From Bacteroidales bacterium (GTDB taxonomy: Bacteria > Bacteroidota > Bacteroidia > Bacteroidales > UBA10428): DNA of 64,000 nt. This document shows positions 1 through 64,000 of the stretch, piece by piece. The notes under the pieces are model-generated. The model made no database searches. It was given only the letters and a program-made list of their open reading frames with translations, and was not told the DNA's origin. Numbering within the stretch: position 1 is the stretch's first letter; the number at the start of each line of letters is the position of its first letter. The stretch lies in contig JAMIIA010000174.1 in NCBI GenBank assembly GCA_035913795.1, positions 50,325 to 114,324 of the forward strand, in the 5' to 3' direction. The position numbers were made by a program, and so were the translations under genes.

Positions 1-432
1 GGGAATATTTGCACATTGCTTCGCCCGGGTAAAATTACAATCGATGAAATAAAAAATGCCTTACCCGGCTTATTTGTTTTCGATACGCATAAATCGGAAA
101 AATTAATTGCCCCCGGATTATTAAAAAGCCACTATTCGCCCAATAAACCCTTGTATTTATATTCAAACCAGTCCACACAGCTACCCGTTAATTCGGGTCT
201 GATTTTACATAGCCTGAAAAACGAAATCCCTCAAAGTGAAAGAGTAATTTTTACTTCCAAAAACAATAACCTCCTCGAAATTGCAGCCAATCTTTTCTCC
301 TCGCTTCATGCCATGGAAGACGATGAGCAGGTAAAGCAAATTTTTATTGAACCTGTTTTGGAAGAAGGCTTGGGAATAGCCATAATGGATAGAATAAAGA
401 AAGCGGTGTATAAATACGAATCAAGAAAATAG
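1..432 (+). CDS. sua5: Threonylcarbamoyl-AMP synthase Sua5/TsaC, C-terminal SUA5 domain (5'-partial)
   Basis: Frame is open from base 1. APGLLKSHYSP and LFSSLH...EEGLGIAIMDRIKKA match the SUA5 C-terminal domain. Confidence 0.85.
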   Translation, partial: GNICTLLRPGKITIDEIKNALPGLFVFDTHKSEKLIAPGLLKSHYSPNKPLYLYSNQSTQLPVNSGLILHSLKNEIPQSERVIFTSKNNNLLEIAANLFSSLHAMEDDEQVKQIFIEPVLEEGLGIAIMDRIKKAVYKYESRK

Positions 433-820
433 TTTTTTTTTGATTCAGCCAAAGAGAACTAAAACCCCTGGGTCCAGGGTACAAACTAATTCGGTTGATT
501 ATCTTGACTCTAGCTTGAAATAGTTGTAAATTTAACGTGTGTTAATTACTGAATCTGCAGCATTCTAATGCTTTGCACCAAACAGTTTTGGTTGACGAAA
601 ACTGATGTGTACGATAGTTAAAAATGCTTCCTGGTCAATGTTCACCGGAAGAAATCCGGATAGGCTTTTCCGCTGCCAAAAAGTGCCTGTAATTGGTCGA
701 TACAACCTCATTTCCTTCGAGGGCAGGATTTAGGCATCTTACACCCTTTAGGCCAATACCTTCCCTTAAGAATAATAGTTTGGCAAACGCCTGATATCCG
801 ACTTTAATGCCTACTCCAAT

Positions 821-2065
821 ATGAAAACCTTGCAGCTTGTTTTTACAGCCCTTTCGTTTTTTTTGTGGAATATAAGCATCACTGCACAGCCGGTTTGGCA
901 TCTGCAGGATTGTCCGATTGACGAGGAACTTATTTCGGTTTCCTTTATCGATACCCTGAATGGCTGGGTTATCAGCGAAAACGGAGTAGTGCTTCGCACC
1001 CATGATGGCGGTAAGAATTGGGAAATTCAGAACGAATTAACTAATCTTTTCGCCACTAAAATTTTCTTCATCAATGAGAACATTGGCTGGATTTCCGGTT
1101 ACCGTTCAGACAGGGAATACGGTAGGCTTTTATACACCAACGATTCTGGCGAAAACTGGACAAGCCGCGTCGACAGCAATAGAATTCTTTACAACGATGT
1201 ATTTTTTGCCAACGAAAATATTGGTTGGGCAGCAGGCTATCACAATTTGGACGATACCATCAATTATATTATGGTAACCGAAGATGGCGGAAACCACTGG
1301 AAGCGGCAAATGGAAGATCACTTTCTGAGCGGAGCCATGCTCAATATCAGTTTCCGCGATTCGCTGGATGGAAATATCTGTGGAACGGGTGGTTTTTTTC
1401 TTCTTACTTCTGACATGGGCGAACACTGGTGGATGAGCATTTTTCCCTGGGGAATTGACCTTAAGGATGTGTACAATGCAGGAGATCGGTATGGTTGCAT
1501 GGTAGGTTCTGGCGGTCTGGTTTATTTTACAAAAGATAAGTGGGCAAATTCAACAGATTATGAGCTACCCTTTGATGATACCCTAAGAGCAATTTCAGGC
1601 CTTGAGAATTTAAAATTCTGGGCAGTTGGCGATAATGGATCCATTGTTTACATGGCTTATTCGCCTATTTTGTATATGCTTATTACGAGCGACCAAAGTG
1701 TCGATACCCTTGGGCGCCTGAACGATGTGGTTGCTATAGATGATAACCATGTTTGGGCAGTGGGGGAGACGGGCACTATTTTGCATTTTGGAATTAAAAG
1801 CACTGGTGAACCCATAGGTTTGAAAGATTTGCCAGAATTGGCTTATGCTGTTTTTCCTAACCCAACCGAAAATTGGTTGTTTATTGAAGGCAATTTCTTC
1901 GGCTTTGGCGAGGCTGCATTTTTTAATATGGAAGGAAAACTAGTATATAAGGTTAAGCTTTCTATTCCGGGCTCTTTAGACATAAGCCAGCTTAAAAGTG
2001 GCATGTATATAATGGAATTGCGAAATGACCAGAATAATTTTTATGATTTAATAATTAAGAAATAG
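821..2065 (+). CDS. YCF48/BNR-repeat beta-propeller protein with T9SS C-terminal domain
   Basis: Signal peptide; repeats of F.....GW...T.DGG..W; C-terminal VFPNP...LKSGMYIMEL. Confidence 0.85.
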   Translation: MKTLQLVFTALSFFLWNISITAQPVWHLQDCPIDEELISVSFIDTLNGWVISENGVVLRTHDGGKNWEIQNELTNLFATKIFFINENIGWISGYRSDREYGRLLYTNDSGENWTSRVDSNRILYNDVFFANENIGWAAGYHNLDDTINYIMVTEDGGNHWKRQMEDHFLSGAMLNISFRDSLDGNICGTGGFFLLTSDMGEHWWMSIFPWGIDLKDVYNAGDRYGCMVGSGGLVYFTKDKWANSTDYELPFDDTLRAISGLENLKFWAVGDNGSIVYMAYSPILYMLITSDQSVDTLGRLNDVVAIDDNHVWAVGETGTILHFGIKSTGEPIGLKDLPELAYAVFPNPTENWLFIEGNFFGFGEAAFFNMEGKLVYKVKLSIPGSLDISQLKSGMYIMELRNDQNNFYDLIIKK

Positions 2066-2165
2066 GGCACTGAGATTTTGCAGGCTGGTTGATGTAATTG
2101 AGCTGGAATAGCTGTTATTTTTTTCCTTGCTTGTGTTTGCATGTTTTGGATGAACATTCGGAAGA

Positions 2166-2468
2166 TCAAATCGAAATGGTGATATTGACGAATTTGTCGA
2201 TATCAAGGTCTTCTTCTCGCCTTATCTCAGCTTTGAGGGGCAATAGATAAGTATTCATTTTCGTGTCAAACCAAAGGTTTGTTTCCCACTCGTTTGTATT
2301 AATTTTTGCACTTGTTTTTAAACGTCCCCAACCTTCTTCTTGCCATTTTAGATTTTCTCTAATCTCTTTTGAAATTTCTGGCGGAAGCGAAACAAAATAC
2401 CAACCTCCTTTTGGGGACGAATATCTCCAAATGGTGGCAGTGAATTGATATTCTATTTTACCCTTCAT
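2166..2468 (-). CDS. DUF1905-family protein
   Basis: FTATIW..GGWYFVSLP, GWGRLKTSAKIN..WETNLW, YLLPLKAEIR. Start set at MKGKIEY; the ORF track extends to 2519. Confidence 0.75.
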   Translation of the reverse strand: MKGKIEYQFTATIWRYSSPKGGWYFVSLPPEISKEIRENLKWQEEGWGRLKTSAKINTNEWETNLWFDTKMNTYLLPLKAEIRREEDLDIDKFVNITISI

Positions 2469-2682
2469 AATCGGAACCGTTTTGTTTTTTTCGATGGCAA
2501 CCAAAGGTTTTTTGTGCAATACTTGCGGTGCTAGTGCGCAGTACTATGCCATAAATATACTCCAATTTTTAGCGCTGAAAAAGTCGGGCAAGAAAATGCC
2601 CTGTTAATGATGGATTGTTTCGCATGCAATCGCTCGAACAACCGTGAATAAAGGAAAGTAAGCTGGCATAAACTCCAATGGT

Positions 2683-2700
2683 TTATACACCGTGTTGGGT
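2683..2700 (-). repeat. attC-like half-site (R''/L'' arm) downstream of the zf-TFIIB gene
   Basis: Minus strand reads ACCCAAC-acggt-GTATAA, the same AAC-5 nt-GTATAA layout as the site at 5120-5251. No well-matching partner arm is adjacent. Confidence 0.45.
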
Positions 2701-2778
2701 TTTTTGCTTAATTTCTGGCTCGGGTAGTTTAAAAGCTTCTATTCTTTAACTTAAGAAGATGTAACCCATGCCTTTGTA

Positions 2779-3024
2779 TTAAAAATCAAACAACTCCCCC
2801 AATAATCCTTTTTTCTTTTTGTAACGATAGTCATTATCTTTTGGATATTGCTGTTTATTCGCATAACTATCATGTGGCATATTCGTATTTTGTGAAGAAC
2901 GTTCAATAATTTTATCAAGTTCTCCGCGGTCGAGCCATACACCACGACAATCAGGGCAGTAGTCAATTTCTATTCCACTACGGTCCGTCATTACCAGGTT
3001 AACATTACAATTTGGACATTTCAT
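2779..3024 (-). CDS. zf-TFIIB-type zinc-ribbon protein
   Basis: MKCPNC...IEIDYCPDCRGVWLDRGELDKII with C-terminal KKKKGLLGELFDF. Confidence 0.85.
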   Translation of the reverse strand: MKCPNCNVNLVMTDRSGIEIDYCPDCRGVWLDRGELDKIIERSSQNTNMPHDSYANKQQYPKDNDYRYKKKKGLLGELFDF

Positions 3025-3112
3025 TGTTTTAATCCTTTCTTAATTAGTAATCTTTTTTAGGTCTCCAAAAATAGTGTTTGATTAGCATTTTTTTAGGCTT
3101 TCATAAAACTTT

Positions 3113-3235
3113 CCCACGGTATGATGTCATGCGGGGGATTGTGAAGTGATCACCTATCAGTTTACAAGATTTTTTTTTCGATATGTAAGGTCAGCAAACC
3201 GCTGAGTCCCTTTTGCTCGCTAGTATGAGTTAGCC
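3113..3235 (-). repeat. Degenerate or chimeric attC-like site downstream of hipT
   Basis: Minus strand has GGCTAAC 28 bp after the hipT stop. The plus-strand left arm ggtatgatgtcatgcgggggatt resembles ggtatgaggtcatggcggatt of the 5120 site. The two arms do not pair well and the terminal GTT is missing. Confidence 0.5.
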
Positions 3236-3262
3236 GCTGGCTTGTTTTTATGTAACTATTAT

Positions 3263-4198
3263 TTATTTTGGATTTAGTAATTCAATTCTCTTTGAGACTA
3301 GTTTTTTTAACAAGTCCCTTTGTTCAAAGGTTAAAAAAGAGTTATCAATCCACCAGTGAATTTTACCTGAATTGTCGGCAAAAGATTTGTAGCAGTGGTA
3401 TATTTGTTTCTCATTCAATAGCAAATTCGAACCTAAATTATCAAAGTCTTTTTTGGAAAGTTCATTTTTCTTTCCATTTAAATTCAAACTCATTTGCTCG
3501 GGTTCGTTCTTTATTGCAAGATAAGTGCTAACCAGGTCGTAAGCAGGACTAAGACTAAATGTACCGTCTTCTCTTTCAAGCATTGAAAAATTTTTCAAGT
3601 GCATATCTGCATTCCCTGTAATGAAACTAAACAGAACAAGTTGATAATACCGTAACATATCCAGACCTGGTTGAGTTGAAAATTGCCTTATAGTTTTGCC
3701 CGCTTTCTCATAACTTCCTCTGTATTTGTGCTCTGTGAGGCTTTCAGAGAGTTGACACAAATCTTCACTTGCTATTTTAGTTGTTTTGTTCCTGTCAAAC
3801 CGCCTTGTAATGTATGCAAGCCTTCCGCTTTTCATTCTTACCAAACCATGTGTCGCTACTTCTATTCCCAATTCTGCTGCAAGGTGCATACATAAGTCCT
3901 CATTTTCTGGCAATGAAATGTATGTTTCACTTTGTGGTTTGATAATGTAGTTGCTTTTATCATCCACAATGGTAAAGCGCATATTTTTCTTGCTTTCTTC
4001 TAACCACAAACTTAGCTTAGGTTGTACTCCGGTTATTGCATTGTTTGCTCCAACAATTCTTTTCGCGTAATCACTTAATTTTTTTTCATCTATATCAAGC
4101 TCTGGCATCTGTTTCAATCCAAAAATATTAGTGATACACCTAATGTGATAATCAACTTCATCTAATGTCAGGGGCTTATAGCAAAGTAAGCAGTTCAT
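3263..4198 (-). CDS. hipT: HipA-family kinase toxin lacking the N-terminal subdomain (HipT-like)
   Basis: Gly-rich loop AITGVQPKLS, YIIKP, ENE, RRFDR, GNADMHLKNFS and LSPAYDL. Third gene of a HTH/HipA-N/kinase trio. Confidence 0.85.
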   Translation of the reverse strand: MNCLLCYKPLTLDEVDYHIRCITNIFGLKQMPELDIDEKKLSDYAKRIVGANNAITGVQPKLSLWLEESKKNMRFTIVDDKSNYIIKPQSETYISLPENEDLCMHLAAELGIEVATHGLVRMKSGRLAYITRRFDRNKTTKIASEDLCQLSESLTEHKYRGSYEKAGKTIRQFSTQPGLDMLRYYQLVLFSFITGNADMHLKNFSMLEREDGTFSLSPAYDLVSTYLAIKNEPEQMSLNLNGKKNELSKKDFDNLGSNLLLNEKQIYHCYKSFADNSGKIHWWIDNSFLTFEQRDLLKKLVSKRIELLNPK

Positions 4199-4202
4199 GT
4201 AT

Positions 4203-4517
4203 TTAGCTTTTTAATATTGATATATCGCCAATACAATCTTTACAAAGTGTCAGCAGTAAACTCATCCTGTCTCTTGGGTTAAGTTTCCAATTATTGATGG
4301 CTATCTGTAATAACCATCCCTCTGGTATCAATCCGTCAAAAAAAGGCAGCATATTTTTGTCTGTAAAAACTTCAGAACGTAACGGTAAAGTCCTACTTAC
4401 TTCTCCATAAAGTGGATTTAGCAGGTAGTCATTATCATATTGAAAAAAATATCCATTTTCATCTTCCCATACTAGTCCTGCCATTTTATCTTTTTTATAA
4501 ACCAATCCTTTTTTCAT
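4203..4517 (-). CDS. hipS: Stand-alone HipA N-terminal domain protein (HipS-like antitoxin)
   Basis: YFFQYD..Y, VSRTLPL and LPFFDGLIPEGWL, which contains the conserved Trp. Confidence 0.85.
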   Translation of the reverse strand: MKKGLVYKKDKMAGLVWEDENGYFFQYDNDYLLNPLYGEVSRTLPLRSEVFTDKNMLPFFDGLIPEGWLLQIAINNWKLNPRDRMSLLLTLCKDCIGDISILKS

Positions 4518-4530
4518 ATAGAAACGTGTT

Positions 4531-4962
4531 TCACTGGTTTTCTATTGATATGATATCTGCATGATTTATTGTTTCCGTTAACCTTTCATCAGGCTTTTGC
4601 TGATATTGTATTGCATTATTGTTCGGAACAAATTTCCATGCAAAAATTTTATTTTCTTTTTTATCAATAATCTCTTTTATAATTATTCCATATCTAGTTA
4701 GCTTGTTGGCAAGAGTAATTTTCACACCTTTATTGAAATAATTCCAGAAAATGTCATAGGCATCAATCCGTTGTTTGTTTGGGGTTAATTGAAATCCAAA
4801 CAAGCGAAGCACTTGTTCTACTTTGTTTAATTGTAGTGTTTCTTTACCTTGCTCCAAGTCACGGATAAAGCGAACGCCAACTCCTGCTTTTAAAGCAAGT
4901 TCTTCTTGGGTAATGCCAAGCTTTTTTCTCTGAAACTTGATAAATGCTGATAAATTATTCAT
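4531..4962 (-). CDS. hipB: HipB/y4mF-type HTH regulator with an extra ~75-aa C-terminal domain
   Basis: RKKLGITQEELALKAGVGVRFIRDLEQGKETLQLNKVEQVL is a Cro/XRE HTH. First gene of the trio. Confidence 0.8.
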   Translation of the reverse strand: MNNLSAFIKFQRKKLGITQEELALKAGVGVRFIRDLEQGKETLQLNKVEQVLRLFGFQLTPNKQRIDAYDIFWNYFNKGVKITLANKLTRYGIIIKEIIDKKENKIFAWKFVPNNNAIQYQQKPDERLTETINHADIISIENQ

Positions 4963-4966
4963 TTTT

Positions 4967-5064
4967 TATACCTTAACGGGTACAAATATAAACATAAATA
5001 ATAAAATAAATCCGTTCGGGTATAAAGTGTTTTAATTTCACTAGTTTCGAACCTTACGGGTATA
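4967..5064 (-). promoter_or_regulatory. hipBST promoter with three 18-bp operator palindromes (consensus TATACCCG-NN-CGGGTATA)
   Basis: TATACCTTAACGGGTACA (4967), TAAATCCGTTCGGGTATA (5007), TCGAACCTTACGGGTATA (5047). Minus-strand -7 box TATATTTG at 4990-4983. Confidence 0.7.
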
Positions 5065-5119
5065 CTTTAAATAAGTATATTTAACACTCATTAGTTTCAA
5101 GTTACCGCAATCTAATTAG

Positions 5120-5251
5120 GCCTAACGGCAAGGCGGTATGAGGTCATGGCGGATTACAGGGCGAATACTTATAAGATTACACCAACTTTAAATGCGAGTA
5201 TCAACCTTTGCACCCTGAAACGCTCGACATGCCTTATACCGATTGTTAGCG
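5120..5251 (-). repeat. attC-like site (132 bp) downstream of the HEPN gene
   Basis: Minus strand: CGCTAAC aatcg GTATAAggcatg ... catgaccTCATAC cgccttgcc GTTAGGC. Imperfect dyad that begins 6 bp after the stop codon and ends in a perfect GTTRRRY. Confidence 0.7.
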
Positions 5252-5257
5252 GCTGAT

Positions 5258-5653
5258 TTAGTTTTTAGAATTAATCATTTTGATTAAAAGTGAATTGAAT
5301 TTCTCAACATTTTCTATCAGAGGGACAACATCATCTTCACTAAAATCAACGTAAACGGAATAATCACTTTCTTGTCTCCAGTCTATCAAACGAGAATATA
5401 ATTTACCATACTCGATATCAATCACATTTGTCTTAACGTATTGTTGAAGAAACTTAGTTTTTAATCCATCATGAGATTTTGCTGTAATACCGTCTTGAAA
5501 AAGAAGAGCATTTATCAGATGAAAACAAGAATAGTATAGTCTATTAACACATGACCGCCATCTCTTATTGTCGGCAAGTAACTGTGCATCTTGAAAAATC
5601 TCCTCAGATCTATCAAGTCGGTACTGAATATAATCCTCTTGCGAACCTATCAT
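5258..5653 (-). CDS. HEPN-domain protein (UPF0332/COG1895-like)
   Basis: A..L......RSCVNRLYYSCFH, KSHDG and WRQESDY. Overlaps the upstream MNT gene by 4 bp. Confidence 0.8.
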   Translation of the reverse strand: MIGSQEDYIQYRLDRSEEIFQDAQLLADNKRWRSCVNRLYYSCFHLINALLFQDGITAKSHDGLKTKFLQQYVKTNVIDIEYGKLYSRLIDWRQESDYSVYVDFSEDDVVPLIENVEKFNSLLIKMINSKN

Positions 5654-5973
5654 GATATCTTAACTCCTTCACGTTTAATATTCTGATATAGCGGAGTATA
5701 AATAAATCTTGATTCCCAATCATCCTTTGAGTAAACTAAAGTAGAAATTGGCTCACCAAGCTCCAACTCTAATTGAAACATCTCGTTCCGATATCTCTCT
5801 TCGACAGATCTATCATATTTTGGCCTATCTATCAGAATTAGCACATCCCAATCAGACTCATCTTTAGCTTGTCCAATTGCATGGGAGCCAAAAATAATCA
5901 CCTCAGCTTTAGGATCTTGATGCTTTATCCTCAAGCCTATCATCTTTGCAATATTTAATTCTCTCGCAGTCAT
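5650..5973 (-). CDS. Minimal nucleotidyltransferase (MNT) antitoxin
   Basis: GS-x10-DWD (FGSHAIGQAKDESDWD) and IKREGV at the C-terminus. Paired with the HEPN gene. Confidence 0.85.
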   Translation of the reverse strand: MTARELNIAKMIGLRIKHQDPKAEVIIFGSHAIGQAKDESDWDVLILIDRPKYDRSVEERYRNEMFQLELELGEPISTLVYSKDDWESRFIYTPLYQNIKREGVKIS

Positions 5974-6023
5974 TGTGTAAATATAATCTTATTATAAATA
6001 GTTCGCAATCCTGCCCCATTTGT

Positions 6024-6153
6024 TGCCAACGCCCCGCAGCTATGCCCTGTGCGGAATTAAAACCGGAATCTGTCCCGCCACCTGCTGATTTTATTAATGC
6101 AGGAAGCTGTTCTAATCCCACGGAAACCGCATTGGGTGTAGGTGCTGTTGTGC
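6024..6153 (-). repeat. attC-like site (130 bp) upstream of the MNT-HEPN cassette
   Basis: Minus strand: GCACAAC agcac CTACACccaatgcgg ... ccgcacaggGCATAG ctgcggggc GTTGGCA, an imperfect dyad. Confidence 0.65.
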
Positions 6154-6264
6154 TCCGTTTTTTTTCATTCAAGCGTCAAAATTCTTTATTAAATCCTGTC
6201 ACAAAAAGAAATCTACTAACTGGATTAGCTAGTAGATTTCAAATTTTTTTGATGTTTTTTCTTA

Positions 6265-6756
6265 CTAAAAATCTCTTGAAGCACAATTCAATGAAGAAGA
6301 ACGGAATTCAATTTTTTTAATATTCAATTTGTCTTTCAACAATTCATAGAATACTGTGCAAAACCATTCGCATGTTGAAGGGCCTGTACTTACTGCTACC
6401 CTACTTTCTGGAAAAGATTTAACCAATTCGTGGTTAAGAGCCTTGGCAGGTGCTCCATATCTATTAGTTGTACCTTTCATTCCTGTTTTCTCATATCCTT
6501 GCAACACTAAATCAAGTAAAGGGTCGCCTTCTTGAAAAATCGTTCCATGATGAAAATTGTCTGCAACTGCCCAAGCTAATTTTTGAGCTTCTTTTACAGG
6601 ATAAGCATAATTGCTTTTATCTAAATCTCCTTCGATTTCGATAGTTAAATATCCTGAGTGTCCGTGAAGATAACTTGCTTCTCCTGCATAATTCATAAAT
6701 CTGTGTGCATATTGGAAATCTAATTTCACAATAGACCTGTACTTGCCGTTTGACAT
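6265..6756 (-). CDS. QueD/6-pyruvoyl-tetrahydropterin-synthase-like T-fold protein with atypical active site
   Basis: FQYAHRF and YLHGHS give the three Zn-binding His; STCE aligns with PTSE. No Cys precedes HGH. Confidence 0.7.
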   Translation of the reverse strand: MSNGKYRSIVKLDFQYAHRFMNYAGEASYLHGHSGYLTIEIEGDLDKSNYAYPVKEAQKLAWAVADNFHHGTIFQEGDPLLDLVLQGYEKTGMKGTTNRYGAPAKALNHELVKSFPESRVAVSTGPSTCEWFCTVFYELLKDKLNIKKIEFRSSSLNCASRDF

Positions 6757-6789
6757 AATATAAACCTCCTATTTTTTAAAAGTGAATAA

Positions 6790-7215
6790 TTAGCATTTAT
6801 TAAAAGTGCCTCTAATTTGAAGAACTATATCTTCAATCTTAAATCCTTCTATATTTTTGTTTTTAAAATGATTATGTAATAATTCATCTAATTCTTCGTC
6901 CTTGTAATCCTCAATTAAATCGCATTCAGAGCAATACAAATGATGGTGATTTTCAATTATACCATCGTATCTCATAACATCTTTATCCGTAGTAACCTTT
7001 TTAATTAGTCCGTTTTCAACAAGTGTATCCAAAACTTTATATACTGTCCCCGTAGCAATATTTGGATGTGACTCTCTGATATACTCAATAATATTATCGG
7101 CAGTCGGATGATTGTTTAATTTATAAATAGCTTCAAGTATAACAACTCGCTGAGGGGTTATCTTTAATCCCTTTTCCGAAAATTTATTCCTTATATTCTC
7201 TATTAAAAACTTCAT
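6790..7215 (-). CDS. Fur-family transcriptional regulator (Fur/PerR-like)
   Basis: GLKITPQR, HPTAD, ATGTVYKVL, RYD and HHHLYCSEC. Confidence 0.9.
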   Translation of the reverse strand: MKFLIENIRNKFSEKGLKITPQRVVILEAIYKLNNHPTADNIIEYIRESHPNIATGTVYKVLDTLVENGLIKKVTTDKDVMRYDGIIENHHHLYCSECDLIEDYKDEELDELLHNHFKNKNIEGFKIEDIVLQIRGTFNKC

Positions 7216-7230
7216 TGAATATTTCCTTAT

Positions 7231-7261
7231 TGAGAATTATTCTCTCATGAGAGCAAATGTA
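7231..7261 (-). promoter_or_regulatory. Fur-box-like 7-1-7 repeat and -7 promoter box of the fur/queD-like operon
   Basis: TGAGAAT-T-ATTCTCT at 7231-7245; minus-strand TACATTTG at 7261-7254. Confidence 0.55.
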
Positions 7262-7597
7262 ATCTAAGTTTTTATATAATCCAATTTTTTATTGAAAATT
7301 TTGCTTTTTGATTTCGCTTCTATCAGGAACGCTGTCTTTTTTTAAAATGGAGCACAACTCAATAATATCAGCAACTTAAAAAAATAAACTACATTAGAAA
7401 ATGTGTTCCTACTATTATGCGGTTTCAGAGGAAGAATGCATTTTTTCCTAAATAAGAGGGATGCTTCAAAGGGTAGCATTTCAGAATGAGATGGGTAGTT
7501 TTTAGCACTGAATTTCGTTTAAATTAAAGAAAGAGAAACAGTGTTTCTATAAGTTATCCCACGCGAAAAGTAAAAATCGATCGTGAAAGATTTTGCA

Positions 7598-8236
7598 TCA
7601 CTGTAATTTCAAACGAGCAGCCATTGCCTCAAGGTCTGATTTCCCCCATGCATAGGGCAGGAATTCATCTTCCGGTTTTTTGGTGCTATTTTCTAATGCC
7701 AGTTGAATGCATTCGCCGGCTTGTTGCCTTCCATACTCTGAATCCGGATATTTTACAAGAAAATACTGCGCCAATACATAGTGAGCGCGGATATTTTTTT
7801 GATCGCCGGCGAGTGCATTTTTCAATAAAAAGGCGCAGTCAAGCAGGGCCACACTGTCGTTGGTATATTGGTATTGATGCAATTTCAGTTTTGCTTCGAG
7901 AATATTGAATTCAACCAAACCACTAAACTTTTTACCACTTTGATCGAAGAAGGTTTGTACTGCATTTAGAACAACGGGCTTATTATTTAAATTCGAGTCT
8001 TCGGTACACTTTAAGGAGGCATAGATATAATAATATGCTGACCTCCAGTCGTTAGGGTTTGTTTCGAATATTCTGTAGAAAAAAACCGAGCTTTGAGTGT
8101 AACCCTTAAGTGTATTCGCAGAATCCAACGATACTATTCCGGCATTTAATTGCTGGGCATACCAATCTTCGGTTTGCCCGCTCAAAGTGGTTTTTAAAAT
8201 CAACAGCAATAAGGCAGCTGTGAATATTTTATTCAT
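7598..8236 (-). CDS. Secreted helical (TPR-like) hypothetical protein
   Basis: Signal peptide MNKIFTAALLLLILK. ATG overlaps the stop region of the upstream gene. The ORF track starts it at 8257. Confidence 0.6.
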   Translation of the reverse strand: MNKIFTAALLLLILKTTLSGQTEDWYAQQLNAGIVSLDSANTLKGYTQSSVFFYRIFETNPNDWRSAYYYIYASLKCTEDSNLNNKPVVLNAVQTFFDQSGKKFSGLVEFNILEAKLKLHQYQYTNDSVALLDCAFLLKNALAGDQKNIRAHYVLAQYFLVKYPDSEYGRQQAGECIQLALENSTKKPEDEFLPYAWGKSDLEAMAARLKLQ

Positions 8237-10940
8237 GTGAAACAATAATTTTCTCATTTTTGGTAAAATCGTTGCTATTAAACTGAATAAAATAGATTCC
8301 GTCTTTTAAGCTTTGTTTTTTCAATCGAAAGCTTAACTCATGCTCGCCGGCTGCGATTGTTCCAGAATAAAAATCTTCCAACTTTTTACCATCAATGGTA
8401 TAAAGCGAAATTAAAACCTCCGATTGCGATTGAAGAAAGCAATGAACCGTAAAATTGTCAGAAACAAATGTCGGATAAATGTGCACCTGTTGCATATTGG
8501 CTTTGTTGTCGTCGATGCCGGTTTCCTCCTGAAAAAGGGCTAAAATTTGATCGTTTTTGTTAATCCTTAAACTATTGTTTGCAATGCTTTCAGATTTTAA
8601 GAACACACTTTCGTTCGATTTCCATTTATAAAATGGTTTATCGAAAGTGGAGGTATCATACGCATTTAGTGCAATATCGATGTTGCCAAAATAGGCAGCA
8701 TTCCAGGGCAAATTTGTAATCTGAAGCGAATTTACATCCAATGCAATGTTTTCTCGTGGTAAGGCGTCGAAGGTGATATTGTAGGGACCAGTGAGGTTGT
8801 AGCAGCTATCCAATTTGTTTTCTGCCCATGCACCGCATCTTCTTGTTACAAAATCTCTTAAGCGATCATAGTTTTTTTCCCATTCTTCATAGCTCCCGCC
8901 AGGCCAGCGTTCGTTATGCCGGTACATTTCGGGTGCAATTAACGCTTTAAGACTGTCGAGCTGGTGCAGCATATTTTCGCAGCTGAAAGTGGTATTGATT
9001 AAATCGATGTATCGCGAAATGTAATAATTATTAAACCCTGGGTTACCACGCAATTTATTGAGAATCTGAATATGCCTCTCCGGATCGGACCATTCGGTCA
9101 AATGATCGACGTTGCAAAAAGCTGCATTTGCTGAGGTGTCGGGTATTCCTGTGTAATTAATATAGAAGGCAAAAGAGGCATCGTTGTCCCAAAGAATATA
9201 GCCCCATTTTTTATGGTCCCCTTCTGGGTTAAGGCCTCTCCACCATCCTGTATTGTATACCAGCCAGTCGGATGACACAGAAATCGAGTGGCCAATTACA
9301 TAATCTGTTAAGCTTTCAACATCTAATTCAGCTGCTACTTTGTCGAAATTACTTTGGTTTGCCATCGAATGGCTGAAAATAAAATCGGTAAGCTCGTACC
9401 AATCTTCAAATGCCTGTTCACCTCCATATTCTGCCCAGGTATATCCCCAGGTTAAAAGGTATTGTATATCATATTTTCCCTGGTTGTAGTAATGCTCGGT
9501 ATAATCATGGTCATCGGGAATTTCTCTTATATCATATACTCCCCAGTAGTTGCCGTTTAAATAAACAACACATTTCGAGGCGGCCCTTACATCAAGTTTC
9601 ATATCTCCCTGCTTGCAAAGGTTTTGGAAATAGGCATCTCTAAGATGAGCGCTTCCCAAATTCGAAATGTTTTGTATGCCATCGGTAGTTGCAGGGTAGT
9701 TGTCGTCGCCGGAGGCACGTAATATGATGCGCTGAAAATTTTTCCTGTCGGAAAGGGTAAAGAGCTTTTCTTTTAACTCTTTGCTATACCCCATTTCGTC
9801 GCGGGCAACAAAATCGAGGCTTCGCTGATCGTTTACCCATGAATCCTGTCCATGCGAATTAAACTCACCATACGAATCGGCAGCTCTTGTTCCGCTGGTA
9901 TCGAAATATTCTATGGTTCCCCACGGACGGGCTTCTTTTAAGCCCATGGCCAAACTATCCAACAGGCTGCCGGAAATGGAAATTACAGGTAAGCTGTGAT
10001 TTTCGCTGATAAAATAAGTGCCGTATTGTATAAATCCAGGAAGAATAGTGGTGTCACTGTCTGCAATTATTGCTTTGAGAATGGTTGTCTTGTCAATGCT
10101 TACCGGCGCCGTATACACATAAGATTGTGTGCCAGGCTCTGAACCATCGACAGAATAATAAATGGTTTCATTCTCAGAAGCTGTGCCTGAAATACTCACT
10201 GCGATGGCACTGCTGTAAAATCCGGCATCGTGACTGAACTTGGGTTTGGGCGAATACTTTATAAACGATTTTTCGTTGCTGTTGGATTTTCCGGCGGTAG
10301 GATTTACAAACACACCCCAGTTTGATACTCCGTCATTTACCCTGCCATACGAACTACAGCCTTTTGTTTTTCGAATATCTATTGCATCAATCAGGTTGCC
10401 ATTCTTATCGGAAAGAAAAATGGTTTCTTTTTTGTCTTTGGTTTGGGTTAACCTAAAATTGGTATGAATGGTATCGTTTTCAATCAGATTTCTTCCACTG
10501 GCAAAAATTATTTTAAATCCTTTGGCAGGAATGGGGCTGCAGGAAGGTATCTGGTACTTGACAAGGTTGGTTTCCTTGTCGCTTAAGTAATAACCAGTTA
10601 TATCAATCGGTTCGTTGCCTGCATTGTATAATTCAATCCAATCTTCCAGTTTACCATAGTTATCGCGACAGGTAACGCAGGTGGAGTCTTCCATGGCATA
10701 CGACCAAACGTAAGGGATTGAATCCATGGTTGAAGAGTCGGCATTGAAAAAATCTTCTGTTTTTAAGTCCCAGATTATAGTCGTATCGTAATCATTCGAA
10801 TCATAAACCGGAAACCAAATTGTGTCATGCACTAAAACAACCCGCTTTATATTTGAACAGGAATACTCGTTAATGACAATTTGCGATTTTAGGTGGACTG
10901 AGATAAGGAAGAAAAGGAAAAGTAGAATTTTGTTTCTCAT
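8229..10940 (-). CDS. CotH-kinase-family protein with lamin-tail domain, Ig/CHB_HEX-like domain and T9SS domain
   Basis: IVINEY...DWIELYN (LTD); PKFSHDAGFY, IYYSVDGSEP; LNGNYWGVYDIRE, ILWDND (CotH); IYPT...GIYFI C-terminus. Confidence 0.85.
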   Translation of the reverse strand: MRNKILLFLFFLISVHLKSQIVINEYSCSNIKRVVLVHDTIWFPVYDSNDYDTTIIWDLKTEDFFNADSSTMDSIPYVWSYAMEDSTCVTCRDNYGKLEDWIELYNAGNEPIDITGYYLSDKETNLVKYQIPSCSPIPAKGFKIIFASGRNLIENDTIHTNFRLTQTKDKKETIFLSDKNGNLIDAIDIRKTKGCSSYGRVNDGVSNWGVFVNPTAGKSNSNEKSFIKYSPKPKFSHDAGFYSSAIAVSISGTASENETIYYSVDGSEPGTQSYVYTAPVSIDKTTILKAIIADSDTTILPGFIQYGTYFISENHSLPVISISGSLLDSLAMGLKEARPWGTIEYFDTSGTRAADSYGEFNSHGQDSWVNDQRSLDFVARDEMGYSKELKEKLFTLSDRKNFQRIILRASGDDNYPATTDGIQNISNLGSAHLRDAYFQNLCKQGDMKLDVRAASKCVVYLNGNYWGVYDIREIPDDHDYTEHYYNQGKYDIQYLLTWGYTWAEYGGEQAFEDWYELTDFIFSHSMANQSNFDKVAAELDVESLTDYVIGHSISVSSDWLVYNTGWWRGLNPEGDHKKWGYILWDNDASFAFYINYTGIPDTSANAAFCNVDHLTEWSDPERHIQILNKLRGNPGFNNYYISRYIDLINTTFSCENMLHQLDSLKALIAPEMYRHNERWPGGSYEEWEKNYDRLRDFVTRRCGAWAENKLDSCYNLTGPYNITFDALPRENIALDVNSLQITNLPWNAAYFGNIDIALNAYDTSTFDKPFYKWKSNESVFLKSESIANNSLRINKNDQILALFQEETGIDDNKANMQQVHIYPTFVSDNFTVHCFLQSQSEVLISLYTIDGKKLEDFYSGTIAAGEHELSFRLKKQSLKDGIYFIQFNSNDFTKNEKIIVSHE

Positions 10941-11276
10941 TTAAATAGGGTTATGCTTTTAGTAAGAATAGATGACTGAAACGAACAATGGTTGCGTTAA
11001 GGAGCGTTTTTTTTCAAAAGTATTGATTTTATAACAAAATAAACCCTGCCATTTTTTAGTAAGGCGGCACGATTTTAACCAAAGAATATTCGCGATCGAA
11101 TAGGCTTCAACATAAATATTTGTATTTTTCTGTACCCGGGCTTTGGGTGTTTAAGTAAGGTAAATCAGGCAGAAATACCATACTTGTGTATATGATTTTT
11201 ATTCTTGCATGCCAACAATTTCTGGCTTTAAGCTACCTTTATACAGCCAGCAGAAATTTTTCTGGGTTCAATAGGT

Positions 11277-14141
11277 ATGAAAAAGTTTTATCTGAAAATA
11301 ATACTTCCTACAATCCTCACCATTTTATTGTTTATTCTAACGATATTCTTAATCATTATCCCTCGTTTCCAGCAGAATATCATGAACGGAAAGCGGGAAA
11401 TGATACAAGAGCTTACCAACTCGGCGTGGAGCATACTGTCGGAGTTTGAAACCGACGAGCGAAATGGACTACTTACACGCGAAGAGGCCCAGAAAATTGC
11501 AATTTCGAGAATACAGTATTTACGCTATGGCGATGAAGGCAAAGATTATTTTTGGATAACCGATACCTTTCCAAATATGATCATGCATCCGTTCAGGTCC
11601 GACCTCAATGGGAAGGACTTATCGGATTTTACCGACCCGCATGGTAAGAGGTTATTTGTAGAATGTGTCGAAACAGTTAAAAAATCGGAACATGGTTATG
11701 TAAACTACATGTGGCAATGGAAAGACGACTCGCTCCACATTGTTCCAAAGTTATCGTATGTTAAAATTTTTAAACCCTGGAACTGGGTTGTTGGAACAGG
11801 TATTTATATCGAAGATGTAAAGAAAGAGATTTCGGCCCTTTCCAGAAAATTGCTTTGGATATCGGTTGGCATATCCGTATTAACGGCTTTGCTGCTATTT
11901 TATATTATCAAACAAAGTTTGAACATCGAACACAAACGAATTGAAGCCGAAAAGGATTTAAACGAATCGAAAGAAAAATACCGAACACTTGTAGAAGCAG
12001 CAACCGAAGGTTTGTTGATGCTTGTTGACAGTAAAATCAGCTTTGCCAATGCGGTATTGAGTAGAATGATTGGGTACGAAACAACTGAGCTTATTCACCG
12101 TTCGCTCGATGAAATTATCAGCGAGAACAACAATAAAGATATCATCGATATTTTCTTAAAGAATTCTGTAATTAAAGAGGGGCAATTTGAGCTAAATCTT
12201 AAAAAGAAAAGCGGTGGATTTGTAGAAGTGCTTGTTACCACATCAACCGCCAAATTCTTTGGTAACAGAGTGAATATATTTATTGTGAAAGACATCAGTA
12301 TCGATCGGGGTCAGACTTTTTCCAACCTCGATTATCAAAAGTTGATTGGCACTTTAAACCTGGGGTTTTTTAAAGTAAGAATCGATACAAAAGGTAAAAT
12401 TTTGTTTGCCAACGAAACAGCCATCCGCATTTTTGGATTTGAGAGCTTACACGAACTTTCCGATGTAAATATTCTAAAACTATTTACGGATCCAGAAGAA
12501 AGAAAAAACCTCAGAAAAAGTCTTTTGGCCGAAGGGTATATTAAAAATAAAATTCTTGCTATAAACTCTAAAAACAAAAACAGTTCAATTGTTGCCTTGT
12601 CGCTAGTAGTCGTTGAGAATGAAAATCCTGAGCATATGGTGTGTGATGGAATAATCGAAGACATTACACTAAAAGAAAATGAGAAAACACAGTATAATAA
12701 TCTCATTGCCGATTTAAAATCAACTAGTTTTTTACTGGAGCAAGCCATTAAAAATTACATTATCCCATTTTATTCAGTCGATTCCGATTCGACAATAGGT
12801 GAAGCAGTCAGGATTTTATCGAAACAAAATACCGATTGTTTATTGCTTACAAAAAATGAAAACGACTACATCGGAATAATTTCGAATAACGACATTCAAA
12901 AACGGGTGCTATCCTTAAAACTGAACCTCGAGAATCCTGTTTATTTAATTATGAGTTCCCCTATTGTTTATGTAGGTTGCGATACTCCTGTGATAGATGC
13001 AATTAACCTTTGTGAGGATAAAAAAATAAACCACCTGGTTGTAGTGGATGAAACAAATACCATTACAGGAATATTTAGTACCAAAGCAATCTATAAATAC
13101 TTCACCAACTCACTCTCTCTCTACATCGACAAGGCAGGTAAGGCAGAAACAAACGATGAATTAAGGCAATGCTATAAGGCACATCAGCTATTTATTAAAC
13201 CGCTAATAAACAGCGATATATTTATTAAACATATCACCAATCTTACCTCCTCCTTTTCCGATTCGGTGGTGAAAAGAATTATTGAATTATCGATTCATAA
13301 ACTTGGTAAGCCACCTGTTGATTTTTCTTTTATATGTCTCGGCAGCGAGGGTAGAAGGGAAGAAAGTTTATTTACCGACCAGGACAATGCCATCATTTAC
13401 GAAGATGTTCCGGCAGAAAAAGAAGCTTTGGTAAGCGAATATTTTATTCAACTGGGCGAAATGGTATGCAACTCATTAAACCATGTAGGTTATTCGTATT
13501 GCAAGGGCAATGTGATGGCAAAAAATCCGCAGTGGAACAAACCAATAAGTACCTGGGAAAAGTATTTTACTCACTGGATCATCACCCCTGAGCCACAGAA
13601 TCTGTTGGGTGCAATAATTTTCTTCGACTTCAGAACCGTATATGGCAGCGAAGAATTTGCAGACCGATTAAGGAAAATGATTCATACTTTGATTTCGCAG
13701 CAATCGGTTTTTTTGTACCATCTGGCTTTTAACAGCTTTAATACCAAAACTCAGAATATATCTGGTGGTAACATTTTATCGGATAGTAATGCAGAAATGC
13801 TGGATTTAAAAGGCAGCATTAATCACATTATCATGTTTGCACGGACCTATTCTCTTCAAAATAATATATGGGCCACAAACACAATCGAAAGGTTGGAGGC
13901 ATTAAAATCGAAGCACATTATTGAAAAGAAGACTGTCGATGAAATTATTTTCGTGTACAACTATTTAATGAAACTACGTTTCAAAAACCAGATTAAACTT
14001 TTGGATAACAACTTACCCTTATCGAATGTATTAAATACAAAGGGTTTGATTGATATCGAAATTTCTATTCTAAAAAAACTGCTGTCGCAACTACCAGCCT
14101 ATCAAAACAAACTCAGTATCGATTTTCGAATAAGCACTTAA
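11277..14141 (+). CDS. Membrane protein: TM-sCache_2-TM-PAS-PAS-CBS pair-DUF294 nucleotidyltransferase-DUF294_C
   Basis: YFWITD..MIMHP..DPHGK..VNYMW..PKLSY..PWNWVVGTGIY (Cache); YRTLVE..EG (PAS); IGIISNNDI (CBS); CLGSEGRREESLFTDQDNA and IFFDFR..YG (DUF294). Confidence 0.85.
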   Translation: MKKFYLKIILPTILTILLFILTIFLIIIPRFQQNIMNGKREMIQELTNSAWSILSEFETDERNGLLTREEAQKIAISRIQYLRYGDEGKDYFWITDTFPNMIMHPFRSDLNGKDLSDFTDPHGKRLFVECVETVKKSEHGYVNYMWQWKDDSLHIVPKLSYVKIFKPWNWVVGTGIYIEDVKKEISALSRKLLWISVGISVLTALLLFYIIKQSLNIEHKRIEAEKDLNESKEKYRTLVEAATEGLLMLVDSKISFANAVLSRMIGYETTELIHRSLDEIISENNNKDIIDIFLKNSVIKEGQFELNLKKKSGGFVEVLVTTSTAKFFGNRVNIFIVKDISIDRGQTFSNLDYQKLIGTLNLGFFKVRIDTKGKILFANETAIRIFGFESLHELSDVNILKLFTDPEERKNLRKSLLAEGYIKNKILAINSKNKNSSIVALSLVVVENENPEHMVCDGIIEDITLKENEKTQYNNLIADLKSTSFLLEQAIKNYIIPFYSVDSDSTIGEAVRILSKQNTDCLLLTKNENDYIGIISNNDIQKRVLSLKLNLENPVYLIMSSPIVYVGCDTPVIDAINLCEDKKINHLVVVDETNTITGIFSTKAIYKYFTNSLSLYIDKAGKAETNDELRQCYKAHQLFIKPLINSDIFIKHITNLTSSFSDSVVKRIIELSIHKLGKPPVDFSFICLGSEGRREESLFTDQDNAIIYEDVPAEKEALVSEYFIQLGEMVCNSLNHVGYSYCKGNVMAKNPQWNKPISTWEKYFTHWIITPEPQNLLGAIIFFDFRTVYGSEEFADRLRKMIHTLISQQSVFLYHLAFNSFNTKTQNISGGNILSDSNAEMLDLKGSINHIIMFARTYSLQNNIWATNTIERLEALKSKHIIEKKTVDEIIFVYNYLMKLRFKNQIKLLDNNLPLSNVLNTKGLIDIEISILKKLLSQLPAYQNKLSIDFRIST

Positions 14142-14166
14142 AAGGTATAAAACGGTGTTAAAAATA

Positions 14167-14197
14167 CCCGCCCCTAACCCCTCCAAAGGAGGGGAAT
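14167..14197. repeat. REP-like GC hairpin between convergent genes
   Basis: cccctaa-CCCCTCC aaa GGAGGGG-aa; could also act as a terminator. Confidence 0.45.
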
Positions 14198-14251
14198 TGT
14201 TCACTCGGTAATACTTTCACCAAAACTCAACTCCGAATACGCCTATTTTAT

Positions 14252-15007
14252 TCAGATCGAAAAATAGGCATTCCGCTTAAAACTTTTGTGCTCATTGCTT
14301 TGCACATAGCCCAACTGATTGGTTAGTAAAATCGTATTTCCAACTTGCAAAGGCTTTTGATTAAAATGGCTATGGCCATAAATCCAGAAATTGACATTAC
14401 TGGACTCTATAAAACCGGTTAAATCGACACAAAAAGCTTCGTTGATGGAGCTGTTTTTATGCTCAGAAGAGTTACACAAATTCGAGGGCAAGTGATGGCT
14501 TACTACCACAGTTTTCTCATGCAATTCTTTTACAGATTGTTGTATAAACTCAAAACCTTCGATATGCAGCAGGTTGTATTCTTTCGTTTTAAGCTTTTTA
14601 TTCTTGTGCGAAATGCTTGTAAAATCTGAAACCCCCAGTTCAATATTTCTCTCGTTTTCAGGACTTATTTTCGTCCACAATGTGCTAAAAACGAAGCGAA
14701 TGTTTTCATAAATTAACGCAACATTGTTTACGATATTGATATTGTCTCTTATTCGAATATTGTACGAATTACTGAATTCGGTAATATCCTTGTAGTAAAA
14801 TTCGTGATTGCCCGGCACCCAAAAAACCTGTTTATAGTTTTCAGCGATAAAACCAAAAAATGAGTCGTTTAAAAATTCATCATGGAGGGGAATAATATCT
14901 CCGGCTAACAATAAAATATCGCCACTAACTTTAAGAGGGTTTTTAGAAATATACCTGCTGTTTTGACCAAATTCAAGGTGCAAATCAGAACAATACTGTA
15001 TTCTCAT
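14252..15007 (-). CDS. Calcineurin-like metallophosphoesterase
   Basis: All five motifs are present: SDLH, AGDI, PGNHE, SHH and GHSH. Confidence 0.9.
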   Translation of the reverse strand: MRIQYCSDLHLEFGQNSRYISKNPLKVSGDILLLAGDIIPLHDEFLNDSFFGFIAENYKQVFWVPGNHEFYYKDITEFSNSYNIRIRDNINIVNNVALIYENIRFVFSTLWTKISPENERNIELGVSDFTSISHKNKKLKTKEYNLLHIEGFEFIQQSVKELHEKTVVVSHHLPSNLCNSSEHKNSSINEAFCVDLTGFIESSNVNFWIYGHSHFNQKPLQVGNTILLTNQLGYVQSNEHKSFKRNAYFSI

Positions 15008-15091
15008 CTATTTTTTATCTAAATGACTTAGCATAAATCACTTATTTTTATTTCCGATCTAAATATTGCGAATAAAACCTCTATTTAAAAG

Positions 15092-15121
15092 TTTGCTCGT
15101 ATGCTTTAAATGATAACTTTG
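15092..15121 (+). promoter_or_regulatory. Bacteroidota sigma-A promoter for DUF485-actP-porin
   Basis: TTTG (15092) - 18 bp - TAACTTTG (15114). Confidence 0.55.
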
Positions 15122-15163
15122 CCGACAAAATTTATTTTAATTCAAAATTAAAAACAAAAATAT

Positions 15164-15436
15164 ATGTTACATGAACCCGTAGTAGAAATTGGAACTGACA
15201 AAGCTGCAGCAAGAAAAGCAAAGCTAGGCGTAAAAATGTTCATTGCTTACACTATTATTTATGCTGGTTTTGTGCTTATTGGTTTAACCAAACCCGAGTT
15301 AATGGGGTTGAAGATATTAGGTGGACAAAACCTGGCCATTGTTTATGGGTTTGGGTTAATTCTGCTTGCCATAATTATGGGCTTTGTCTATAATTATTTC
15401 TGCACAAGGTTGGAAAATAATTTAAATAAAAACTAA
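15164..15436 (+). CDS. DUF485 (YjcH-like) small membrane partner of ActP
   Basis: Two TM segments, YAGFVLI...LAIVYGFGLI; lies directly upstream of the SSS transporter. Confidence 0.8.
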   Translation: MLHEPVVEIGTDKAAARKAKLGVKMFIAYTIIYAGFVLIGLTKPELMGLKILGGQNLAIVYGFGLILLAIIMGFVYNYFCTRLENNLNKN

Positions 15437-15453
15437 TACTAAAGTAAGAAGAT

Positions 15454-17376
15454 ATGATTTACGAAGTTTCAAATTTAGCAATTGCTATTTTTTTATTTAT
15501 CGTGGGTTTAGTATTAGGCCTCTCCTTTTACTTTGCAAGAAAAACTAAGTCGGCTTCAAGCTATTATGCTGCAGGCGGAAATATCCATTGGTTTGTAAAC
15601 GGTATCGCTTTTGCCGGCGATTATTTATCAGCCGCCTCCTTTTTAGGAATATGCGGAATGATAGCATTTTCGGGTTATGACGGATTTCTATACTCCATCG
15701 GATACCTTGCAGGATGGGTGGTTGCTTTGTTTTTAGTTGCCGAACCACTTAAAAAACTGGGTAAGTATACTTTTACCGATGCCTTAGATTCCAAGTTTAA
15801 TTCGAAACAAATAAAATTGGCGGCATCAATCAGTACGCTTATTGTTTCTATTTTCTACCTCATTCCACAAATGGTTGGAGCCGGCGATCTGGTTGTTCCT
15901 TTGCTCGGATTACCCCATTGGATGGGTGTTGTGCTGGTTGGTTCAATTGTAATTTATATTGTTGCCACTGCAGGTATGACCTCAACCACTTATGTGCAGT
16001 TTGTGAAAGGTGCTTTATTGGTTATTTTCTCTACCGTACTTACAGTTTATATTTTAAATAACGGACTGACATTAAATCCAAATGAGAATTACCACAAATT
16101 TGCCCAAATCAACGCAACGATTACAAACGATACAATTGTAAGTGTACCTGATTCAACTTTGATTGTTAAAAACACCAAAGTTGTTGATAAGATCGTGTTT
16201 GTTAAACTTCAGAAAGAAGGAATCGACGGCTGGTATAAACTTAATAAAACAGAGGATAAAGCAGTTCTCGATGAAATGCCTTATATCACAGTAAACCCTG
16301 GTGGCGAAAAATTATACAATGGCGCCCCAAAATCCGAGAAGAAATTTTATCAGGTCGGACACCTCAGCAAAATTATTGTGGATGGAAAAGAAGTCGATAA
16401 AACAGGCCCTGTTGGACCATTTGAGTTTTTAGAAACCATTGAAAGCAGCGAAGTCGTGCGTTTCACAAAAAAGGCCTTCTCCGATGGCGATGACAAAGTA
16501 ACGGTATGGTACCAGAATGTTACCAAAGGTGAAAATGTGATGAAACCAGGTCTTTTATACAAGCTATCAAAATCGGCAGGAGCATCTTTCTGGGACAGGT
16601 TAAACTTCTTATCGTTAATGTTAGCCCTATTTTTAGGAACCTCGGCATTGCCACACATTTTAATCCGTTATTATACTGTACCAAGTCAAAGAGCCGCAAG
16701 AAAATCGACAATAGTAGCAATTGCAGCGATTGGATTCTTCTATGTTCTAACTCTTTATATGGGACTTGGTTCGATGATTAGCGGCGCTTTAGATGTGGAG
16801 AGCAGCAATATGTCTGCACCTCTTTTAGCAAAAACTTTTGGGGTAGGTATTTTTTCCATAATCTCTGCAATTGCTTTTGCCACCGTGCTTGGTACTGTAA
16901 GCGGACTAATTGTAGCCTCTTCTGGTGCTATTGCGCACGATTTTATCGATAAGTACCTGCAGGTAGAAATGACCGACAAGGCGAAAGTAAAGGCAGGAAA
17001 AATTGCTGCTATATGCGTTGGTATTTTTGCTATCATTTTGGGAATTTTGTTTAAAGGGATGAACGTATCATTTCTGGTGGGACTGGCTTTTGCAGTGGCT
17101 GCTTCTGCTAACCTTCCGGCAATTCTGTTCCTTTTATTCTGGAAAAAGACCACAGCCAAGGGTATTGCCTGGTCTATTATTGTGGGTATAGTATCTTCAA
17201 TAGGCATTATACTATTCTCGCCTACCATGTTCGACAAGTATGGTCTTGTACCAGCAGATGCGCCAATTCCGCTCGACAACCCTGGTATTATCTCCATTCC
17301 ATTGGCCGTAATTACTTTGGTGCTTGTATCACTGATGACCCAGAAAGACAACTCAACAAAAGATTTTAGCAAATAA
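15454..17376 (+). CDS. actP: Cation/acetate symporter (SLC5/SSS, ActP-like) with a large soluble insertion
   Basis: YYAAGG, NGIAFAGDYLSAASFLG, GTSALPHILIRYYTVP, AFATVLGTVSGL and AASANLP. Confidence 0.85.
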   Translation: MIYEVSNLAIAIFLFIVGLVLGLSFYFARKTKSASSYYAAGGNIHWFVNGIAFAGDYLSAASFLGICGMIAFSGYDGFLYSIGYLAGWVVALFLVAEPLKKLGKYTFTDALDSKFNSKQIKLAASISTLIVSIFYLIPQMVGAGDLVVPLLGLPHWMGVVLVGSIVIYIVATAGMTSTTYVQFVKGALLVIFSTVLTVYILNNGLTLNPNENYHKFAQINATITNDTIVSVPDSTLIVKNTKVVDKIVFVKLQKEGIDGWYKLNKTEDKAVLDEMPYITVNPGGEKLYNGAPKSEKKFYQVGHLSKIIVDGKEVDKTGPVGPFEFLETIESSEVVRFTKKAFSDGDDKVTVWYQNVTKGENVMKPGLLYKLSKSAGASFWDRLNFLSLMLALFLGTSALPHILIRYYTVPSQRAARKSTIVAIAAIGFFYVLTLYMGLGSMISGALDVESSNMSAPLLAKTFGVGIFSIISAIAFATVLGTVSGLIVASSGAIAHDFIDKYLQVEMTDKAKVKAGKIAAICVGIFAIILGILFKGMNVSFLVGLAFAVAASANLPAILFLLFWKKTTAKGIAWSIIVGIVSSIGIILFSPTMFDKYGLVPADAPIPLDNPGIISIPLAVITLVLVSLMTQKDNSTKDFSK

Positions 17377-17387
17377 TATTTTTAGAA

Positions 17388-18710
17388 ATGAAGAAATTAG
17401 GTTTATTATTCTTGGCATTTTATTCTCTGGCAGTTCAGGCCCAGGAGAATAAAGAAGCCCCAAAATTTGGTATCAGCTTTACGGGATTTGTAAAAACAGA
17501 TATTTTTTACGATACCCGCCAAACCGTGAATATCCGCGAAGGGCATTTTTTACTTTATCCAGAAGATATCGCCCCAGATGCCAATAAGAATGATATCAAT
17601 GATAAGTCAACTTTTAACATGCTTTCCATTCAATCGAGGTTAAAAGGTTCTATTACTGGCCCCGATGCTTTTGGGGCAAAAACTTCGGGCGTGTTGGAAG
17701 CCGATTTCTTTGGTAACGAAAACACCAGCTTTGGCGATTTAAATGGTTTCCGTTTGCGACATGCCTTTGTGAAGCTGAACTGGAAATCGACCGAATTGTT
17801 GGTTGGCCAATACTGGCATCCGATGTTTATTGCCGAATCGTTTCCGGGTACTGTATCGTTCAATACAGGTGCGCCTTTTCAACCCTTTTCGCGTAATCCG
17901 CAAATAAGACTTAGTAAAACTTTCGGAGGCTTGAAATTAATTGGTTGCCTGTTCACGCAACGCGATTTTACCAGCTCGGGCCCTGAATACGTTAAAAATG
18001 CCACCAATGAGTACAACGCCGTTACAGTTGCGAGTTCCAAATACATGCGGAATGCAGCTGTTCCGAATGCACATTTTCAGGTGCAGTTCGCACCCGACTC
18101 GTCGGAACATTTATTTGGTGCAGGAATTGATTATAAAACCCTACTGCCCGAGCTTTATACGGTTGATAATACCAAAAAACTGCAATATAAATCGTCTGAA
18201 ACGATTGGCAGTTTTTCTGCAATAGCCTTTGCTAAATTCAAATTTAAACCTGTATCGATCCGTATAGAGGGTGTTTTTGCACAGAATGCATTCGACATGG
18301 CCATGATTGGCGGCTATGCTGTGCAGCAGGTGAATGATTCGCTCACCGGTGCAAAAAGCTTTACGAATCTGAACACAGCCTCTGTTTGGCTCGATATGAA
18401 TACACATGGGAAAAAAATTCAGTTTGGGCTTTTTACCGGGTATACTAAGAATCTGGGCACAGAAGACAACATCCAAAAAGATAGTTACTATAAAAAAGAA
18501 ACTTACTATGCGAGAGGCTCTAATATTGATAATGTATACAGAGTGGCCCCACGGGTTGTGTTTATAGCCGGAAAGTTAGATATAGCGTTTGAACTTGAAC
18601 ACACAGTTGCCACCTATGGTATTGCCAATGGCGATGGCCAGGGCCGTGTTACAAGCGGGAAAGATGTATCGAATACCAGAGGACTTTTAGCCTTTGTATA
18701 TAAATTCTAG
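17388..18710 (+). CDS. DcaP-like outer-membrane porin
   Basis: Signal peptide; GFVKTD, QSRL, FRLRHAFVKL, LLVGQYWHPMF, RNPQIR; C-terminal aromatic YKF. Confidence 0.7.
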   Translation: MKKLGLLFLAFYSLAVQAQENKEAPKFGISFTGFVKTDIFYDTRQTVNIREGHFLLYPEDIAPDANKNDINDKSTFNMLSIQSRLKGSITGPDAFGAKTSGVLEADFFGNENTSFGDLNGFRLRHAFVKLNWKSTELLVGQYWHPMFIAESFPGTVSFNTGAPFQPFSRNPQIRLSKTFGGLKLIGCLFTQRDFTSSGPEYVKNATNEYNAVTVASSKYMRNAAVPNAHFQVQFAPDSSEHLFGAGIDYKTLLPELYTVDNTKKLQYKSSETIGSFSAIAFAKFKFKPVSIRIEGVFAQNAFDMAMIGGYAVQQVNDSLTGAKSFTNLNTASVWLDMNTHGKKIQFGLFTGYTKNLGTEDNIQKDSYYKKETYYARGSNIDNVYRVAPRVVFIAGKLDIAFELEHTVATYGIANGDGQGRVTSGKDVSNTRGLLAFVYKF

Positions 18711-18734
18711 TACAATCTTATTTAAGTAATTGCT

Positions 18735-18776
18735 AAAACCCTGAGTAATTGCCTGTAGGCTTACTCAGGGTTTTTT
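18735..18776. terminator. Bidirectional intrinsic terminator
   Basis: AAAACCCTGAGTAA...TTACTCAGGGTTTTTT between convergent genes. Confidence 0.8.
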
Positions 18777-18855
18777 ATGGAACACCTGGTTTGCAAACAA
18801 TCGAAAGTTTTTATAAGAGGGGTTATAATGCATTATTTTTTGTGGTCTGCAAGTG

Positions 18856-20850
18856 TCAGGTAGTTTTTTTCATGAGGGGAAACTTTAAAGTAACAGTAGT
18901 TCCTTTGTTAATTTCAGAATCAAGCTCAATGGTTCCATTGTACTCCCTGAGGATGTTATAGCTGATTGAGAGACCCAGTCCGGCACCTTTGCCCGGATCT
19001 TTGGTTGTAAAGAACGGATCAAGAACTTTAGACAGATTTTCTTTACTTATACCGCATCCGTTATCTTCAATATTCAGGTTGAATTTATCTTCTACGCAGG
19101 CTGTTGTAATTGTAATTTTTCCGGCACTCTCAATGGATTGAACGGCATTTAGCAGAATATTAAAAATGGCCTGTTGCAGCTTGTTTTCGTTGAAAAAAAC
19201 CGCATGAGGTTTCGATGTATATTTTCTTGCAATCTCTACTTTCTGTTTAACCTGTTCCTGAAGCATATCAAGGCAATTATCAATCACAGCATGTGCATCG
19301 CATTCTGTAGCTGGTTTATTGCTACTAAAGCTATAGTGATTGAGGCTGGTAACTATGGCAGCTGCTCTATCAATGCCTATGTTCATGGCGTGTAAAAGCG
19401 GAGACAGCTCTTCGAGATGAGTAGTAAGCTTTTCGCTTAAGTAACTTTCTATACCAGCAATGCCTCCTTTAATGTAATTTAATGGATTATTTATTTCATG
19501 GGCTACTCCAGAAGCCAGCACACCAATTGAGGCCATCTTTTCGGCATGAATAAGCTGTTTCTGAATTTTTTGAAGATTTGTCAATGCCATTTCAAGATTG
19601 TTGCGTTGGGCATGAAGTTCTTCGTTGGTTATGGAGAGCTCTTCATTCAGAGTTTCGATTTCAGAGTTTCGTTCCGCAAGGTTACGATTGAGTTCCTTAT
19701 TTCTTTTTAAACTTTTAAGAGTAACAAAAAGTAAGAACAGAATAACAAATAATAGAGCAGTACCGAAAATTAAAATAGCTTTTTGAGTTCGGATTTCTTT
19801 CTCCTGTAGCGAGTTTATTTGCCGGAGATACTCGATTTTTTGAATCTCCTTTTCAGCATTCGCCAGATTTCTTAATTGGTCAAACTGCTTAACCCGCGAT
19901 GCATGTATGAGGCTATCTCTTAGTAAGGCATATTTATCGCGAAATAGATAGGCTTCATAGTACATCTTTTTGTCGCTGTAATAATCGGAGTATAGTTTCA
20001 GAAGTCTGGTTTTCAGATGTCCCGCATTGATATCATAGATGATTTTTTCAGCCTCGTTTAAATGAGCCAATGCTTTAGGGTAATTTTCGATTGTTAAATA
20101 CACTTCGGCAAGGTTGCATAAATTCTGCGCCTCTTCGTAGTTGTTGTAGAGTGATCGGTTTAATTCCAGGGCTTGAGTTAGATAGGCAAGGGCACTATTG
20201 TAATTGTTTTCCAGAAAAAGCAGGTTTCCAAGGTTGTTTAGATTATGCGCCTTTGATCGAAGGGCTCCAGTTTCAGTATTTATTTCTAAGGCCTTTTTAT
20301 AAGCATTTTTGGCTAAATCGTATTGCTTTAAACCTCTATGGCTCACACCCAGGTTGTTTAATACTGAAGCTTTTTGGGCCCTGTCACCGTTTATCTTTTC
20401 TAATATGTTTAAAGCAAGCTCAAAATATTGAACAGCCCTTTCATAATGATCGAGACTGTTTAATATCAAGCCGATGTTATTGTATTCCCTAATCACCGAT
20501 TCAATATCTCCGAGTTTATCTTTGATGCTTAGCGATAAAAAGTAATTTTCCAGCGCACTGTTGTAATCGCCCAAATAATACTGAGCTACTGCTTTCCGGC
20601 TAATGGAATGGGCAAGCCTTGCCGAGTCGTGAATACTTATGGAGAGTTCAATCGATGAGTCGGAATAAGGAAGAGTATATTCTGGTTGAATAGCAGAGAA
20701 TTCGGTAATACCCTTGTTGAGCAAATCAATTTTAGAGGAGTCTGCAATATCTTGCTGCAACACATGGCTTAAAGAATCCAACACATTCACCTGAGCAAAG
20801 GCAGTATGCTGAACGAAAATAAATGCCAGTAATGCTAAAAAAAGTTTCAT
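18856..20850 (-). CDS. TPR-sensor histidine kinase (NtrB-like HisKA/HATPase_c)
   Basis: Signal peptide, TPR repeats, TM segment, [27 protein letters not shown] and [16 protein letters not shown]. Confidence 0.9.
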
Positions 20851-21031
20851 GAAATAACTTTAATCTACAAGGTATAAAAATTTTTGCCTTATTCTGCTTT
20901 TTACCATAACCAAAAGCATTATAGCATTCTTGTGCGCTTGGCTTTGAATATCGAAAACAGAAAAAAAGTTAGTTTTGGAGTTCCTGTTTAGAAACCGGTT
21001 TATTAATTTAAGATTTTACAAGGTTTTAGAA

Positions 21032-22741
21032 TCAGAGCGATAGTAAATAACTTACCAGATTGGTATCAGTATTAGTGAGTTCAAGTTTTTTTCGCAGGCG
21101 GGTGCGCGAAACTTCCACGCTTTTAATATTTTGGTGGGTTATAGCAACAATTTCTTTCGAACTCATGTTCAAGCGTAAAAAAGCACACAGGCGCTCTTCT
21201 GCCGGACTAAGATCAGGATGTTTGTTTCGAAGATTTTGATAAAACTGACTGTGCACCTGCTGAAAACGGTATTCGAATTCCTGCCACACCTCGTTGCCAA
21301 CTTCTTTCTCAAGTTCATTGATTATATCCATTATTGGCTTTTGATATTCGGGTAGAAGTTTCTGGTGCAAAATCATTAATCGTTTGGCAACATTATTTAT
21401 TAATTCGTTTTTCCTTACAAGGTACATTACATCAGTGGTAAGCTCGCGGTTTTTGGTATCGATATCCAGCTCAAGTTTTACATTTTCAAGTTCGATTTTG
21501 CGTTTCCTTATTCGTTGTTTAAAAAATAAAAAGCTTATCGCCAAAAGAAATAATGCCAGGGTGGAGATTAAAACATTGTATTTCGAGCTTAGCTTTTGTT
21601 TCTCAATGAGTGCCTGTTTGTCGAATTTTTCGAGTTCAAATTCTTTTTGCAAGCGCGAAATTTCGTTGAGCTTATCAGTATTTATTACGCTGTCGCTTAA
21701 TTGTTTAAATTCTTTATGAGCATAAAGTGCTAATTGATAGTTGTGGGTTTTCTCATAAATTTCAGCCAGGAGTAATTTGGCGTAAAGTTGCGATTCGAGC
21801 GAACCAAGTTCTTGTGCAATTTCGAGCGATTTAGTTGCAGCAGCTTCGGCACTGTCGAGCTCATTAGCAAGAATGTAATACGAACATAAAAAATAGTACG
21901 ATTTGGCCAACCCTTTCTTGTCATCAGCTTTTAGCCTGGCTTCAAGCGATTTTCCTAAGTAATACCTAGCTTTTTTTAAATCGTTAAATTCGTTGAGATT
22001 TAACTTTCCAAGGTTATTGTTTATTAAGCCTATGGCAATATTGTCATTGTTGGCTTCGGCGATTTCCAAACCCTTGTTGTAATATTCGATGGCCGTAGTA
22101 TTGTTGCCCTGAGAGTTATAAATATTGCCGATGTTATTAAACATAATCGACGAAATGCGGCTAATCTTTTTATCGAGTGGTGTAGGAAAATTGTTGAGAA
22201 TATGCAAGGCTTTAAAGTAGTTTTCGAGGGCCTGTGTGTAATCACCTAATCGGTCGTATAAAGCACCACAATTATTATAAATACTTAAAAGCTCTTTCTG
22301 GTATTTTTTCGAATGGGTACTAAAATACCGTTCTCCGGCAAAGAAAAAATTTAAAGAAGAACTGTAATCGCCAATTTCAAAATATATTTTCCCTTTTTGT
22401 ACACTAAATATGGCCTGCCAGAAATCGTTTTTTGCCTGCACAGCCAGGTCATAACCAATCTGGGCATCTTTTAGGGCCGAATCATAATCGAATTGATAGT
22501 AATAATCTGATAAGTCGCGGTATAAACTTAGTTTCACCGTATCAATAGTGCTGTTCCTAATTCCTACCTGCATGCTGTCAACTTTAAGTTGATTCTGTGC
22601 CATCAGAAAGTTAGTTAACAACAGCATCGCCAAACCAGTAGTAGGAACTCTTAAAAAAAAATTCATTTTTACCTTCAAATGTATTTTGGTTAAATGTATT
22701 GATGAATTCCCGAATATCAAAAGTTTCATTTTAGTACCCAT
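21032..22741 (-). CDS. TPR-TM-LuxR-like HTH one-component regulator
   Basis: TPR repeats, TM YNVLISTLALFLLAISFLFF, C-terminal LSPAEERLCAFLRLNMSSKEI...SVEVSRTRLRKKL. True start may be 22666. Confidence 0.85.
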   Translation of the reverse strand: MGTKMKLLIFGNSSIHLTKIHLKVKMNFFLRVPTTGLAMLLLTNFLMAQNQLKVDSMQVGIRNSTIDTVKLSLYRDLSDYYYQFDYDSALKDAQIGYDLAVQAKNDFWQAIFSVQKGKIYFEIGDYSSSLNFFFAGERYFSTHSKKYQKELLSIYNNCGALYDRLGDYTQALENYFKALHILNNFPTPLDKKISRISSIMFNNIGNIYNSQGNNTTAIEYYNKGLEIAEANNDNIAIGLINNNLGKLNLNEFNDLKKARYYLGKSLEARLKADDKKGLAKSYYFLCSYYILANELDSAEAAATKSLEIAQELGSLESQLYAKLLLAEIYEKTHNYQLALYAHKEFKQLSDSVINTDKLNEISRLQKEFELEKFDKQALIEKQKLSSKYNVLISTLALFLLAISFLFFKQRIRKRKIELENVKLELDIDTKNRELTTDVMYLVRKNELINNVAKRLMILHQKLLPEYQKPIMDIINELEKEVGNEVWQEFEYRFQQVHSQFYQNLRNKHPDLSPAEERLCAFLRLNMSSKEIVAITHQNIKSVEVSRTRLRKKLELTNTDTNLVSYLLSL

Positions 22742-23164
22742 ACAATTACCTAGGCATTGGAAGAAAACTCAATTTACCAATAAAAAATGGAAATACTTTG
22801 CGTGTTGCCTTGTATTGGTAATTTATGAAGCAGAAATAGGTTTTGTGGAGTTTTAGTAGTGGTATTTCAAGGCAGACAGAGTAAAAAAACTTTGGTAGTT
22901 ATTTGTTTTGTATTGTTTTTAGTGCATGGTTTTTTTTGAAGCTTTAAATAGGGTCAATTACCTTGGTCAATTCATACTATAAGAATGAAAATCTCTACAA
23001 AACACCAGGTCGATAGACTTATCGAGGATTTGGAACTCAAAAATCAGGCGCTTACGAAAATATTACTGGAATCTGAAAAGGCAAGAAAGAAAAACTTCAA
23101 TCAGCCACAACAGGTCACAAATATTGCCAACCCAAATAACAACCTTATTAAATTCTTTTCTGCT

Positions 23165-26100
23165 ATGAAAGCGAAATTTTTTACTATCCGGTTTATTGTT
23201 TTTTTAACCATTGCATCTGCTTTTATTTTGAGTGTAGATGCTCAAACTTTTGAAAATGGCGTAATGAAAGGTGTGGTTCGAGTAAAGCTCGATCCAAAAC
23301 TTGTGACAGCTCAAACCGGTATCAAGCCTTTTTCTAAGAAAGGAATTGTGTATACAGGCATACAGCAGCTCGATAATGTGAATACTTCGATTAAATCAAC
23401 CTCGGTTAAAAGGGTTTTTGCTTACTCCGAAAAGTTTGAAGAAAGGCACCGCAAATATGGTTTGCACCTTTGGTACGAGATACAATATTCTGAAGCTTTA
23501 AGTGCTACTGAGGTGGCAAAAGCCTATGCAGGTGTATCTGGAGTAATTGAATCGGAGCCTGTGTACGAAAAAAAGCTTATTGATAAGGTATTATCTACAC
23601 AAGCCACTGATGTTACTGCATGGTCGGGCAATTTCAACGACCCGTATCTTCCAGATCAGTGGCATTACAACAATACAGGACAAACAGGTGGAACCATTGG
23701 CGCTGACATCAACTTATACGAAGCATGGGAAACTTCAACGGGTTCGCCCAAAGTAATAGTTTCGGTGCATGATGTGGGTATTGATTATTCACACGAAGAT
23801 CTTGCCTCAAATATGTGGGTAAACCAGGCTGAATTCAATGGCACAAAAGGTGTGGACGATGATGGGAATGGATACCTCGATGACATTTACGGGTTTAATT
23901 TTGTGGATAATTATGGGGAGATTACCCCAGGCGACCATGCAACTCATGTTGCCGGCATTATTGGTGCAGTCAATAACAATGGCATCGGAATAAGTGGTAT
24001 TGCAGGTGGCACCAACCACAACGATGGTGTTAAACTTATGTCGTGCCAGATAATCGGCGGTTATGCTCGTGTGGAAGAGTCGTTCATTTATGCTGCCGAT
24101 AATGGCGCTGTTATATCGCAGAATAGTTGGGGATATTCCTATCCTGGATCGGTAGAGCAGGTAGTGCTTGATGCTATTGATTATTTTATAGCCGAAGCGG
24201 GTAATTTTTCCGGAAGTCTGATGAAAGGTGGAGTTGTTATTTTTGCAGCAGGAAATGCTAACTGGGATGCCGATTTTTGGCCAGGGTACTATGAAAATGT
24301 GATTTCTGTATCGGCCTTAAACCACAACAATGTTAAGGCGGAATATTCTAATTATGGATCGTGGGTAGACATAGCTGCACCTGGTGGAGATTATAGCAAT
24401 GGTATTGCAACCAATGTACTCAGTACCCTTGCCAATAACAACTACGGTTATATGGAAGGCACTTCGATGGCCTGTCCGCATGTTTCGGGCGTTGCGGCTC
24501 TTGTTGTTGCTGCAAATAATAACCAAAACTTTACCAACACAGCTTTAAAAAACCATTTGTTAACAGCCTACCGGTTAATCGATACCATAACTGCCAATGA
24601 GTCTTTTGCCGGCAAACTTGGAATTGGTGTAATCGATGCGGCATTGGCAGTGGCTTTCGACAGCGGCATTGCACCCAATGCCATTGCCAATTTAAATGTA
24701 ACAGGTACTTCCCAGGATTTTGCAACCCTCCAATGGTCAGTGCCCGCGGATGGCGATGACGATAAGCCAATTGGATTCGAGGTTTTGTATTCTTTGCAGA
24801 ACATTACTCCGGCAACCATTCAGTTTGCAAAAACAAAGCTTATCGATAATAGTCAAAGTGTAGGCATCTTAGTAAATGCCGAAGTCAACGCTCTTATTCC
24901 ATTATCTACTTACTTTTTTGCAGTTCGTTCAATCGATCGTTGGGGAAATATTTCAAACCTGTCCAATATTGTATCGGCCAATACCAACGAAGGTCCTAAT
25001 GCCAGTGTTGACCGATCGGATCTTAGCATTCACATCGATGCTTCTGTTTCACTCATTGGTTCCGATACCATTAACCTCCTTAATTCCGGACAGGGAATTT
25101 TGCGTTGGACGGCCGATGCACGTCACGTTTCTCAAATCGATCAGTACAACAATACTCACATTCATTACCCCAAGCTTAAACAGCCGCTGGGTGATAAAAG
25201 AATTTCGGTTTCATCGAATGAATTGACCAGAGAAAATAAAATAGTTCCCATGGGGCAGCAATATGAGTATAACGAACTTAACTATTGCGATTATTCGAGG
25301 GGTTTATTTATTCTGGGCGAAACCAATCTAAACTATACCAACTCTTCTGCAACAAGGTTTTTTGTTACCGATGCCAATGGTTTTAACCTTACCCAGGTTC
25401 AGGCCTTGCTTAAGCAAGACAATGTTTTCGGGCCTATCGTTTTAGAAGTTTATTTGGGCGAAAGCATTTACAATTCCCGTTTAGTTTATGCGCAGGAAGT
25501 ATACAGCTATAGCAAAACAGAATATCAGCATAGTATTGATCTGGAGGAGCAGCTCTTTTTTCAGCAGGGCGAATACTTTTGGCTTGTTTTTCATGTACCT
25601 GCAGGGAATTTATATCCGCTTGGCGCAGGTTTTGAGCTGGCAACCAACCACAGTAATAATTGTTTCTTCAGCCTAAATCTCGGACAGTCGTGGCAAAGGC
25701 TCGAGGATGTGTATTGGGACAACCGCCTTGTGTGGGCAGTTACTGCCATAAGTCAGTATAAAACACTCGGTGAATATATTAGCATTTTACCTGATAATGG
25801 CGATATAGCTTCAGCTGGTGCGCAACACATCGAGGTTTCAGTAGATGCCTCGAACCTTGTGAGTGGTATTTACAATTCGAACATAGTGCTTCAGACCAAC
25901 GAACCCGAAGAACAAATTATTCGAATTCCCATAAATCTGACCATAACAGGTCGGAAGCCAATTATTACCAGCAACGATATCACCGATTTTGGAGGAATAT
26001 TATACGGAAACGAAAAAACCGTTGACATTGCATTCCAAAACGAAGGATATGGACCTTTCGAGAACATAGCTGCATCGATTTCCGATTCGCAGTTTACAAT

Positions 26101-29100
26101 TGTGGGTTCGCCACCCTACAGCATTAGTGCACGAAGCGAACAGATGATTTCGATCACGTTCAAACCTTCGGCACCAGGCAACAGCAATGCCGTTCTAACC
26201 CTGTCGGACGATAAAGGAAACACCTTTACATTCAGCTTATTTGGTGTAGCAGCCCAACCTCCGGTAATCGCAATTTCCCCGGCCGATACTACCATCTCAG
26301 GCTTATCAATTGGCGATACAGTTACTTCAGAATTATACCTTATCAACCAGGGTAACTATCCGCTGAAATATTATTTTCCTTCGTTTGCCGATGGATCAAA
26401 CATTGATCAGGTTGACAAATACATTTCAAAATTCGGTTATTCTTCCTCTATTGATACAGCTTTGTTTGAGTGGAATGAAATTTCGTCGAATGGCACAAAA
26501 GTAACCGACGAATTTAAAATCGATGCAAAACGGTTTTCCGATCCGGTTTCTTTAGGCTTCAGTTTCCCCTTTTTCGGAAAACCGGAAACACAGGTGTTTA
26601 TTACCGATCGGTTTCTGTTATCCTTCGATCAGAATACTACCTTCAACGTGAGTCCGATACGTTTTAAGGATCAATATAGTCCTGACAGGTTTATCGGTGC
26701 CATTGGCTTGCAGTTTTACCCGGAAGTAAGTGGCGATGTATATTATAAATGCCTGCCCGACAGGTTTATTGTTGAGTATAAAAATGCAGCAATGTATTAT
26801 TCTGATCCGGTAACATGGCAATTGGAATATGTAAACATCGATGTTCAAATGGTATTGTTTGATAATGGCGACATCGGATTTTTTTATAATAATGTATCTT
26901 CTTTATATAATTCTAACGAGTTCAATTATGGTGCTTATATTGGAATCGAGGACCAAAATATCGACGATGGTTTACGCGTATACGATCAGAATTCGAATTA
27001 TCAAGACGGCAAATTTTGTCCTATCGACGATAGTGCAGCGGTTATAATCAAGAATCCGGGTATGGGAATTGTTAAGCAGCTGGATAATTCGTTCGGAACG
27101 ATTCAACCAGGCGATTCAGTAATGGTAAATTATACCATCGAAACTTCCGCTCTCTGGCAAGATAATTTTACCGAGCGCTTGAGCATTGTTTCAAACGATC
27201 CTTTTAATAATCCGGTATATTCAACCATTCACCTCAATATAACTAGCGGTGGTTTGCCGGAAGTATGCCTGAATACCGATACCCTCAATTTTGGAGACGT
27301 ATTCCAAACCGGCAAAAAGGCTTTATCTTTTATTGCTATCAACTCGGGTAGCCTTGCGGTAGATATCGATACAATGTATTTTGTTCAGAACGATTATGTT
27401 ATTTCGAACGGCCAGGTACCCATTGAATTAAAGGCAAAGCACTCCCTGATATTCGAAATTAGCGTTCTGACAGCAACCCTTGGAGTTAAAAATGATATCC
27501 TAATTATTAAAACCAACGATGGAGATTCGTTGCAATTAAGTTTGCTGGGTGAAATCATTGAAGCACCAATAATCTCAGTGGATTTAACTACCATTAATGA
27601 AACACTCAATCATGGCGATAGTACTTTGTTAAATTTTACTGTGAATAATACGGGTGGCAATAATCTCGAAATTTCACCTGTCGGAAACGATTGGCTTACT
27701 GTTTCCACCACAAAGCAACCAATTTCCTATAATTATTCAATGAGTTCAGGCAAAGAGCTGAATGGTCCTGTTTGCAACTGGGTAGATATATTACAAACCG
27801 GAACAGAACACTCTTCGACTCTGGATCCTTTCGATCCGCAAAAGTTATGGGGTACTTTGGCATTGCCCTTCCCTTTTAAATTTTATGGAATTGATTACGA
27901 TACGATATACTTTACTTTAAGCGGTTTATTGTCGTTTGATAATTCCAATGGCTCGGATCTGGCTTGGGGCCCGCCAAATACAATTCCTTCTATGGAGCTA
28001 CCCAATAACTTCATATCCCCATTATGGGCGTTTGGTGGTCCGGCATACAAAGTTTATTTCCCTGATGCAGGAATTTATACCATGGTTTTCAGCGATAAAG
28101 TTGTCATTACCTATCAGGATTTCTTGAACAACTTTGGCATGGGCGATCCGGTATCGTTTCAGGCTATACTGTATGCCGATGGTAAAATCAAATTTCAATA
28201 CAATATAACTGGTTCCGACATTACATCGAACCTAGCACTTATTGGCATTGAAAACCAGGATGGCACCAAAGGAAAACAGGCATCTTATCGCCAGTGGTTT
28301 GTTACCGATGATCTTGCTATTATTTTTATACCAGCCGATACCTACGAAGTCGAGCCAGCAGCCTCAGCTACATTCGATTTAAAAGTTTCTGCAAAAGAAC
28401 TTTACGGAGGGACCTACCAGGGTAAGCTGGCCATAAATAACAACACACCCGATACAGCCAACTATGAAATACCTGCAAGTCTGACAGTAATTGGCGAACC
28501 AATTCTCGAAGCGCCTGCTCACATTCAATTCGACACCATATTTGTATATGATACCATAGACGATTGGGGGATGCCCATACCAAAATCCCATATCCGCGAG
28601 TTTTTACTAAAAAATACGGGCACATCATTGGTAAGCGTATCTTCGATTTACCTGCTGCAAAATGTAGAAACTGTGGCAGAGTCGTATGTATGTATTCACG
28701 ATCCGTGGTTTGGGCTCTTGTGTTCCTGGGCAGATATTTCCACCGAAACTTTTCCTGTTGAGCTAAGACCAGGCGAACAGAAATCTTTCCGCGTGCGTAT
28801 TACACCCACCGGAAGTAATATTAACCTGAATGATACCCTGATTATTCAATCGAATGCATTGGTGAATGAACTCAAGATTCCGGTTTCGGCATTTGTTTCT
28901 CTGCCACCGGTACTCAATATACAGGATAATATAATTACCGTAATTGCTCATAATAGTTCGCACCAGGAGAATCGTAGTCTTAATCTGGATAATACTGCCG
29001 GTTCGGCCAATCTGAACTATAGTCTGTCTCTTAAATTCGAACGAACCGGAAGCGAACCTTCTGCCGCAAGTTTGAGTGCTGTAAAGACACTGTTTGGCGA

Positions 29101-30691
29101 AAGTGCAAAGGCGCCTATGCTTCAAAGTACAATGGTATCTTCGAATCAGGTAATTTCTAAAATGTCGCCGGTAGGATATAACCGTGTATTGGAATACGAT
29201 ACAGCTTCTACTGCTGCAAACTCGGTTGGTTATGGTGGCGAAATGGCTTTCCATTCCGCCACGGCATTTTATGCACCGGCCAACGGGTTTAACCTTACGC
29301 ATGTGATGAATTATGTGGTGCCTCGTGCCTGGCTGAACTCTAGAATAACGCTTGAGATATTGAGTGGTACCGATAATATTAATAATGCAATAGTTTTGGC
29401 CAGCCAAACAGTTGAACATAACATTTCGTCTCCCGACAATACCGGTAGCTTTTTGACAATAAAACTTGATGAAAGCATTTCTTTTTATCCGAACGAAAAG
29501 TTTTATGTGGTATTTAGATATCCTTTAGGCCTCGAATTTCCTCAAGGTTTGGGAGAGTTGGTTGTGCCTTCTGCTTCCAACAGATTCTTTTTTGGTGACG
29601 GTAAAGGTTGGTACGATTTAATTGGCCAGGGATTCGACGAACTGGGTTGGATGGTTAAAGCGCTTGAAGAAGAAGCCAATAGTGGTTCGTGGGTAGAAAT
29701 TACTTCGGCATTATCAGGAACAATTGTACCTGGTGGTTCGGTAGATGTTGGTTTGGCCTTCGATGCAGAATGGACGCAACCCGGAGACAATACTGCCAAA
29801 CTTGAAATTAATACCAACGACCCCAAAAACCTGAAGGGCCTTGCCACTCTTAAACTACTGCGCAACAAAGCGCCTGAATTTAAAAATGCCCCTGCACTTA
29901 AGCTCTATGCCACTGAGGGTGTTGTATCGAATTATACCATTGAGGCTACCGATCTGGAAGCCGATGCATTTGAATATGCACTGGAAGGCAGTGTGGAGTA
30001 TTTAACAAGCGCAGAAAATAACGGAAAATTTGAGCTTACTTTTTCGCCCGGGTTTGATGCAGCTGCACAATACAATTTTAACGTTTCTGCAACCGACACA
30101 AACGGAAACAAATCGCTATTGCCTGTATCCATTCAGCTTACAAATGTGAACCGAGCCCCGGTTGCGATTTCTGCCCTCGATGATGTTACTCTATACCTTG
30201 CAACGGGCATAGAGGTAATCCCTACGAAATCGATGTTTACCGATCCCGATGGCGATGACTATACAGTTACCGGAATAATCAACGATAACAGCATTGCCGA
30301 ATTATTTAGTTCCGAATCTAGTGTTGCCCTGCAACCGCTAACGCTTGGTAATACCTTTGTCACATTGTATGTTACCGATAGCCATGGCGCAGCAACCAAT
30401 GCTTCTTTTAATGTGGGTGTGCAAGCAGTATCTGGAACCAGGGAAATTGCGGAAGATGGATTCGAAGTGTTTCCAAATCCCGCCACTGATGTTTTCAAGG
30501 TAATGGCTGGAAATACTATATCTGGTTTGGTTACCATTTATATAATAGATTCCAGAGGCAATACCGTTTCGACCATTACTACGCAAAAGGAGGAAACCAC
30601 AATTGATATCAGAAATTTACCCGAAGGCATCTACACTCTTCAAATAATCAATGGTAAAAATCAGGTGCAAAAAGTATTTATTAAAAAGTAA
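23165..30691 (+). CDS. Very large S8 subtilase with FN3/Ig-like (ASH-type) repeats and T9SS domain
   Basis: Catalytic D (VHDVGID), H (HATHVAG) and S (GTSMACPHV); C-terminal VFPNP..LPEGIY. A signal peptide follows Met at 23165; the frame is open from 22985. Confidence 0.9.
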   Translation: MKAKFFTIRFIVFLTIASAFILSVDAQTFENGVMKGVVRVKLDPKLVTAQTGIKPFSKKGIVYTGIQQLDNVNTSIKSTSVKRVFAYSEKFEERHRKYGLHLWYEIQYSEALSATEVAKAYAGVSGVIESEPVYEKKLIDKVLSTQATDVTAWSGNFNDPYLPDQWHYNNTGQTGGTIGADINLYEAWETSTGSPKVIVSVHDVGIDYSHEDLASNMWVNQAEFNGTKGVDDDGNGYLDDIYGFNFVDNYGEITPGDHATHVAGIIGAVNNNGIGISGIAGGTNHNDGVKLMSCQIIGGYARVEESFIYAADNGAVISQNSWGYSYPGSVEQVVLDAIDYFIAEAGNFSGSLMKGGVVIFAAGNANWDADFWPGYYENVISVSALNHNNVKAEYSNYGSWVDIAAPGGDYSNGIATNVLSTLANNNYGYMEGTSMACPHVSGVAALVVAANNNQNFTNTALKNHLLTAYRLIDTITANESFAGKLGIGVIDAALAVAFDSGIAPNAIANLNVTGTSQDFATLQWSVPADGDDDKPIGFEVLYSLQNITPATIQFAKTKLIDNSQSVGILVNAEVNALIPLSTYFFAVRSIDRWGNISNLSNIVSANTNEGPNASVDRSDLSIHIDASVSLIGSDTINLLNSGQGILRWTADARHVSQIDQYNNTHIHYPKLKQPLGDKRISVSSNELTRENKIVPMGQQYEYNELNYCDYSRGLFILGETNLNYTNSSATRFFVTDANGFNLTQVQALLKQDNVFGPIVLEVYLGESIYNSRLVYAQEVYSYSKTEYQHSIDLEEQLFFQQGEYFWLVFHVPAGNLYPLGAGFELATNHSNNCFFSLNLGQSWQRLEDVYWDNRLVWAVTAISQYKTLGEYISILPDNGDIASAGAQHIEVSVDASNLVSGIYNSNIVLQTNEPEEQIIRIPINLTITGRKPIITSNDITDFGGILYGNEKTVDIAFQNEGYGPFENIAASISDSQFTIVGSPPYSISARSEQMISITFKPSAPGNSNAVLTLSDDKGNTFTFSLFGVAAQPPVIAISPADTTISGLSIGDTVTSELYLINQGNYPLKYYFPSFADGSNIDQVDKYISKFGYSSSIDTALFEWNEISSNGTKVTDEFKIDAKRFSDPVSLGFSFPFFGKPETQVFITDRFLLSFDQNTTFNVSPIRFKDQYSPDRFIGAIGLQFYPEVSGDVYYKCLPDRFIVEYKNAAMYYSDPVTWQLEYVNIDVQMVLFDNGDIGFFYNNVSSLYNSNEFNYGAYIGIEDQNIDDGLRVYDQNSNYQDGKFCPIDDSAAVIIKNPGMGIVKQLDNSFGTIQPGDSVMVNYTIETSALWQDNFTERLSIVSNDPFNNPVYSTIHLNITSGGLPEVCLNTDTLNFGDVFQTGKKALSFIAINSGSLAVDIDTMYFVQNDYVISNGQVPIELKAKHSLIFEISVLTATLGVKNDILIIKTNDGDSLQLSLLGEIIEAPIISVDLTTINETLNHGDSTLLNFTVNNTGGNNLEISPVGNDWLTVSTTKQPISYNYSMSSGKELNGPVCNWVDILQTGTEHSSTLDPFDPQKLWGTLALPFPFKFYGIDYDTIYFTLSGLLSFDNSNGSDLAWGPPNTIPSMELPNNFISPLWAFGGPAYKVYFPDAGIYTMVFSDKVVITYQDFLNNFGMGDPVSFQAILYADGKIKFQYNITGSDITSNLALIGIENQDGTKGKQASYRQWFVTDDLAIIFIPADTYEVEPAASATFDLKVSAKELYGGTYQGKLAINNNTPDTANYEIPASLTVIGEPILEAPAHIQFDTIFVYDTIDDWGMPIPKSHIREFLLKNTGTSLVSVSSIYLLQNVETVAESYVCIHDPWFGLLCSWADISTETFPVELRPGEQKSFRVRITPTGSNINLNDTLIIQSNALVNELKIPVSAFVSLPPVLNIQDNIITVIAHNSSHQENRSLNLDNTAGSANLNYSLSLKFERTGSEPSAASLSAVKTLFGESAKAPMLQSTMVSSNQVISKMSPVGYNRVLEYDTASTAANSVGYGGEMAFHSATAFYAPANGFNLTHVMNYVVPRAWLNSRITLEILSGTDNINNAIVLASQTVEHNISSPDNTGSFLTIKLDESISFYPNEKFYVVFRYPLGLEFPQGLGELVVPSASNRFFFGDGKGWYDLIGQGFDELGWMVKALEEEANSGSWVEITSALSGTIVPGGSVDVGLAFDAEWTQPGDNTAKLEINTNDPKNLKGLATLKLLRNKAPEFKNAPALKLYATEGVVSNYTIEATDLEADAFEYALEGSVEYLTSAENNGKFELTFSPGFDAAAQYNFNVSATDTNGNKSLLPVSIQLTNVNRAPVAISALDDVTLYLATGIEVIPTKSMFTDPDGDDYTVTGIINDNSIAELFSSESSVALQPLTLGNTFVTLYVTDSHGAATNASFNVGVQAVSGTREIAEDGFEVFPNPATDVFKVMAGNTISGLVTIYIIDSRGNTVSTITTQKEETTIDIRNLPEGIYTLQIINGKNQVQKVFIKK

Positions 30692-30711
30692 GTATAAACT
30701 TCAGTAGGCAT

Positions 30712-30745
30712 AAAAAAGCTGCTGCCCTTTGGCAGCAGCTTTTTT
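30712..30745. terminator. Bidirectional intrinsic terminator
   Basis: AAAAAAGCTGCTGCC cttt GGCAGCAGCTTTTTT. Confidence 0.85.
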
Positions 30746-30874
30746 ATACTATTTACCGACTTATGTTTGAAGGCTATTTCTACTTCAGACAAAAACAATA
30801 TGCAAAGCATGCGTTGAGCTTTTTAACGGCAGGTATTTCTTACTTACCATGTAATTGCGCGCATTCGAATTCCG

Positions 30875-31522
30875 CTATTGAAACTTCGACCACAATTCAA
30901 CGGGTTTAAGGCTGAATATTTCATTAAACATCAATGCAACAATTACAACGAATAAAGTAAACGCAAGAAGAATACCTATCTGCAAAACCGATATCTTTTG
31001 TATATCCTGTCTGGCTTTAACATCGCATATTTCGCCTGGGCAATACTGCGCTTTTTCTTTATAAAACCATCCATAAAACAAGCAGCCCAGACAAATGCCA
31101 AATGCCGATTCGAAAAACAGAAAAATCAGGCAAATCAGACAAATAATACCGGTAATCACACTGTACGAATTCACCACCACCATAAGTGCAAACATGCTTG
31201 CTGCGAGGATTATTCCAATAATCCAGGCAAATTTCTTTTGGGCTGCACCCACATATTCCGGATTTTGGCGTCTGACAATTAACCGGCCTAAAATTAATGT
31301 TGGTGCGTATTTGGGACTAATTAATACCCGAATCAGAAAATCAGCAAGAAAAGCCGTGATTACATATTTAATGAGTAAAAAGTTACCCTTTAGCAAAATG
31401 AGCATTAACGACAAAAAGGTAAACAAAAAAAGTATTCCGGCCGAAGCTCTTATCTCGCGTTCGTTTAATACCGGAATGGCATAGCCCTCCACGGTTTCTC
31501 CAAATTCTAACTTTTTCTTCAT
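30875..31522 (-). CDS. DUF4395 membrane protein
   Basis: NEREIRASAG, AAQKKFAWIIG and FFESAFGICLGC. Confidence 0.75.
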   Translation of the reverse strand: MKKKLEFGETVEGYAIPVLNEREIRASAGILFLFTFLSLMLILLKGNFLLIKYVITAFLADFLIRVLISPKYAPTLILGRLIVRRQNPEYVGAAQKKFAWIIGIILAASMFALMVVVNSYSVITGIICLICLIFLFFESAFGICLGCLFYGWFYKEKAQYCPGEICDVKARQDIQKISVLQIGILLAFTLFVVIVALMFNEIFSLKPVELWSKFQ

Positions 31523-31530
31523 AATTTTTA

Positions 31531-33480
31531 TTATTGGTTATATACTTCTTCTGCTTTTTTTTCCATTTGTATTTTCAGCATTTTTTTCACTTGTTCGGGC
31601 GAAATGTCTGAACTATCAATTTCGTTATTTTTTGCTGGTTTCCCTGCTAATGCGCCCAGCACCTGGATCAATGCATCGATTTCCTGTTTTGTATTTTGAA
31701 TTCCAAAGCTGATACGCACTACCCCCGGCAGTTCTAACTTGGGCAATAAACTAACAATAAATCCCTGAAACCGTTCAAGATTAGACGGAATTTTTAGCAA
31801 ATGTTTAATGAGTATGTGCGAACAATGGCATCCGCTCCTTACCCCAATACCTCCTTGTAAGGCAAGCTGTTTGGCTACCTTAAAGGGCATAACCCCTTTA
31901 AGACTAAATACAATCACCCCAACTTTGCGATGGAAATCAGCAGCTTGTGTATCACTTATTCCATAAATGGTTATTCCCGGTATTTGTTTGATTTGTTCAA
32001 GAGCATAGGCCAACACTTCCTGTTCTTCGCGATAAATCTGGTCCATGCCAATTCTCTTCAAAAGAACGAAAGCCTTTCCCATGGCTGCAATGCCACCTAC
32101 ATTTTCCTCGCCTGCTTCCTGTATATGGTTCAGTCTTTCTGCATCGAAGAAAAGCAGCCCCTTTCTTGCCACAAGCGCACCACTGCCAAAAGGGGCATAC
32201 ATTTTATGAGCCGAAAAAGCCAGAAAGTCGATTCCCCAGTTTTCAATTTCTACCTCGCGGTGTGCAACAAGCTGTGCTGCATCGACCAATAAAAGTGCCT
32301 TATAATGATGCACAATTTTACTTATCTCCTGAAGGTTGTTGCATGTTCCCAGCACATTCGAAGCGCCAGAAACCGCTACCAGTTTTATCTGTTTTTTTCC
32401 AAACTCACCGTTCAGATTAAAGGCCTTTAAAAGTGTTTCCAGTTCGTTCAAATCAATGAAACCCTTGGCATCAATTTTCAAACGTAAAAGTGTCATTCCG
32501 GGTACCATGCGCCAGGGCAACTCGTTCGAATTGTGTTCGAGCATGGTATTCAGCACAACCGGTTCAATGTCATCAGAAGAATTGTTTTTAAAACTTTCGG
32601 CAACCAGGTTGATGGCTTCTGTTGTATTCGAAGTAAAAAAAATATCAAAGTTTTTCAGGTTGAAATTCAATGCGCCGGAACAGATCGATTTTGCTTCGCG
32701 AATTATATCCTCACGAACCGGTTTGGGCTGAAACCAGCTCTGATAAAAAGTTTCAAGGATAGGCATGAAGGTTGGTGTACTTGCCGCATTGTCAAAATTG
32801 ATAAAGCGTCTTACCCCGGAAATTGTTGGAACGGTGCTATCATTTCCAATCAGCGTTTTGTTGAGTTCTGATAGCAATTCTTTCCCTGTAAATTTTTCCA
32901 GTCTGTCGCGATAAAACAGTTCTTTCACTGTCTTTTGCTCAGCAGTAATTTCCCTGAAAATGTTTGCTCCATATTTCCGAAAAATTTGAAGTGCACTGAC
33001 AAAGGCCACAATGTTTACGATGGCAGGAGTTCCGGCTTCGAATTTATTGGGTGTTTTGGACCATATTACCCAACCAGGTGCCACAAGGCGGGCAGTTCCA
33101 CCTCCGGCCTGAAATGCAATATTCGTGTTCAGAACTTTTCGTTTTACAGCCAGGGCAATTACTCCCAAAGACAAGCCGAATTCGGCAGCTGACAAACTCC
33201 GATAATTTTCGGTGCTAAGCTGAGATTTCAGTATTTCTGCAATAAGCGGGGTGCAAAAAATCACCACATGGCTTTTGCTTTTTAAACCAAGCTTTGCCAA
33301 AACAATTTCTCTTGCTTTGTCGAACAAGTGAGTAGTTACCATGGAGTGATACCCGCTTCCGCGGTGCACATTGGAATAGGTCTCGAGAACAGAATGAATA
33401 CCTGATTTTAACTGGGTGAGTGCAGATTTCTGCTTGCTATCCCCTTGTGAAGCGATATTATTATTTTCGGTTGTTATCAT
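31531..33480 (-). CDS. Class-V PLP enzyme (SufS/cysteine-desulfurase-like) with an extra N-terminal partial module
   Basis: NFDNAASTP, NTTEAIN, LEHNSNELPW, DAAQ, FSAHKMYAPFG and RSGCHCS. Start set at MITTE; the ORF track starts at 33519. Confidence 0.85.
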   Translation of the reverse strand: MITTENNNIASQGDSKQKSALTQLKSGIHSVLETYSNVHRGSGYHSMVTTHLFDKAREIVLAKLGLKSKSHVVIFCTPLIAEILKSQLSTENYRSLSAAEFGLSLGVIALAVKRKVLNTNIAFQAGGGTARLVAPGWVIWSKTPNKFEAGTPAIVNIVAFVSALQIFRKYGANIFREITAEQKTVKELFYRDRLEKFTGKELLSELNKTLIGNDSTVPTISGVRRFINFDNAASTPTFMPILETFYQSWFQPKPVREDIIREAKSICSGALNFNLKNFDIFFTSNTTEAINLVAESFKNNSSDDIEPVVLNTMLEHNSNELPWRMVPGMTLLRLKIDAKGFIDLNELETLLKAFNLNGEFGKKQIKLVAVSGASNVLGTCNNLQEISKIVHHYKALLLVDAAQLVAHREVEIENWGIDFLAFSAHKMYAPFGSGALVARKGLLFFDAERLNHIQEAGEENVGGIAAMGKAFVLLKRIGMDQIYREEQEVLAYALEQIKQIPGITIYGISDTQAADFHRKVGVIVFSLKGVMPFKVAKQLALQGGIGVRSGCHCSHILIKHLLKIPSNLERFQGFIVSLLPKLELPGVVRISFGIQNTKQEIDALIQVLGALAGKPAKNNEIDSSDISPEQVKKMLKIQMEKKAEEVYNQ

Positions 33481-33621
33481 CTGTTTTAGTTTATTTTTTT
33501 TTAACCATATAGCCTGCATTCATGGGCATGCTCAATATTTACGATAAATCGGGGCTGGCGGAGTGTGTCTAACTTAATTCATAGGTGTGGTTCAATATAA
33601 ATCTTAATTGTTCGGGCACTT

Positions 33622-33870
33622 TCACTTATTATTGTATAAGTTTAAAAACAACGCAAATTGGTATTCAAGAATGCTGATGCAGGCCTTTGTAAGCATTTTG
33701 GCCATAAAGAAAACCACCCGGAAAAACTGTAACCTTAATACAAGTGCAAAGTAGCCAAGACACACAATAGCGATTGCCTTTTCAAAAGGCTGAAGATTTT
33801 TGAATAGTATCACCATCAGCACTAATAATCCTCCAATTTCTACCAGACTTATCCGCATTGATTCTTTCAT
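33622..33870 (-). CDS. Small hypothetical membrane protein
   Basis: Hydrophobic 82-aa ORF that starts 2 bp after the upstream gene. Confidence 0.45.
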   Translation of the reverse strand: MKESMRISLVEIGGLLVLMVILFKNLQPFEKAIAIVCLGYFALVLRLQFFRVVFFMAKMLTKACISILEYQFALFLNLYNNK

Positions 33871-33872
33871 GG

Positions 33873-35366
33873 CTAATCTTTTCTTTTTACTTTTTTTAAC
33901 TCGGCAGAGGGGACCAAAACAGTACGATTATTCCACATTTCGGGTGTGTAGGCATATTCAATTTTATATTTCATGAGCAGAGGCTGTTTCACTTCTTCGA
34001 ATTTTTTTGGTTCAATTTGTTCTGTGTTGAGCACTAAGAGCTCCCACGTGCCGGCGATATCAAAATAGATCTCGAGTTGCATTTTTATTTCGCTTAATTC
34101 TTTATCGGTTAAAAACCGCTTTTGCTTTTTTACAATGGATAGTTCACGTTCGATACGTGCCGATTCCTTCTCTACGGCCGAAATATACCTGATAAGGTAT
34201 CCGTTTTTCCCTTTCTCGAAAAGTACACGACCCTTTATCATATTCATAGAATGCTCGAACCCAAGTACATCGAATTGTTCGGTCCGAACGCCGTCGGCAA
34301 ATTCGAAATGGAGCTGCAGAACCGCATAAGTTAGCATGGAAATGTACATTGTGCCTTGAAATTTTCCCCGGTTTTTCGGATAAAAGGAGATTTTATAAAC
34401 CGGTTCGTCGTTGTACATCGAAAAACCTTCTTTCTTATAGCCATACTTGGCTGGGTCGTTTATAAATTCCCAATTTTTACTTTCTAGGGTGCTGTAATCG
34501 TTTAGCAGAGAAACAATATCGGCCTTAACAATCTTGGTTTCGACTGTAAGGTTCGTAGGGTCGTTTTTATATTCTTTCCAGATCGAATCGTTCGCATCGT
34601 TTTTTTCTATTTTTTGGCTCAGTATACCCGATCGGATTTTATAATACACATCCGGTTCAGACTTAGTTTTTTCGATATCTTCGAAAAGCACACTCAACTT
34701 ACTTTCAATTTCTTTTGTAATTGCCTGGTACGATCCTTCTTCTAGCGAGATACCTTGCACAGGCACCAGTTTATAGTTTTTCTTTGAGCTGTATAAATCA
34801 ATCAGGGCATCCTGATATTCAATAAATTCGCGGGGCATTAATTCCAAAAGCTCATCGAATGTTTTTCTGTCGAGACCTACAAAATCTGATTTTTTAAGTA
34901 TTATCTTATTCTCTTCGGGGAAGGGAGTCTTTTCGTACTTATGAAAGAAAATGCTCCTTTTTTGCGGTGTATCAGGGTAATTTGACGCAAAATTTTTTCG
35001 CACCAGGGAAAGTATTTCGCGCACTTCGAGTTGTTTTGAAGATACATGCACTTCGCGAAGTTTGATAGAGGAAGGGTACATTTCTACCTGCGTAAACTGT
35101 TGAAGTTTCGAAGCCTTTATTTTCAATGTTTCATAACCCATGTAGTAGAACAATACTGTATCGTTGGGCGAAATGCCCTCCATGGCAAGTATAAATGAAC
35201 CCTCGCTGTTCGAAACGGTTCCTTTTTGCTGGCCAGAAACTACAATATTGGTGAATGGCAATGGCTCATTGGTTCTTGCATCAAGTACAATTCCCCTTAT
35301 TGGATCATTGGCTGTGAGCCGAAAGCTCAAGAAACAGAAGATTAATATAACAAACAATATTTTCAT
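33873..35366 (-). CDS. Secreted protein with CarboxypepD_reg-like N-terminal domain
   Basis: Signal peptide; GIVLDARTNEPLPFTNI..KGTVSNSEGSF..FYYMGY. Confidence 0.8.
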   Translation of the reverse strand: MKILFVILIFCFLSFRLTANDPIRGIVLDARTNEPLPFTNIVVSGQQKGTVSNSEGSFILAMEGISPNDTVLFYYMGYETLKIKASKLQQFTQVEMYPSSIKLREVHVSSKQLEVREILSLVRKNFASNYPDTPQKRSIFFHKYEKTPFPEENKIILKKSDFVGLDRKTFDELLELMPREFIEYQDALIDLYSSKKNYKLVPVQGISLEEGSYQAITKEIESKLSVLFEDIEKTKSEPDVYYKIRSGILSQKIEKNDANDSIWKEYKNDPTNLTVETKIVKADIVSLLNDYSTLESKNWEFINDPAKYGYKKEGFSMYNDEPVYKISFYPKNRGKFQGTMYISMLTYAVLQLHFEFADGVRTEQFDVLGFEHSMNMIKGRVLFEKGKNGYLIRYISAVEKESARIERELSIVKKQKRFLTDKELSEIKMQLEIYFDIAGTWELLVLNTEQIEPKKFEEVKQPLLMKYKIEYAYTPEMWNNRTVLVPSAELKKVKRKD

Positions 35367-35635
35367 TTTCTGGTTAGAATTTATTGAACCTGAAAGGCAA
35401 TAGAACCTGATAGGATCAGGTAAGTCATCAGTTGTTATTGGAACAAGAGCTGATTAATTGTATTTCCTATATGTTTTTCCATGCCTAAAATGGCTGGCGG
35501 GTAGAACCAAAAAGCTGTGCTAAGTAGAAAGGGTTTCATAATGGTTGGATTTGGTATTTCGAATCTGCTTAAATCATTCGTCCATTTTTCAGTTTTTAAA
35601 GTTTTATTCGTGCTGGATTTCAACTAATGTTTTTA

Positions 35636-36169
35636 CTAATCCGCTACAATGTTGTTGATTTCGATGTACACTTCGCCAGTTGTTTTGTAGCTCACATATT
35701 TAAAACTGTTGTTTTTACCGGCAAATACAGCACCATTGCATAGCACCAGGCTGATTGAATCGGAAGTAAAGTTTTCGAGTCTGATCTGTGCCCCCTCAGA
35801 AGCATGTATCGTGCGAATCAAAGGCATGGTAACCCTTGCATAAACCGTGTCTGTGTTGGAAAGTGACACTGTGGTGTCAATCTTTAGTACAGCAGTTTCA
35901 TTAACAATATCTATGGCTGGTATAAAAGAAGCATTGCCATAGGCTGCCAATTCAATCTTAAAATCTCTTCCCTGTCTTACTTTAACCTTCCAGTTGGCCG
36001 GTATCGAAAGACTGCTGAATGAAGGCACTTCGACCGAAGTAAATTTCAGCTCCTTGTCAGCATCCGAAACGAGGCTGCGTACATCTTTGCGTAGCACTGC
36101 CAATGCTGTAATCAGAAACAAGATTATAAAGGCTGCTGTGGATAGCAAGAGTATTTTATTTTTTTTCAT
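35636..36169 (-). CDS. DUF2807/GIN-like beta-helix protein
   Basis: N-terminal TM; FSSLSI..WKVKVRQG, ARVTMPLIRTI.ASEGA. Last gene of the GntR/ABC operon. Confidence 0.6.
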   Translation of the reverse strand: MKKNKILLLSTAAFIILFLITALAVLRKDVRSLVSDADKELKFTSVEVPSFSSLSIPANWKVKVRQGRDFKIELAAYGNASFIPAIDIVNETAVLKIDTTVSLSNTDTVYARVTMPLIRTIHASEGAQIRLENFTSDSISLVLCNGAVFAGKNNSFKYVSYKTTGEVYIEINNIVAD

Positions 36170-36211
36170 CGTTGTAATTGTTTGGTTTACAAATCATCTT
36201 ACAGTTTGTGT

Positions 36212-36610
36212 TTAGTTCCCAAGCAATCCGCCTTCGGAGCCTTTTTTGTTGTTTTCAATATAAATATGGTGATAGGCGGTAACATCCTCCATGGTAAGAT
36301 CCAGCAGGCTAAGTGCTCTGAAAAAACGGGGCAATTCCTTACTGATAAATTCCTCTTTACGCAATATTCGTGTTTTTTCTAGGCCATTTTCTTCTACAAA
36401 ATAACCAATGCCTCGTTTGTTGAAAATGATTCCTTTTTCCTGAAGATAGTTGTATGTGCGCATAACTGTATTTGGATTTACTTCGATACTAATTGCTATT
36501 TCCCTTACCGAGGGAATTCGGTCTCCCTCTTTCCACTTGCGGAGTAGAATATTCTCGCAAAAGTGATCGGCTATCTGCAAATAAATAGCCTGACTATCTC
36601 TAAACTCCAT
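36212..36610 (-). CDS. GntR-family (YtrA-type) regulator
   Basis: IYLQIAD, RIPSVRE, VNPNTVMRTY and KRGIGYFV. Confidence 0.9.
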   Translation of the reverse strand: MEFRDSQAIYLQIADHFCENILLRKWKEGDRIPSVREIAISIEVNPNTVMRTYNYLQEKGIIFNKRGIGYFVEENGLEKTRILRKEEFISKELPRFFRALSLLDLTMEDVTAYHHIYIENNKKGSEGGLLGN

Positions 36611-36611
36611 C

Positions 36612-37370
36612 TTATACCTCCTTCTCTTTTAATCCCATATAGCCAATTAGCCAGCCAAGAGGCGCCAATACCCACCAGAAAAGCCATACCGCAAATTGCC
36701 AGAACCGGTAAACAGGCATGTTGAGCAGGGCATCGTCTTTTGTAAAATAATCTTCATCGAGTGTAAACATGTCTGACAATACAAGATAAAAAACAAGTCC
36801 ACATACAAGAGCAAATAAAACCAGCGAGAGTATTGTCTTCGGGAAAACATAGCCTTTAAAGCTTGTGGCCCCGGCCAGAAAAATACCCTGGAGTACGAAG
36901 TAGTATTTTGCTGCCTGAACAGATATATGCCCGAAGGGTTCAAAAGGCAGAAAGAGTATACTACGGAAAACCACCGAGCCCAATGCATTGGCCATTGCTG
37001 CATAGACAAAATATGCAAGAGTAAATACCAGTATCCATCCCAGTGAGGTAAGTAACCACATGCAGAGAAATTTTTCGAAACCCGAAGCAGGCAATGTCAG
37101 ATATCGATAACGTTTTAGAGTATTGCTTAGATCATTAAATGCAAGACTGCTTAGGATAAACCCTCCTGTAATGAGGCTGAATGCAAAAGTTCCTTCATGC
37201 GAGTAAACCGAAAGGTCGGCATCGAAAACAATGGCAAGAATAAATCCCATTACAAACAGAAGTCCGAACACCAGGGCAAAGGTCAGCAGAATTCCTTTCA
37301 GACTTCTGAATATCTCCATTTTCATCAGAAGAAAAAACCGCGCTATATTAAAGTGATTGGATAGTTTCAT
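36612..37370 (-). CDS. ABC-2-type permease-like membrane protein
   Basis: About six TM segments and YLTLPASGFEKF; follows the ABC ATPase. Confidence 0.7.
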   Translation of the reverse strand: MKLSNHFNIARFFLLMKMEIFRSLKGILLTFALVFGLLFVMGFILAIVFDADLSVYSHEGTFAFSLITGGFILSSLAFNDLSNTLKRYRYLTLPASGFEKFLCMWLLTSLGWILVFTLAYFVYAAMANALGSVVFRSILFLPFEPFGHISVQAAKYYFVLQGIFLAGATSFKGYVFPKTILSLVLFALVCGLVFYLVLSDMFTLDEDYFTKDDALLNMPVYRFWQFAVWLFWWVLAPLGWLIGYMGLKEKEV

Positions 37371-37374
37371 GACT

Positions 37375-38211
37375 TTAAGAATTAAATATTTCGGCAACTC
37401 CCTGTTTGTTACTAATTACGGCATTAAACAGCATCTCGAGGTTTATGCTGGTTTCTGTCATTGTAGTGTTTTGTTTCACTACCGAATATCCGGTAAGGGA
37501 CGATTCGGAATAAACCACCGTGCTATTGTCTGGCGCCTGAGTTTGCCTGGAGAATGCAAGCTTCTCTGATATTTCCTCTATGCTGTGGTGGAAAACAATT
37601 TTACCTTCATCGAGAATAATTATAGGGTCAATAAGATTTTCCATATCGCGCACCTGATGAGTAGAGATAATAAAGCTGCGTTCTTCGTGAATGGCATTGG
37701 CAACTATTTTGCGAAACTGACTTTTCGATGGGATATCGAGTCCATTTGTGGGTTCATCGAGAATCAGCAGCCGGCAATCTGTGGCCAGGCCGAACGATAG
37801 CAAAAAGTTTTTCTTTTGGCCATAAGACAAGTCATTAAGCTTTTTATCGCGCGGCAACTTAAACTCGTTCAGGTATTCGTCGAACAAACTATGATTGAAA
37901 CGGGGATAAAACGGACTATACAAGCTTACAAATCGCTCCATTTTCATCGAGGGTAGCGAAAACTCCTCGGTTACCAGGTATATTTCACGTAAAAATTGAG
38001 GAGTACGACTCTTTGGCTCAAGGTTCATTACTTCAATATTTCCTTTTTTTGGAAACAACAAACCGGTAATCAGGTATAGTAAAGTTGATTTTCCGGCTCC
38101 GTTCTTGCCAAGCAATCCATAAATATTTCCTGCGGGGAGTTGAACAGACAGCTGGTCGAAGAGCATTTGCTTTCGGTTATAACTAAAGCAGAGGTTTTCG
38201 ATTCGTATCAT
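37375..38211 (-). CDS. ABC transporter ATP-binding protein
   Basis: GKNGAGKS, LSYGQKK and LILDEPTNGLD. Confidence 0.95.
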   Translation of the reverse strand: MIRIENLCFSYNRKQMLFDQLSVQLPAGNIYGLLGKNGAGKSTLLYLITGLLFPKKGNIEVMNLEPKSRTPQFLREIYLVTEEFSLPSMKMERFVSLYSPFYPRFNHSLFDEYLNEFKLPRDKKLNDLSYGQKKNFLLSFGLATDCRLLILDEPTNGLDIPSKSQFRKIVANAIHEERSFIISTHQVRDMENLIDPIIILDEGKIVFHHSIEEISEKLAFSRQTQAPDNSTVVYSESSLTGYSVVKQNTTMTETSINLEMLFNAVISNKQGVAEIFNS

Positions 38212-38226
38212 TTCGTTTGGTAAATT

Positions 38227-38250
38227 AGTGTATTACATAACTAATACACT
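38227..38250. promoter_or_regulatory. YtrA/GntR operator palindrome
   Basis: Perfect AGTGTATTA-cataac-TAATACACT, 16 bp upstream of the operon start. Confidence 0.75.
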
Positions 38251-38329
38251 GCAATAGTACGATCAAAATTCTTTTTTACCAAATTTTTTCTAGAATTTTT
38301 GGTAATGATGCCAATAAATAGGAGAAATA

Positions 38330-38563
38330 ATGACTGGTTTTAAAGAAACTGCAAATACTGCAAAGTTTGCTACACCTGAATTAAGAGGCTTATTTGATGA
38401 ATGGTGCCAGCAAATAGAAATAGAGATTTTAGAATTTATTAAAGAAAAAAAAGCAATAAAAATGGACGAATTATCTGCCAAATTTATTCTTTCGGAAGAA
38501 AGCCTAAAATATCTGCTAAGTAGATTGGCTTGTAAAAATTTAATTGATTTTAAAATTAATTAA
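38330..38563 (+). CDS. Small hypothetical protein, possible winged helix
   Basis: AGGAGA precedes the ATG; ATPELRGLFDEW...LSEESLKYLLSRLA. Confidence 0.6.
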   Translation: MTGFKETANTAKFATPELRGLFDEWCQQIEIEILEFIKEKKAIKMDELSAKFILSEESLKYLLSRLACKNLIDFKIN

Positions 38564-38576
38564 TTACCCGCCCTAA

Positions 38577-38675
38577 ATATAACTAATGCGCCATCTCTGC
38601 CGAAGGTCGTCGACTTTTAACCAAGCCTTAAAAAAATGAAGGTTTTATGCGGCAAAGTGGCGCCACCAGTTAGCT
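38577..38675 (-). repeat. Isolated attC-like site (99 bp)
   Basis: Minus strand: AGCTAAC tggtggcgccactttgccg ... cggcagagatggcgcatta GTTATAT, 19 bp after the stop of 38695-38910. Confidence 0.55.
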
Positions 38676-38694
38676 TTGTCGGCAGTGGGGTATT

Positions 38695-38910
38695 TTATAA
38701 ATAAATTGCAATAAGTACTATTGCCAATAATAAACCAATAATTACCACATAAGCCAAAGGCTGACCAAAATTGATTGTATATCCCGCAGAGGGAATTGAT
38801 TTTGGAACAAATAGTCTTTTATCTTTTCTATTAGAGTAAAAACCACCAGATAGTATGGTTAGGACATTGCCAATCGAATTAAAACCTCTGGTACTTTGTT
38901 TCGTTTTCAT
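38695..38910 (-). CDS. DUF5808-like small membrane protein
   Basis: FYSNRKDKRLFVPK..GYTINFGQP followed by a TM segment. Confidence 0.7.
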   Translation of the reverse strand: MKTKQSTRGFNSIGNVLTILSGGFYSNRKDKRLFVPKSIPSAGYTINFGQPLAYVVIIGLLLAIVLIAIYL

Positions 38911-39170
38911 TTTCTGTCATTTTAAAACGTAACATCAAAATAGATTCATTAATACTTCTATAATACAACCCATTCAGGGCTTTCCAGCAAGTCAAACGGT
39001 GAGTAATTTAAGCAATTTAAGTTTCATTGGAAAATACATTCATTTCAATTGTGGGTTTGTTAACGGAAAAGGCACCATAATCCAACCTCATCCAGTTATT
39101 GAGGATGATCTTAACCTGATTTTAACACCACACAAGTGTTTATGCCTTAAAAATGCACTAATTTTGTACC

Positions 39171-39563
39171 ATGCAAAAATGGCTTTCCATAGTATTTACA
39201 TTGTTTTACCTTTCGGTTACTTCGATCGATGCCATTAATTTTCATTTCTGTCATGGCAGGCTGGTAGATGTTTCTCTCAATATTCCTGAAAAATCATGTT
39301 GTGGTGATCTCTCATCTATTCATAGTGCTTGCTGCGCAAATGTGTTGGTAGATATTGAAGTGGATGAGAATCAGCTCATCGCTGGTGCTGTCTCAGAGTT
39401 TATTCCTCAATTTTCCGCTTCCAACCAACAAAGCGATGCGTTTTTATTTCAACCCGAACAGTCCTCTTCCGACAAGGCAAATTCTCCAGACCTTTCTCCG
39501 CCATTGAGCGTTCATCCCCCATTTTATCTTGTCTATCATTCGTTTCTCTTTTACCATTCTTAA
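39171..39563 (+). CDS. HYC_CC_PP-family protein
   Basis: Signal-like N-terminus, HFC, SCC, CC and C-terminal SPP..HPP; lies upstream of HMA and TBDR genes. Confidence 0.75.
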   Translation: MQKWLSIVFTLFYLSVTSIDAINFHFCHGRLVDVSLNIPEKSCCGDLSSIHSACCANVLVDIEVDENQLIAGAVSEFIPQFSASNQQSDAFLFQPEQSSSDKANSPDLSPPLSVHPPFYLVYHSFLFYHS

Positions 39564-39622
39564 ACTGGTCTTAATTTTTCTTCCTGAAAACATTCAGTTT
39601 AATAATTTTAAATTTTTCTATC

Positions 39623-39979
39623 ATGATACGATTGATATTCGTTTGTAACCTTGTATTTCTTTCTTTTCTTTCTTCGAATAGGGTTTTAGCCCAGCAATCC
39701 AATCAAGCCGAAGCGCAATTTGAGGTAGAAGGGGTATGCGAACAGTGCAAAGCCCGCATCGAAAATGCAGCTTATATAAAAGGTGTAAAATTTTGCGAGT
39801 GGAACAAAAACACCCAAACACTCAAAGTAGTGTACAATGCCGATAAGGTTTCGCTGGAAAGCATACAAAACAGCATTGCATTAGCCGGACACACTGCCGG
39901 AGCCCTTGAAGCCGATTCCATTGCCTATAAAAAACTCCCATCGTGCTGCGCCTACCGCGATGGAGCTCGGGTACATTAA
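39623..39979 (+). CDS. Periplasmic heavy-metal-associated (HMA) protein
   Basis: Signal peptide; VEGVCEQCKARIE; LPSCCAY. Confidence 0.85.
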   Translation: MIRLIFVCNLVFLSFLSSNRVLAQQSNQAEAQFEVEGVCEQCKARIENAAYIKGVKFCEWNKNTQTLKVVYNADKVSLESIQNSIALAGHTAGALEADSIAYKKLPSCCAYRDGARVH

Positions 39980-39981
39980 AA

Positions 39982-42213
39982 ATGAAAATGAAGCTTTTTA
40001 TTGTATTCATTTTACTTTTTCAGGCTTTTCTGGGAGTTACAGCGCAGCCAGCTCCGGAAATCATAACTGGAAAGGTATTCGAATCGGAACACGGACATCA
40101 CCATCCCCTTTCGGGGGCCAATATTTATTGGGCAGGTACCACGCAGGGTACCATTTCTATACCTGATGGCAGTTTTTCCATCGAGCGAAACAGTTCCACC
40201 AATCTTTTAGTGGTGAGTTTTGCGGGCTGTAAGTCCGATACTTTGGTAACCGATCAGCTCAATTATTTCGAAATTATACTAGATAACATTTATGAAATTG
40301 AAGTTGTGGAGGTTGTTAAGCGAGCCAAAACTACCAGTTTTTCCATGATCAATCCGATAAAAGTGGAAAAAATATCGGAGACAGAACTTCATAAAGCGGC
40401 TTGCTGTAATCTTTCAGAAAGTTTCGAAACCAATGCCTCCGTCGATGTTAGCTTTACCGATGCCATTACTGGTACCAAACAAATACAGTTACTCGGACTG
40501 GCCGGTCCCTATACACAGATTACACGCGAAAACATACCTGATATTCGAGGTTTATCGGCCATTTATGGTTTGGAGTATATTCCCGGAACATGGATTGAAA
40601 GCATTCAGCTTAACAAAGGAACAGGTTCGGTAATAAACGGATTCGAAAGCATAGCCGGACAGATTAATGTGGAACTTCGCAAACCCGAATCGGCCGATAA
40701 GCTTTATTTCAATGCCTATGTCAATCAGGATTCGAGGGTGGAAGCCAACCTGAATCTCGCTCAAAAAATTAACGACAAACTTTCCACAGGTCTTTTACTG
40801 CATGCCCGCACGCAGCGGACAGAAATGGATGGCAACGAAGATGGTTTTATGGATAAACCACTCGGAGAGCAACTAATCGTGCTGAACCGATGGAATTTTC
40901 ATACACCGGATCGATGGGAGTCGCAAGTTGGAATTCGGGCAACTTTTAACCGCAATACAGGCGGACAGATGGGTTACTCAGAAAATGCTCCTTCCGGTTT
41001 ATGGGGCATGAACATGGAAACCAACCGCCTCGAAGGCTGGCTGAAAATAGGGAAAGTGTTTGATAAGAACCCTTCACAGAGTATCGGAACCCAATTTTCG
41101 GGTTTGGTACATGATCATAAATCGTCCTTTGGTAAAAAGCAATATGCAGGCAACCAAAAATCGCTTTATGCCAATTTCATCTTTCAATCGGTGCAGAATA
41201 TTTTTCATAGTTATAAAGCGGGGTTTAGTTTTCAGTACGACGATTATACAGAGTCACTCGATAGTTTAAACTTTCTTAGACAGGAAATGGTTCCGGGTGT
41301 TTTTGCCGAGTACAATTTCTCGCCAAACGACCATTTCGATCTTGTAATGGGAATGCGCGCCGATTACCACAATCTTTACGGTGTGTTTTTTACCCCGAGG
41401 ATGCATCTCCGTTATGCTCTGGCAGAGCATTCGGTTATGAGGTTCTCGGCCGGTCGCGGTCAGCGCACGGCATCCATCATCGCGGAAAACAATTCTGTCC
41501 TGGCTTCGTCACGGAGTTTTATCATACGTCCATCGGAAGAAACATTTCCCTATGGTCTTGATAAAGAAGTGGCCTGGAACTTTGGAACAAATTTTACCCA
41601 GAACTTTAAATTGGGCTATCGCGAAGGAACATTTTCGGCAGATTATTACTATACCCTTTTTACCAGCCAGGTAGTTGTGGATATGGATCAAAGTCCGCAG
41701 GAAATAATATTTTACAATCTGGATGGTAAATCTTACGCAAGCAGCATGCAGGTTCAGCTCGATTACGAGTTGTTGCCACGTTTCGATATTCGGTTGGCTT
41801 ACCGTTGGTACGAGCTGCGCACACAGTATTTATCGGGTATGTTGCAAAAACCTTTGGTTTCTCCGCACCGTTCGTTTGCCAACCTTGCCTATCGCACACG
41901 TAAGCATTGGAGTTTCGATTATACCCTGCAGTGGAATAGCAGCAAGCGTATACCATATACAGAATCGAACCCCGTGGCTTATCGTCTGGAGAACCATTCG
42001 CCCTCATTTTTTCTGATGAATGCGCAAGTAAGTAAACAATGGGCTGAAAAATTCGATGTGTATCTGGGGGTGGAAAATATGCTCGACTATAAACAACCCA
42101 ATCCTATTCTTGCTGCATCTGACCCTTTTAGCGAGTATTTCGATGCCTCGCTTATCTGGGGGCCCATTTTTGGACGTATGTTTTATGCCGGCGTAAGATT
42201 TCGGATACCCTAG
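39982..42213 (+). CDS. TonB-dependent receptor (metal-uptake context)
   Basis: CarboxypepD_reg-like domain; plug with AACCNLSESFE; C-terminal YAGVRFRI. Confidence 0.9.
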   Translation: MKMKLFIVFILLFQAFLGVTAQPAPEIITGKVFESEHGHHHPLSGANIYWAGTTQGTISIPDGSFSIERNSSTNLLVVSFAGCKSDTLVTDQLNYFEIILDNIYEIEVVEVVKRAKTTSFSMINPIKVEKISETELHKAACCNLSESFETNASVDVSFTDAITGTKQIQLLGLAGPYTQITRENIPDIRGLSAIYGLEYIPGTWIESIQLNKGTGSVINGFESIAGQINVELRKPESADKLYFNAYVNQDSRVEANLNLAQKINDKLSTGLLLHARTQRTEMDGNEDGFMDKPLGEQLIVLNRWNFHTPDRWESQVGIRATFNRNTGGQMGYSENAPSGLWGMNMETNRLEGWLKIGKVFDKNPSQSIGTQFSGLVHDHKSSFGKKQYAGNQKSLYANFIFQSVQNIFHSYKAGFSFQYDDYTESLDSLNFLRQEMVPGVFAEYNFSPNDHFDLVMGMRADYHNLYGVFFTPRMHLRYALAEHSVMRFSAGRGQRTASIIAENNSVLASSRSFIIRPSEETFPYGLDKEVAWNFGTNFTQNFKLGYREGTFSADYYYTLFTSQVVVDMDQSPQEIIFYNLDGKSYASSMQVQLDYELLPRFDIRLAYRWYELRTQYLSGMLQKPLVSPHRSFANLAYRTRKHWSFDYTLQWNSSKRIPYTESNPVAYRLENHSPSFFLMNAQVSKQWAEKFDVYLGVENMLDYKQPNPILAASDPFSEYFDASLIWGPIFGRMFYAGVRFRIP

Positions 42214-42237
42214 CAAGAACAGGGTAGTAAAAAAGTT

Positions 42238-42927
42238 TCAGGCCGATGCAATGGCAAGGTAAGATACTGTTGTTCCTTTTGCACGTAGAAGCTCCTCCAT
42301 GCAGGCTTCAGAAGTAGCACCGGTGGTTACAACATCGTCTATCACAAGAAGGTGTTTGCCTGTCAGAGCTTCGGGTCGGGTTAGCAGAAAGGCACCTTCC
42401 ACATTTTGCCAGCGCTCGTAACGGGTTTTGGCTGTTTGGCTCCGCGTGGGTTTGCAACGAATTATGGCCTTGCTTTCAAGGGGTATGTTTAAACTTGCAC
42501 TTAAGCCTTTTGCTATCATTTCGCTCTGGTTGTAGCCTCTCTTGCGCTGGCGCGATGCATGTAGGGGGATAGGAATTATAAGATCGGCATTCGCGTATGG
42601 AGTACCCTGGAGTTTTACACCGGAAATTTTACCAAGCACAATGCCTATTTCGTTTTTTCCTTTGTATTTTAAATTATGCAAGAGGTGCTGCAGAGTACTT
42701 CCTTTTTCGAAAAATAACATCGAAGCGGCATTCTCAATACTAATTCGACCCCAGAATAAAGCAGACACCGGATTATCTGCCGATTTCCAATAGTGTGTAA
42801 AAGGAAGGTTAGCCAGGCAAGAAGTGCAAACCCTGCTTTCGTTGCCGGCCAGAGTATTGCCACAGGCATCACAGATGCCGGGGAACAACAGATTAACAAA
42901 TGCTTTAAAGTAGTTTGTAAGAGCCAA
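42238..42927 (-). CDS. comF: ComF-family double zinc ribbon/phosphoribosyltransferase
   Basis: CDAC...CTSC, IPIPLH..RGYNQS and LVIDDVVTTGAT. Confidence 0.9.
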   Translation of the reverse strand: MALTNYFKAFVNLLFPGICDACGNTLAGNESRVCTSCLANLPFTHYWKSADNPVSALFWGRISIENAASMLFFEKGSTLQHLLHNLKYKGKNEIGIVLGKISGVKLQGTPYANADLIIPIPLHASRQRKRGYNQSEMIAKGLSASLNIPLESKAIIRCKPTRSQTAKTRYERWQNVEGAFLLTRPEALTGKHLLVIDDVVTTGATSEACMEELLRAKGTTVSYLAIASA

Positions 42928-42930
42928 ATA

Positions 42931-43344
42931 TTAATTGATTTTTATTTCATGCGTAACCAGAAACGATTTACGGTACATAGCACTCACACCGCAATACTTC
43001 TCCTGCGATAGGTTGATGGCTTTTTCGAGTTTATCCAAGGGCAGATCTTTTCCGCCGAATTTGTAAATAATGTGCATATTGGTATAAACTTTCGGGTGAT
43101 CTTCAGTCATATCCCCAATCACTTCTAAGTCGAAACTGTCGAGCTCTACTTTCATTTTTTCTAAAATCGACACTACATCCATGCCAGTGCAGCCGGCAAG
43201 GGCCAAGAGCATAAGTGGTTTAGGCCGTGGTCCTTTTCCATCGCCACCCGATTCCTTTTTTGCATCCACTTGTATTTTGTGTCCATCAATTTCGGCAGCG
43301 AAGCTCATTCTTCCTGTCCAATTTACATTCAGTGTTTCTTTCAT
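42931..43344 (-). CDS. OsmC/YhfA-family protein
   Basis: GPRPKPLMLLALAGCTGMDV and EKYCGVS. Confidence 0.9.
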   Translation of the reverse strand: MKETLNVNWTGRMSFAAEIDGHKIQVDAKKESGGDGKGPRPKPLMLLALAGCTGMDVVSILEKMKVELDSFDLEVIGDMTEDHPKVYTNMHIIYKFGGKDLPLDKLEKAINLSQEKYCGVSAMYRKSFLVTHEIKIN

Positions 43345-43647
43345 AATGTATTAATCTACTGTTTTAATCGATACCGAAGAAGAGAACAAGAATACTACAA
43401 ATTCGTTCATTTCATAAAAGAAAATCTTGCCTCAATATTCAAATAAGAAGTTGATAAACAGTTATTTTGAAAGATACAAATTTATATTTGTGCGACAGAA
43501 TGAAAATCCGTTATATTTTTCGTGAAGCCAATAAAATAATTCGTACTAAACCCTTATCTTTCGGCGTTTATGCAAAATAATATTTAGGTTTAGTTAAGAT
43601 TTTTTATCTTTAGTAAAGCCTAATTAGAATTTGAAAATCAATTTGCC

Positions 43648-44355
43648 ATGATGAAATCTTCGAATGAATCGGTCAATATTCGTCAGTTTTTACACGAAAA
43701 CACTGTTTTCAAGCATCTTACTCAAAAAGAACTGGAGTTGATCCCTGTTGATGAGGACCCGGATTTTTATCAACGCAACGAACTTTTATACGAAGAAGGT
43801 AGCCGCATCAACGGTTTTTATTGTGTATTGCGCGGTATCGTAAAGATTTTTAAAACAGGTTTCGACGGAAAGGATATGATTATTCGCTTTGCTAAACCGG
43901 GCGATATCATGGGTTTTCGTTCTACTATTACAGGTGAATTGGCTTGTACTTCAACAAAAGTGATAGAAGATTCAGCGGTGTGTTACATTCCTGGCGATCT
44001 GGTAAAATCGTTTGTGCGAAGCAATGGCGATTTTGCCATGGACTTGCTGGAACTGGCCTGCAAGGAACTTGGCGAGGCCAATGACTATATTACCGACATT
44101 GCGCAAAAAACTGTACGCGAGCGCCTTGCCGAAGTGCTGATACACCTGAAATGGACTTTTAACCTCGACGGCGATAATTTTCTGCAAATATCCCTTACCC
44201 GCGAAGAATTGGCTAACCTGGTTGGCACTGCTACCGAGTCGGTAATTCGTTTACTCTCTGAATTTAAACAAGACAAGCTCATCGAATTGCACGGCCGCAA
44301 AATTAAAATCGTAGACGAGGCCAAGCTTATAAAAATCGGAAACATGCACTATTAA
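43648..44355 (+). CDS. Crp/Fnr-family regulator
   Basis: cNMP-binding domain; TVRERLA; LTREELANLVGTATESVIRLLS. Confidence 0.9.
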   Translation: MMKSSNESVNIRQFLHENTVFKHLTQKELELIPVDEDPDFYQRNELLYEEGSRINGFYCVLRGIVKIFKTGFDGKDMIIRFAKPGDIMGFRSTITGELACTSTKVIEDSAVCYIPGDLVKSFVRSNGDFAMDLLELACKELGEANDYITDIAQKTVRERLAEVLIHLKWTFNLDGDNFLQISLTREELANLVGTATESVIRLLSEFKQDKLIELHGRKIKIVDEAKLIKIGNMHY

Positions 44356-44436
44356 TGTGTATTTTCGTTTTACTGAATTTATTTCGTATCGGGTGCTCTG
44401 CATATGGAGACGGCTCCATTAATTCTAAACCAAAAG

Positions 44437-45243
44437 ATGGAAATTAAAGATTTGCTTCTGCCTTTCGGCCTTACATTGTTTGCTGGCTTGGCAACAGGCA
44501 TTGGCAGTGCCATTGCTTTTTTTGCAAAAACCACCAATACCCGTTTTTTATCAGTTGCCCTTGGTTTTTCGGCAGGAGTAATGATTTATGTGGCCTTGGT
44601 GGAGATTTTCCAGAAAGCACGTACATCACTCGAATCGGCCTATGGCGAGCCAATGGGATATTGGATTACCGCCCTGGCTTTTTTTGGTGGCATTTTGCTT
44701 ATTGCCATTATCGACAAAATGGTGCCAAGTTATGAGAACCCGCACGAGCTGAAAAAAATAGAAGACGTAGACAAGCAAAATTTTGATAAGAAAAAGCTGA
44801 TGCGTTTGGGTTTGTTTTCGGCTTTGGCTATCGGAATTCACAACTTTCCTGAAGGATTGGCCACTTTTATTGCTGCTGTGCACGAACCAGCCTATGGTAT
44901 CGCCATTGCTGTAGCCATTGCCATTCATAACATCCCTGAAGGTATTGCCGTTTCAGTGCCGGTATATTATGCCACTGGCGACAAAAAAAAGGCTTTCAAG
45001 CTTTCCTTTTTATCGGGTCTTGCCGAACCTGTGGGTGCTGTGGTAGGTTACCTGCTTTTGTTGCCCTTTATGAGCGATGCCCTCTTCGGAATCCTGTTTG
45101 CCTCCGTGGCCGGTATCATGGTATTTATCTCGCTCGATGAACTTTTACCTGCTGCGCGCGAGTATGGCCGCCCTCACTGGGCTATTTACGGCCTTATTGC
45201 CGGTATGATGATAATGAGCGCCAGCCTGATATTGTTCATTTAG
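44437..45243 (+). CDS. zupT: ZIP-family zinc transporter
   Basis: [21 protein letters not shown] and SGLAEP. The ORF track starts at 44404. Confidence 0.9.
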
Positions 45244-45247
45244 TGCA

Positions 45248-45685
45248 ATGAAATACAATATACGCTCCTTAATACATGTAGCCCTTCAGATAGGCTTATT
45301 CTTTGTTCTGTTCTTTTCTACCGATTTTTATTGGCATCTTCTTTCTATGCTTTTTATGGCAGCCGGAGTAGCACTTGCTTTTTGGGCTATTTACCAATTT
45401 AGAGGGGGTGGTTTAACAGCCTTCCCGGAGCCTAAACCAGATAGAGATCTTATTTGCAGTGGTCCTTACAAGCAAATCCGGCATCCGATGTACAGTTCAC
45501 TTTTTCTTGTTATCACTTCCTTACTCATCATGGAGTTTAACGGCTTTCGAATGGCTATTGCCCTGGCTTTTTTAGTAAACCAGGTTTTAAAGCTGCTTTA
45601 CGAAGAAAAAATGCTGCTGGAACGAATGCCCGGGTATCAAAATTACATGCAAAACAGCTGGCGACTTCTTCCCTTTGTGTTCTAA
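45248..45685 (+). CDS. Isoprenylcysteine carboxyl methyltransferase-family protein
   Basis: GPYKQIRHPMYS and EEKML...Y..YM. Confidence 0.85.
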   Translation: MKYNIRSLIHVALQIGLFFVLFFSTDFYWHLLSMLFMAAGVALAFWAIYQFRGGGLTAFPEPKPDRDLICSGPYKQIRHPMYSSLFLVITSLLIMEFNGFRMAIALAFLVNQVLKLLYEEKMLLERMPGYQNYMQNSWRLLPFVF

Positions 45686-45877
45686 AAAGCCCATGCGACA
45701 AGCGTAATTACTTTATTTTTAACAAAATATAGAAATTAGTAAAAAAGCATTACCTTTGTGCCGATTTAAACACCCTTCCATTATTTTAATCCTCACATCA
45801 AGTAATTAGAATTATAAATTTGGGTCCCGTTAAAAGTCCGGCGTGGAGTTTTTTCAGGATCTGATTAAACTATTAGT

Positions 45878-47587
45878 ATGACTTTTAACGAAACAGGTTT
45901 AAACGAAGCAATTCTTCGTGCTATAACCGAAATGGGATTTATTAATCCCACACCCATTCAGGAAAAAACCATTCCTCAGATTCTAGAATCAAAAAACGAC
46001 CTTGTGGCTCTTGCGCAAACCGGCACCGGAAAAACGGCGGCTTTTGGCTTGCCAGTGTTGCAACTCACCGAAATAGCGAACAGAGATGTTCAGACACTGG
46101 TGCTTTGTCCTACACGCGAACTGGGTTTGCAGATTACAAAAGATCTTCAGAACTATTCGAAGTACATAAAAGGCTTTAAGGTAGTGCCTGTATATGGCGG
46201 TGCAGCCATAGTCAATCAAATCAGAGAAGTAAAAGCCGGAGCCCATGTGGTAGTTGGCACTCCCGGACGCACACTCGACCTGATTAAACGCAAGGTGCTC
46301 AAACTCGAATACATTCGCTGGCTAATTCTTGACGAGGCCGACGAAATGTTAAACATGGGTTTTAAAGAAGACCTCGATGCCATTTTGCAGGGAACACCTG
46401 CCAGCAGACAAACGCTTCTATTTTCGGCTACCATGCCAAAGGAAATTGAGCGCATCTCGAAAAACTACATGAAAAATCCCGACCAGCTATCGGTAGGTAA
46501 ACGCAATGCAGGTGCCGATAATGTAAAGCACGAATATTATATGGTGCGGGCAAAAGACCGTTATGAAACACTCAAACGGGTGGCCGATTTAAATCCGAAT
46601 ATTTATGGCATTGTGTTTTGTCGTACACGTGCCGAAACCAAAGAGGTAGCCGATAAATTGATGCAAGACGGCTACAATGCCGATACCCTTCATGGCGATT
46701 TAAGCCAGGCGCAGCGCGATTATGTTATGGGCCGTTTTCGCCAGAAACACCTGCAGATATTGGTAGCTACTGATGTGGCAGCCCGCGGTTTGGATGTGAA
46801 CGACCTTTCGCATGTAATCAACTTTAATTTGCCAGACGACCTTGAGGTTTACGTGCACCGTAGCGGCCGCACAGGTCGTGCAGGAAAAAGCGGAGTTTCT
46901 ATTTCCATTGTGCATACAAAGGAAACAGGACATATTCGTGAGCTGGAGCGCATGACCCAAAAGAAATTTGAACAAAAACAAGTGCCCGATGGACGTGCCA
47001 TCTGCGAAAAACAGCTCTTTCACCTTGTCGATATTGTTGAAAATATTCATGTCGACAATCACCAAATTGAACAATACCTTCCGGTTATTTATAAGAAACT
47101 CGAATGGCTCGATCGGGAAGAACTTATCAAGCATTTTGTTTCGGTAGAGTTTAACCGCTTTTTAGCCTATTATAAAGATGCTCCCGATTTGAATGTGAAG
47201 GCGGGCGCCGAACGAAACGAAATAAGACAGGAGAGGGGTGGCAGTAGGAGCAGAGTGAAATTTGCACGTTTTCACATCAACATTGGTACCAACAACAAAG
47301 CCAATGCTTCCTATTTGCTCAACATGATTAACGATGTAGTTCCTGGCGGAAAAATAGAAATAGGAAAAATAGATATTCTTCGTAATTTCTCCTTTTTCGA
47401 AGCAGACAGCAACCACGAAGAAGTAATTCTGAAAGCCTTTCAGAACACCTTTATCGGAGATTTACCCATTGTGGTTACCAAATCGAAGGAAGATAAAGCA
47501 GAAAGGGATACACGCGACCGGGTTGGTGGTGGCGGAAGGGTAAACTTTCCCGATAAGAATAAGAAACGCAAACGCAAACAATGGTAA
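45878..47587 (+). CDS. DEAD-box RNA helicase with DbpA-type RNA-binding domain
   Basis: Q motif, AQTGTGKT, PTREL, DEAD, SAT and HRSGRTGRAG. Confidence 0.95.
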   Translation: MTFNETGLNEAILRAITEMGFINPTPIQEKTIPQILESKNDLVALAQTGTGKTAAFGLPVLQLTEIANRDVQTLVLCPTRELGLQITKDLQNYSKYIKGFKVVPVYGGAAIVNQIREVKAGAHVVVGTPGRTLDLIKRKVLKLEYIRWLILDEADEMLNMGFKEDLDAILQGTPASRQTLLFSATMPKEIERISKNYMKNPDQLSVGKRNAGADNVKHEYYMVRAKDRYETLKRVADLNPNIYGIVFCRTRAETKEVADKLMQDGYNADTLHGDLSQAQRDYVMGRFRQKHLQILVATDVAARGLDVNDLSHVINFNLPDDLEVYVHRSGRTGRAGKSGVSISIVHTKETGHIRELERMTQKKFEQKQVPDGRAICEKQLFHLVDIVENIHVDNHQIEQYLPVIYKKLEWLDREELIKHFVSVEFNRFLAYYKDAPDLNVKAGAERNEIRQERGGSRSRVKFARFHINIGTNNKANASYLLNMINDVVPGGKIEIGKIDILRNFSFFEADSNHEEVILKAFQNTFIGDLPIVVTKSKEDKAERDTRDRVGGGGRVNFPDKNKKRKRKQW

Positions 47588-47592
47588 AATAT

Positions 47593-47620
47593 AAAAAGGT
47601 GCTCACAAGGCACCTTTTTT
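47593..47620. terminator. Bidirectional intrinsic terminator
   Basis: AAAAAGGTGC tcacaag GCACCTTTTTT. Confidence 0.8.
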
Positions 47621-47642
47621 ATTTATAGCCAGCGGCATTCGA

Positions 47643-48170
47643 TTAAAAATGAATCATGCTGCTTATATCGAATTCCTCACCCACATGCTTGCGACCTTTT
47701 AAAAAGTCGAGTTCAACAATGTAGTTCAGATATACTTCTTCGGGCTTAAAATGCATTAGTAAATCGAGAGCGGCTTTTGACGTTCCGCCGGTGGCAAGCA
47801 AATCATCGTGCAACAAAATTACCTCGCCTGGCTCGATGGCATCCTGATGGATTTCGATCGAATCTTCGCCATATTCAAGCATGTACGATACAGAATATTT
47901 TTCGGCGGGCAATTTGCCCTTTTTTCTGATGGGAACAAAACCAGCGCCTAGTCTTGCAGCCAGCGCGCCACCTATAATAAAACCCCGCGACTCGATACCT
48001 ACTACTTTGGTTATTCCACGCCCCATATACATTTCCGATATTTCTTCGATTAAAAAGTGAAAGATTTCGGGCTGTTTCAGGGCAGTGGTAAGATCTTTAA
48101 ACTGTATTCCTTTTTTTGGATAGTCAGGCACGTTGCGGATAGCGGCCTTCACATGTTCAATGCTAATCAT
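47643..48170 (-). CDS. apt: Adenine phosphoribosyltransferase
   Basis: PDYPKKGIQFKD, GIESRGF, RKKGKLP and DDLLATGGT. Confidence 0.95.
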   Translation of the reverse strand: MISIEHVKAAIRNVPDYPKKGIQFKDLTTALKQPEIFHFLIEEISEMYMGRGITKVVGIESRGFIIGGALAARLGAGFVPIRKKGKLPAEKYSVSYMLEYGEDSIEIHQDAIEPGEVILLHDDLLATGGTSKAALDLLMHFKPEEVYLNYIVELDFLKGRKHVGEEFDISSMIHF

Positions 48171-48305
48171 ATTTATTCGATGATATTCTGAATTTTAGTT
48201 CGAATATCAGCAAGATTTTGCGATTTAGCAAATGGCAGTATTGCGTTTAATAACTTTTTTAATTCATCAAAAATTTGTGGGCTATCTTGCTCAAAATTTC
48301 CTGTT

Positions 48306-49586
48306 ATGGTGCTGAATTATATCTGGATTGGATTTTTTCTGTTGGCCTTTCTGGTAGCCCTTATGCGTGTTGGAGGTTACTACCTTCAGCAGCATGTCGA
48401 CTGGTTCGGATCGATTGTGTTTGATGCTGCCGACCGCGATGTGTTTGGTGCCATTGTCGATTCAAGCTTTGTGATGGCTGAAAGTAGCGTAAAAATTACA
48501 ATCTACCTTATTGGTATTATGGCCTTGTGGCTTGGTATTATGAAGATTGGCGAAAAGGGCGGAGCGGTAAATGTACTGGCACGAATCACTTCGCCCTTCT
48601 TTACCCGCATATTTCCTGAAGTTCCAAAAAATCATCCGGCTATGGGCAGCATGCTCATGAACATAACCGCCAATATGCTGGGTCTTGACAATGCTGCCAC
48701 ACCTCTTGGTTTAAAAGCCATGAACGAGTTGCAACAACTCAATAAACAAACCGATACTGCCTCGAATGCGCAGATTATGTTTTTGGTACTGAATGCATCA
48801 GGCCTTACCATTATCCCTGTGAGCATTATGGGTTTGAGAGCAGCCGCCAATGCGGCGAACCCGGCCGACATCTTTTTGCCTATTTTAATGGCCACCTTTA
48901 TGTCAACCCTTGCCGGACTGATTTTTGTGTCTGTTTTGCAACGTATCAACCTGCTTAATAAGCATGTATTGGCCTACCTCGGTGGTATGGCATTGTTTAT
49001 TGCTTCTTTGTTTTTCCTTCTTGCTCACCTCGACAAAAACCAGATTGAGGTAGTTTCGCGTTTTGCGGGCAGTTTTATTATTTTTTCAATCATTATCTTT
49101 TTCTTTTTATTAGCCATTCGAAAAAAGATTAACCTGTACGAGGTTTTTATTGAAGGTGCCCGAGAGGGATTTGAGGTGGCTGTTAAAATAATTCCTTATC
49201 TGGTGGCTATGCTCTTTGCTATTGGCGTGTTCAGGGCTTCGGGTACACTTGACTGGATTGTAGGTGGGCTCCAATACCTCTTTGCTTCCATGGGCTTTGA
49301 TACACGCTTTGTGCCTGCCTTGCCCACTGCGCTAATGAAACCCCTGAGCGGAAGCGGTGCCCGGGGCATGATGGTAGAAACCATGCAAAACTATGGTGCC
49401 GATTCTTTTGCAGGACGGTTGGCTTCAATCTTCCAGGGCAGTACCGAAACTACCTTTTATATTGTAGCGGTATATTTCGGATCGGTAAACATTCGCAAAA
49501 CCCGCTATACAGTTACTGCCGGGCTTATTGCCGACCTGGCTGGAGTGGTCACAGCCATTTTTGTAGCTTATTTGTTTTTCGGCTGA
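48306..49586 (+). CDS. SpmA/SpmB fused nucleoside-recognition (Gate) membrane protein
   Basis: ANMLGLDNAATPLGLKAM, KPLSGSGARG and GSTETTFY. Confidence 0.85.
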   Translation: MVLNYIWIGFFLLAFLVALMRVGGYYLQQHVDWFGSIVFDAADRDVFGAIVDSSFVMAESSVKITIYLIGIMALWLGIMKIGEKGGAVNVLARITSPFFTRIFPEVPKNHPAMGSMLMNITANMLGLDNAATPLGLKAMNELQQLNKQTDTASNAQIMFLVLNASGLTIIPVSIMGLRAAANAANPADIFLPILMATFMSTLAGLIFVSVLQRINLLNKHVLAYLGGMALFIASLFFLLAHLDKNQIEVVSRFAGSFIIFSIIIFFFLLAIRKKINLYEVFIEGAREGFEVAVKIIPYLVAMLFAIGVFRASGTLDWIVGGLQYLFASMGFDTRFVPALPTALMKPLSGSGARGMMVETMQNYGADSFAGRLASIFQGSTETTFYIVAVYFGSVNIRKTRYTVTAGLIADLAGVVTAIFVAYLFFG

Positions 49587-49642
49587 TTTATGGAATTTAT
49601 TATCTCGCTGCATCTGTATTGTAAATATTAATCGCATACACT

Positions 49643-51247
49643 ATGAAAAACTTATTTTTAATCTTGGTTCTTACTGCTTACAGCTTAAGCACATGGGCCA
49701 ACAACCCTTCTAAAATAAACCAGGTAATTGTTTACCAGCAGGGTGCAAAAATCACTAGCGAAGCAACCGTAAAACTTCTCACTGGCAATAACGAAATTAT
49801 CATCAGTAACCTTCCTGTAGGCTTGGATCCGAATAGTATTCAGGTTAAAGTGGGTGGTTCTGCAATACTTTTGTCGGCCAATGTTCGAACACGTTTGCTC
49901 GAAAACAAAGAATTACCAATTCGCACCAAACAAATCGAAGACTCCATTCAAGCCATCGACAATGAAGTACTTTGGCTTAATAGCGAGAAGGCAGTGTACG
50001 AAGGAGAGGAAAAAATAATTCTTGCGAACCAAAAACTCGGAAACGAACAACAAAAAATGCAGGTAGAAGAATTGGTGAAACTCTCCGAGTTCTTTCGCAC
50101 CCGCCTTCTGGATATACACCAGAAAAATTTTAACATAGACAAAAAAATCGACCAACTCATGCAAATGCGTTTGCTGCTGACGCAAAAATTGAATGAGCTC
50201 CGGAATTCTGAAAAAAAATCAGTAGGTGAGTTGGTCATAAATATTAGCTCGAAAGAAACTGTTAGCCAGAAATTAGTGTTTAATTACCTTATTTACGAAG
50301 CGGGTTGGACACCCCTTTACGATGTACGTGCCGAAGGATCAAACAAACCAATGCAACTGGTTTATAAGGCCAATGTGTACCAATACAGCGGTATCGATTG
50401 GAGCGGAGTACAACTCACCATTTCTACCGGTAACCCCACTGCAAGTAAGGACAGGCCAGTGTTGTTTCCCTGGTTTATTGACTTTGTACATGCCTGGAAT
50501 TATTCCGACGATATGTCTGTTCAAAGAAAGGCAGCGGCAACAGAAAATCTTTATCAGGGTGCCATGGCTGCTGAAGTCATTTCAGAAGACAAAGAAGAAG
50601 CCTCTCCTATTGCTTATCCTGTGCTCGAAACGAATAACCGTATGTCGGCAGAATACCGTATCGACATTGCTCAGGATATTCCATCCGATGGCAACAACCA
50701 CCTGGTGGCCATACAGGCTTACGAGCTGAATTCGAGCTATGTATACCATGCCGTGCCGAAACTCGATCCGGGAGCTTATCTTTTAGCAAAGGTGGCCGAT
50801 TACGGAAAGTTTAACTTATTGCCTGGTCCCTCAAACCTTTTTTTAGAAGGCATGTACATGGGTCAATCGTACCTTAATCCGGTAACTACTGTCGATTCTA
50901 TGTTGCTTTCATTGGGTCAGGACGATAAAATCTCTATCAAACGCACTCAATTGAAGGATTTCACCTCGCAACAGCAAATAGGCGGTACGATTAAAGAGTC
51001 GAGAGGCTTTGAGATTTCGGTACGCAACAACAATACTTTTGCCATCGACATTGAGGTTCTGGATCAGCTTCCCATCTCTAAATCGAAAGAAATTGAAGTA
51101 AAAGCAGAAGATATTGGTGGAGCAACCTACGATGCAAACTATGGATCGTTGCTTTGGAAATTGAACCTCAAACCAGGTGAAACAAAGACTCTTAGGTTTG
51201 CTTACTCGGTAAAATATCCGAAAGATAAAAACATCGATATTTTATAG
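49643..51247 (+). CDS. DUF4140/DUF4139 (MuiA-like) protein
   Basis: VIVYQQGAKI, AGWTPLYDVR, DWSGVQLTISTGNP, AVPKLD and GSLLWKL. Confidence 0.85.
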   Translation: MKNLFLILVLTAYSLSTWANNPSKINQVIVYQQGAKITSEATVKLLTGNNEIIISNLPVGLDPNSIQVKVGGSAILLSANVRTRLLENKELPIRTKQIEDSIQAIDNEVLWLNSEKAVYEGEEKIILANQKLGNEQQKMQVEELVKLSEFFRTRLLDIHQKNFNIDKKIDQLMQMRLLLTQKLNELRNSEKKSVGELVINISSKETVSQKLVFNYLIYEAGWTPLYDVRAEGSNKPMQLVYKANVYQYSGIDWSGVQLTISTGNPTASKDRPVLFPWFIDFVHAWNYSDDMSVQRKAAATENLYQGAMAAEVISEDKEEASPIAYPVLETNNRMSAEYRIDIAQDIPSDGNNHLVAIQAYELNSSYVYHAVPKLDPGAYLLAKVADYGKFNLLPGPSNLFLEGMYMGQSYLNPVTTVDSMLLSLGQDDKISIKRTQLKDFTSQQQIGGTIKESRGFEISVRNNNTFAIDIEVLDQLPISKSKEIEVKAEDIGGATYDANYGSLLWKLNLKPGETKTLRFAYSVKYPKDKNIDIL

Positions 51248-51265
51248 TTAAGGATGAAATAAAAC

Positions 51266-51299
51266 AAAAAAAGCATGGCAATATCGCCATGCTTTTTTT
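51266..51299. terminator. Bidirectional intrinsic terminator
   Basis: AAAAAAAGCATGGC aatatc GCCATGCTTTTTTT. Confidence 0.8.
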
Positions 51300-51316
51300 A
51301 TGATGGTTTTATTGTA

Positions 51317-51922
51317 TTAGCTGTTAGGTCCGATATGAAAATACAATCCGAAATTAATTACCTGATTGTACCAGGCACCTTCGCCGTAGGACGAACCCGA
51401 ATAGGTGGATCGCACAGGAAACAAGGAATAATTCCATCGCAGGTTTAAATCGAAACGTTGAAAAAAGCGGTAATTGATACCAAATAGAATGGCCGTTTCA
51501 AATGAGTTCGGTCCTTCCTCCTCATCCCATTCAAACCAAGCGCCGTCGAAGTATTGGGCCTTATATAAATAGTTAAACGATAATCCGCCTTCAAGTTTAA
51601 GGTTTTTAGCTGCCTCATAGGTGCCCATTATAGGAACGTCGATATAGTTGAGCTTTATTTTCGACGGATAGTCTGGATGCTTGCTTCCTGGGGCAGAGCC
51701 TTTTGGGGAGTATTTTATTTCGAGCTGTGCTCCAAATTTGTCCCGAAGATCAGTTTTTACAAAGGCTCCGGCCAGAAGCCCACCTTTATAAAATCCGACC
51801 CAGGTATCGCCATCGATTTGTGAAGCATTCATACCAACCAGAACACCTCCCTGAAAGCGCTGCGCTGAGGCCATTATCGTTAAGAACAATAATAAAGGGA
51901 GAAGGAGTTGTTGGAGTTTCAT
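51317..51922 (-). CDS. Outer-membrane beta-barrel (porin-like) protein
   Basis: Signal peptide; GMNASQIDGD, LNYIDVP and DLNLRW. Confidence 0.75.
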   Translation of the reverse strand: MKLQQLLLPLLLFLTIMASAQRFQGGVLVGMNASQIDGDTWVGFYKGGLLAGAFVKTDLRDKFGAQLEIKYSPKGSAPGSKHPDYPSKIKLNYIDVPIMGTYEAAKNLKLEGGLSFNYLYKAQYFDGAWFEWDEEEGPNSFETAILFGINYRFFQRFDLNLRWNYSLFPVRSTYSGSSYGEGAWYNQVINFGLYFHIGPNS

Positions 51923-52018
51923 GGAAAGTATTTTTTTTGGGTTGTTGGTACAAAGCTAAGATTTTGCTGCATTTCTGAGTTCCATTTCAAAATATCGACT
52001 CATATACTTTAGAGTTGT

Positions 52019-52720
52019 TTATTCCGAGTGTTTCATGTAGGGCTGTAATTTTTCTGTCAGAGCTTTCACACCTTTTCCGGCCGATTCTTTAATGTATTCT
52101 ATCTTTCGGCCAAAGGGGGCATTCACCTCGTTGGGGTCGATCACAAAAACCGGTGCATGTGTTGGGGCGTATTGAACAAGGGAGGCCGCAGGATACACCA
52201 CCAGCGAGGAGCCTATTACCACAAAAATATCGGCTTGCGAGGCAATATGGCTGGCTTCTGCCATGGCAGGCACAGCCTCTCCAAACCAAACAATGTCTGG
52301 GCGAAGCTGAAATCCTTTTTCGCAAGTATCGCCTTTGTGTATGGCTTTGTAGCCAATGTCGTACACCAGGTTTTCATCGCCCGTGCTGCGCACTTTGGTT
52401 AAAATACCATGCAAGTGCAACACTTTTGTGCTTCCTGCCTGCTCGTGCAGGTTGTCGACATTTTGGGTAATAATGTGTACATCGAAATATTTTTCTAAGG
52501 CTACCAGTCCGGTATGACCCGCATTTGGGCGGGCATCTTTCAGTTGAGCACGACGCTCGTTGTAAAATTTCAATACGAGCTCCATGTCGCGATTCCAACC
52601 CTGAGGGCTTGCCACCTCCATTACATCGTAATTTTCCCACAAACCTCCCATATCGCGAAAGGTTTTAAGGCCGCTCTCAGCGCTTATTCCCGCACCACTT
52701 AGAATAACCAGCTTTTTCAT
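52019..52720 (-). CDS. cobB: Sir2-family NAD-dependent deacylase
   Basis: GAGISAESGLKTFR, TQNVDNLHE, HLHG, RPDIVWFGE and GSSLVVYPAA. Confidence 0.95.
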   Translation of the reverse strand: MKKLVILSGAGISAESGLKTFRDMGGLWENYDVMEVASPQGWNRDMELVLKFYNERRAQLKDARPNAGHTGLVALEKYFDVHIITQNVDNLHEQAGSTKVLHLHGILTKVRSTGDENLVYDIGYKAIHKGDTCEKGFQLRPDIVWFGEAVPAMAEASHIASQADIFVVIGSSLVVYPAASLVQYAPTHAPVFVIDPNEVNAPFGRKIEYIKESAGKGVKALTEKLQPYMKHSE

Positions 52721-52873
52721 TCTATACCATTTCAGGTAAAAATAAGTCAAATCTTTGCAATTGCGATAGGTTCTGGCATGGCTTGAGAAAATATTGGCCA
52801 GAGTTTCCGGTGTTACTTTAGTAGTGATAAGTTAAGGTATCTTTTCGTATTTTTAGGCCCTCAAATCATTTTA

Positions 52874-54805
52874 ATGATAAATCGCGAAACCGTTGATCGA
52901 ATTTTTGCTACTGCCGATATTGTGGAGGTTATCAGCGATTTTGTGAAACTTAAAAAGTCGGGCACCAACTACAAAGGCCTAAGTCCCTTTTCGAGCGAAA
53001 AAACACCTTCGTTTTTTGTTAGCCCATCAAAAGGAATCTTTAAATGTTTTAGTTCCGGATTGGGCGGTAATTCCGTTAAGTTTTTAATGGAGCACGAAAA
53101 GCTTTCGTACCCCGAAGCACTCAAATATCTGGCGAAAAAATACAACATCGAGATAGTTGAAAAAGAACTTACCCCGGAAGATGTAAAAGAGCGTAACGAG
53201 CGCGAGAGCCTCTTAGCTGCGACAGATTTTGCCCGTAATCAGTTTATCGAATGGCTTTGGAAGCGTGACGAGGGGAAAGCCATTGGGCTGGCCTATTTTA
53301 AAGAACGTGGCTTTAGAGAAAGTACCATCGAAAAGTTTCAACTGGGCTATTCTCTCGAAGCCCGCGATGCCTTTACCAATCTTGCTTTGGAAAAAGGATA
53401 CAAGCTTGAATACCTGCTGAAAACGGGTCTTTCCATCGAAAAAAACAATTACCGTTTCGACCGGTTTTCGGGTCGTGTGCTGTTTCCTATCCACAGTCTC
53501 TCGGGGCAGGTGGTAGGTTTTGGTGGACGTGTGCTGAAGAAAGACGAAAAAACGGCCAAATACCTCAATTCGCCCGAATCGGAAATATACCACAAAAGCC
53601 ACCTGCTCTATGGCTTGTATTATGCCCGCCAGGCAATTATTAAACACGATAGCTGCTTTCTGGTGGAGGGCTACACCGATGTCATTAGCCTGCACCAGGC
53701 GGGTATCGAAAATGTGGTGGCCTCGTCGGGCACAGCTCTCAGTGCTGAGCAAATAAGGTTAATCAAGAGGTTTACAAAGAACATCACTGTGCTTTACGAT
53801 GGCGATGAGGCTGGTATCAAAGCCTCCTTACGAGGTATCGACCTGATTCTCGAAGAAGGTATGAACGTTAAAGTGCTGCTCTTACCCGAAGGTGAAGACC
53901 CCGATTCTTTTGCCCGCTCACATAGTCAAACTGAGTTTTTTGAGTTTATAGAAAAGAACGAGAGCGATTTTATTCGCTTCAAAACCAGGTTGCTGATAAA
54001 AGATGCCGAAAACGACCCTATAAAACGCGCACGGCTTATCAGCGAAATTGTGAAGACCATTGCCGTTATCCCCGATAGTATTGTGCGCAGTGTATACTTG
54101 CGCGAGTGCAGCAAGCTCATGGATATCGAAGAGAAAATTCTTTACGACGAAACCTACAAAATTCGCCGCACCAAATACCAGGAACAGGAGAGACGTTACA
54201 AGCCCTTACAAACCCAAAATGTACCCTTACCTCAATCCGGCGAGCTTGTGCTCAACCTGGGCCGTGAGTTTATGCATGAGCACGAAATTATGCGGGTGTT
54301 GCTAAATTTCGGAAACAGCCAACTGCTTATGGGGGAAGAATCCATTAGTGTGGCGCAATACGTGGTGAATGAACTTCGTGAAGATAGCCTCGAATTCCTC
54401 CACCCGATATATCGGCGAATATTCGAAATTATCACCGACTGGGTCGACCGGAAAATGCACATCGACAACAATTACCTTGTGATGAACGAAGACATCGAAA
54501 TTACTTCGGCTGCCAGTGAACTGATGACGAAAAGCTACGATGATCAAATTAGTGTATTGTGGAGTAAACGCGATGTGAAGCTTGAAACAGAAGAAATGAA
54601 GCTTAAAAGTATTGTGCCGGAATTGGTTACTTCGTTTAAAAACAAGAAACTCCATGTCTTGCTTTCTGAAACGCAGGACGAAATTCAAAGTGCCCAGGAC
54701 AGGCACGACCGTGAGTCTATTGAATTATTGATGCAGAAATTTACTTTGCTCAATGAGCTTAAGAAAAGTATTAGCAAAGAGCTGGGCGATAGGATTATAT
54801 TATAG
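52874..54805 (+). CDS. dnaG: DNA primase
   Basis: Bacteroidota LSPF..EKTPSF N-terminus; KYLNSPE, VEGYTDV, ASSGTAL and YDGDEAG. Confidence 0.95.
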   Translation: MINRETVDRIFATADIVEVISDFVKLKKSGTNYKGLSPFSSEKTPSFFVSPSKGIFKCFSSGLGGNSVKFLMEHEKLSYPEALKYLAKKYNIEIVEKELTPEDVKERNERESLLAATDFARNQFIEWLWKRDEGKAIGLAYFKERGFRESTIEKFQLGYSLEARDAFTNLALEKGYKLEYLLKTGLSIEKNNYRFDRFSGRVLFPIHSLSGQVVGFGGRVLKKDEKTAKYLNSPESEIYHKSHLLYGLYYARQAIIKHDSCFLVEGYTDVISLHQAGIENVVASSGTALSAEQIRLIKRFTKNITVLYDGDEAGIKASLRGIDLILEEGMNVKVLLLPEGEDPDSFARSHSQTEFFEFIEKNESDFIRFKTRLLIKDAENDPIKRARLISEIVKTIAVIPDSIVRSVYLRECSKLMDIEEKILYDETYKIRRTKYQEQERRYKPLQTQNVPLPQSGELVLNLGREFMHEHEIMRVLLNFGNSQLLMGEESISVAQYVVNELREDSLEFLHPIYRRIFEIITDWVDRKMHIDNNYLVMNEDIEITSAASELMTKSYDDQISVLWSKRDVKLETEEMKLKSIVPELVTSFKNKKLHVLLSETQDEIQSAQDRHDRESIELLMQKFTLLNELKKSISKELGDRIIL

Positions 54806-54825
54806 GCAGCTTAAAACGACTCCAA

Positions 54826-55752
54826 TTAAAGCAAGCCTTTTCGCGAGATGCCAATGTTTTTTTCTTCGAGGTGTTCTCCTTCCGGCTCAATGTGAATGGC
54901 CACATCAAACACATCGGGTATTTCTTTTTTAATCAGGCTTTCTGCACAATGCGAAATGCGGTGTGCTTCGGCCAAGGTCATATGCCCGTCCATTTCGATA
55001 TCGATATTGATATTTTTTTTCGGTCCTATTTTCCGGATTCGCAAACGGTGCGGGTTTTTAACCCCTTCGATGGAATCGATTAGCTGAAAGACTTTTTCGT
55101 AAATTTCCTTGTCAACATTGCCATCCATCAATTCTACATTGGTTTGTAAAAATATGCGAATGGCTACCCACAGTATCCAGAGGCTTACCAGCAATGCTGC
55201 AATAGGGTCGAGTATGGGCAATTGAAACACGTGGGTGAAAATTAATCCGGCCAATACCGAAAAGGAAATGAGCACATCACTCTGCATGTTTTTGGCGGTG
55301 GCCAGCAACATGCCACTATTCACTTTTTTACCCATGTAACGCTGATAGTGGGCCAGGCTAAATTTTCCGACTATGGAAAAGCCAAGCACATAAAGGGCAA
55401 ATATTTCGGGAAGTGCATCGCTGGTGCCAGAGAACAGTTTTTTTACCGAAGCGATGGCCAGCTGCATGCCGGCAACGAAAATAATAAAGGCCAGTAAATT
55501 GGTGGCATTGGTTTCGGCTTTGGCAAAACCATACGGAAATTTTAAGCTGGGAGGTTTAGAGAGGAGCGAAGCAATGTAAAGAATAAGCGCTGCCGATATT
55601 ACATCGCCCGAGGAATCTATTCCATCGGCGAGCACTGACATGCTGCCGGACCAAAAACCCGTGGTAATTTTTGCCAAGGCAAGAAGACTGTTTCCTCCAA
55701 TGCCTATCCACGAAGCAGTTCGTATGGCTTTTATTCTTCTTTCTTCGTTCAT
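54826..55752 (-). CDS. Cation diffusion facilitator transporter
   Basis: SVLADGIDSSGD, PYGFAKAE, QSDV, LDPIAA and AEAHRISH..HIEP. Confidence 0.9.
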   Translation of the reverse strand: MNEERRIKAIRTASWIGIGGNSLLALAKITTGFWSGSMSVLADGIDSSGDVISAALILYIASLLSKPPSLKFPYGFAKAETNATNLLAFIIFVAGMQLAIASVKKLFSGTSDALPEIFALYVLGFSIVGKFSLAHYQRYMGKKVNSGMLLATAKNMQSDVLISFSVLAGLIFTHVFQLPILDPIAALLVSLWILWVAIRIFLQTNVELMDGNVDKEIYEKVFQLIDSIEGVKNPHRLRIRKIGPKKNINIDIEMDGHMTLAEAHRISHCAESLIKKEIPDVFDVAIHIEPEGEHLEEKNIGISRKGLL

Positions 55753-55836
55753 GCTAAAAAATTAGGGTCGGATGGTATTCAAAAACTTTTCGAAAATACA
55801 AACTAAATATGGGAATCAATCAAAAGGAGAAATGGT

Positions 55837-55844
55837 TATATTTG
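55837..55844 (+). promoter_or_regulatory. -7 promoter box for tRNA-Val
   Basis: TATATTTG 11 bp upstream of the tRNA. Confidence 0.6.
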
Positions 55845-55855
55845 CAAAACTTTAA

Positions 55856-55930
55856 GGGCATTTAGCTCAGTTGGTTTAGAGCACTACCTTGACAGGGTAG
55901 GGGTCACTGGTTCGAATCCAGTAATGCCCA
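55856..55930 (+). tRNA. tRNA-Val(GAC)
   Basis: GGGCATT/AATGCCC acceptor stem; CTACC-TTGACAG-GGTAG anticodon arm; GGTTCGAATCC T-loop; CCA not encoded. Confidence 0.95.
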
Positions 55931-55961
55931 CAAGCATTACCATCTTAAATTATTTCGATAA

Positions 55962-55993
55962 AAAATCCCGGCAAAAAAAATTGCCGGGATTTT
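55962..55993. terminator. Bidirectional intrinsic terminator
   Basis: AAAATCCCGGCAA aaaaaa TTGCCGGGATTTT. Confidence 0.85.
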
Positions 55994-56012
55994 ACTTTTT
56001 GTTGCTCAGGGT

Positions 56013-56852
56013 TTAGGGCAGCAATGCTTTAAATGCCTGATATTCACTGTCGAATGTTTGTCCGGTTGGACTTCCGAGGCTCTGCCAAACTTTATCAATT
56101 TCAGCTACTCTATTGGAGCCCGAAGGGTGAGTGCTTAAAAACTCCCACGATTGTTTTTCTTTGTCTTCCTCCTCGAGTTTTTCGAAAAAGCCTGCTACTC
56201 CGCGTGGGTCATATTTTGCATCGTATTCACTACTTAGCGGGGTGGTGCCGGCGAGATATCGCACCGAAAAGGCATCGGCCTGGTATTCGTCTTCGCGGCT
56301 AAACTCGAGAGCTGCAAGGCCACCACCTATGTCGGTAAGTATTTGCTCGAGCTGCGATTTATCGGTGCCAAAGAGAATAGAGGCAGCAAAGTTTACCCCA
56401 TAAGCTTTTTGCATTTGCTGGGCAGCGTGTCTTAAATCGGCATGAGCCATTTCATGTCCCATTACGCCAGCTACATTCGAAGCATTGTCGAGGTATTTTA
56501 GCAGTCCGGTGTAAAAATACAAGTATCCGCCAGGAGCTGCAAAAGCATTGAGCTCGTTTTTGTTAATGATGGTAAGTTTCCAATTGAAATTATCTTTGTA
56601 TTTAAGGGGTTCGTCGGTATTATCCAGAATGTCATCAATAATCGTTTGCAAATAAGCATAGGCAGCCGCATTCTGCGCAGGGTTCAACACTGGATACTCG
56701 CTCGGATTAGCCCGAATGGTACTGTCGAGTTGTTCGCCAAGGGCTACTTCCTGAGAGATTGGCATTATGATAAAACCTCTGTCTTTGTCGCAATTGCTTA
56801 GCGATAGAGTTAAGCAAATTAGTAAAGCGGAATAGAGCAATAATTTTTTCAT
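56013..56852 (-). CDS. M48-family zinc metalloprotease lipoprotein
   Basis: Lipobox LSNC; NAFAAPGG, HEMAH, EYQAD and FLSTHP. Confidence 0.9.
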   Translation of the reverse strand: MKKLLLYSALLICLTLSLSNCDKDRGFIIMPISQEVALGEQLDSTIRANPSEYPVLNPAQNAAAYAYLQTIIDDILDNTDEPLKYKDNFNWKLTIINKNELNAFAAPGGYLYFYTGLLKYLDNASNVAGVMGHEMAHADLRHAAQQMQKAYGVNFAASILFGTDKSQLEQILTDIGGGLAALEFSREDEYQADAFSVRYLAGTTPLSSEYDAKYDPRGVAGFFEKLEEEDKEKQSWEFLSTHPSGSNRVAEIDKVWQSLGSPTGQTFDSEYQAFKALLP

Positions 56853-56942
56853 CTTTTTAAGCAATAAATTTCTTGTAGTAACGAAAATAAGCTAAAATTG
56901 TTACTGATAGCTTGTTTTAGATTTATTTTTCATTCGGGCTGT

Positions 56943-56972
56943 TTGCCGATAATAAACCTAACTTGGCCGATA
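56943..56972 (+). promoter_or_regulatory. LytTR-type direct repeats
   Basis: TTGCCGATA-N12-TGGCCGATA (21-bp period) upstream of the LiaF/LytS/LytTR operon. Confidence 0.6.
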
Positions 56973-57032
56973 TTGTGTTTTACACCAAAGTCTTGATGTT
57001 TACTTTTGGCTTGTCATTTAAACTATAAAGTA

Positions 57033-57749
57033 ATGGAAAGAGGGAATACAAAAAAAAGACTGATTGTTGGTTTAATTGTATTGGTAGTGGGTGCATTGCT
57101 ATTGATGCGCAATGTTGGAATATTTGATTCTTTTATTAGCGAATACATTTTCAGGTGGGAGATGATACTGATAGCCCTGGGTCTTATCAATGTGTTTTCG
57201 CACGAGGGCAATGGCCCGGGTTATTTGCTCCTGCTTATTGGTGGTGGCCTATACCTGCGCAATTACATTGAACTGCCTTATGGCTTTAATTTCTGGCAGA
57301 TATTTGTAGCCTTTGCCTTTATACTGGCAGGTATTTTTATTCTTTTCAAGCGTAAAAATCCGGCGTATTGCAATGGCCCTCGTCGTGAGAATAAAGAAGG
57401 CATCGATACCATTGATGAAGTGGCTATTTTCGGAGGCGGCGACCGCACTATTGTGAGCGATACTTTTAATGGCGGTAAAATGCTTGCCATTTTTGGAGGT
57501 TCGAATTTCAACCTTACGCGGTCGAAGTTGGCACCGGGGAAAAACTATTTCGATGTATTGGTTTTGTTTGGGGGTTTTAAGTTAATAGTACCTGAGAATT
57601 GGAATGTGAAAGTAACAGCCATTTCGATATTTGGAGGGTTTAGCGACAAACACCGTGTGCCTGCGCCCGAAAAACCAGCAGCGGACGATCCAGAACTGAT
57701 CATAAAAGGATTTGTAATATTCGGAGGGGGCGAGATAAAAAGCTATTAA
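57033..57749 (+). CDS. LiaF-like membrane protein (DUF5668/DUF2154-type)
   Basis: Four N-terminal TM segments; AIFGGG, AIFGGS, LFGG, SIFGG and VIFGGGEI repeats. Confidence 0.8.
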   Translation: MERGNTKKRLIVGLIVLVVGALLLMRNVGIFDSFISEYIFRWEMILIALGLINVFSHEGNGPGYLLLLIGGGLYLRNYIELPYGFNFWQIFVAFAFILAGIFILFKRKNPAYCNGPRRENKEGIDTIDEVAIFGGGDRTIVSDTFNGGKMLAIFGGSNFNLTRSKLAPGKNYFDVLVLFGGFKLIVPENWNVKVTAISIFGGFSDKHRVPAPEKPAADDPELIIKGFVIFGGGEIKSY

Positions 57750-57776
57750 GCCTTTGCTCTTATCGAGAAAGAAGCC

Positions 57777-58853
57777 ATGCTGAACCCCATACTTAAAAAC
57801 AAAAAATTTTCACTTGCCTATTTGTCGGCCTGGTTACTTATTGGGTTTACCCAGGTTGCCATTGTGTTGTACTTTTATCCGGGAAACCTGTGGGTATCGA
57901 TTGGCGAAAGTGCCATATTCAATTCGTTTTATGCCATAATCGGAATTGGTATCTGGTATCCGGTGTATTATACCGACCTTGAGAAAAACAAGATTACCAA
58001 TTTTATAACCAATCACCTGGCTTCAAGTTCGCTGGCCGTTGCTCTTTGGCTTTGGATGAGTTATTTGGTTTTAACGGGTCTGTTTAGTCAGCAGCCTGAT
58101 TATGTGCAGCACCTGCAAAATACACTGCCCTGGAGAATTGGCTTTGGTTTTCTTTTTTACATTTTATTGATATCAAACTATTACCTGCTTATCTATTATC
58201 AGAATTTTAAAGAAAAGCTTACCCGTGAGTCGGAGCTAAAAGCCCTTGTGAAGGAATCGGAATTAAATTCATTGAAAGCCCAGATTAATCCACATTTTTT
58301 ATTCAATAGCTTAAACTCCATTAGTTCACTTACCATGATCAGCCCTGAAAGAGCTCAGGAAATGGTGATCAACCTGTCGGAATTTTTGCGCTATTCGCTT
58401 TCTACCAAGAATGAAATTTTAACCAGTTTCGAAGACGAACTGAATAACATCGAACGCTATTTAAAAATCGAGAAAACTCGTTTTGGCAAACGCCTGCATG
58501 TTGAAAAACACATTTCGGGTAGCTCGCTTAAACTGGAGTTGCCTGGCCTGATTCTTCAACCAATTATTGAGAATGCTGTAAAATATGGTGTTTACGAAAG
58601 TATTGATCAATCAGAAATCTGCATAGAAAGCAGGCAAATTGACACTATGCTCGAAGTAATTGTGCGTAACGATTACGATCCGGAATTTTTGGTGAAAAAG
58701 GGAGCAGGCATTGGGCTGCGCAATGTAATGAGCCGAATGCGTATACTTTATGGTAGCGACGAACTGATGAAAGTAAATAAAACCGACAATAAATTCGAAA
58801 TAGTATTGCGTTTTCCGCAAGCAGGGCAAGGAAAACCGGCAATTGAATCTTAA
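57777..58853 (+). CDS. LytS/YpdA-type histidine kinase
   Basis: ELNSLKAQINPHFLFNSLNSI, LQPIIENAVKYG and GIGLRNV. Confidence 0.92.
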   Translation: MLNPILKNKKFSLAYLSAWLLIGFTQVAIVLYFYPGNLWVSIGESAIFNSFYAIIGIGIWYPVYYTDLEKNKITNFITNHLASSSLAVALWLWMSYLVLTGLFSQQPDYVQHLQNTLPWRIGFGFLFYILLISNYYLLIYYQNFKEKLTRESELKALVKESELNSLKAQINPHFLFNSLNSISSLTMISPERAQEMVINLSEFLRYSLSTKNEILTSFEDELNNIERYLKIEKTRFGKRLHVEKHISGSSLKLELPGLILQPIIENAVKYGVYESIDQSEICIESRQIDTMLEVIVRNDYDPEFLVKKGAGIGLRNVMSRMRILYGSDELMKVNKTDNKFEIVLRFPQAGQGKPAIES

Positions 58854-58864
58854 GCATAACATCC

Positions 58865-59623
58865 ATGGAAAAACTAAAGGTTGTAATTATCGAAGACGAA
58901 GAGTTGGGCCGCGAGGTAGTAAAAAATTACCTGAAAGAACTCAACACGGTGGAGCTTATTGCCGAATGTGAAAATGGGTTCGAAGGTGCAAAAACCATTA
59001 ACGAGCAAAAACCCGACCTGGTTTTTCTCGACATACAAATGCCTAAGTTGAATGGTTTTGAGATGCTTGAAATTATCGATGCTTCAACCCGACCCGAAAT
59101 AATATTTACCACGGCTTATAATCAATATGCCATTCAGGCTTTTGAGCTCAACGCCATCGATTACCTCTTAAAACCTTTTTCAAAAGAAAGATTTTTCGAA
59201 GCCGTTAGCAAAGCCATCGACCGCTATCGCTCCAAATCAGGTTCCATTCAGCCACCGGTCTATACGCAATTGACGCATCAACCTATTACTGAAACACTCG
59301 AAAGGGTGGTAGTAAAAAGCAACCACAAAATAAGTGTTATTCCGGTAAGCAAGATAAAATACCTCGAAGCGCAGGACGATTATGTAATGCTCTATACCAC
59401 CGAAGGTAAACACCTGAAACAGGGAACTATGAAATACTTCGAAGATAATCTCGACAGCAACGAGTTTCTTAGGGTGCACCGTTCCTATATTATTCGTATC
59501 GACCAGGTGAACCAACTCGAACCTTATGGAAAGGACAGCTATGTAGCGCGCCTGAAAGATGGTACAACAATAAAAATTAGCAAAAGCGGATTTAAAACCC
59601 TTAAGGAGAAGCTTAATTTCTAG
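58865..59623 (+). CDS. LytTR-family response regulator
   Basis: Receiver (IEDEE, FLDIQMP, TTAY, DYLLKP) plus LytTR domain (FLRVHRSYII). Confidence 0.95.
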   Translation: MEKLKVVIIEDEELGREVVKNYLKELNTVELIAECENGFEGAKTINEQKPDLVFLDIQMPKLNGFEMLEIIDASTRPEIIFTTAYNQYAIQAFELNAIDYLLKPFSKERFFEAVSKAIDRYRSKSGSIQPPVYTQLTHQPITETLERVVVKSNHKISVIPVSKIKYLEAQDDYVMLYTTEGKHLKQGTMKYFEDNLDSNEFLRVHRSYIIRIDQVNQLEPYGKDSYVARLKDGTTIKISKSGFKTLKEKLNF

Positions 59624-59776
59624 TCCCCTAAAATCGCTTTCGATTCAAAGAAAACGATCGAGTCTGTTGTAAAATACTTTTGCAGTTTTTTCCTCTAATA
59701 GAGGTATCTGCTTTTCGGCAACGAATGGTGAGCAAACTGTTTTTCATAATATTTATACTATAATCTATTATTTTTT

Positions 59777-59798
59777 TATCTTTGCATCGTTGTTGCAA
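59777..59798 (+). promoter_or_regulatory. -7 box with overlapping palindromic operator
   Basis: TATCTTTG (59777-59784) overlaps TTGCATC-gtt-GTTGCAA (59782-59798). Confidence 0.55.
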
Positions 59799-59817
59799 TT
59801 GAAATATATTTGCATTT

Positions 59818-60219
59818 ATGAAGGCAATAGATATAATAAATAGACATAATCTCAAACGTACAAGCTGCCGTGAAGGAATTATCGAAGTTGTAATGGCTTC
59901 TCAGCACGCACTCTCCGAAAATGAAATCAGGCAACTACTTGCTGGTAATTACGATCGTACAACTTTTTATCGTTCTTTCAAGACCCTTCAGCAGCATAAA
60001 ATTTTACATAAGATTGTTGTAGATAATCAACAGGTAAAGTACGCTCTCGATAATTCGGTGACACATAAAAAAGAACACGCACACTTCTATTGCAACGAAT
60101 GCCATTGTGTTCAATGCCTTGAATCGTGGCCGGTAAATAGGGTTAAGTTGCCCGAAGGATACGAAGAAGTTGAAACTGAAGTACTGGTCAAAGGAACATG
60201 TGCTGTTTGTAAGAAATAG
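59818..60219 (+). CDS. Fur-family regulator (Bacteroidota Zur-like)
   Basis: LKRTSCR, DRTTFYR, HAHFYCNEC and KGTCAVC. Confidence 0.88.
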   Translation: MKAIDIINRHNLKRTSCREGIIEVVMASQHALSENEIRQLLAGNYDRTTFYRSFKTLQQHKILHKIVVDNQQVKYALDNSVTHKKEHAHFYCNECHCVQCLESWPVNRVKLPEGYEEVETEVLVKGTCAVCKK

Positions 60220-60232
60220 AATACTATTCGGA

Positions 60233-60595
60233 TTGTTAAAGTTTAAAATACATATCGTAATTGCCTTATTGGGAATATTTACTTTTCCAATTGCCTTCCA
60301 ATCAATTCACATTATAGGGCATCATTCTCATGGCTTTATGGTAGACCAGCATATTTGCGGTACCAATGCAGTCGATGAGTGTGCTCAGGCGGAGGCAATA
60401 GATGGATCAGAAAAGGAGAATCAATGTCCTGTATGTACATATCAATTTGTAATAAAAAGCCTATCTGAGGCACCCTTTTTTACATCAATCTTGCCTGTAA
60501 GCCTTGGTTGGTTTAACGAAATAGTAATAATCCGAACTGACCTACCGGTATTTTCGAATAAATCTCCGCGAGCGCCGCCCTCTTTTACCTGTTGA
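60233..60595 (+). CDS. DUF2946/CruR-like upstream ORF with RAPP motif
   Basis: Probable TTG start; signal-like TM, HIIGHHSHG, CPVC and C-terminal SPRAPP. The ORF track starts at 60170. Confidence 0.7.
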   Translation: MLKFKIHIVIALLGIFTFPIAFQSIHIIGHHSHGFMVDQHICGTNAVDECAQAEAIDGSEKENQCPVCTYQFVIKSLSEAPFFTSILPVSLGWFNEIVIIRTDLPVFSNKSPRAPPSFTC

Positions 60596-60647
60596 TTCTG
60601 CTTTCCAGGTAATTTTTCATTTCTTTTTTTGGTTTAACTCAAATTAT

Positions 60648-63059
60648 ATGAGCAAAGTTTTCGTGCTTTTATTGAGCATGAATATCTTTTTAAGTCTGTC
60701 TTTCGGGCAAAATAAGTATTCTTTAAAAGGTGAGGTTGTTGATGAAAACAACCAGTCCCTAGCCGGAGCGTCTGTTTTTTTGTACCCGATAGCGGAAGGG
60801 TCGATTACCGACCAAAAGGGCAGTTTTTTTATTGGCAACCTCAAAAAGGGTGAATATAAAATCGAAATATCATTTATCGGATACAAAACGATAAGCGATA
60901 CTATTTTGATTAACGGAGAGATGACCTACAATGCCAAACTCAATGTTTCATTGGTTAATTTACAAGAAGTGGTTGTCACCGATCATTATGGTGAAAAGCG
61001 AAAAAAGGAAGAACCACTTAATATAGAAATTGTGAATGACGATTACCTGAAACAAAACCTTGGTGGTAGCCTCATGCAATCGCTGGAAAGGTTGCCAGGA
61101 GTTACCACCATTGATATTGGTTCCGGGCAGTCAAAGCCTGTAATCCGGGGACTGAGTTTTAACAGGGTGGTTGTAGTCGACAATGGTATTAAGCACGAAG
61201 CCCAGCAATGGGGTGCCGACCATGGACTTGAAATTGACCAGTATGCAGTTGATAATATCGAAATAATAAAGGGACCCGCTTCGCTCATGTATGGTTCAGA
61301 TGCCATTGGCGGAATAATTAACATGAAAAGCAGCGTTATTGTGCCAGAAGACTGTTTGGGTGGAACCATTGACTTGGTAGGGAAATCAAATAATAATTTG
61401 GTAGGTAGCTCTATTTTACTCTTTGGTAGAAAAAAATGGTTTTATGCCGATTTTCGAGCTACTTATATTTCCTATGGCGACTATAAAGCTCCGACCGATC
61501 ATGTCGATATTTACAATTACCCTGTTTATTTGTATAACAACCAATTACGAAATACCGCAGGCAAAGAGCAAAATCACCATTTATCGGTAGGAATACTTAA
61601 ACCAAAATTTCGAAGCAAATTTTACCTGAACAATGTTTACAACAAGAGTGGCTTTTTTGCCAATGCACATGGCTTAGAGCCCAAACAGGTTGATACAGTT
61701 TTGCACGACAAGTCAAGCCGCGATATCATTTATCCCTACCATCATGTAAACCATTTCAAAATCACCAATACAAGTGAATATAAATGGAGCAAAACAAAGC
61801 TTGAGGCCGATCTCGGTTTTCAGCAAAATTTCAGACAGGAATGGAGCCAATATGTTAGTCATGGATGGATGCCCGCTGTTTTTCCAGACACATTGAGTTT
61901 TGACCAAGATCTTGAGCGTCAGTTTAAGAAATATGTCTATTCAGGTAATGTAAAAATGAACCATGAACTGACTGGAAAAACAAATTTATTATTGGGGGTC
62001 AACAGCGAGTTTCAACAAAACCAGATCGATGGCCGTGCGTTTATCATACCCGCCTTTACTCAAATAAGCTTAGGCGGTTATGCACTTGCCAAACATTCCT
62101 TTTCTGGAAGAGCTATTTATCAAATGGGCATTCGTTACGATTATGGCAACATCAACACCGATGAATATTACGATTGGTTTCCATCGCAAGTGGTAATCGA
62201 TAATGACACTACGTATCAGTATTTACAAAGAGCAGATGATATTGATCGCGAATTTTCAGAAGTAACGTGGTCGGCAGGTTTTAATTACAATACCGAAAAA
62301 TGGTCGTTTAAAGGTAATTTGGGTAAAAGTTTTCGAATGCCAACGGCGAAAGAATTGGCTGCAAACGGCCCCGAATACCACATGTATATGTATGTGGTGG
62401 GCGATGCCAATTTGGCGCCAGAAAAAGCCAGTCAACTCGATTTAGGTGCAGAGTACAATTCATCTAAATTTGCCATAGGTATCACGCCCTTTGTCAATTA
62501 CTTTTCGAATTACATCTATCTAAACCCCACTTCCGATCACGATAGAAATAATGGTGCTGGCTTGCAGATATTTCGATACACACAAAGCAAAGTGTTTCGC
62601 TATGGTGGCGAAATTCATGCACACTATCAGTTACTAAAGCCATTGCAAATAGGTGTTATTGGTGAGTATGTTTATTCTGAACAACTATCTGGCGAAAAGA
62701 AAGGCTATACCCTGCCCTTTTCGCCTCCTGCTTCGGCTATTTTAAATGTTAAGTACCAAAGGCCAAAGATGGGTTTTATGGAAAACAACTATTTATCGGT
62801 TGATTACAGGCTAACTGCACCTCAAAACAATGTCGTTGCTCCCGAAGAACCCACCGATGGATATCAGGTAATAAACATTGGCTTGGGTGGAGATGTAAAA
62901 CTAAAAAGTCAAAGAGTGAACATCTCAATTCAGGTTCAAAACCTCCTTAACAACAAATACTTTAATCACACCAGCTATTACAGGCTAATTAACCTTCCAG
63001 AGCCGGGTAGAAATTTTATTGTCAATCTTTCAATACCCTTTACAGGAAAAATTAAATAA
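60648..63059 (+). CDS. TonB-dependent receptor (Zn/Ni/Co-uptake-type context)
   Basis: CarboxypepD_reg-like domain; KPVIRGL, QQWGADHG, NAHG..HD, NHTSYYR..PGRNF. Confidence 0.9.
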   Translation: MSKVFVLLLSMNIFLSLSFGQNKYSLKGEVVDENNQSLAGASVFLYPIAEGSITDQKGSFFIGNLKKGEYKIEISFIGYKTISDTILINGEMTYNAKLNVSLVNLQEVVVTDHYGEKRKKEEPLNIEIVNDDYLKQNLGGSLMQSLERLPGVTTIDIGSGQSKPVIRGLSFNRVVVVDNGIKHEAQQWGADHGLEIDQYAVDNIEIIKGPASLMYGSDAIGGIINMKSSVIVPEDCLGGTIDLVGKSNNNLVGSSILLFGRKKWFYADFRATYISYGDYKAPTDHVDIYNYPVYLYNNQLRNTAGKEQNHHLSVGILKPKFRSKFYLNNVYNKSGFFANAHGLEPKQVDTVLHDKSSRDIIYPYHHVNHFKITNTSEYKWSKTKLEADLGFQQNFRQEWSQYVSHGWMPAVFPDTLSFDQDLERQFKKYVYSGNVKMNHELTGKTNLLLGVNSEFQQNQIDGRAFIIPAFTQISLGGYALAKHSFSGRAIYQMGIRYDYGNINTDEYYDWFPSQVVIDNDTTYQYLQRADDIDREFSEVTWSAGFNYNTEKWSFKGNLGKSFRMPTAKELAANGPEYHMYMYVVGDANLAPEKASQLDLGAEYNSSKFAIGITPFVNYFSNYIYLNPTSDHDRNNGAGLQIFRYTQSKVFRYGGEIHAHYQLLKPLQIGVIGEYVYSEQLSGEKKGYTLPFSPPASAILNVKYQRPKMGFMENNYLSVDYRLTAPQNNVVAPEEPTDGYQVINIGLGGDVKLKSQRVNISIQVQNLLNNKYFNHTSYYRLINLPEPGRNFIVNLSIPFTGKIK

Positions 63060-63066
63060 ACTAAAA

Positions 63067-63531
63067 ATGTATAACAAACTAAATCTTAAAATTATGAACA
63101 GAAGTATTGTATTTCTTGCAGTTGTATTCACATCAGGGGTTCTTTTTACCGCATGTAATAAAGAGGAAACGCCAGCTAAACCGGTTATAAATATACTGGA
63201 GCTTGGTGAAGGAGACACGCACGGCAACGACTATACCGCTAAAATTGGAGGCGAGTTGCACATTGAGGCAGAAATTGTAGCCGAAGGAAAAATTGATAAA
63301 GTTAGTATCAGACTGCACCCCGAGGGAGAACATGAAGCGGAAGGTAGCCTTGATGAATGGGAATTGGACACCACTTACACCAAGTTTTCAGGATTAAAAA
63401 ACACCACTTTTCATGAACATGTTAAAATTGACACGACTGCCGAACCAGGCGAGTACCATTTTGATTTTGTGGTAACCGATATGGAAGGAAACCAAACTAG
63501 TGTAGAAGCTGATGTTTTGATTGTAGAGTAA
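63067..63531 (+). CDS. DUF4625 lipoprotein
   Basis: Lipobox FTAC; ELHIEAEI, FHEHVKI and GEYHFDFVVTD. Start may be 63094. Confidence 0.85.
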   Translation: MYNKLNLKIMNRSIVFLAVVFTSGVLFTACNKEETPAKPVINILELGEGDTHGNDYTAKIGGELHIEAEIVAEGKIDKVSIRLHPEGEHEAEGSLDEWELDTTYTKFSGLKNTTFHEHVKIDTTAEPGEYHFDFVVTDMEGNQTSVEADVLIVE

Positions 63532-63543
63532 TATTTTAACCAT

Positions 63544-63571
63544 ACCTGACAAGTTTTTAAACTTGTCAGGT
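63544..63571. repeat. REP-like palindrome
   Basis: ACCTGACAAGTTT tt AAACTTGTCAGGT; a degenerate relative lies near 35387-35415. Confidence 0.55.
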
Positions 63572-63585
63572 TACAATTTTTTTTT

Positions 63586-64000
63586 ATGAAAACATCCATA
63601 GTTACTTTTTTTCTTTTTTTACTATTCATCGGAATAATATCCTGCGAAAAAGACATTGACGATGAGAAACCGGTTATTAGTAATGATTTTACAGGTTCTT
63701 TTCCTGTAAACTGCGATACCTTGTATTTCGGCGAAACTTTCATTCTGAAGTTAAGATTTTCAGATAATTTTGAATTAGGCTCATTCAGTATGGATATTCA
63801 TAATAATTTTAACCATCATTCGCACAGCACAGAAGTATCGGAATGCAACCTCGGTCCGAAAAAAAGTCCTGTCAATCCTTACGTGTTTATTCAGGATTAT
63901 AGCATTCCCGAAGGCTTAAAAGAATACGAAACGAATGTTTCAATTGCTATTCCTTCGGCTAATAACAAGGGTACGTTTGATGAAGGGGATTATCATTTTT
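63586..64000 (+). CDS. Second DUF4625 lipoprotein (3'-partial)
   Basis: Hand translation: MKTSIVTFFLFLLFIGIISC EKDIDDEKPVI..DIHNNFNHHSHSTE..GDYHF, open to the window end. Confidence 0.85.
   Translation, partial: MKTSIVTFFLFLLFIGIISCEKDIDDEKPVISNDFTGSFPVNCDTLYFGETFILKLRFSDNFELGSFSMDIHNNFNHHSHSTEVSECNLGPKKSPVNPYVFIQDYSIPEGLKEYETNVSIAIPSANNKGTFDEGDYHF

Follow-up and report, generated by a model that had tools for sequence, protein, structure and literature searches.

A probable integrase-less cassette array of an integron-like system in a Bacteroidales genome

Chromosomal integrons and CALINs, such as the Vibrio cholerae superintegron (VCR), are arrays of short co-oriented open reading frames (ORFs); after each ORF comes a hairpin site of about 130 nt with AAC...GTT at its ends. 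The sites are alike within a lineage and their bottom strand folds better. The largest array spans hundreds of kb with repeated cassettes and abundant toxin-antitoxin (TA) cassettes, small integrase-less clusters lie elsewhere, and the cassette content varies between close relatives. All of these features recur in the system described here, which we met in a stretch of 64,000 nucleotides (the window) from a Bacteroidales bacterium (GCA_035913795.1, JAMIIA010000174.1:50325-114324). The part of the window from 2.6 to 6.2 kb is probably a satellite array of cassettes, without an integrase, that belongs to an integron-like system specific to the lineage.

The system differs from the Vibrio-type integrons in its enzyme, its sites and its layout. 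It has no IntI, and the linked recombinase, which carries an additional domain at its N-terminus, lacks the insertion that contains the I2 helix. A bulge of 3-4 nt on the AAC arm replaces the two-sided spacer, with no fixed extrahelical G or T opposite. The recombinase gene reads in the cassette direction, with the attI-like site on its 3' side, and some genomes have several paralogues of it inside arrays. In the 'inverted-integrase' integrons of Treponema denticola, Chlorobi and Planctomycetes the integrase also reads in the cassette direction, and their hosts likewise include members of the FCB group. Their integrases, however, keep the IntI additional domain and pass the IntI models, whereas here the insertion is absent and the protein fails TIGR02249.

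Genes and sites in the window

Seven genes lie at 2166-5973, all on the minus strand and all supported by Pfam matches (Table 1), which confirms the seven small same-strand genes of the initial annotation. That annotation had called the block AT-rich; its GC content is indeed lower than elsewhere, but only mildly so (0.29-0.39 vs 0.41-0.46). It had also counted the DUF1905 gene as an array member. This gene is present at the same place in a relative of the same genus (G004) with 81% amino acid identity, and we therefore read it as conserved flank and not as a cassette. The sites part three units, the MNT/HEPN cassette, the HipBST cassette and the zinc-ribbon gene.

Table 1. Features of the array and its flanks (window positions)
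Feature	Position	Strand	Evidence or remark
DUF1905 gene	2166..2519	-	Pfam PF08922; likely true start ATG at 2468
Remnant D, 3' arm (TATAC...TGTTG) of a lost site	2676..2700	+	arm match to C109:672-832
Zn_ribbon_TFIIB small gene	2779..3024	-	Pfam PF13453; cassette-like unit, own site is remnant D
Site C, degenerate attC-like site of the HipBST cassette	3098..3239	+	R1 model 29.4-29.5 bits
hipT, HipA C-terminal kinase-domain toxin	3263..4198	-	Pfam PF07804 (HipA_C), E 7e-48
hipS, HipA N-terminal domain as stand-alone protein	4203..4517	-	Pfam PF13657 (Couple_hipA), E 2e-21
hipB, HTH antitoxin/repressor	4531..4962	-	Pfam PF01381 (HTH_3)
HipBST control region, cassette-internal	4963..5118	-	repeats D4 and I3
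Site A, intact attC-like site of the MNT/HEPN cassette	5119..5255	+ (folding 'bottom' strand)	R1 133 bits
HEPN-domain protein, toxin partner of MNT	5258..5653	-	Pfam PF05168
MNT (minimal nucleotidyltransferase), NTP_transf_2	5650..5973	-	Pfam PF01909
Site B, intact attC-like site, diverged sequence, same architecture	6023..6157	+	R1 89 bits
Terminator-like hairpin with T-runs	6208..6240		inverted repeat I5, 14-nt arms 93% complementary

The genes hipB, hipS and hipT follow one another in this order, with gaps of 13 and 4 nt, and the three-gene order and the domains point to a HipBST TA system. The control region contains three copies of the operator-like motif CCKTWCGGGTATA and a Bacteroidota-type -7 box (TATATTTG, 4990 to 4983, minus strand); it may be the HipBST promoter region. 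The module is also found in another species (G034), where HipT is 77%, HipS 90% and HipB 84% identical at the amino acid level and the boundaries fall at sites. The control region is kept between the two up to about position 5118 and not beyond, and the site body is absent from the G034 module.

The MNT and HEPN genes overlap by 4 nt with HEPN downstream, an arrangement that suggests an MNT/HEPN TA system. Neighbouring cassettes contain further TA families, namely PIN, PemK (twice), Gp49, UPF0175/DUF3368, DUF4160 and HTH. With their own control regions, the TA cassettes probably stabilise the array. As a separate observation, made by eye, the HEPN protein reads RQESDY at the place where Rx4-6H is expected.

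Sites A and B are long imperfect hairpins of about 135 nt on the plus strand, bounded by YAACG...TGTTR. In site A the AAC lies at 5124-5126 and the GTT at 5245-5247, with the predicted AA|C crossover between 5125 and 5126. Its hairpin reaches -19.5 kcal/mol on the plus strand, compared with -16.6 on the minus strand, and relatives of 82-85% identity occur in the same genome (on C45, C150 and C91) and in G004. Site B has its AAC at 6028-6030 and its GTT at 6147-6149, with the crossover predicted between 6029 and 6030; the hairpin (-21.5 kcal/mol, z -2.5) keeps its pairs through changes on both sides. The MNT/HEPN cassette (5126-6029) has its upstream end at site B. This site follows not a stop codon but the hairpin at 6208..6240, which sits between the PTPS/Fur operon and site B and resembles a terminator in sequence.

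Of the four sites, the remaining two have decayed. Site C (AAC 3098-3100, GTT 3229-3231) has kept its 5' arm and centre, the latter 81% identical to sites of the G004 array; the 3' arm is broken, the boxes read AAAAC-T in place of YAAC-G and A-GTT in place of T-GTT, and the fold lacks a long stem. Remnant D gave no foldable hairpin on folding and no match to the covariance model. It is the decayed distal end of the array; its bases 2676-2700 agree at 22 of 25 positions with the 3' arm of C109:672-832, another site of the same genome.

The inverted repeats bounded by AAC...GTT that were first proposed thus comprise two intact sites (A and B) and one degenerate site (C), and the half-site proposed at 2683-2700 is a real remnant. 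Three sites had been placed 6-78 bp past a stop codon; measured from the stop to the model end the distance is 2 nt for site A, 23 nt for C, 107 nt for B and about 80 nt for D. The CALIN-like reading of the block is supported, with sites at ORF 3' ends in one orientation, TA cassettes and no tyrosine recombinase matched on the window's 127-kb contig (C174). With at least two sites and no integrase nearby the block is a CALIN if its sites count as attC-like.

A family of hairpin sites and its spread

A covariance model (R1) was built from the sites, as had been suggested, and scanned over the window's own genome (G000), where it matched 32 copies. The stop codon of a co-oriented ORF lies at -30 to +15 nt from the site 3' end in 22 of these 32, compared with 2.4% of random positions (binomial P ~1e-28), so that placement relative to stop codons is not random. 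The layout at gene 3' ends, with one fixed orientation and a stop within 15 nt (22/32), was likewise borne out.

The hairpin forms on the strand antisense to the genes. It has a closing box, in which TTGCYAAC pairs with GTTRGCAA, and a conserved G.T pair. On the AAC arm 3-4 nt bulge out, and the stem, about 20 bp long, contains a conserved TATG/TATA box. Across the family the AAC arm has 3-5 unpaired nt and the opposite arm 0-1, and the adjoining bases covary as pairs. Single-base bulges vary by subfamily, being either a T on the AAC arm or a G opposite, within TAT-G-ACC. In 26 sites 86% of stem cells are paired, compared with 67% after shuffling and 35-48% after sliding, and 21 of 25 stem pairs have compensatory changes; alignments fitted to a covariance model lean toward the model structure, and none of 500 shuffles matched the observed pairing or covariation. 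The plus (antisense) strand gives the more stable fold in 130 of 149 sites (P 2e-21), and there are 562 G.T wobbles compared with 50 A.C. YAAC and GTTR are invariant in all 150 family sites.

The sites share with attC their length (128-139 nt, within the attC range of 57-141 bp), their position 3' of a co-oriented ORF, the better-folding bottom strand (130/149) and the boxes RYYYAAC...GTTRRRY, which appear as GCCTAAC...GTTAGCG in site A and TGCCAAC...GTTGTGC in site B. Canonical attC sites also have two or three extrahelical bases at fixed spacing on the arm opposite AAC, with a G in L'' and, 6 bp beyond it, a T, and their R and L boxes are parted in both arms by an unpaired central spacer of 5-6 nt (PMC5027507). 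Neither is seen in this family: no extrahelical base opposite AAC is conserved across it, and the unpaired spacer of 5-6 nt per arm is missing. A search of Rfam gave no match, and the searchable literature yielded no published account of these sites.

Sites of the family are spread across the order, with covariance model matches in 29 of the 31 related genomes. In G004 alone the sites number at least 150 over 275 kb, 148 of them co-oriented, with a median spacing of 904 nt and repeated cassette sizes; ORFs in this array cover 190 kb on the strand opposite to the sites and 27 kb on the other. Judged from these sequences, the array in the window is one part of an integron-like system that extends through this genome and across its order in Bacteroidota.

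Gene order was compared between the relatives, and the array locus differs at the cassette level from the orthologous locus in G004. At that locus both flanks are conserved, the interior is different and there are two sites of its own; DNA homology ends at window position 2468. The zinc-ribbon gene has an 80%-identical copy at an unrelated locus in G004. Cassette bodies common to G000 and the G004 array have their ends at sites.

The linked recombinase and its attI-like region

A profile search of the contigs of the window's own genome identified a candidate recombinase at C109:3268-4335. Its score with the NCBIfam XerA model NF040815 is 233.8 bits, above the cut-off of 220. With the IntI model TIGR02249 it reaches 216.9 bits, below the cut-off of 265, and aligns in two pieces with model positions 180-239 skipped. 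Residues 180-230 of VchIntIA have no counterpart in it, and the IntI-specific additional domain around patch III is absent. The IntI insertion has been held essential for attC recombination (PMC8138268, PMC4792948). An additional domain of about 75 amino acids stands at the N-terminus, and the closest solved structures are XerA (5HXY, 4A8E), followed by VchIntIA. In its XerA model match and closest structures the protein is like XerA/XerC/XerD-dif recombination and the elements that exploit Xer; it is, however, additional to the housekeeping Xer-like genes, has the N-terminal extension, and the sites linked to it are tens to hundreds of hairpins that bound gene cassettes, not a single dif.

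The recombinase recurs beside or inside arrays, co-oriented with the cassettes, and some genomes have several paralogues inside arrays. On C109 the gene is followed by the attI-like region and then by three sites. All seven paralogues in G007 have co-oriented sites within 10 kb, and the same arrangement of recombinase and sites is found in G019, G011, G017 and MAG JTS-AC171. The contig breaks off shortly downstream of the recombinase gene in about 11 draft genomes. In G004 an RND efflux operon and a gap of 100 N lie between the recombinase and the giant array, so that adjacency there relies on circularity.

Downstream of the recombinase, homology between the two species G000 and G004 stops exactly at AAC (GTT as read from the bottom strand), as would be expected of an attI crossover, and the two have different first cassettes. 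A motif TATA-N5-6-GTTRNNNGCAA, defined post hoc, was searched in 15 loci and occurs in full in 5 and as its core in 8, compared with 0.08 and 0.77 in shuffled sequence.

It is unlikely that the window contains an ordinary CALIN of a canonical integron, with true attC sites made and moved by a classical IntI, since lost, not sampled or acting from another cell, and the XerA-like recombinase as a bystander. Boxes, length, bottom-strand bias and placement 3' of ORFs all fit attC, CALINs are commonly without IntI (PMC4889954, PMC8618304), and one MAG of the same genus (G018) encodes a canonical IntI (422 bits). The contig with the G018 IntI is, however, without family sites, and that MAG is 5% contaminated. 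No canonical IntI was found in the window's own 99.7%-complete genome, in G004 with its at least 150 sites or in G007, and 30 of 31 relatives have none above cut-off. The bulge on the AAC arm, the lack of fixed extrahelical bases on the opposite arm and the repeated, co-oriented linkage of an insertion-less recombinase to the sites also argue against it.

We consider the system non-canonical because the unpaired geometry of the sites differs and the recombinase lacks the IntI insertion. The first attribution to integrons therefore stands for the integrase-less cluster of attC-like sites, but not for the site geometry and the enzyme. The proposal of a recombinase encoded elsewhere has gained a candidate on C109, although one without the insertion, and we infer that this XerA-type tyrosine recombinase is the mobilising enzyme.

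Proposed mechanism and remaining alternatives

In the integron-like system each cassette comprises a single gene or operon and, after it, a site of about 135 nt. The C109 recombinase, without the IntI insertion, would cut at AA|C, and its substrate is predicted to be folded single-stranded DNA. Recombination of two neighbouring sites would excise cassettes as circles, which could be reinserted at the attI-like site about 200 nt downstream of the recombinase gene, or at other sites. The MNT/HEPN cassette (5126-6029) should be excisable because it is flanked by two intact sites. The HipBST cassette (3100-5125) and the zinc-ribbon unit are probably fixed because their sites have decayed.

The same elements and recombinase might instead engage in a conventional double-stranded Xer/dif-like reaction, in which the hairpin is no more than two inverted binding arms. 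The XerA architecture of the enzyme agrees with this, removal of the I2 helix shifts IntI toward double-strand substrates (PMC4792948), and the attI-like site is presumably duplex. We hold this reaction to be as improbable as the ordinary CALIN: compensatory changes span the stem of about 20 bp, well past any binding arm, the strong excess of G.T over A.C favours one folded strand, and only when folded does the site have the conserved bulge.

Slightly less likely still are non-mobile structured repeats, either REP/BIME-like elements dispersed by a Y1 (RAYT) transposase, bidirectional terminators or antisense small RNA genes, the 'cassettes' being ordinary genes. REPs too are repeated intergenic palindromes just past stop codons, Y1_Tnp genes occur in G000, G004 and G007, and a G.U-rich fold on the antisense strand would suit an antisense RNA as well; however, no Y1 gene adjoins an array, Rfam has no match for the site, the mRNA-sense strand folds less well, evidence against a role as 3'-UTR or terminator, and the sites are four times longer than REPs and have the invariant AAC/GTT at the hairpin base (150/150). 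They lie in co-oriented arrays that bound exchangeable genes, with 148 in one orientation and repeated cassette sizes in G004 and cassette bodies common to species that end at sites, and it is a tyrosine recombinase, not Y1 transposase genes, that is tightly linked to them, with homology downstream of it breaking exactly at AAC.

Sites and cassette units of the window

The initial annotation described the block at 2515-6153 as an integrase-less (CALIN-like) cassette array with two toxin-antitoxin (TA) systems, and this reading is supported; the array is real. All seven genes were confirmed on the minus strand, each with the Pfam domain attributed to it. The inverted repeats are genuine, and sites A and B fold as long imperfect hairpins. 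Folding of both strands shows the plus strand to be the more stable at both sites, with -19.5 versus -16.6 kcal/mol for site A and -21.5 versus -19.4 kcal/mol for site B. The degenerate site C keeps a 5' arm and centre like those of site A, its 3' arm is broken and no hairpin fold was obtained for it. The half-site, D, is a remnant, identical at 22 of 25 positions to the 3' arm belonging to another site of the source genome, G000. A search of window positions 1-12000 with R1, a covariance model of the site family, found no further site with filters off, and an Rfam scan of the same region gave no relevant family.

attC-like sites and cassette units of the window; unit boundaries assume crossover between AA and C of the AAC
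Feature	Positions	AAC	GTT	Remarks
Site A	5119-5255	5124-5126	5245-5247	intact
Site B	6023-6157	6028-6030	6147-6149	intact
Site C	3098-3239			degenerate
Site D	2676-2700			3'-arm remnant
MNT/HEPN cassette	5126-6029			intact site at each side
HipBST cassette	3100-5125			own operator repeats and TATATTTG box; own site C decayed
Zinc-ribbon unit				terminates in remnant D

Gene order was compared with G004, a genome of the same genus. Both flanks of the locus are kept and the interior is different. The left flank in G004 comprises a Sua5-like gene, a 414-aa BNR/T9SS protein and DUF1905, the right flank a 954-aa sensor, with 78-87% amino-acid identity. DUF1905 had been counted as a member of the array, it belongs instead to the conserved flank. 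Window positions 2469-11270 are wholly different in G004, which has two co-oriented sites at that locus. A locus in the related genome G034 matches the HipBST module (3230-5116) at 80% identity. This homology starts on the GTT side of site C and stops a few nucleotides short of the AAC of site A; the G034 locus is without a site body. Elsewhere in G004 there is a copy of the zinc-ribbon gene with 80% identity. Site B adjoins the terminator of a PTPS-like/Fur operon and there is no further site upstream of it, which places the array at one border of a variable island of 8.7 kb. For annotation, the HipBST and MNT/HEPN loci count as cassette cargo of the variable island and not as core genes.

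Some other features of the region were noted. The operon formed by the PTPS/QueD-like and Fur-family genes (6265-7215) is part of the island, which the orthologous locus of G004 lacks, and the operon ends in a hairpin (6208-6240) with T-runs on both sides. The HEPN protein (5258-5653) has RQESDY in place of the RNase motif Rx4-6H, the histidine is seemingly missing. Identity with G004 is about 75% in the 390-nt intergenic region at 433-820 that precedes the BNR/T9SS gene; the region is as conserved as the flanking genes and so may contain a regulatory element or small RNA. A mini-site at 529-551 was rejected as a chance match: only the R box matched (E 0.38), and AACG is absent from the conserved G004 counterpart of this intergenic region.

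The site family in G000 and related genomes

Copies of site A, about 85% identical, are found on three other contigs of G000. R1 was built from five sites and used in every site search; with it, 32 sites were found on 17 contigs of G000, many of them at contig ends, and as the model is biased to the G000 subfamily divergent sites are probably undercounted. At 22 of the 32 sites an opposite-strand ORF ends between -30 and +15 nt from the 3' end of the site, compared with 2.4% of random positions (P about 1e-28). In an alignment of 26 sites, 86% of stem cells are paired; shuffling lowers this to 67% and sliding to 35-48%. Of 25 pairs, 21 show compensatory changes. Cassettes beside other sites of G000 are rich in TA families.

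The family is present in 29 of 31 related genomes, representing 11 of the 13 genera of the order. The single contig of G004 contains at least 150 sites at 3,682,247-3,956,919, of which 148 lie on one strand. Their median spacing is 904 nt, and certain cassette lengths are repeated, about 572 nt in 22 cases and about 704 nt in 11. ORFs occupy 190 kb on the strand opposite the sites and 27 kb on the strand of the sites. This anatomy is that of a sedentary chromosomal integron. Cassette bodies of G000 recur in the G004 array and end at sites: the alignment of an S41-peptidase cassette between the two genomes begins at the GTT end of one site and stops where the next site starts with AAC, and one cassette from G000 contig C97 is present twice in G004.

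The consensus of 150 G004 sites is NNSSY-AAC-G-(3-4 nt)-stem(..TATG..GGGATT)...(CCC..TATA..)-T-GTT-R-N5-CWG, and AACG and TGTT are invariant among these sites from one relative. At 130 of 149 sites the gene-antisense strand forms the more stable fold (P 2e-21), and the consensus pairs include 562 G.T wobbles versus 50 A.C. These two biases indicate that the folded form is selected on the bottom strand, as in attC, which argues against a hairpin at the 3' end of an mRNA. The canonical attC bottom strand has a 5-6-nt unpaired spacer in both arms and extrahelical bases opposite the AAC arm at fixed spacing (PMC5027507). The present sites resemble attC in boxes, length, strand bias and position and differ in unpaired architecture: what is conserved among the unpaired positions is a bulge of 3-4 nt in the AAC arm, beside a conserved G.T pair, and single-base bulges vary by subfamily, none being fixed.

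Two observations concern G000 contig C45. The site at C45:184788-184923 (L009:13789-13924) shares 89% identity over 125 nt with a site (L021:13047-13171) in the MAG 'Bacteroidia bacterium JTS-AC171', whose linked recombinase has only 41% identity. There is no flanking homology around these sites, so site subfamilies cross taxa independently of cargo. An unusually large 'cassette' interval of about 5 kb, C45:185116-190242, has four ORFs. A HATPase-like protein of 747 aa and a receiver-like one of 365 aa are recognisable by eye among their products, and the interval may represent a defence system between two sites.

A recombinase beside the sites

Integron surveys pick integrases by their additional domain (PMC2426708, PMC4889954). 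Canonical IntI is absent from G000 (99.7% complete), in which every match to the IntI model TIGR02249 skips model positions 180-239. Among the 31 related genomes only G018 has it, and G004 and G007 have none. The G018 integrase (C116:651-1589, locus L135) is full length and scores 422 bits against TIGR02249. G018 is a same-genus MAG with 5% contamination, and its 9.6-kb IntI contig is without sites of this family; the gene could represent contamination or a co-resident classical integron.

The recombinase had been predicted to be encoded elsewhere, and the search for a tyrosine recombinase linked to the sites found one beside them on another contig of G000, C109. This gene (C109:3268-4335, 355 aa) is also the best TIGR02249 match in the genome. 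Its 216.9 bits against that IntI model fall short of the cut-off of 265, and its 233.8 bits against the NCBIfam XerA model exceed the cut-off of 220. Only five of its residues correspond to residues 180-230 of the canonical integrase VchIntIA (PDB 2A3V), the XerA alignment is continuous, and the predicted structure is nearest to XerA, then VchIntIA. An additional N-terminal domain of about 75 aa is predicted as beta-beta-alpha-beta-beta-alpha (pLDDT 83). Profile searches of Pfam and PDB gave nothing for this domain. The top PDB structures in a fold search were SMARCAL1 HARP and the XPB damage-recognition domain (E 0.2, TM 0.43), a weak resemblance between a predicted fold and these structure-specific DNA-binding domains that serves as a lead only.

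The co-oriented order on C109 is recombinase, a spacer of about 200 nt, a 183-aa ORF, a site, the S41-peptidase ORF, a site and a third site. All seven recombinase paralogues of G007 have co-oriented sites within 10 kb; one heads an array and five of 274 aa lie inside arrays with sites on both sides. The same relative orientation is seen in G019, G011, G017 and two contigs of JTS-AC171, where the distance from the gene to the downstream sites is 0.02-4 kb. About 11 draft genomes have a contig end 0.1-1.5 kb from the 3' end of the recombinase gene, as expected where a repeat array comes next. The G004 orthologue (771-1838) is 95% identical, and 640 nt downstream of it a site is cut by the contig start.

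The region of the recombinase gene is 85% identical in G000 and G004, beginning upstream of the gene and extending some 200 nt beyond its stop. The homology breaks exactly at an AAC (C109 3068-3070 in G000, 568-570 in G004), an attI-like junction after which the first cassettes are unrelated. This is the crossover position expected if cassettes insert beside the recombinase gene. The motif TATA-N5-6-GTTRNNNGCAA, defined post hoc, occurs downstream of 5-8 of 15 recombinase genes versus 0.08-0.77 in shuffled sequence.

The short 274-aa paralogues, which are without the N-terminal domain (G007 L117, L118, L120, L121 and L123; G017 L124), resemble ordinary cassette genes in having a site close by on either side. 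Also in G017, a site begins 18 nt past a recombinase stop. The G004 recombinase was considered as the head of the giant array; this is weakened by 100 N and a fragmented RND efflux operon, which lie at the other contig end before the array. The operon (OEP, MFP, AcrB; C1:3960001-3966474, L096) is broken into many short ORFs, which together with the terminal 100 N suggests indel errors and an unresolved gap in the 'single-contig' assembly.

Readings of the arrays and wider occurrence

The window array is apparently part of an undescribed integron variant with a non-IntI recombinase, whose activity we infer. On balance we favour the reading that Bacteroidota have a widespread integron class of their own, with folded single-stranded AAC/GTT sites and a XerA-type enzyme without the I2 helix (the IntI insertion). 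This enzyme would recombine the single-stranded hairpins with their bulged AAC arm, and its N-terminal domain may replace the I2 helix and could read the hairpin. The MNT/HEPN cassette of the window would be a still-mobile unit of the class. A canonical CALIN is improbable, given the missing IntI, the different site geometry and the linkage of a non-IntI recombinase to the sites. It is similarly doubtful that the same enzyme recombines the sites as double strands, as this leaves the long covarying stem and the strand asymmetry unexplained. Least probable are REP/RAYT-like repeats, terminators or antisense RNA genes, against which stand the invariant AAC and GTT, the co-oriented arrays, homology at the level of cassettes, the homology break at the AAC, no Y1 genes near the arrays and no Rfam match.

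No description of these arrays was found in the open-access full-text literature. Surveys show Bacteroidota nearly empty of integrons (PMC9024848; bioRxiv 10.1101/2024.07.02.601686), and the IntI insertion is viewed as the innovation that enabled recombination of folded single-stranded attC (PMC4792948). One classification noted 'integron-like' recombinases with a non-conserved insertion and gave no function (PMC8138268). If a separate Bacteroidota class is correct, the insertion is dispensable for cassette capture and surveys keyed on it missed a whole phylum. If the arrays are active, cassette capture arose twice or is older than the insertion, and a large stock of mobile genes for TA, defence and niche functions in an abundant phylum has been left out of the count. 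G000 provides what a direct test needs: the recombinase, intact sites about 135 nt long and an attI-like site.

Distant homologues of the recombinase from Kangiella and Polyangia were considered as true IntIs; all 50-odd have a Xer-like K-to-H spacing of 64-72 aa and are thus uninformative on closeness to IntI. A homologue with 41% identity, N-terminal domain included, is present on a plasmid of Chryseobacterium oryzae (NZ_CP094530.1, 38318-39361), where it is followed by one gene and then IS91, with no convincing site. Plasmid-borne homologues are present in cultured Bacteroidota, and PGAP annotates some as 'site-specific tyrosine recombinase/integron integrase'.

Follow-up and report, generated by a model that had tools for sequence, protein, structure and literature searches.

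The window analysed here is a stretch of 64,000 nucleotides from a Bacteroidales bacterium (GenBank assembly GCA_035913795.1, contig JAMIIA010000174.1, positions 50,325 to 114,324 of the forward strand). It carries a cluster of genes that all lie on the minus strand and are interspersed with long imperfect palindromes. In the direction of transcription the order is PTPS-like and Fur-family genes, site 2, a nucleotidyltransferase/HEPN gene pair, site 1, HTH and HipA genes (HipA as two ORFs), a decayed site, a zinc-ribbon ORF, a relic arm and a DUF1905 gene. The array thus has four sites, two of them intact and two decayed, which share one strand and each follow directly on co-oriented genes. 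The features are as follows, with scores given for R1, the covariance model of the site family that is described below.

2499..2700, plus strand: relic site (13.9 bits, E 0.45)
2779..3024, minus strand: zinc-ribbon ORF between the two decayed sites (PF13453)
3103..3235, plus strand: decayed family site downstream of the HipA genes (17.3 bits, E 0.09)
3263..4962, minus strand: cassette from site 1 to the decayed site, with HTH (4531-4962), HipA N-terminal (4203-4517) and HipA C-terminal (3263-4198) ORFs (PF01381, PF13657, PF07804)
5120..5251, plus strand (bottom strand): site 1, intact attC-like site (99 bits, a score to be read knowing that the R1 training set included this site)
5258..5973, minus strand: cassette from site 2 to site 1, with nucleotidyltransferase (5650-5973, PF01909) and HEPN (5258-5653, PF05168) genes, a pair of toxin-antitoxin type
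6024..6153, plus strand (the folding "bottom" strand): site 2, intact attC-like site (44.3 bits, E 2.6e-7, likewise for a member of the training set)
6265..7215, minus strand: PTPS-like (6265-6756) and Fur-family (6790-7215) genes, candidate cassettes upstream of site 2 and inside the variable region

Site 1 lies directly downstream of the adjoining HEPN gene and site 2 directly downstream of the adjoining PTPS-like gene, and the distance between the two sites is 773 nt. Read on the minus strand both have the form AAC-5 nt ... 9 nt-GTT. Site 1, from window position 5251 to 5120, reads CTAAC-aatcg-GTATAAGG...CCTCATAC-cgccttgcc-GTTAGGC and site 2, from 6153 to 6024, reads ACAAC-agcac-CTACACCC...GGGCATAG-ctgcggggc-GTTGGCA. 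This reading confirms the site sequences and the 5/9 arms as described in the initial annotation of the locus, as well as its observation of a further AAC followed by 5 nt near position 2700, which on the minus strand reads CCAAC-acggt-GTATAAAC. The annotation had counted two complete sites, and both are indeed intact, but two decayed sites have to be added. One is the relic to which the arm near 2700 belongs and of which the GTT-side arm alone is kept (approximately 2670-2700, TTTATACACCGTGTTGGGT). In the other, at 3103-3235, erosion has affected the GTT-side arm, and the AAC-side arm (GGTATGATGTCATG) is preserved.

With the sequence RYYYAAC-G ... T-GTTR, the plus strand is what integron nomenclature calls the "bottom" strand; several of its pairs are G.T, which makes its fold better than that of the minus strand. 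On this strand site 1 runs from GCCTAAC-G through a GCAA bulge (5128-5131), a helix, a TATG box (5137-5140) and the loop to TTATA (5234-5238) and GTT (5245-5247). In site 2, TGCCAAC-G precedes a bulge with the sequence CCCC (6032-6035), and a short helix leads on to the CTATG box, a loop that is variable and TGTT (GTT at 6147-6149); the fold of this site leaves 4 against 0 unpaired nucleotides after the G.T pair.

Synteny with a complete genome of the same genus extends up to window position 2468 and resumes at 11278, and the 8.8 kb in between (2469-11277) are variable. In the matching 8.3 kb of the other genome the genes are different, but two family sites are again present on the same strand and again follow co-oriented ORFs. 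Neither the window locus nor this syntenic locus has a recombinase, and no tyrosine recombinase was found on the entire window contig (C174, 127.6 kb). Gene pairs homologous to the nucleotidyltransferase/HEPN pair are present elsewhere in the order with 65-73% identity. A homologue of the zinc-ribbon gene is located at another locus in this same-genus genome; R1 matches flanking it were looked for and none was found, so that the zinc-ribbon gene gives no evidence of cassette transfer. The window array is a recombinase-less cassette cluster with gene turnover between species, partly decayed here, and it fits the description of integrase-less attC arrays (at least two sites within 4 kb) if its sites count as attC. 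Since two of its four sites are decayed and the contig has no tyrosine recombinase, the window copy may be inactive.

The two intact sites belong to a large family. A paralogue of site 1 with 85% identity was found on contig C45 and more copies on contigs C150 and C144, and a stem scan of the paralogue loci located arrays on contigs C109 and C62. From an alignment of 13 sites (A1) made with MAFFT we obtained a consensus fold with compensatory changes in 17 of its 22 pairs, and R1 was built from this alignment. In the source genome R1 has at least 29 matches, spread over more than 15 contigs, to a family of about 130 nt. The sites that follow the co-oriented ORFs of the window measure 130-132 nt and the mode of the family is approximately 131 nt, with variants of 75 nt and of 82-94 nt. 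Of 151 genomes sampled from the order, which represent 149 genera, 104 have family sites, as do 57 of 151 sampled from the phylum. For structural analysis one site from each of 40 genomes was aligned to R1 together with ten array regions (alignment A2), which gave 86 matches, 83 of them distinct. Most sites were collected with R1, a model built from sites of the source genome, and a bias towards its geometry is therefore possible; the model-blind scan reported below offsets this bias within arrays only. A model was needed for collection because an unspecific search of the whole genome for paired arms with AAC ... GTT gave 401 hits against 509 in the reversed sequence and was unusable on its own. 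Rfam, searched with window positions 2000-8000 at E up to 1, gave no match, by which no known RNA family is excluded or confirmed. R1 did not match class 1 arrays, a Chryseobacterium plasmid or the tet(X3) and VEB loci, a silence that says little since the model also encodes the loop sequence.

The spacing between the AAC/GTT ends and the inner boxes is well conserved in the family. The short spacer, from AAC to the box on the 5' side of the minus strand, is 5 nt in 81 of the 83 distinct sites, and the long one measures 8 nt in 61 of them, 7 nt in 13 and 9 nt in 7. Combined as defined in the initial annotation, the spacer pairs are 5/8 in 61 sites, 5/7 in 13 and 5/9 in 7 of the 83. Both window sites have the rarer 9-nt form, and the close paralogue of site 1 has 8 nt. 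A scan blind to the model, which demanded only AAC ... GTT, paired arms and at most 10 unpaired nt on either side, recovered 70 non-overlapping sites in 12 arrays. The surplus of unpaired nucleotides on the AAC arm was +3 in 51 of these, +4 in 6, +2 in 4, 0 in 4 and +1 in one (+2 to +4 in 61 of 70). Constrained folding of 84 sites gave +3 in 41, +2 in 22 and +4 in 8; nine folds with an apparent zero surplus are a parsing artefact caused by a lone pair inside the bulge and are really +3. The conserved form is 5/8, an asymmetry of 3 nt, and 5/9 is a minority. The initial annotation had proposed a conserved 4-nt asymmetry and had staked its 5/9 spacing on larger samples: the asymmetry is conserved, as the blind scan shows, but its norm is 3 nt, and with so few 5/9 sites the literal 5/9 claim falls.

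As a control we used two class 1 integrons on plasmids, reached by protein search, with six attC sites (aadA2, orfF, dfrA12, aac(6')-Ib4, blaVIM-2 and aac(6')-Il). Visual inspection gives AAC-6 nt-box ... box-5 nt-GTT for every one of them, hence spacers of 5/6. The algorithm applied to the family gave a surplus of +1 in six out of six, and on the GTT arm each carries an additional base following 3 bp. The published rule for classical attC is an unpaired central spacer of 5-6 nt per arm (PMC5027507). The initial annotation had called the geometry non-canonical, and this holds against a comparison made up of the six class 1 sites and the one published statement: spacers are 5 and 8 nt (7-9) in the family against 5 and 6 in classical sites.

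The stem is supported by covariation. In A2, whose fitting to R1 favours the structure, paired combinations occupy 94.3% of pair cells. Double changes are found in 455 cells against 147 in shuffles, with none of 500 shuffles reaching 455. The covariation score is 0.63 against 0.06-0.12 when the partners are slid, and these slid controls and the fold of the MAFFT-based A1 agree with the structure. Spacer-length conservation and covariation, which the initial annotation had suggested looking for in homologous sites, are thus both present in the collected sites. Four pairs beside the bulge (columns 14-17 with 176-180) show four pair types each, which makes the inner part of both "spacers" a helix: 4-5 nt of each, beside the GTATGA/TTATAC box, pair mutually. 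The unpaired region is a one-sided bulge of 3-4 nt (about 4) on the AAC arm, with 0-1 nt opposite. What had been taken for spacers on both arms is therefore partly a covarying helix, and the true unpaired part is the one-sided bulge.

In the consensus of the bottom strand AAC-G is followed by about 4 unpaired nt (mostly GTTG), a 4-bp variable helix and TATG paired with TTATA; further in come three variable pairs, an optional T bulge and CGT paired with ATG. Three positions are occupied by a G.T pair, in 81, 74 and 83 of the 83 distinct sites. Only 9 of 86 sites have an additional G on the GTT arm to match the extrahelical G of classical attC. The sole other recurrent extra base is the T of the optional bulge, found in 26 of 86 sites on the arm opposite the GTT arm. 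The bottom strand is the more stable one in 74 of 84 sites, with means of -21.0 and -18.2 kcal/mol and thus a difference of 2.8, next to a published bottom-versus-top difference of 2.12 for 263 attC sites (PMC5027507). When compared with the motif RYYYAAC ... GTTRRRY, YAAC and GTTR are invariant or nearly so and the outer three positions fit poorly, with A commonest at the third where Y is expected.

These sites have much in common with classical attC sites such as those of class 1 cassettes and the Vibrio VCR. They are imperfect palindromes at the 3' end of cassettes with the ends YAAC ... GTTR, have a G after AAC and a T before GTT, fold better on the bottom than on the top strand and carry a crossover footprint at G|TT. 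Their length of about 130 nt is that of the VCR and lies within the classical range of 57-141 nt. The centre of the hairpin is different, a one-sided bulge of approximately 4 nt beside a covarying helix in the family and a two-sided bubble of 5-6 nt in classical attC. The extrahelical G of attC, which has been called absolutely conserved (PMC2727003), is missing from approximately 90% of family sites. The family has a conserved box (TATG/TTATA) and three G.T pairs that hardly vary, and its loop sequence is conserved across a phylum. Classical attC arrays were looked for at IntI-like loci by stem scan and self-similarity, which gave none that was clear, GC-rich loci yielding noise. A resemblance also exists to Xer/dif and pdif modules, in that the recombinase discussed below is most Xer-like (NF040815, XerA) and the sites bound modules with toxin-antitoxin genes, but dif-like sites are 28-bp duplexes whereas the family consists of 130-nt hairpins with strand-specific wobbles.

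Integron-like recombination would leave a trace at cassette boundaries. If a circle enters by crossover at G|TT, the R' tail travels with the next cassette and should match that cassette's own R''. For 47 neighbouring site pairs from 13 loci we compared the four nucleotides that follow GTT with the four that precede AAC in the upstream site. On average 3.34 of the 4 positions are complementary, and in 35 pairs all of them are. The controls gave 1.83 for the site's own arm, 1.51 for the other neighbour and 1.49 for random arms. Class 1 arrays read by hand show the footprint likewise (4/4, 3/4, 4/4 and 4/4). Within the window, also read by hand, the pair of site 2 and site 1 scores 2/4 either way and is uninformative, while the decayed site at 3103-3235 matches site 1 at 3/4 against 0-1 for its own arm, which is suggestive. 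The footprint is consistent with cutting within AAC/GTT. As a pattern read from sequence it is the strongest evidence here that the sites have been used as integron-like recombination sites, and it would mark past events rather than present activity.

Which enzyme might act on these sites? In the source genome no protein reaches the integron-integrase cut-off. Contig C109 encodes a 355-aa Xer/IntI-like recombinase (3268-4335, minus strand), and downstream of it in the same direction follow an ORF with a site at 2363-2489, a peptidase S41 ORF with a site at 1105-1235 and a short ORF-less stretch with a site at 673-828. The protein scores 233.8 bits with NF040815 (XerA-type), over the cut-off, and 216.9 bits with TIGR02249, under that model's cut-off of 265 and with model positions 181-238 unmatched. 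Its identity to IntI1 is 28.9% over residues 81-352, and its nearest relatives in public genomes are from Bacteroidota (35-42% identity). When the recombinase and its relatives are aligned with IntI1, both insertions, that of helix I2 (approximately 25-31 aa) and another of about 10 aa, are absent. The helix I2 insertion is conserved within IntI, and extrahelical bases are specifically recognised by the integrase (PMC2095811). The recombinase has an extra N-terminal module of about 45 residues, present in one to three copies among relatives, and Pfam detects SAM-like and catalytic domains only. In common with integron integrases (IntI1, VchIntIA; TIGR02249) it is a tyrosine recombinase, with IntI and Xer as its closest families, and it heads a cassette array. 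It departs from IntI in having neither insertion, in scoring below the family cut-off, in its N-terminal module and in the orientation of its gene, which is that of the cassettes. Integrons with a co-oriented or "inverted" integrase, transcribed in the direction of the cassettes, are known for example from Treponema denticola, where the enzymes are described as true IntI with the insertion. Co-orientation of recombinase and cassettes would be common to both systems, and the insertion would set the Treponema type apart.

The arrangement seen on contig C109 recurs. Co-oriented recombinase-then-array loci number about 15 (C109, L020, L018, L014, L095, L144, L147, G001, G123, G102, G080, G128, G097 (C26), G029 and G049), which bears out the divergent recombinase predicted by the initial annotation: it is Xer/IntI-like, without the IntI insertion, and heads the arrays on C109 and at about 14 other loci. 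In L020, L018, L014 and a Fulvitalea plasmid the sites lie 1-3 kb downstream of the recombinase on the opposite strand, and in G029 they reach at least 43 kb from the recombinase gene. In the sample from the order, sites are present in 69 of 75 genomes that have the recombinase (E up to 1e-40) and in 35 of 76 that do not, counts to which no test statistic is attached because the genomes, although from different genera, are related. A shorter subfamily of 300-aa recombinases, of which one genome (G115) has 13 copies and which is also found in G097, has a different layout, with a site just upstream of the gene.

We considered whether the sites might be ordinary attC of a decayed classical integron, in which case their spacing would lie within the tolerance of IntI and be functionally meaningless. 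The YAAC/GTTR ends, the G after AAC and the T before GTT, the stabler bottom strand and the boundary footprint are all as in classical sites, and IntI enzymes accept very different attC sites (PMC2095811). Yet class 1 sites have a surplus of +1 and most family sites one of +3, the supposedly invariant extrahelical G is rare, the integron-integrase cut-off is reached by no protein of the genome and the recombinase heading the arrays is devoid of the IntI insertion in about 15 loci; an origin of this kind is unlikely. The sites might also be structural repeats without any role in recombination, such as terminators, mRNA-stabilising hairpins or REP-like elements, that merely resemble attC. Their terminator-like position directly after genes, their dispersal over more than 15 contigs and the lack of an Rfam match would suit such elements. 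The invariant G.T pairs are however on the strand opposite the genes, so that a transcript would carry A.C mismatches, and the complementarity between neighbouring sites would go unexplained. The association with a tyrosine recombinase and the difference in gene content at the syntenic locus also speak against this reading, which is very improbable. REP/RAYT and IS200/IS605-type hairpins were set aside because of the length of approximately 130 nt, the AAC/GTT ends and the link to a tyrosine recombinase.

A further alternative accepts the sites as genuine recombination sites and assigns them to another enzyme than the C109 type, either the host Xer or some other one. The 35 genomes that have sites and no such recombinase speak for it, as do the want of a recombinase near the window array and the seven other tyrosine recombinases encoded in the genome. 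Integrase-less arrays are however common for classical integrons too (PMC9024848), sites accompany the recombinase in nearly all genomes that have it, and the position and orientation of recombinase and array are kept across loci where the recombinases share only 35-45% identity. We consider a different enzyme quite unlikely.

Taken together our results indicate that the two window sites probably belong, as recombination sites of the attC type, to an integron-like gene-cassette system with a wide distribution in Bacteroidota, in which the Xer/IntI-like recombinase is the candidate enzyme. The strand opposite the genes, the plus strand of the window, folds into a long hairpin. At its base lies an R box in which YAAC-G pairs with T-GTTR and which includes an invariant G.T pair. 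Next come the one-sided bulge, with about 4 nt unpaired on the AAC arm and 0-1 nt facing them, a covarying helix of 4-5 bp, the conserved TATG over TTATA box with a second invariant G.T, more stem and the conserved loop. A hairpin with such a one-sided bulge gives rise to the spacing of 5 versus 8 nt, here 9, that the initial annotation had noticed. By analogy with integrons, a tyrosine recombinase may bind the folded single strand at the R box and the TATG box and cut within AAC/GTT. The acting recombinase would be the Xer/IntI-like enzyme found at the head of arrays such as that on C109, and we infer from the same analogy that an enzyme of this type, rather than IntI1, acts on the folded bottom strand. 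More speculatively, given an enzyme without the IntI insertion and sites without the extrahelical bases, the bulge and the G.T wobbles, which are A.C mismatches on the other strand, may take the place of extrahelical bases in marking the strand and bending the site.

It is nearly as likely as not, and we propose it tentatively, that Bacteroidota have an integron-like capture lineage of their own. In such a lineage strand choice and synapsis would depend on the bulge, the G.T wobbles and the TATG box with the loop, read by an Xer-like recombinase with its N-terminal module, and not on extrahelical bases and helix I2; the same lineage would also be the source from which tet(X3) and blaVEB were acquired. 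The published surveys consulted report very few integron elements in Bacteroidetes (PMC9024848), and our literature search found no publication describing this Bacteroidota system. Features of this geometry that lend themselves to testing are the three G.T pairs, the spacing of 5/8 and the bulge on the arm that would be cleaved. Integron recombination is a textbook case in which shape and not sequence is recognised, and the parts considered to define it are the extrahelical bases and the insertion of IntI. If our hypothesis were correct, a phylum-wide relative with another stem geometry and lacking both parts would show what is essential to single-strand cassette capture. It would also open up a phylum that surveys report as nearly integron-free, and may explain how some resistance genes of Bacteroidota origin were mobilised.

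The loop of the attC-like hairpin is kept across the phylum in the family sites of Bacteroidota, with the motifs GGATT... and TTACA.CAA.TTTAA in the loop columns of A2, our alignment of these sites to a covariance model (window 5160-5225). In classical integrons no part of the site varies more than the loop. The site length in A2 remains close to 131 nt. The conserved loop may serve as a binding site, for instance for the extra N-terminal module of the recombinase.

Some sites in the genome of the window scored well against the model though their own two arms do not pair:
C150:6337-6466, site with non-pairing arms
C91:9266-9399, site with non-pairing arms
C21:5128-5274, site with non-pairing arms
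C189:31641-31772, site with non-pairing arms
These are either hybrid or decayed sites. Sites of 130 nt and 75 nt are mixed in one array of another genome (G029:C1 498000-537000, loci L140-L141), and there the 75-nt sites have the R box, bulge and TATG box of the 130-nt sites with a minimal loop.

A recombinase subfamily with shorter, 300-aa frames reaches 13 copies in the single genome G115; examples of the subfamily are:
G115:C1 1880131-1881231, shorter recombinase
G097:C18 470599-471645, shorter recombinase
Here the gene is immediately preceded, on its own strand, by a family site, unlike the layout in which the recombinase is followed by an array, and the recombinase with its upstream site is perhaps a mobile unit in its own right.

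Compared with a same-genus genome, the variable region of the window (2469-11277) exceeds its site-bounded part in size, and it also contains a Fur-family gene, a CotH-like protein that bears a type IX secretion signal, and an unassigned 219-aa ORF. HipA (3263-4517) is encoded there by two ORFs with a stop between the domains, and the gene may be either split or broken:
4203-4517, HipA N-terminal domain ORF
3263-4198, HipA C-terminal domain ORF

On contig C109 of the same genome, an rRNA adenine dimethylase ORF (Erm/KsgA-type, PF00398; 161-616, L005) lies on the opposite strand just past the final site of the array, truncated by the contig start. The contexts of erm(F) in environmental Bacteroidales were noted as unexplained in a 2026 paper (PMC13644095).

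Recombinase homologues were also found beside resistance genes on Proteobacterial plasmids:
L098 6064-8233 and L099 6142-7763, recombinase homologue with tet(X3) / blaVEB-3
A truncated homologue (45% identity) lies immediately 5' of tet(X3) on an Acinetobacter indicus plasmid, and another (45% identity) directly precedes blaVEB-3 on a Klebsiella michiganensis plasmid, both co-directional with the resistance gene. Immediately 3' of tet(X3) is a half-site, ...CCCCACTATTGCAAAACTGCTT-GTTAGTA, similar by eye to the GTT-side arm of C62-type sites. The truncated homologues upstream and the half-site after tet(X3) suggest that tet(X3) and blaVEB-3 would originally have been first cassettes of such recombinase-headed platforms.

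Follow-up and report, generated by a model that had tools for sequence, protein, structure and literature searches.

A Receptor-Form DUF294 Nucleotidyltransferase with a Phosphoesterase Neighbour beside an ActP-Type Uptake Operon: A Candidate Writer and Eraser Pair in Bacteroidales

Overview

The window (the whole 64,000-nucleotide stretch of Bacteroidales DNA that was analysed) encodes a receptor nucleotidyltransferase of 954 residues (P0001; positions 11277–14141, plus strand, an open ORF) and a metallophosphoesterase of 251 residues (P0002; 14252–15007, minus strand, Metallophos E 6.8e-16), with an acetate-type uptake operon downstream. The catalytic motifs of both enzymes are intact. We propose that they form a carboxylate-gated, GlnD-like writer and eraser pair, one enzyme adding a nucleotide to some uptake-system protein and the other removing it, probably to hold uptake in check, and give this reading about an even chance of being right. 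P0001 is the sole DUF294 gene of the 3.9-Mb genome. The sequence-only reading had treated it as a lone one-component enzyme and overlooked the adjacent phosphoesterase gene, its most conserved partner; with this neighbour in place, a writer/eraser model replaces that of an enzyme acting alone. The interval of ~1 kb given between the receptor and DUF485 is not empty and contains the P0002 gene on the minus strand. A point against the pairing is that the genes for P0001 and P0002 are convergent in the window and are not co-transcribed.

Domain Organization of the Receptor

Pfam and hydropathy confirm the domain order first read for P0001, TM-sCache_2-TM-PAS-PAS-CBS pair-DUF294-DUF294_C, all encoded on the plus strand. 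TM1 (residues 8–26, 11298–11354; score 2.96 in a Kyte-Doolittle 19-residue window) and TM2 (residues 193–211, 11853–11909; score 2.37) bracket the sCache_2 domain (residues 36–187, 11382–11837; Pfam E 1.4e-40), which places the Cache outside the cytoplasm and residues 212–954 inside. Two PAS domains follow (residues 233–341 and about 350–465, 11973–12671), where the PAS_9, PAS and PAS_8 families and TIGR00229 each match twice, the limits of the second domain being approximate. The CBS pair (residues about 498–609, 12768–13103) is matched by Pfam CBS in two stretches (E 3.4e-17); residues 488–646 match CBS-pair proteins in the PDB, and G533 and D539, in the first CBS motif, do not vary across an alignment of 20 sequences (A1). 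The C-terminal half consists of the DUF294 core of Pol-beta type (residues 639–774, 13191–13598; Pfam E 4.2e-42) and the helical DUF294_C domain (residues 812–948, 13710–14120; Pfam E 6.4e-20). No HisKA/HATPase, MCP-signal, GGDEF or cyclase family matches P0001 in Pfam, and the kinase, MCP and cyclase outputs are absent, as had been claimed. The full architecture is common to all of the best 120 database matches (59–88% identical).

The Cache Sensor

The Cache domain matches 5G4Y/5G4Z (PscD of P. syringae) and 4K08 (Adeh_3718 of A. dehalogenans) in the PDB with E 1.1e-32 (phmmer), and the best NCBIfam match of this region is MctS, a monocarboxylate-transport sensor kinase. The motifs DYFW (Y91), MHP (H104), YMW (Y144) and PK (K158) are present. 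The predicted pocket for C2/C3 carboxylates comprises Y91, W93, H104, F127, Y144, W146 and K158; it is identical at all seven positions to the ligand contacts of PscD (Y90, W92, H103, F126, Y143, W145 and K156; PMC5062169) and is invariant among the 20 orthologues in A1. Since the 80 loci surveyed below were gathered via two Cache-domain peptides, the conservation of Y91, W93, Y144 and W146 within that set is in part a product of the selection. PscD binds glycolate, acetate, propionate and pyruvate with KD values of 23–356 µM (PMC5062169). Pocket and homology support the carboxylate sensing first suggested for this domain, and small monocarboxylates are its likely ligands. McpP of P. putida belongs to the same sCache_2 family. 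Whereas these chemoreceptors and MctS have an MCP signalling domain or a histidine kinase as output, P0001 has a nucleotidyltransferase.

The Nucleotidyltransferase

The nucleotidyltransferase motif, LGSEGRREESLFTDQDNA (G689, S690, D701 and D703), is intact as first read, and together with D784, which sits just past the DUF294 core, it is invariant both in A1 and in a second alignment of 42 sequences reaching down to 35% identity (A2). The AF2 model of residues 611–954 has a pLDDT of 91.4 and a pTM of 0.89, the DUF294_C helical bundle being modelled with high confidence. A Foldseek search of the PDB with residues 611–954 gave just four significant matches, all of them protein adenylyltransferases: 1V4A (the N-terminal domain of GlnE), which ranks first, two chains of 3K7D (the C-terminal adenylylation domain of GlnE) and 6YX5 (DrrA), with E values of 2.6e-8 to 3.6e-7 and TMq of 0.64–0.70 at a mere 11–12% sequence identity. 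The fold of nucleotidyltransferase plus helical domain is the same as in GlnD/GlnE and DrrA/SidM (E about 1e-8 for GlnE and DrrA), and a G-x-x-G-R-x-E...[ST]-D-x-D style of motif is common to them all. In the same search, aminoglycoside nucleotidyltransferases (E ≥ 0.03), poly(A), CCA-adding and TUTase enzymes (E > 0.6, TM < 0.2), nucleotide cyclases and CD-NTases gave no significant match. The Pfam GlnE and GlnD models do not match P0001 even at E ≤ 10. Pfam labels DUF294_C as 'substrate binding', and the domain has been grouped with the C-terminal domains of GlnD and GlnE (PMC3710099). Literature searches found no DUF294 member with a demonstrated activity, substrate or nucleotide. The earlier reading had allowed either nucleotidylation of a target or synthesis of a messenger; the modelled fold favours the former, with a protein as target, and the latter finds no cyclase or CD-NTase match. 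P0001 would then act on a protein rather than on a nucleic acid or a small molecule.

The Phosphoesterase Partner

Among the 41 loci with full flanks (at least 6 kb on both sides), a phosphoesterase directly adjoins or is fused to the nucleotidyltransferase in 37, and no esterase is recognisable in the other four. The partners come from four unrelated superfamilies that differ by lineage: Metallophos, in three groups that do not cluster with each other, the TIM barrel AP_endonuc_2, PHP, and RNase_T, the last being fused N-terminally to the nucleotidyltransferase in 22 protein clusters. In 43 of the 80 loci the gene after the receptor encodes a metallophosphoesterase of the P0002 type, which neighbours nearly all orthologues of more than 45% identity that have downstream flank. 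In P0002, the residues D8-x-H10, G36-D37, G66-N67-H68, H171/H172 and G211-H212-x-H214 are invariant in 32 orthologues, and we take them to be the metal motifs of metallophosphoesterases. Hydropathy found no hydrophobic segment, and P0002 is proposed to be a cytoplasmic eraser. Its structural model is of moderate quality (pLDDT 76.5, with the C-terminal 36 residues below 50). The best fold match in the PDB is PptH (6UNC), a modest one (E 3.5e-5, TM 0.56–0.58), and PptH is also the best sequence match. PptH removes a Ser-O-phosphodiester modification from proteins. A CpdA-like NCBIfam match is weak and under its cut-off (E 3.3e-5).

These partner folds would also suit a nucleotidyltransferase that extends an RNA (mRNA, sRNA or tRNA) at its 3' end and a partner that trims it, so as to control expression of the symporter operon rather than its activity. 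Every partner superfamily is known to include 3'-5' exonucleases, and RNase_T/DEDDh, PHP, AP_endonuc_2 (including Endo IV) and Metallophos all contain such enzymes or 3'-diesterases. RNase T-like domains have tRNA and rRNA as substrates, as the authors of a Pseudomonas study point out (10.64898/2026.09.07.749794). The Foldseek result, clear for protein AMPylases and not significant for the RNA-extending enzymes, argues against tailing, as does the best fold of P0002, that of the protein-demodifying PptH and not of Mre11 or SbcD. A membrane-anchored receptor is moreover an odd site for an RNA-tailing enzyme, and we regard this explanation as unlikely.

The Uptake Operon

Pfam and the ORFs bear out the gene order first given downstream. 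A DUF485 (YjcH/MctB-like) small membrane protein of 90 residues with two hydrophobic segments (15164–15436, plus strand; Pfam E 1.2e-10) is followed by an ActP/MctC-type sodium:solute symporter of 640 residues (15454–17376, plus strand; SSF E 2.2e-71) and, in the symporter operon after an 11-nt gap, by a secreted conserved protein of 440 residues (17388–18710, plus strand). The order of a DUF485 small subunit and then an SSF symporter is that of YjcH-ActP in E. coli and MctB-MctC in C. glutamicum. The present symporter differs from these in an insert of about 150–180 residues (roughly residues 205–380), in NCBIfam scores that, for its best models, stay below the equivalog/subfamily cut-offs (MctC 455 bits, cut-off 670; ActP 409 bits, cut-off 750) and in being co-transcribed with a conserved, probable outer-membrane protein outside Pfam families. 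The latter, the 440-residue protein, has a signal-peptide-like start, ends in a C-terminal Phe and is probably an outer-membrane channel; no Pfam family matches even at E ≤ 10, so that the porin call made earlier is a probable assignment.

The linkage to actP and DUF485, on which the sequence-only reading had relied, is conserved. Of the 41 full-flank loci, 37 have a symporter no more than 8 kb away, in either a DUF485-ActP or a DUF4212-SSS arrangement, and four have none nearby; 27 of the 41 also encode this outer-membrane protein. Over all 80 loci, DUF485 is found in 38, an ActP/MctC-type symporter in 39 (59–90% identity) and the 440-residue protein beside either symporter type in 37. Conservation within DUF485 and ActP singled out no acceptor residue. 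In 34 of the 80 loci, the gene for a Crp/Fnr-type regulator (cNMP_binding and HTH_Crp_2) separates the esterase from the transporter operon. This regulator carries a conserved N-terminal C-x2-C-x3-C motif, presumably FNR-like, and is absent from the window, the genome having no orthologue (best match 28% identity).

Distribution and Soluble Relatives

P0001 is a receptor form of the uncharacterised COG2905 family. The protein is not rare: relatives are encoded in at least 489 species genomes and are already named 'DUF294 nucleotidyltransferase-like domain-containing protein' by NCBI. In an even sample of the phylum, 76 of 301 genomes have the DUF294 module and just four have it in frames of at least 960 residues. 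The usual form of the family, correctly given before as a soluble cNMP-CBS-DUF294 protein, was seen in two genomes of the same phylum, where it shares an operon with RNase_T and has no transporter among the scanned neighbouring genes.

The CBS-DUF294-DUF294_C half of P0001 is common to COG2905/DUF294 proteins with an adjacent RNase_T-type exonuclease, such as the pairs PP_0354/PP_0353 of P. alloputida and PA3233/PA3232 of P. aeruginosa. Like P0001, these have an obligatory phosphoesterase neighbour and are tied to monocarboxylate uptake and SCFA metabolism through regulon, cofitness or adjacency. They differ in that their esterase is of RNase_T type rather than a metallophosphoesterase and in their soluble cNMP-binding input, which in P0001 is replaced by TM-sCache_2-TM-PAS-PAS; this swap turns the enzyme into a transmembrane receptor. 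RB-TnSeq data show a nearby COG2905/RNase T gene cofit with DUF4212 symporter genes (10.1101/072470). In P. alloputida, loss of PP_0353 harms growth on pyruvate, as does loss of actP-I or yjcH, loss of PP_0354 causes no pyruvate defect, and both mutants grow more poorly on propionate (10.64898/2026.09.07.749794). These phenotypes are mild and come from a distantly related soluble form. The MxtR/ErdR regulon takes in this operon alongside acsA, scpC and actP, and the operon lies away from actP-I (PP_1742/PP_1743) (10.64898/2026.09.07.749794). Such a mutant pattern would fit an inhibiting writer whose effect the eraser lifts.

That the Pseudomonas operon shares a regulon with acsA, scpC and actP without adjoining actP-I could also suit reversible nucleotidylation of a cytoplasmic SCFA-metabolism enzyme or regulator (for example acetyl-CoA synthetase or a PII-like adaptor) instead of the transport proteins. 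The two soluble relatives without a scanned transporter and the lack of a distinct acceptor residue in DUF485 and ActP point the same way, as do the precedents, for GlnE modifies glutamine synthetase and GlnD modifies PII, both soluble. Against this, the receptor subfamily is tied to two symporter subfamilies and an outer-membrane protein, no metabolic enzyme gene recurs, acs and other enzyme clusters being confined to at most a few loci among the 80, and the membrane anchor puts the catalytic domain beside membrane proteins. A soluble target is, in our judgement, improbable for the receptor form.

A diffusible cyclic or linear nucleotide, made in response to carboxylate, degraded by the esterase and read by a cNMP-domain protein, is more doubtful still. 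The linked Crp/Fnr-type regulator, the cNMP-binding domain of the soluble relatives and the CpdA-like match of P0002 are consistent with it. However, the nucleotidyltransferase has no significant cyclase or CD-NTase fold similarity, the Crp-like protein looks FNR-like, and the nucleotidyltransferase-esterase-transporter set is intact in a genome that lacks this protein. Partners of AP_endonuc_2 and PHP, two of the partner superfamilies, are moreover not known as messenger phosphodiesterases. A catalytically inert, or solely demodifying or scaffolding, module whose neighbourhood reflects shared regulation only is very improbable: the top fold match, 1V4A, is the deadenylylating half of GlnE and DUF294 proteins have no known activity, but none of the motif residues varies among sequences down to 35% identity, and it is difficult to see why the phosphoesterase should be replaced and fused repeatedly unless the two enzymes share a phosphodiester substrate.

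Proposed Mechanism and Implications

In the writer and eraser mechanism that we prefer, P0001 would be a transmembrane one-component receptor whose periplasmic sCache_2 domain binds small monocarboxylates of the acetate, glycolate, propionate and pyruvate class. The signal would pass through TM2 and the two PAS domains to the CBS pair, which may contribute a cytoplasmic adenosine-nucleotide input. Together these inputs would control a nucleotidyltransferase of GlnE/GlnD/DrrA type that transfers NMP (AMP or UMP) onto a protein side chain bearing a hydroxyl, and cytoplasmic P0002 would hydrolyse the phosphodiester and reset the switch. The pair may thereby tune the adjacent DUF485-ActP-outer-membrane-channel module post-translationally, the modification most likely acting as a brake against carboxylate overload that the esterase releases. 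ActP or DUF485, suggested earlier as targets, may be the modified protein. Which protein is modified, whether this restrains or promotes uptake, and what the Cache domain and the CBS pair bind are matters that we infer rather than observe.

Known systems follow the same logic, in which the writer answers to a sensor and a metal-dependent phosphoesterase serves as eraser, namely the HD domain of GlnD or SidD, the deAMPylase that Legionella encodes beside DrrA/SidM. GlnD (uridylyltransferase/UR) and GlnE (adenylyltransferase/AR) both serve in nitrogen control. Control of a transporter by nucleotidylation has a precedent in GlnD-PII-AmtB. P0001 differs from GlnD, GlnE and DrrA in its input domains and membrane anchor, and the eraser is a separate gene here. 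The pairing of such a receptor with an acetate-type uptake operon points to an unstudied control of organic-acid uptake.

Architecture of the receptor and its locus

The receptor nucleotidyltransferase P0001 is a protein of 954 amino acids encoded on the forward strand at 11277-14141. In Pfam its sCache_2 domain (PF17200, residues 36-187, E 1.4e-40) is followed by PAS in two stretches, CBS in two stretches (residues about 498-609) immediately N-terminal to the nucleotidyltransferase (NTase), DUF294 (PF03445, residues 639-774, E 4.2e-42) and then DUF294_C (PF10335, residues 812-948, E 6.4e-20), the last two families both above the gathering score. Kinase, MCP, GGDEF and cyclase domains are absent from the Pfam result, in agreement with the architecture, the length and the lack of a kinase, MCP or cyclase output described in the sequence-only reading. 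Hydrophobic segments at residues 8-26 and 193-211 flank the Cache domain and none lies beyond residue 217, so that the Cache domain is presumably extracytoplasmic and the PAS-CBS-NTase part cytoplasmic.

The next gene is convergent with that of the receptor and encodes P0002 (14252-15007, reverse strand, 251 aa), a calcineurin-like metallophosphoesterase (Pfam Metallophos, E 6.8e-16) without a membrane segment. It is followed on the forward strand by genes for a DUF485 protein (P0003, 15164-15436, 90 aa), a sodium:solute symporter of the SSF family with MctC and ActP as its closest relatives (P0004, 15454-17376, 640 aa) and P0005 (17388-18710, 440 aa), whose N-terminus resembles a signal peptide and whose last residue is Phe. 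The spacing of about 1 kb that had been noted between the receptor and DUF485 genes is right as a distance, but the gap is not empty, since P0002 fills it on the opposite strand. To judge from gaps of only 17 nt (DUF485 to symporter) and 11 nt (symporter to P0005), the last three genes form one operon.

The receptor and esterase genes converge on a gap of 110 nt, in which a GC-rich inverted repeat with arms of 7 bp (CCCCTCC-AAA-GGAGGGG, 14178-14194) could be a bidirectional terminator; the terminator scan gave no flag there. Upstream of DUF485, TTTG (15092-15095) and TAACTTTG (15114-15121) lie 18 nt apart and 43 nt before the start codon, and they resemble the Bacteroidota -33/-7 promoter consensus. 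The sigma-70 promoter/terminator scan, which is uninformative for a genome of Bacteroidota type, placed none of its 38 sites (25.6 expected) in the intergenic regions of interest.

The upstream CotH-domain gene (8229-10940, reverse strand), whose 903-aa product has lamin-tail, CHB_HEX_C/Fn3-associated, CotH kinase and T9SS C-terminal sorting domains, is never conserved beside the receptor; neither this gene nor the downstream TPR histidine kinase is conserved in any related locus, and both were rejected as parts of the system. Elsewhere, the window encodes a 311-aa HipA_C-domain protein (3263-4198, reverse strand, E 7e-48), possibly a HipA-type toxin kinase, and a secreted S8 subtilase of 2568 aa (22985-30691, forward strand) that contains Ig-like/DUF1573 repeats and ends in a T9SS sorting tail.

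The predicted carboxylate-binding site

The Cache region of P0001 matches the sCache_2 chemoreceptor structures PscD (5G4Y/5G4Z) and Adeh_3718 (4K08) in a phmmer search of the PDB (E 1.1e-32). In the PscD pocket, four residues (Tyr90, His103, Tyr143 and Lys156) form hydrogen bonds to the carboxylate, the ligand is sandwiched between Trp92 and Trp145, and Phe126 closes the back; glycolate, acetate, propionate and pyruvate bind with KD values of 23-356 uM (PMC5062169). Counted along the HMMER alignment, Y90, H103, Y143, K156, W92, W145 and F126 of PscD correspond to Y91, H104, Y144, K158, W93, W146 and F127 of P0001, identical at all seven positions, and the seven residues are invariant in an alignment of 20 orthologues (A1, 59-87% identity); the Y, H, Y and K carboxylate residues picked out from the sequence at the start are among them. 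In NCBIfam the region scores best against MctS, a sensor kinase that belongs to a monocarboxylate transport system. Because of this match and the identity and invariance of the pocket residues, binding of C2/C3 monocarboxylates by the Cache domain is strongly predicted. The domain family, the pocket residues and the placement between two TM helices are all shared with the sensors PscD, McpP and Adeh_3718.

The nucleotidyltransferase output domain

The stretch FICLGSEGRREESLFTDQDNAIIY in P0001 is the G-S...D-x-D signature of Pol-beta-type nucleotidyltransferases. Its residues (G689-S690-x10-D701-x-D703) and D784, which may be the third catalytic carboxylate, are invariant both in A1 and in a 42-sequence alignment reaching down to 35% identity (A2), which bears out the view that the NTase motif is intact. 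No solved structure was matched when the NTase half was searched against the PDB with phmmer, and Pfam, run on residues 611-954 at E<=10, returned only DUF294, DUF294_C and one weak unrelated match, other NTase families being absent. For residues 611-954, an AlphaFold2 model based on A2 reached a pLDDT of 91.4 and a pTM of 0.89, and its Foldseek comparison with the PDB gave four significant matches only: 1V4A (GlnE N-terminal domain), two chains of 3K7D (GlnE C-terminal adenylylation domain) and 6YX5 (DrrA bound to Rab8a, chain B matched), with E 2.6e-8 to 3.6e-7, TMq 0.64-0.70 and a probability of 1.00; aminoglycoside NTases appear in the list at E>=0.03. The relation to GlnE and DrrA is visible by fold only and not by sequence search. 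Since these alone match significantly, the model indicates that the nearest structural relatives of the P0001 domain are enzymes that add AMP to a protein side chain. The Pol-beta NTase core motif, G-[SG]-x(9-13)-D-x-D with one more acidic residue, is common to P0001 and GlnE, GlnD and DrrA, and the NTase with its helical C-terminal domain superposes, whereas P0001 goes unrecognised by the sequence models of those families (Pfam, E<=10). In the preceding CBS pair, G533 and D539 of the first motif are invariant in A1, which is compatible with binding of an adenosine ligand.

Distribution and relation to COG2905

All of the best 120 database matches of P0001 share the whole architecture, with a length of about 953 aa, and their sources are metagenome-assembled genomes of Bacteroidota, Bacteroidales and Ignavibacteria. 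When one genome was scanned for each species, a relative turned up in at least 489 genomes, labelled Bacteroidota, Ignavibacteriota, Calditrichota, Acidobacteriota (Aminicenantes) and a few other phyla, by a retrieval with two Cache-domain peptides that is biased toward conserved Cache pockets. Relatives in at least 489 species and the strong domain E-values rule out an origin by chance or artefact.

The genome of the window has one DUF294 gene only. In an even sample of the phylum, 76 of 301 genomes carry the DUF294 catalytic module and only four have it in frames of at least 960 aa; the two forms of about 640 aa that were checked (loci L085 and L086) are both cNMP_binding-CBS-CBS-DUF294-DUF294_C proteins with an abutting RNase_T exonuclease gene. 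These two have the soluble architecture that had been called usual for the family, and on these counts the receptor form is a minority variant of COG2905. P0001 shares with the soluble form DUF294 and DUF294_C, the CBS pair and an adjacent phosphoesterase, but it is a membrane receptor of 954 rather than about 640 aa and has no Pfam match to a cNMP_binding domain, in place of which stand TM, sCache_2, TM, PAS and PAS. The partner also differs, being a Metallophos protein here and an RNase_T/DEDDh exonuclease in the classic case (RNase_T is partner or fused in other members). The finding is real and conserved, and it concerns a family already named in databases rather than an unknown gene family: P0001 is a transmembrane variant of COG2905, a known family of uncharacterised function in the searchable literature.

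The partner phosphoesterases

Residues D8, H10, G36, D37, G66, N67, H68, E69, H171/H172, G211, H212 and H214 of P0002 are invariant in 32 orthologues, and we take them to be the metallophosphoesterase metal-binding motifs D-x-H, G-D, G-N-H-[DE], H and G-H-x-H. The AlphaFold model is moderate (pLDDT 76.5), and the best PDB match, by sequence and fold alike, is PptH of M. tuberculosis (fold E 3.5e-5, TM 0.56-0.58). PptH strips phosphopantetheine from carrier proteins and so cleaves a Ser-O-phosphodiester protein modification, a likeness that would loosely fit a de-nucleotidylating role for P0002.

Clustering of the ORFs of all 80 fetched related loci shows that the esterase varies. The P0002 type occurs in 43 of the 80, in every case convergent and just after the receptor gene, an AP_endonuc_2 TIM-barrel protein in 13 and a second metallophosphoesterase family in nine. 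One of these three families is present in 34 of the 41 loci that have 6 kb or more of flank on both sides, and three of the remaining seven have another esterase (total 37/41): a third metallophosphoesterase 1 bp downstream in L071, a PHP protein 9 bp upstream in L077, and in L044 (7281-10859) an RNase_T domain fused N-terminally to the receptor, in a protein of 1193 aa. Such fusion of RNase_T (DEDDh) N-terminal to TM1 of a Cache-PAS-CBS-DUF294 receptor recurs in 22 protein clusters (P0125-P0146, 1070-1232 aa), and would place the writer (the NTase) and a presumed eraser (the phosphoesterase) on one polypeptide. The repeated swapping of the partner for unrelated esterase folds, together with these outright fusions, is the strongest comparative signal here, and it suggests that NTase and phosphodiesterase act on the same bond.

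The uptake module and linked regulator

An ActP-type symporter is found in 39 of the 80 loci, DUF485 in 38 and a second symporter type in 17 (its DUF4212 subunit in 15), and some symporter is present in 37 of the 41 loci with full flanks; the linkage to actP proposed from the single locus is therefore conserved. P0004 is related to MctC and ActP, and its SSF gene is directly preceded by a DUF485 gene as in those systems, but it falls short of both NCBIfam equivalog/subfamily cut-offs (MctC, 455 bits against 670; ActP, PRK09395, 408.9 against 750). Residues ~205-380 of P0004, between hydrophobic segments 183-201 and 386-404, contain an insert of ~150-180 aa, on either side of which the Pfam SSF and NCBIfam models match in two stretches. 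Thirty-seven orthologues of much the same length (636-644 aa in those measured) keep this insert, with poorly conserved sequence, and it is probably periplasmic, given the usual SSS topology. A P0005-type protein adjoins either symporter type in 37 of the 80 loci. For P0005 itself Pfam gives no match at E<=10; its signal-peptide-like start and C-terminal Phe suggest an outer-membrane channel, and it is a candidate for an uncatalogued channel family for small carboxylates.

In 34 of the 80 loci (L001, 11652-12341, reverse strand, and 33 others), the esterase gene and the transporter operon are separated by the gene of a Crp/Fnr-type regulator with a conserved, FNR-like N-terminal C-x2-C-x3-C motif. 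Neither the window nor its genome holds an orthologue, the best paralogues being 26-28% identical (one at 43702-44340), and because of this the regulator was dropped as a required part of the system.

Experimental evidence from relatives

Literature searches for DUF294, PF03445 and COG2905 returned no reported activity or biochemistry for DUF294; the experimental hints come from three papers. DUF4212 symporter genes needed for the use of D,L-lactate or D-alanine cofit with a nearby COG2905 (RNase T domain protein) gene (Price et al., 10.1101/072470), and PA3232-PA3235 of P. aeruginosa are co-induced about 16-fold on propionate (PMC9765439). In P. alloputida, the genes that depend most on MxtR/ErdR include PP_0353 (RNase_T-like) and PP_0354 (cNMP-CBS-NTase), and deletion of either of these two reduces growth on propionate; on pyruvate, the PP_0353 exonuclease mutant is impaired like actP-I and yjcH mutants while the PP_0354 NTase mutant is not (10.64898/2026.09.07.749794, preprint). 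Drawing a parallel to PII uridylylation, its authors raise protein modification as a possibility (10.64898/2026.09.07.749794). That the modification acts as a brake is our own reading and not theirs: a brake would predict this pattern on pyruvate, in which loss of the eraser mimics loss of the transporter while loss of the writer is silent.

Proposed mechanism and alternatives

In the mechanism that we propose, an external C2/C3 carboxylate would bind the Cache domain of P0001, the PAS domains and CBS pair would relay this signal and integrate the cytoplasmic state, the GlnE/DrrA-like domain would nucleotidylate a protein, and P0002 would remove the nucleotidyl group. GlnD-PII-AmtB and DrrA/SidD are mechanistic precedents. 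The most economical target would be a component of the adjacent uptake module, since the receptor subfamily is tied to two symporter subfamilies and a shared outer-membrane protein; the conservation profiles of DUF485 and ActP offer no obvious conserved cytoplasmic acceptor residue. Beyond the identity of the ligand pocket and the fold, these steps are inferred. The whole scheme, with a carboxylate-gated writer, P0002 as eraser and a target in the uptake module, has in our judgement an even chance of being correct, and we are more confident of its core, in which the receptor senses carboxylate, has a GlnE-like NTase as its output and is coupled in function both to a phosphoesterase and to the uptake of carboxylates.

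RNA 3'-end tailing by the NTase and trimming by its partner would also pair a nucleotidyltransferase with a phosphoesterase, RNase_T among them; poly(A) polymerase and TUTase matches of the 611-954 model are insignificant in Foldseek, and we consider this reading unlikely. The same nucleotidylation chemistry could be directed at a soluble metabolic target, which is similarly improbable: the 80-locus clustering ties no metabolic enzyme gene to the receptor subfamily, which favours the uptake module instead. Synthesis of a nucleotide messenger would give the linked Crp-like protein a role, but that protein looks FNR-like from its N-terminal Cys motif and is missing from the window, and the genome lacks an orthologue even though the other components are intact, so that this reading loses weight; cyclase and cGAS-like folds are absent among the significant Foldseek matches, and we hold a messenger to be quite improbable. 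That the NTase domain is inert or demodifying is very unlikely, its signature residues being intact.

Implications

DUF294/COG2905 is an old and widespread family without a known substrate that has repeatedly been linked to uptake of acetate, propionate, pyruvate and lactate, in bacteria including Pseudomonas, Vibrio and Shewanella. The receptor form gives the family a predictable input (C2/C3 carboxylates), a membrane location and a minimal gene set of writer, eraser and transporter, and thereby makes DUF294 function directly testable. Tentatively, the system may represent a new mode of transmembrane signalling, in which the direct output of a receptor is the reversible AMPylation or UMPylation of a nutrient-uptake component, with a dedicated, evolutionarily interchangeable phosphoesterase as eraser: a membrane-bound, carboxylate-sensing counterpart of GlnD-PII-AmtB that gates the uptake of short-chain carboxylates. 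The known outputs of bacterial transmembrane receptors are phosphorylation, methylation-coupled chemotaxis, cyclic-nucleotide synthesis and DNA binding, and protein nucleotidylation would, if this is true, join that short list. It would also mean that short-chain fatty-acid uptake is gated post-translationally, which would matter in the habitats where Bacteroidota and Ignavibacteriota feed on short-chain acids: anaerobic sediments, digesters and gut-type communities.

Follow-up and report, generated by a model that had tools for sequence, protein, structure and literature searches.

The question raised by this locus is whether a single polypeptide can hold both partners of a cysteine desulfurase active site. 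To our knowledge, every characterised cysteine desulfurase (IscS, NifS, SufS, CsdA, and NFS1) forms a symmetric homodimer in which either subunit completes the active site of the other, and work on SufS at present centres on cross-dimer communication via the β-latch and the R56 loop. In the window (the whole stretch of DNA analysed here, 64,000 nucleotides of contig JAMIIA010000174.1 from a Bacteroidales bacterium), we examined a SufS-like gene with the following parts.

31531..33519, minus strand: whole ORF, 662 aa, with its stop codon at 31531-31533
33430..33519, minus strand: N-terminal tail (residues 1-30), non-conserved and predicted disordered
32965..33429, minus strand: N-module (residues 31-185), what remains of a SufS-like large domain after loss of its core, without a PLP site
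32815..32964, minus strand: linker (residues 186-235), two short helices, predicted ordered
31645..32814, minus strand: C-module (residues 236-625), a complete class-V PLP catalytic module with the SufS fold
31534..31644, minus strand: C-terminal tail (residues 626-662), poorly conserved, one helix

An alternative start at Met14 (position 33480) gives a 649-aa gene call. Residues 1-30 have a mean top-residue frequency of 0.28 and a pLDDT of 36-56. The unusual length of the ORF, and nothing else, would favour an artefact of assembly (a chimeric contig) or of annotation (a gene call that is a fusion), and an assembly chimera was among the findings that the original prediction had named as able to undo it. 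Against this, the 662-aa frame runs without interruption, its composition is uniform, and independent assemblies yield the architecture in over 360 distinct sequences, some of them from complete or single-contig genomes (CP065006.1, G217, and G304), so that an artefact is effectively refuted and has next to no probability. Homologs sharing the architecture form at least 1,253 clusters at 90% identity, two-module proteins occur in Bacteroidota, Chloroflexota, Acidobacteriota, and Asgard archaea, and the N-module precedes the C-module in 52 representative clusters. In the literature, we found no description of a pseudo-dimeric, monomeric, single-chain, or fused cysteine desulfurase; the two-module family is widespread and apparently undescribed.

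The C-module matches Pfam PF00266 with 257 bits, which makes it a class-V aminotransferase (fold-type I) PLP domain, and Foldseek comparison with SufS chains gives TM scores of 0.80-0.84 (single-chain alignment). The segments of this module that matter here are listed below.

Residues 242-247: FDNAAS, near the start of the C-module
32722..32745, minus strand: YQSWFQPK (residues 259-266), where the NVHRG block is missing
32203..32214, minus strand: SAHK (residues 436-439), with the PLP lysine K439
32101..32157, minus strand: residues 455-473, where the Gly-rich loop and hairpin are missing (LLFFDAERLNHIQ), followed by EAGEEN
31816..31839, minus strand: RSGCHCSH (residues 561-568), the catalytic Cys motif
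31729..31797, minus strand: insertion of ∼20 aa after the Cys helix (residues 575-597), common to the single-module relatives and absent from canonical SufS

The residues that act in cis in SufS are all found in this module: the TSNTT phosphate loop, H329, N388, D413, Q416, S436/H438/K439, R561, C566, and R602. S436/H438/K439, H329 (stacking), D413 (N1), and Q416 (O3') are each kept by 359-363 of the 363 distinct family members, K439 by 362 and H438 by every one, and K439 is the only PLP lysine of the chain. R561 and C566, the equivalents of E. coli SufS R359 and of the catalytic C364, are each present in 363/363, and H568 in 358/363. The segment R561-S-G-C-H-C566 aligns gap-free to the R-T-G-T-H-C of SufS and places the Cys on a short loop, and it contains an extra, near-universal cysteine (C564, 361/363) that forms a CxC motif with C566. 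When compared with its closest single-module relatives, the C-module lacks both a block of 8-10 aa (YSxVHRGxGF) and a GGG-hairpin block of ∼19 aa, and at residues 468-473 it reads EAGEEN, with Glu-Glu instead of Thr-Pro (E471 in 317 and E472 in 336 of the 363 members). The original prediction, which had seen SAHK and RSGCHC in this module, neither YSxVHRG nor a GGG hairpin, and EAGEEN for EAGTP, was therefore correct in each of these points.

[quoted passage not shown] R56 is essential and contacts T278 (PMC11507941), and in the E. coli enzyme N99 ties α6 to its own Gly-rich loop (PMC10011822). The trans supply of the NVHRG region, the Gly-rich hairpin, and the EAGT Thr in SufS dimers, on which the earlier reading had relied, is borne out by this work (PMC10011822, PMC11408855).

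The N-module of the protein contains these same elements, together with a relic of the strand that would carry the PLP lysine.

33352..33378, minus strand: YSNVHRGSG (residues 48-56), the α3-α4 loop
33166..33207, minus strand: NYRSLSAAEFGLSL (residues 105-118), remnant of the strand with the PLP lysine, aligned by hhalign with D-F-L-x-x-S-x-H-K
33061..33105, minus strand: GGGTARLVAPGWVIW (residues 139-153), Gly-rich loop plus β-hairpin (β-latch)
33025..33039, minus strand: EAGTP (residues 161-165), within KFEAGTP (159-165)

H52 and R53 correspond to H55 and R56 of E. coli SufS, T142 (in GGGT, residues 139-142) to S254, and T164 to T278. These segments vary little among the 363 members: R53 and G54 are found in all of them and H52 in 358, the latch keeps G139 (361/363), G140 (363/363), and W153 (342/363), and the EAGTP segment keeps E161 and G163 without exception and T164 and P165 in 362 each. 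The position of the PLP lysine is occupied by E113; of the 363 members, 250 have Asp here and 86 have Glu. In its 155 residues, the N-module retains two long helices, the β-latch (hairpin strands predicted at 143-146 and 151-153), the post-EAGTP helix, and three predicted β-strands (84-89, 106-110, and 121-126); it has lost the small domain and, roughly at strands B-E, the PLP-binding core. The prediction that the extra N-terminal part holds YSNVHRGSG, AGGGT, and KFEAGTP without a PLP core was confirmed by alignments and hhalign, and the complementary motif pattern holds in 363/363 distinct members. The N-module and the C-module are equally conserved (0.82 for each, with positions conserved at ≥90% making up 49% of each), which shows that selection has maintained the N-module and that it is not decaying. 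As a separate matter, C89 and C280 were considered as a family-specific cysteine pair and rejected, since they are 80-84% conserved and not jointly required.

The homology of the N-module to SufS is seen in several independent comparisons. Residues 49-86 align gap-free with residues 51-88 of the canonical SufS of the same genome (z 5.5) and residues 119-194 with its residues 231-306 (z 7.4), and none of 300 shuffles matched either alignment score. Pfam finds a second Aminotran_5 stretch at ∼119-194 (profile positions 207-282, E 8.8e-8), and hhalign of the N-module against the single-module relatives gives a probability of 99.8% (E 3.5e-28). N-modules match the single-module relatives with 100 bits and C-modules do so with 316; for canonical SufS the respective scores are 46 and 161 bits, and N-modules score 1 bit against C-modules. 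Based on these scores, both modules come from the same single-module lineage of ∼470 aa, with minimal overlap between them. The two modules have undergone reciprocal losses, and the N-module repeats the same fold without its core.

The single-module SufS-like relatives (∼430-490 aa; P0210, P0235, and P0243) are the nearest relatives of both modules. They share with the two-module protein the VPT..G..INFDNAASTP lead, HRGxG, GC(F/H)CAH, the post-Cys insertion, the 19-residue spacing from GGG to EAGTP, and a conserved Trp; they too are stand-alone genes that score below the SufS cut-off. They differ in having one module with all elements in normal order, and they are presumably homodimers. In a tree, 53/53 two-module proteins fall on one side of a branch with SH-aLRT support of 100%; the two-module architecture arose once. 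The likely route would start from a single-module ancestor of ∼470 aa that was duplicated in tandem and then, once, underwent reciprocal loss, after which the gene would have spread horizontally; the family is patchily distributed and probably mobile between lineages. Of the proposal that duplication and complementary deletion had produced the gene, the homology, the reciprocal loss, and the one PLP lysine were verified, and a duplication would have preceded the loss. If so, the family offers a clear, datable case of duplication and then reciprocal degeneration within one gene, whose single-module sister lineage is extant. A 487-aa class-V ORF of the same genome (L003) was considered as a single-module relative and rejected because it belongs to a different subfamily. 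Versions with N and C on separate genes were also rejected: all lone N or C matches are contig-edge fragments, frameshifts, or pseudogenes, and the C-only matches are all truncated gene calls.

In another reading, the N-module would be a regulatory or scaffolding pseudo-domain that does not complete the active site, next to a C-module that works without trans elements and possibly performs other PLP chemistry. The score of the protein on the SufS model TIGR01979 (264.9 bits, below the cut-off of 475.1), the lack of a linked acceptor, the unique CxC motif, and the post-Cys insertion would all fit such a protein. However, R53, T164, E161, and the GGG loop are invariant (362-363 of 363) while the PLP site of the relic is destroyed, and R56 is essential in SufS (PMC11507941). 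In a genome of the same genus, an N-module-only pseudogene is found, so an N-module that lacks a C-module has decayed. On this evidence, we regard a purely regulatory N-module as very unlikely.

The AF2 model of the full-length protein is one compact body (pLDDT 85.8, pTM 0.89), and the pTM implies a confident predicted arrangement of the N- and C-modules; even within this model, the Gly-rich loop has a pLDDT below 50. When the N-module is folded alone, its core is predicted confidently and pLDDT drops under 50 in the three trans elements. Foldseek with the N-module alone gave a best E of 0.5, which is not significant, and nine of the 12 top weak matches are class-V desulfurases. An argument from α6-α6' packing was dropped, as hhalign indicates that helix 93-102 may stem from a different core helix.

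One arrangement that these data address is a canonical C:C homodimer in which each N-module refills its own C-module in cis, giving permuted but SufS-shaped subunits. The missing and extra pieces do match one-to-one, and the C-module keeps, without variation, N304, the equivalent of the E. coli N99 that links α6 to the Gly-rich loop (PMC10011822). The N-module, however, keeps its own counterparts of core strands A, F, and G and of the post-EAGTP helix, all of which the C-module also has, and refilling the gaps of the C-module in cis would probably produce a steric clash. Type I desulfurases, which lack a latch, conserve this Asn as well, so N304 does not discriminate in favour of cis refilling. 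A gradual evolutionary route to such subunits from a fused dimer is also hard to picture, and we consider cis refilling highly improbable. To serve the active site in the canonical way, the N-module would therefore have to take the position of the partner.

Co-variation was analysed by DCA, run with a Neff of 98 and then of 203. The pair V146-N330 ranks 31st of ∼151,000 pairs (at Neff 203, with low precision), and residue 330, which adjoins the PLP-stacking H329, couples with N-module residues 142-146. As a control, the strand pairs of the C-module's own sheet came out as five correct and four incorrect at Neff 203. The a priori enrichment is significant only in the top 20 (5 observed versus 1.3 expected, p 0.009), and four of these five pairs share column 330. 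Ser330 is found in 49/57 sequences without Val146, and Thr142 is absent in 31/40 sequences with His330; the changes at 146/330 and 142/330 look compensatory in the alignment. His330 and loss of Thr142 fall on the same branch seven times versus ∼0.6 expected, a statistic that is inflated by long branches, and in an empirical null the 142-330 pair ranks 981st of 51,246 N × C pairs (top 2%). Together, the co-variation weakly ties the latch of the N-module to the active site of the C-module. A candidate contact at the dead PLP site (S110-E471) was rejected: it shows high co-change, no specific compensation, and a DCA score of 0.28, a long-branch effect.

The explanation that we favour, and consider probable, is that this protein is a SufS-like (type II) single-chain asymmetric pseudo-dimer with one active site, of the cysteine desulfurase/selenocysteine-lyase type. 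The C-module would keep what a SufS subunit gives to its own site and would have lost the three elements lent to the site of the partner, and the N-module would keep only those lent elements (the H52/R53 loop, the GGG loop and hairpin with T142, and E161/T164), mounted on its three β-strands and flanking helices. We infer the docking geometry, the intramolecular assembly, the chemistry, and the role of C564 as follows. The N-module would pack on the C-module in the place of the second subunit and close the sole active site, where it would supply the essential Arg and the phosphate-binding Thr. The pTM of the model, the invariance of the trans residues, and the suggestive coupling of residue 330 with residues 142-146 would support such docking indirectly, and the pTM and the coupling would also agree with the pseudo-two-fold packing of a fold-type I dimer. 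Cysteine (or selenocysteine) would be converted to alanine, leaving a persulfide on C566 that the β-latch of the N-module would shield and that C564 may resolve or relay.

The same elements could also be exchanged between chains. A domain swap would give a homodimer, or a higher oligomer, in which chains A and B complete each other's C-modules with their N-modules, with two sites per dimer. The sequence, conservation, and co-variation data fit a swap equally well, as they are blind to the difference between contacts within and between chains; fold-type I enzymes are nearly always dimers, the 50-residue linker is long enough, and a monomer AF2 model does not separate intramolecular packing from a swap. 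On the other side are three observations that argue against a swap without being decisive: AF2 puts the N-module on the C-module within one chain (at the pTM given above), the conservation (0.76) and predicted order (pLDDT 83-95) of the linker suggest fixed packing, and giant multidomain proteins of 2,150-6,923 aa carry the N+C unit as a cassette, one per chain. We judge a domain swap to be rather unlikely.

The presence of this cassette in giant proteins also indicates that the N+C unit behaves as self-sufficient. A stronger form of the pseudo-dimer reading, which we put forward only as a tentative proposal, is that the protein is an obligately monomeric, partner-independent cysteine/selenocysteine desulfurase whose C564/C566 CxC motif relays the persulfide without SufE or SufU. 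Such a monomer would explain why the unit is found both as a stand-alone gene, in bacteria as well as in Asgard archaea, and within giant multidomain proteins, where it would serve as a sulfur-mobilising cassette. No cysteine desulfurase before it would have been non-dimeric, and it would show in minimal form what fold-type I enzymes need a partner subunit for. The family looks like a natural experiment in which the partner has been stripped to its lent elements, identifying ∼155 residues as the minimal partner. A pseudo-dimer would also rule out cross-talk between half-sites and so provide a clean system for the roles of the latch and the Arg loop.

The protein is most readily compared with SufS, CsdA (CsdB), and Nfs2, with which it shares the class-V fold-type I fold, all cis residues, the R-x-G-x-H-C short-loop Cys, and the type II hallmarks (Gly-rich loop plus β-hairpin, R56-type Arg loop, and EAGT Thr). 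Unlike in those enzymes, the trans hallmarks lie on a separate 155-residue module rather than on the catalytic module, each 662-aa chain has a single PLP site, G-C-H-C (CxC) replaces G-H-H-C, and an insertion of ∼20 aa follows the Cys helix. There is also no linked sufE, sufU, or sufBCD, and the genome has a separate canonical SufS.

The closest precedent, as an analogy and not as a homologous family, is the glycine decarboxylase P-protein (GcvP, either fused or split into GcvPA/GcvPB), a fold-type I asymmetric pseudo-dimer with PLP in one half only. Both have two homologous modules per unit, one of which binds PLP. The P-protein differs in family and chemistry, and in its non-catalytic half the fold is of full size (∼450 aa), whereas the partner here is cut to a stub of 155 residues; we know of no description of reciprocal trimming of its catalytic half. 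Similarity to GcvPB is negligible (E 8e-4). The statement that no example had been described therefore stands for cysteine desulfurases and does not extend to fold-type I enzymes as a whole, where the P-protein was already known.

The Family 2A encapsulin cargo cysteine desulfurase (∼620 aa) is similar in its length, its SufS-like C-terminal domain, and its long N-terminal extension. That extension is a disordered targeting region, whereas the one here is a folded, conserved SufS relic; the score on the cargo model NF041166 is 201.5 bits versus a cut-off of 800, and no encapsulin gene was found among the neighbours of the gene.

Across 10 genomic contexts, we found no Suf genes and no SufE/SufU/CsdE-type acceptor near the gene, and no conserved neighbours that point to a pathway. 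At this locus, one further gene lies 8 bp past the stop of the ORF.

30875..31522, minus strand: DUF4395 membrane protein, 215 aa, with a CxxC motif

The DUF4395 gene follows only here and in the closest relative, and eight other contexts all differ; because the linkage is confined to these two, it is probably not part of the system. The canonical SufS of the same genome adjoins sufD and scores 579 bits on TIGR01979, which indicates that the two-module enzyme supplements the housekeeping Suf system rather than replacing it.

The family gene is an uninterrupted 662-aa ORF (31531..33519, minus strand of the window), by which residues are numbered here; a 649-aa gene call (P0002) starts at 33480, corresponding to Met14 of this ORF. 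Sequence composition is even along its whole length. Aminotran_5 was the sole Pfam family found in the ORF, and it was matched in two stretches, a main one at residues 288-617 (profile positions 58-371) and a second one at residues ∼119-194 (profile positions 207-282, E 8.8e-8). The ORF scored 265 bits against the SufS subfamily model, for which the cut-off is 475, and its closest solved structures are SufS proteins, with an alignment that begins only at residue ∼291 (E 2e-40). The motifs quoted in the original prediction, which described the protein as a single-chain asymmetric pseudo-dimer, were all present where it had placed them when window coordinates were translated.

The canonical 406-aa SufS of the same genome, which adjoins a sufD-like gene, served as the reference for the anatomy of the two modules. 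Residues 49-86 and 119-194 of the N-module (residues 31-185) aligned without gaps to residues 51-88 and 231-306 of this SufS (z 5.5 and 7.4, respectively), and neither segment resembled the protein's own C-module (residues 236-625; z -0.1 and 1.0). When N-modules from 10 genomes were compared, profile to profile, with single-module relatives (∼470-aa SufS-like proteins that carry all elements on one module), the match had 99.8% probability (E 3.5e-28, 155 columns) and revealed a relic of the PLP-lysine strand, in which NYRSLSAAEFG aligned to DYLVISAHKMY with E113 in the lysine's place. Of 363 members, 250 have Asp and 86 have Glu at position 113. Based on these alignments and the relic strand, the N-module is, as judged from sequence, a SufS-type large domain that has lost its PLP-binding strands (∼125 core residues) and the entire small domain. 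What it keeps is as follows.

YSNVHRGSG, the alpha3-alpha4 loop
Residues 84-89, 106-110, and 121-126, three beta-strands (AF2 model)
Residues 139-153, the Gly-rich loop and hairpin (the beta-latch)
Residues 161-165, EAGTP, and the helix after it

The C-module aligned end to end with SufS-type enzymes and retains the full set of active-site residues that act in cis. Two blocks are missing from it, the NVHRG loop (8-10 aa) and the Gly-loop/hairpin (∼19 aa), and Glu-Glu stands at the position of the EAGTP Thr-Pro. The premise that these three elements act in trans in SufS is supported by the literature; R56 of SufS is essential for catalysis, and it swings inward to reach the sulfur of the substrate and also contacts T278 (PMC11507941). 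Therefore, the elements that are kept by the N-module and missing from the C-module are the trans-acting ones. Two family-specific cysteines, C89 in the dead phosphate loop of the N-module (window 33253-33255) and C280 in the alpha4-equivalent helix of the C-module (window 32680-32682), are each present in 80-84% of members, where single-module relatives have Thr and Val, and might face each other by pseudo-symmetry.

A first search yielded 120 homologs over the full length (624-693 aa, 54-75% identity), and two more searches with divergent members as queries, at E <= 1e-50, brought the family to at least 1,253 clusters. Its members belong to Bacteroidota, Chloroflexota/Dehalococcoidia/Anaerolineales, Acidobacteriota/Aminicenantales, and several phyla of Asgard archaea. 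The two-module architecture recurs across these phyla and was found also in complete or single-contig genomes; therefore, an assembly chimera, one of the outcomes that would have undone the original prediction, is excluded. The complementary catalytic set is near-invariant across 363 distinct members, both in the N-module (R53, G54, and E161 in 363; T164 in 362) and in the C-module (H329, D413, R561, and C566 in 363; K439 and R602 in 362). Mean top-residue frequency is 0.82 in each module and 0.76 in the 50-residue linker.

The strands that carry the three loops are retained in the N-module and in the C-module alike, each with its own versions, and therefore the N-module cannot fill the C-module gaps in cis. 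We infer that it must stand where the second subunit stands in order to present R53, T142, and T164 canonically. An AF2 model of the full-length protein (120-sequence alignment) had a pLDDT of 85.8 and a pTM of 0.89, with the Gly loop still below pLDDT 50; such a pTM would be hard to reach without confident relative placing of the N-module, linker, and C-module. When the N-module was folded alone, its helices and sheet kept a pLDDT of 81-91, and the NVHRG loop and latch/EAGTP stretch fell to 29-47, compared with 61-81 in the full-length model. This fits loops that become ordered only against the C-module, although the alignment for the isolated N-module was the shallower one (10 versus 120 sequences). 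A Foldseek search with the isolated N-module model gave no significant match.

Co-variation is also suggestive of an N-C contact. In an imprecise DCA (363 sequences, Neff 203), V146-N330 ranked second among N-C couplings and 31st of about 151,000 pairs overall, and latch residues T142, A143, and L145 were also coupled to position 330, the neighbour of the PLP-stacking H329. Ser330 is found in 49 of 57 sequences that are not Val146, and Thr142 is missing in 31 of 40 His330 sequences, so paired states at the latch and position 330 look compensatory. The His330 change and the loss of Thr142 fell on the same branch of the tree 7 times against ∼0.6 expected; in an empirical null, long branches inflated same-branch coincidences, and the 142-330 pair was only in the top 2% of N x C pairs. 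Under the same null, 142 ranks first among the 146 N-module partners of 330, and 330 ranks second among the 351 C-module partners of 143. A domain swap between two chains, in place of intramolecular N-C packing, fits the strand argument, the AF2 model, the isolated fold, and the co-variation alike. What was observed in the original prediction (motifs, two modules) is confirmed, and the pseudo-dimer interpretation is supported in part.

A search of a representative library identified the single-module relatives as a set of ∼430-490-aa proteins whose NVHRG, GGG-hairpin, and EAGT/SP elements follow the usual order. These proteins, themselves uncharacterised, have in common with the C-module a VPT..G..INFDNAASTP lead, GC(F/H)CAH, and an insert of ∼20 aa that follows the Cys helix. 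Against the single-module profile the N-module scored 100 bits, compared with 46 for canonical SufS and 1 for C-modules, and the single-module profile was the best match for all 120 N-modules tested; the C-module scored 316 bits against single-module relatives and 161 against canonical SufS. C-modules, single-module relatives, and canonical SufS were placed in a maximum-likelihood tree (quick search, SH-aLRT support), in which 53 of 53 two-module proteins shared one side of a branch with 100% support, and single-module proteins lay between them and SufS. From these scores and this tree, the simplest history would be that the single-module lineage underwent one tandem duplication and then reciprocal loss, matching the duplication and complementary deletion proposed originally. 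In two metagenomic proteins (P0197 and P0211), EAGTP of the N-module joins the middle of the C-module directly, skipping 130-270 residues, which could be recombination or assembly collapse between two homologous modules.

The predicted reaction is probably a PLP-dependent C-S (or C-Se) cleavage that leaves a persulfide on C566. The essential Arg, the Thr that contacts the phosphate, and the protective latch would come from the N-module. Two positions ahead of the catalytic cysteine, 361 of 363 members have another one (C564), where canonical SufS has Thr or His. C564 and the post-Cys insertion may bear on how sulfur leaves, and because no acceptor gene is linked, C564 could plausibly act internally as a resolving or relay cysteine. 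The protein would work like a type II cysteine desulfurase, yet its latch is off the catalytic module, its score is below the family threshold, it has no linked Suf partners, and there is only one site per chain. An encapsulin-cargo desulfurase was ruled out as its identity (201 versus 800 bits). The glycine decarboxylase P-protein follows the same principle, as an asymmetric pseudo-dimer of fold type I in which one site is live and the silent half is full-size. We found no description in the literature of a pseudo-dimeric, single-chain, or monomeric cysteine desulfurase, and the family is of real interest to workers on Fe-S biogenesis and PLP enzymes.

Of 301 genomes drawn evenly from the phylum, 2 had the N-module, as did 6 of 18 other same-genus genomes searched (39-73% identity). 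This patchy distribution, together with 55-60% identity across phyla, suggests that the family spread by horizontal transfer. Members annotated as Asgard archaeal (P0345, P0365, P0367, P0387, P0389, and P0452, from Hermod-, Thor-, Odin-, and Promethearchaeota MAGs) have ∼41-46% identity to bacterial members, implying inter-domain transfer or MAG-bin contamination. The genome that carries the window encodes another unusual class-V enzyme of 487 aa (L003 1369-2832, G000:C151), in which GNTHTG replaces NVHRG; it also has a GGG hairpin, EDGGTP, and the Cys motif GGCSCAG, and it belongs to a different, also unnamed, subfamily. Three other ORFs of the window lie near the family gene.

22985-30691, plus strand, 2,568-aa ORF with subtilisin-type motifs (GTSMACPHVSG), read by eye
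30875-31522, minus strand, DUF4395 membrane protein of 215 aa with a CxxC motif, 8 bp downstream of the family gene
33622-33870, minus strand, 82-aa hydrophobic ORF between a CarboxypepD_reg-like gene and the desulfurase gene

The DUF4395 gene is probably co-transcribed with the family gene. It recurs downstream only in the closest relative, CP065006.1 (88% identity); eight other family contexts, which differ among themselves, lack both it and Suf genes, and no conserved neighbour was found among the contexts compared. In another family locus (L026), a ∼60-aa match to the C-terminal tail of the DUF4395 protein lies downstream of the family gene. The 82-aa ORF had no family match, and the closest relative has a 68-aa ORF in its place (L031 2105-2311). 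The C-terminal tail of the 2,568-aa ORF resembles, by eye, a type IX secretion sorting domain.

Among 150 representative clusters, 52 carried both modules in full, the N-module first, and C-only and N-only hits were all truncated or frameshifted calls. The complete N+C unit also occurs within giant proteins of 2,150 to 6,923 aa (P0136, P0165, P0174, P0186, P0187, P0192, P0207, and P0241), adjoining HD or HATPase_c domains; such a domain was present in 2 of 3 giant proteins scanned, with most of their length without a Pfam match, and the family tree has some of these cassettes on its deepest branches. In a same-genus genome, an N-module-only remnant with no C-module after it (L030; G314:C1, about 79,700-80,010, minus strand) contains a frameshift and in-frame stops, with NVYRCKG for NVHRGSG and EPGTP for EAGTP, and is a decaying pseudogene of the family.
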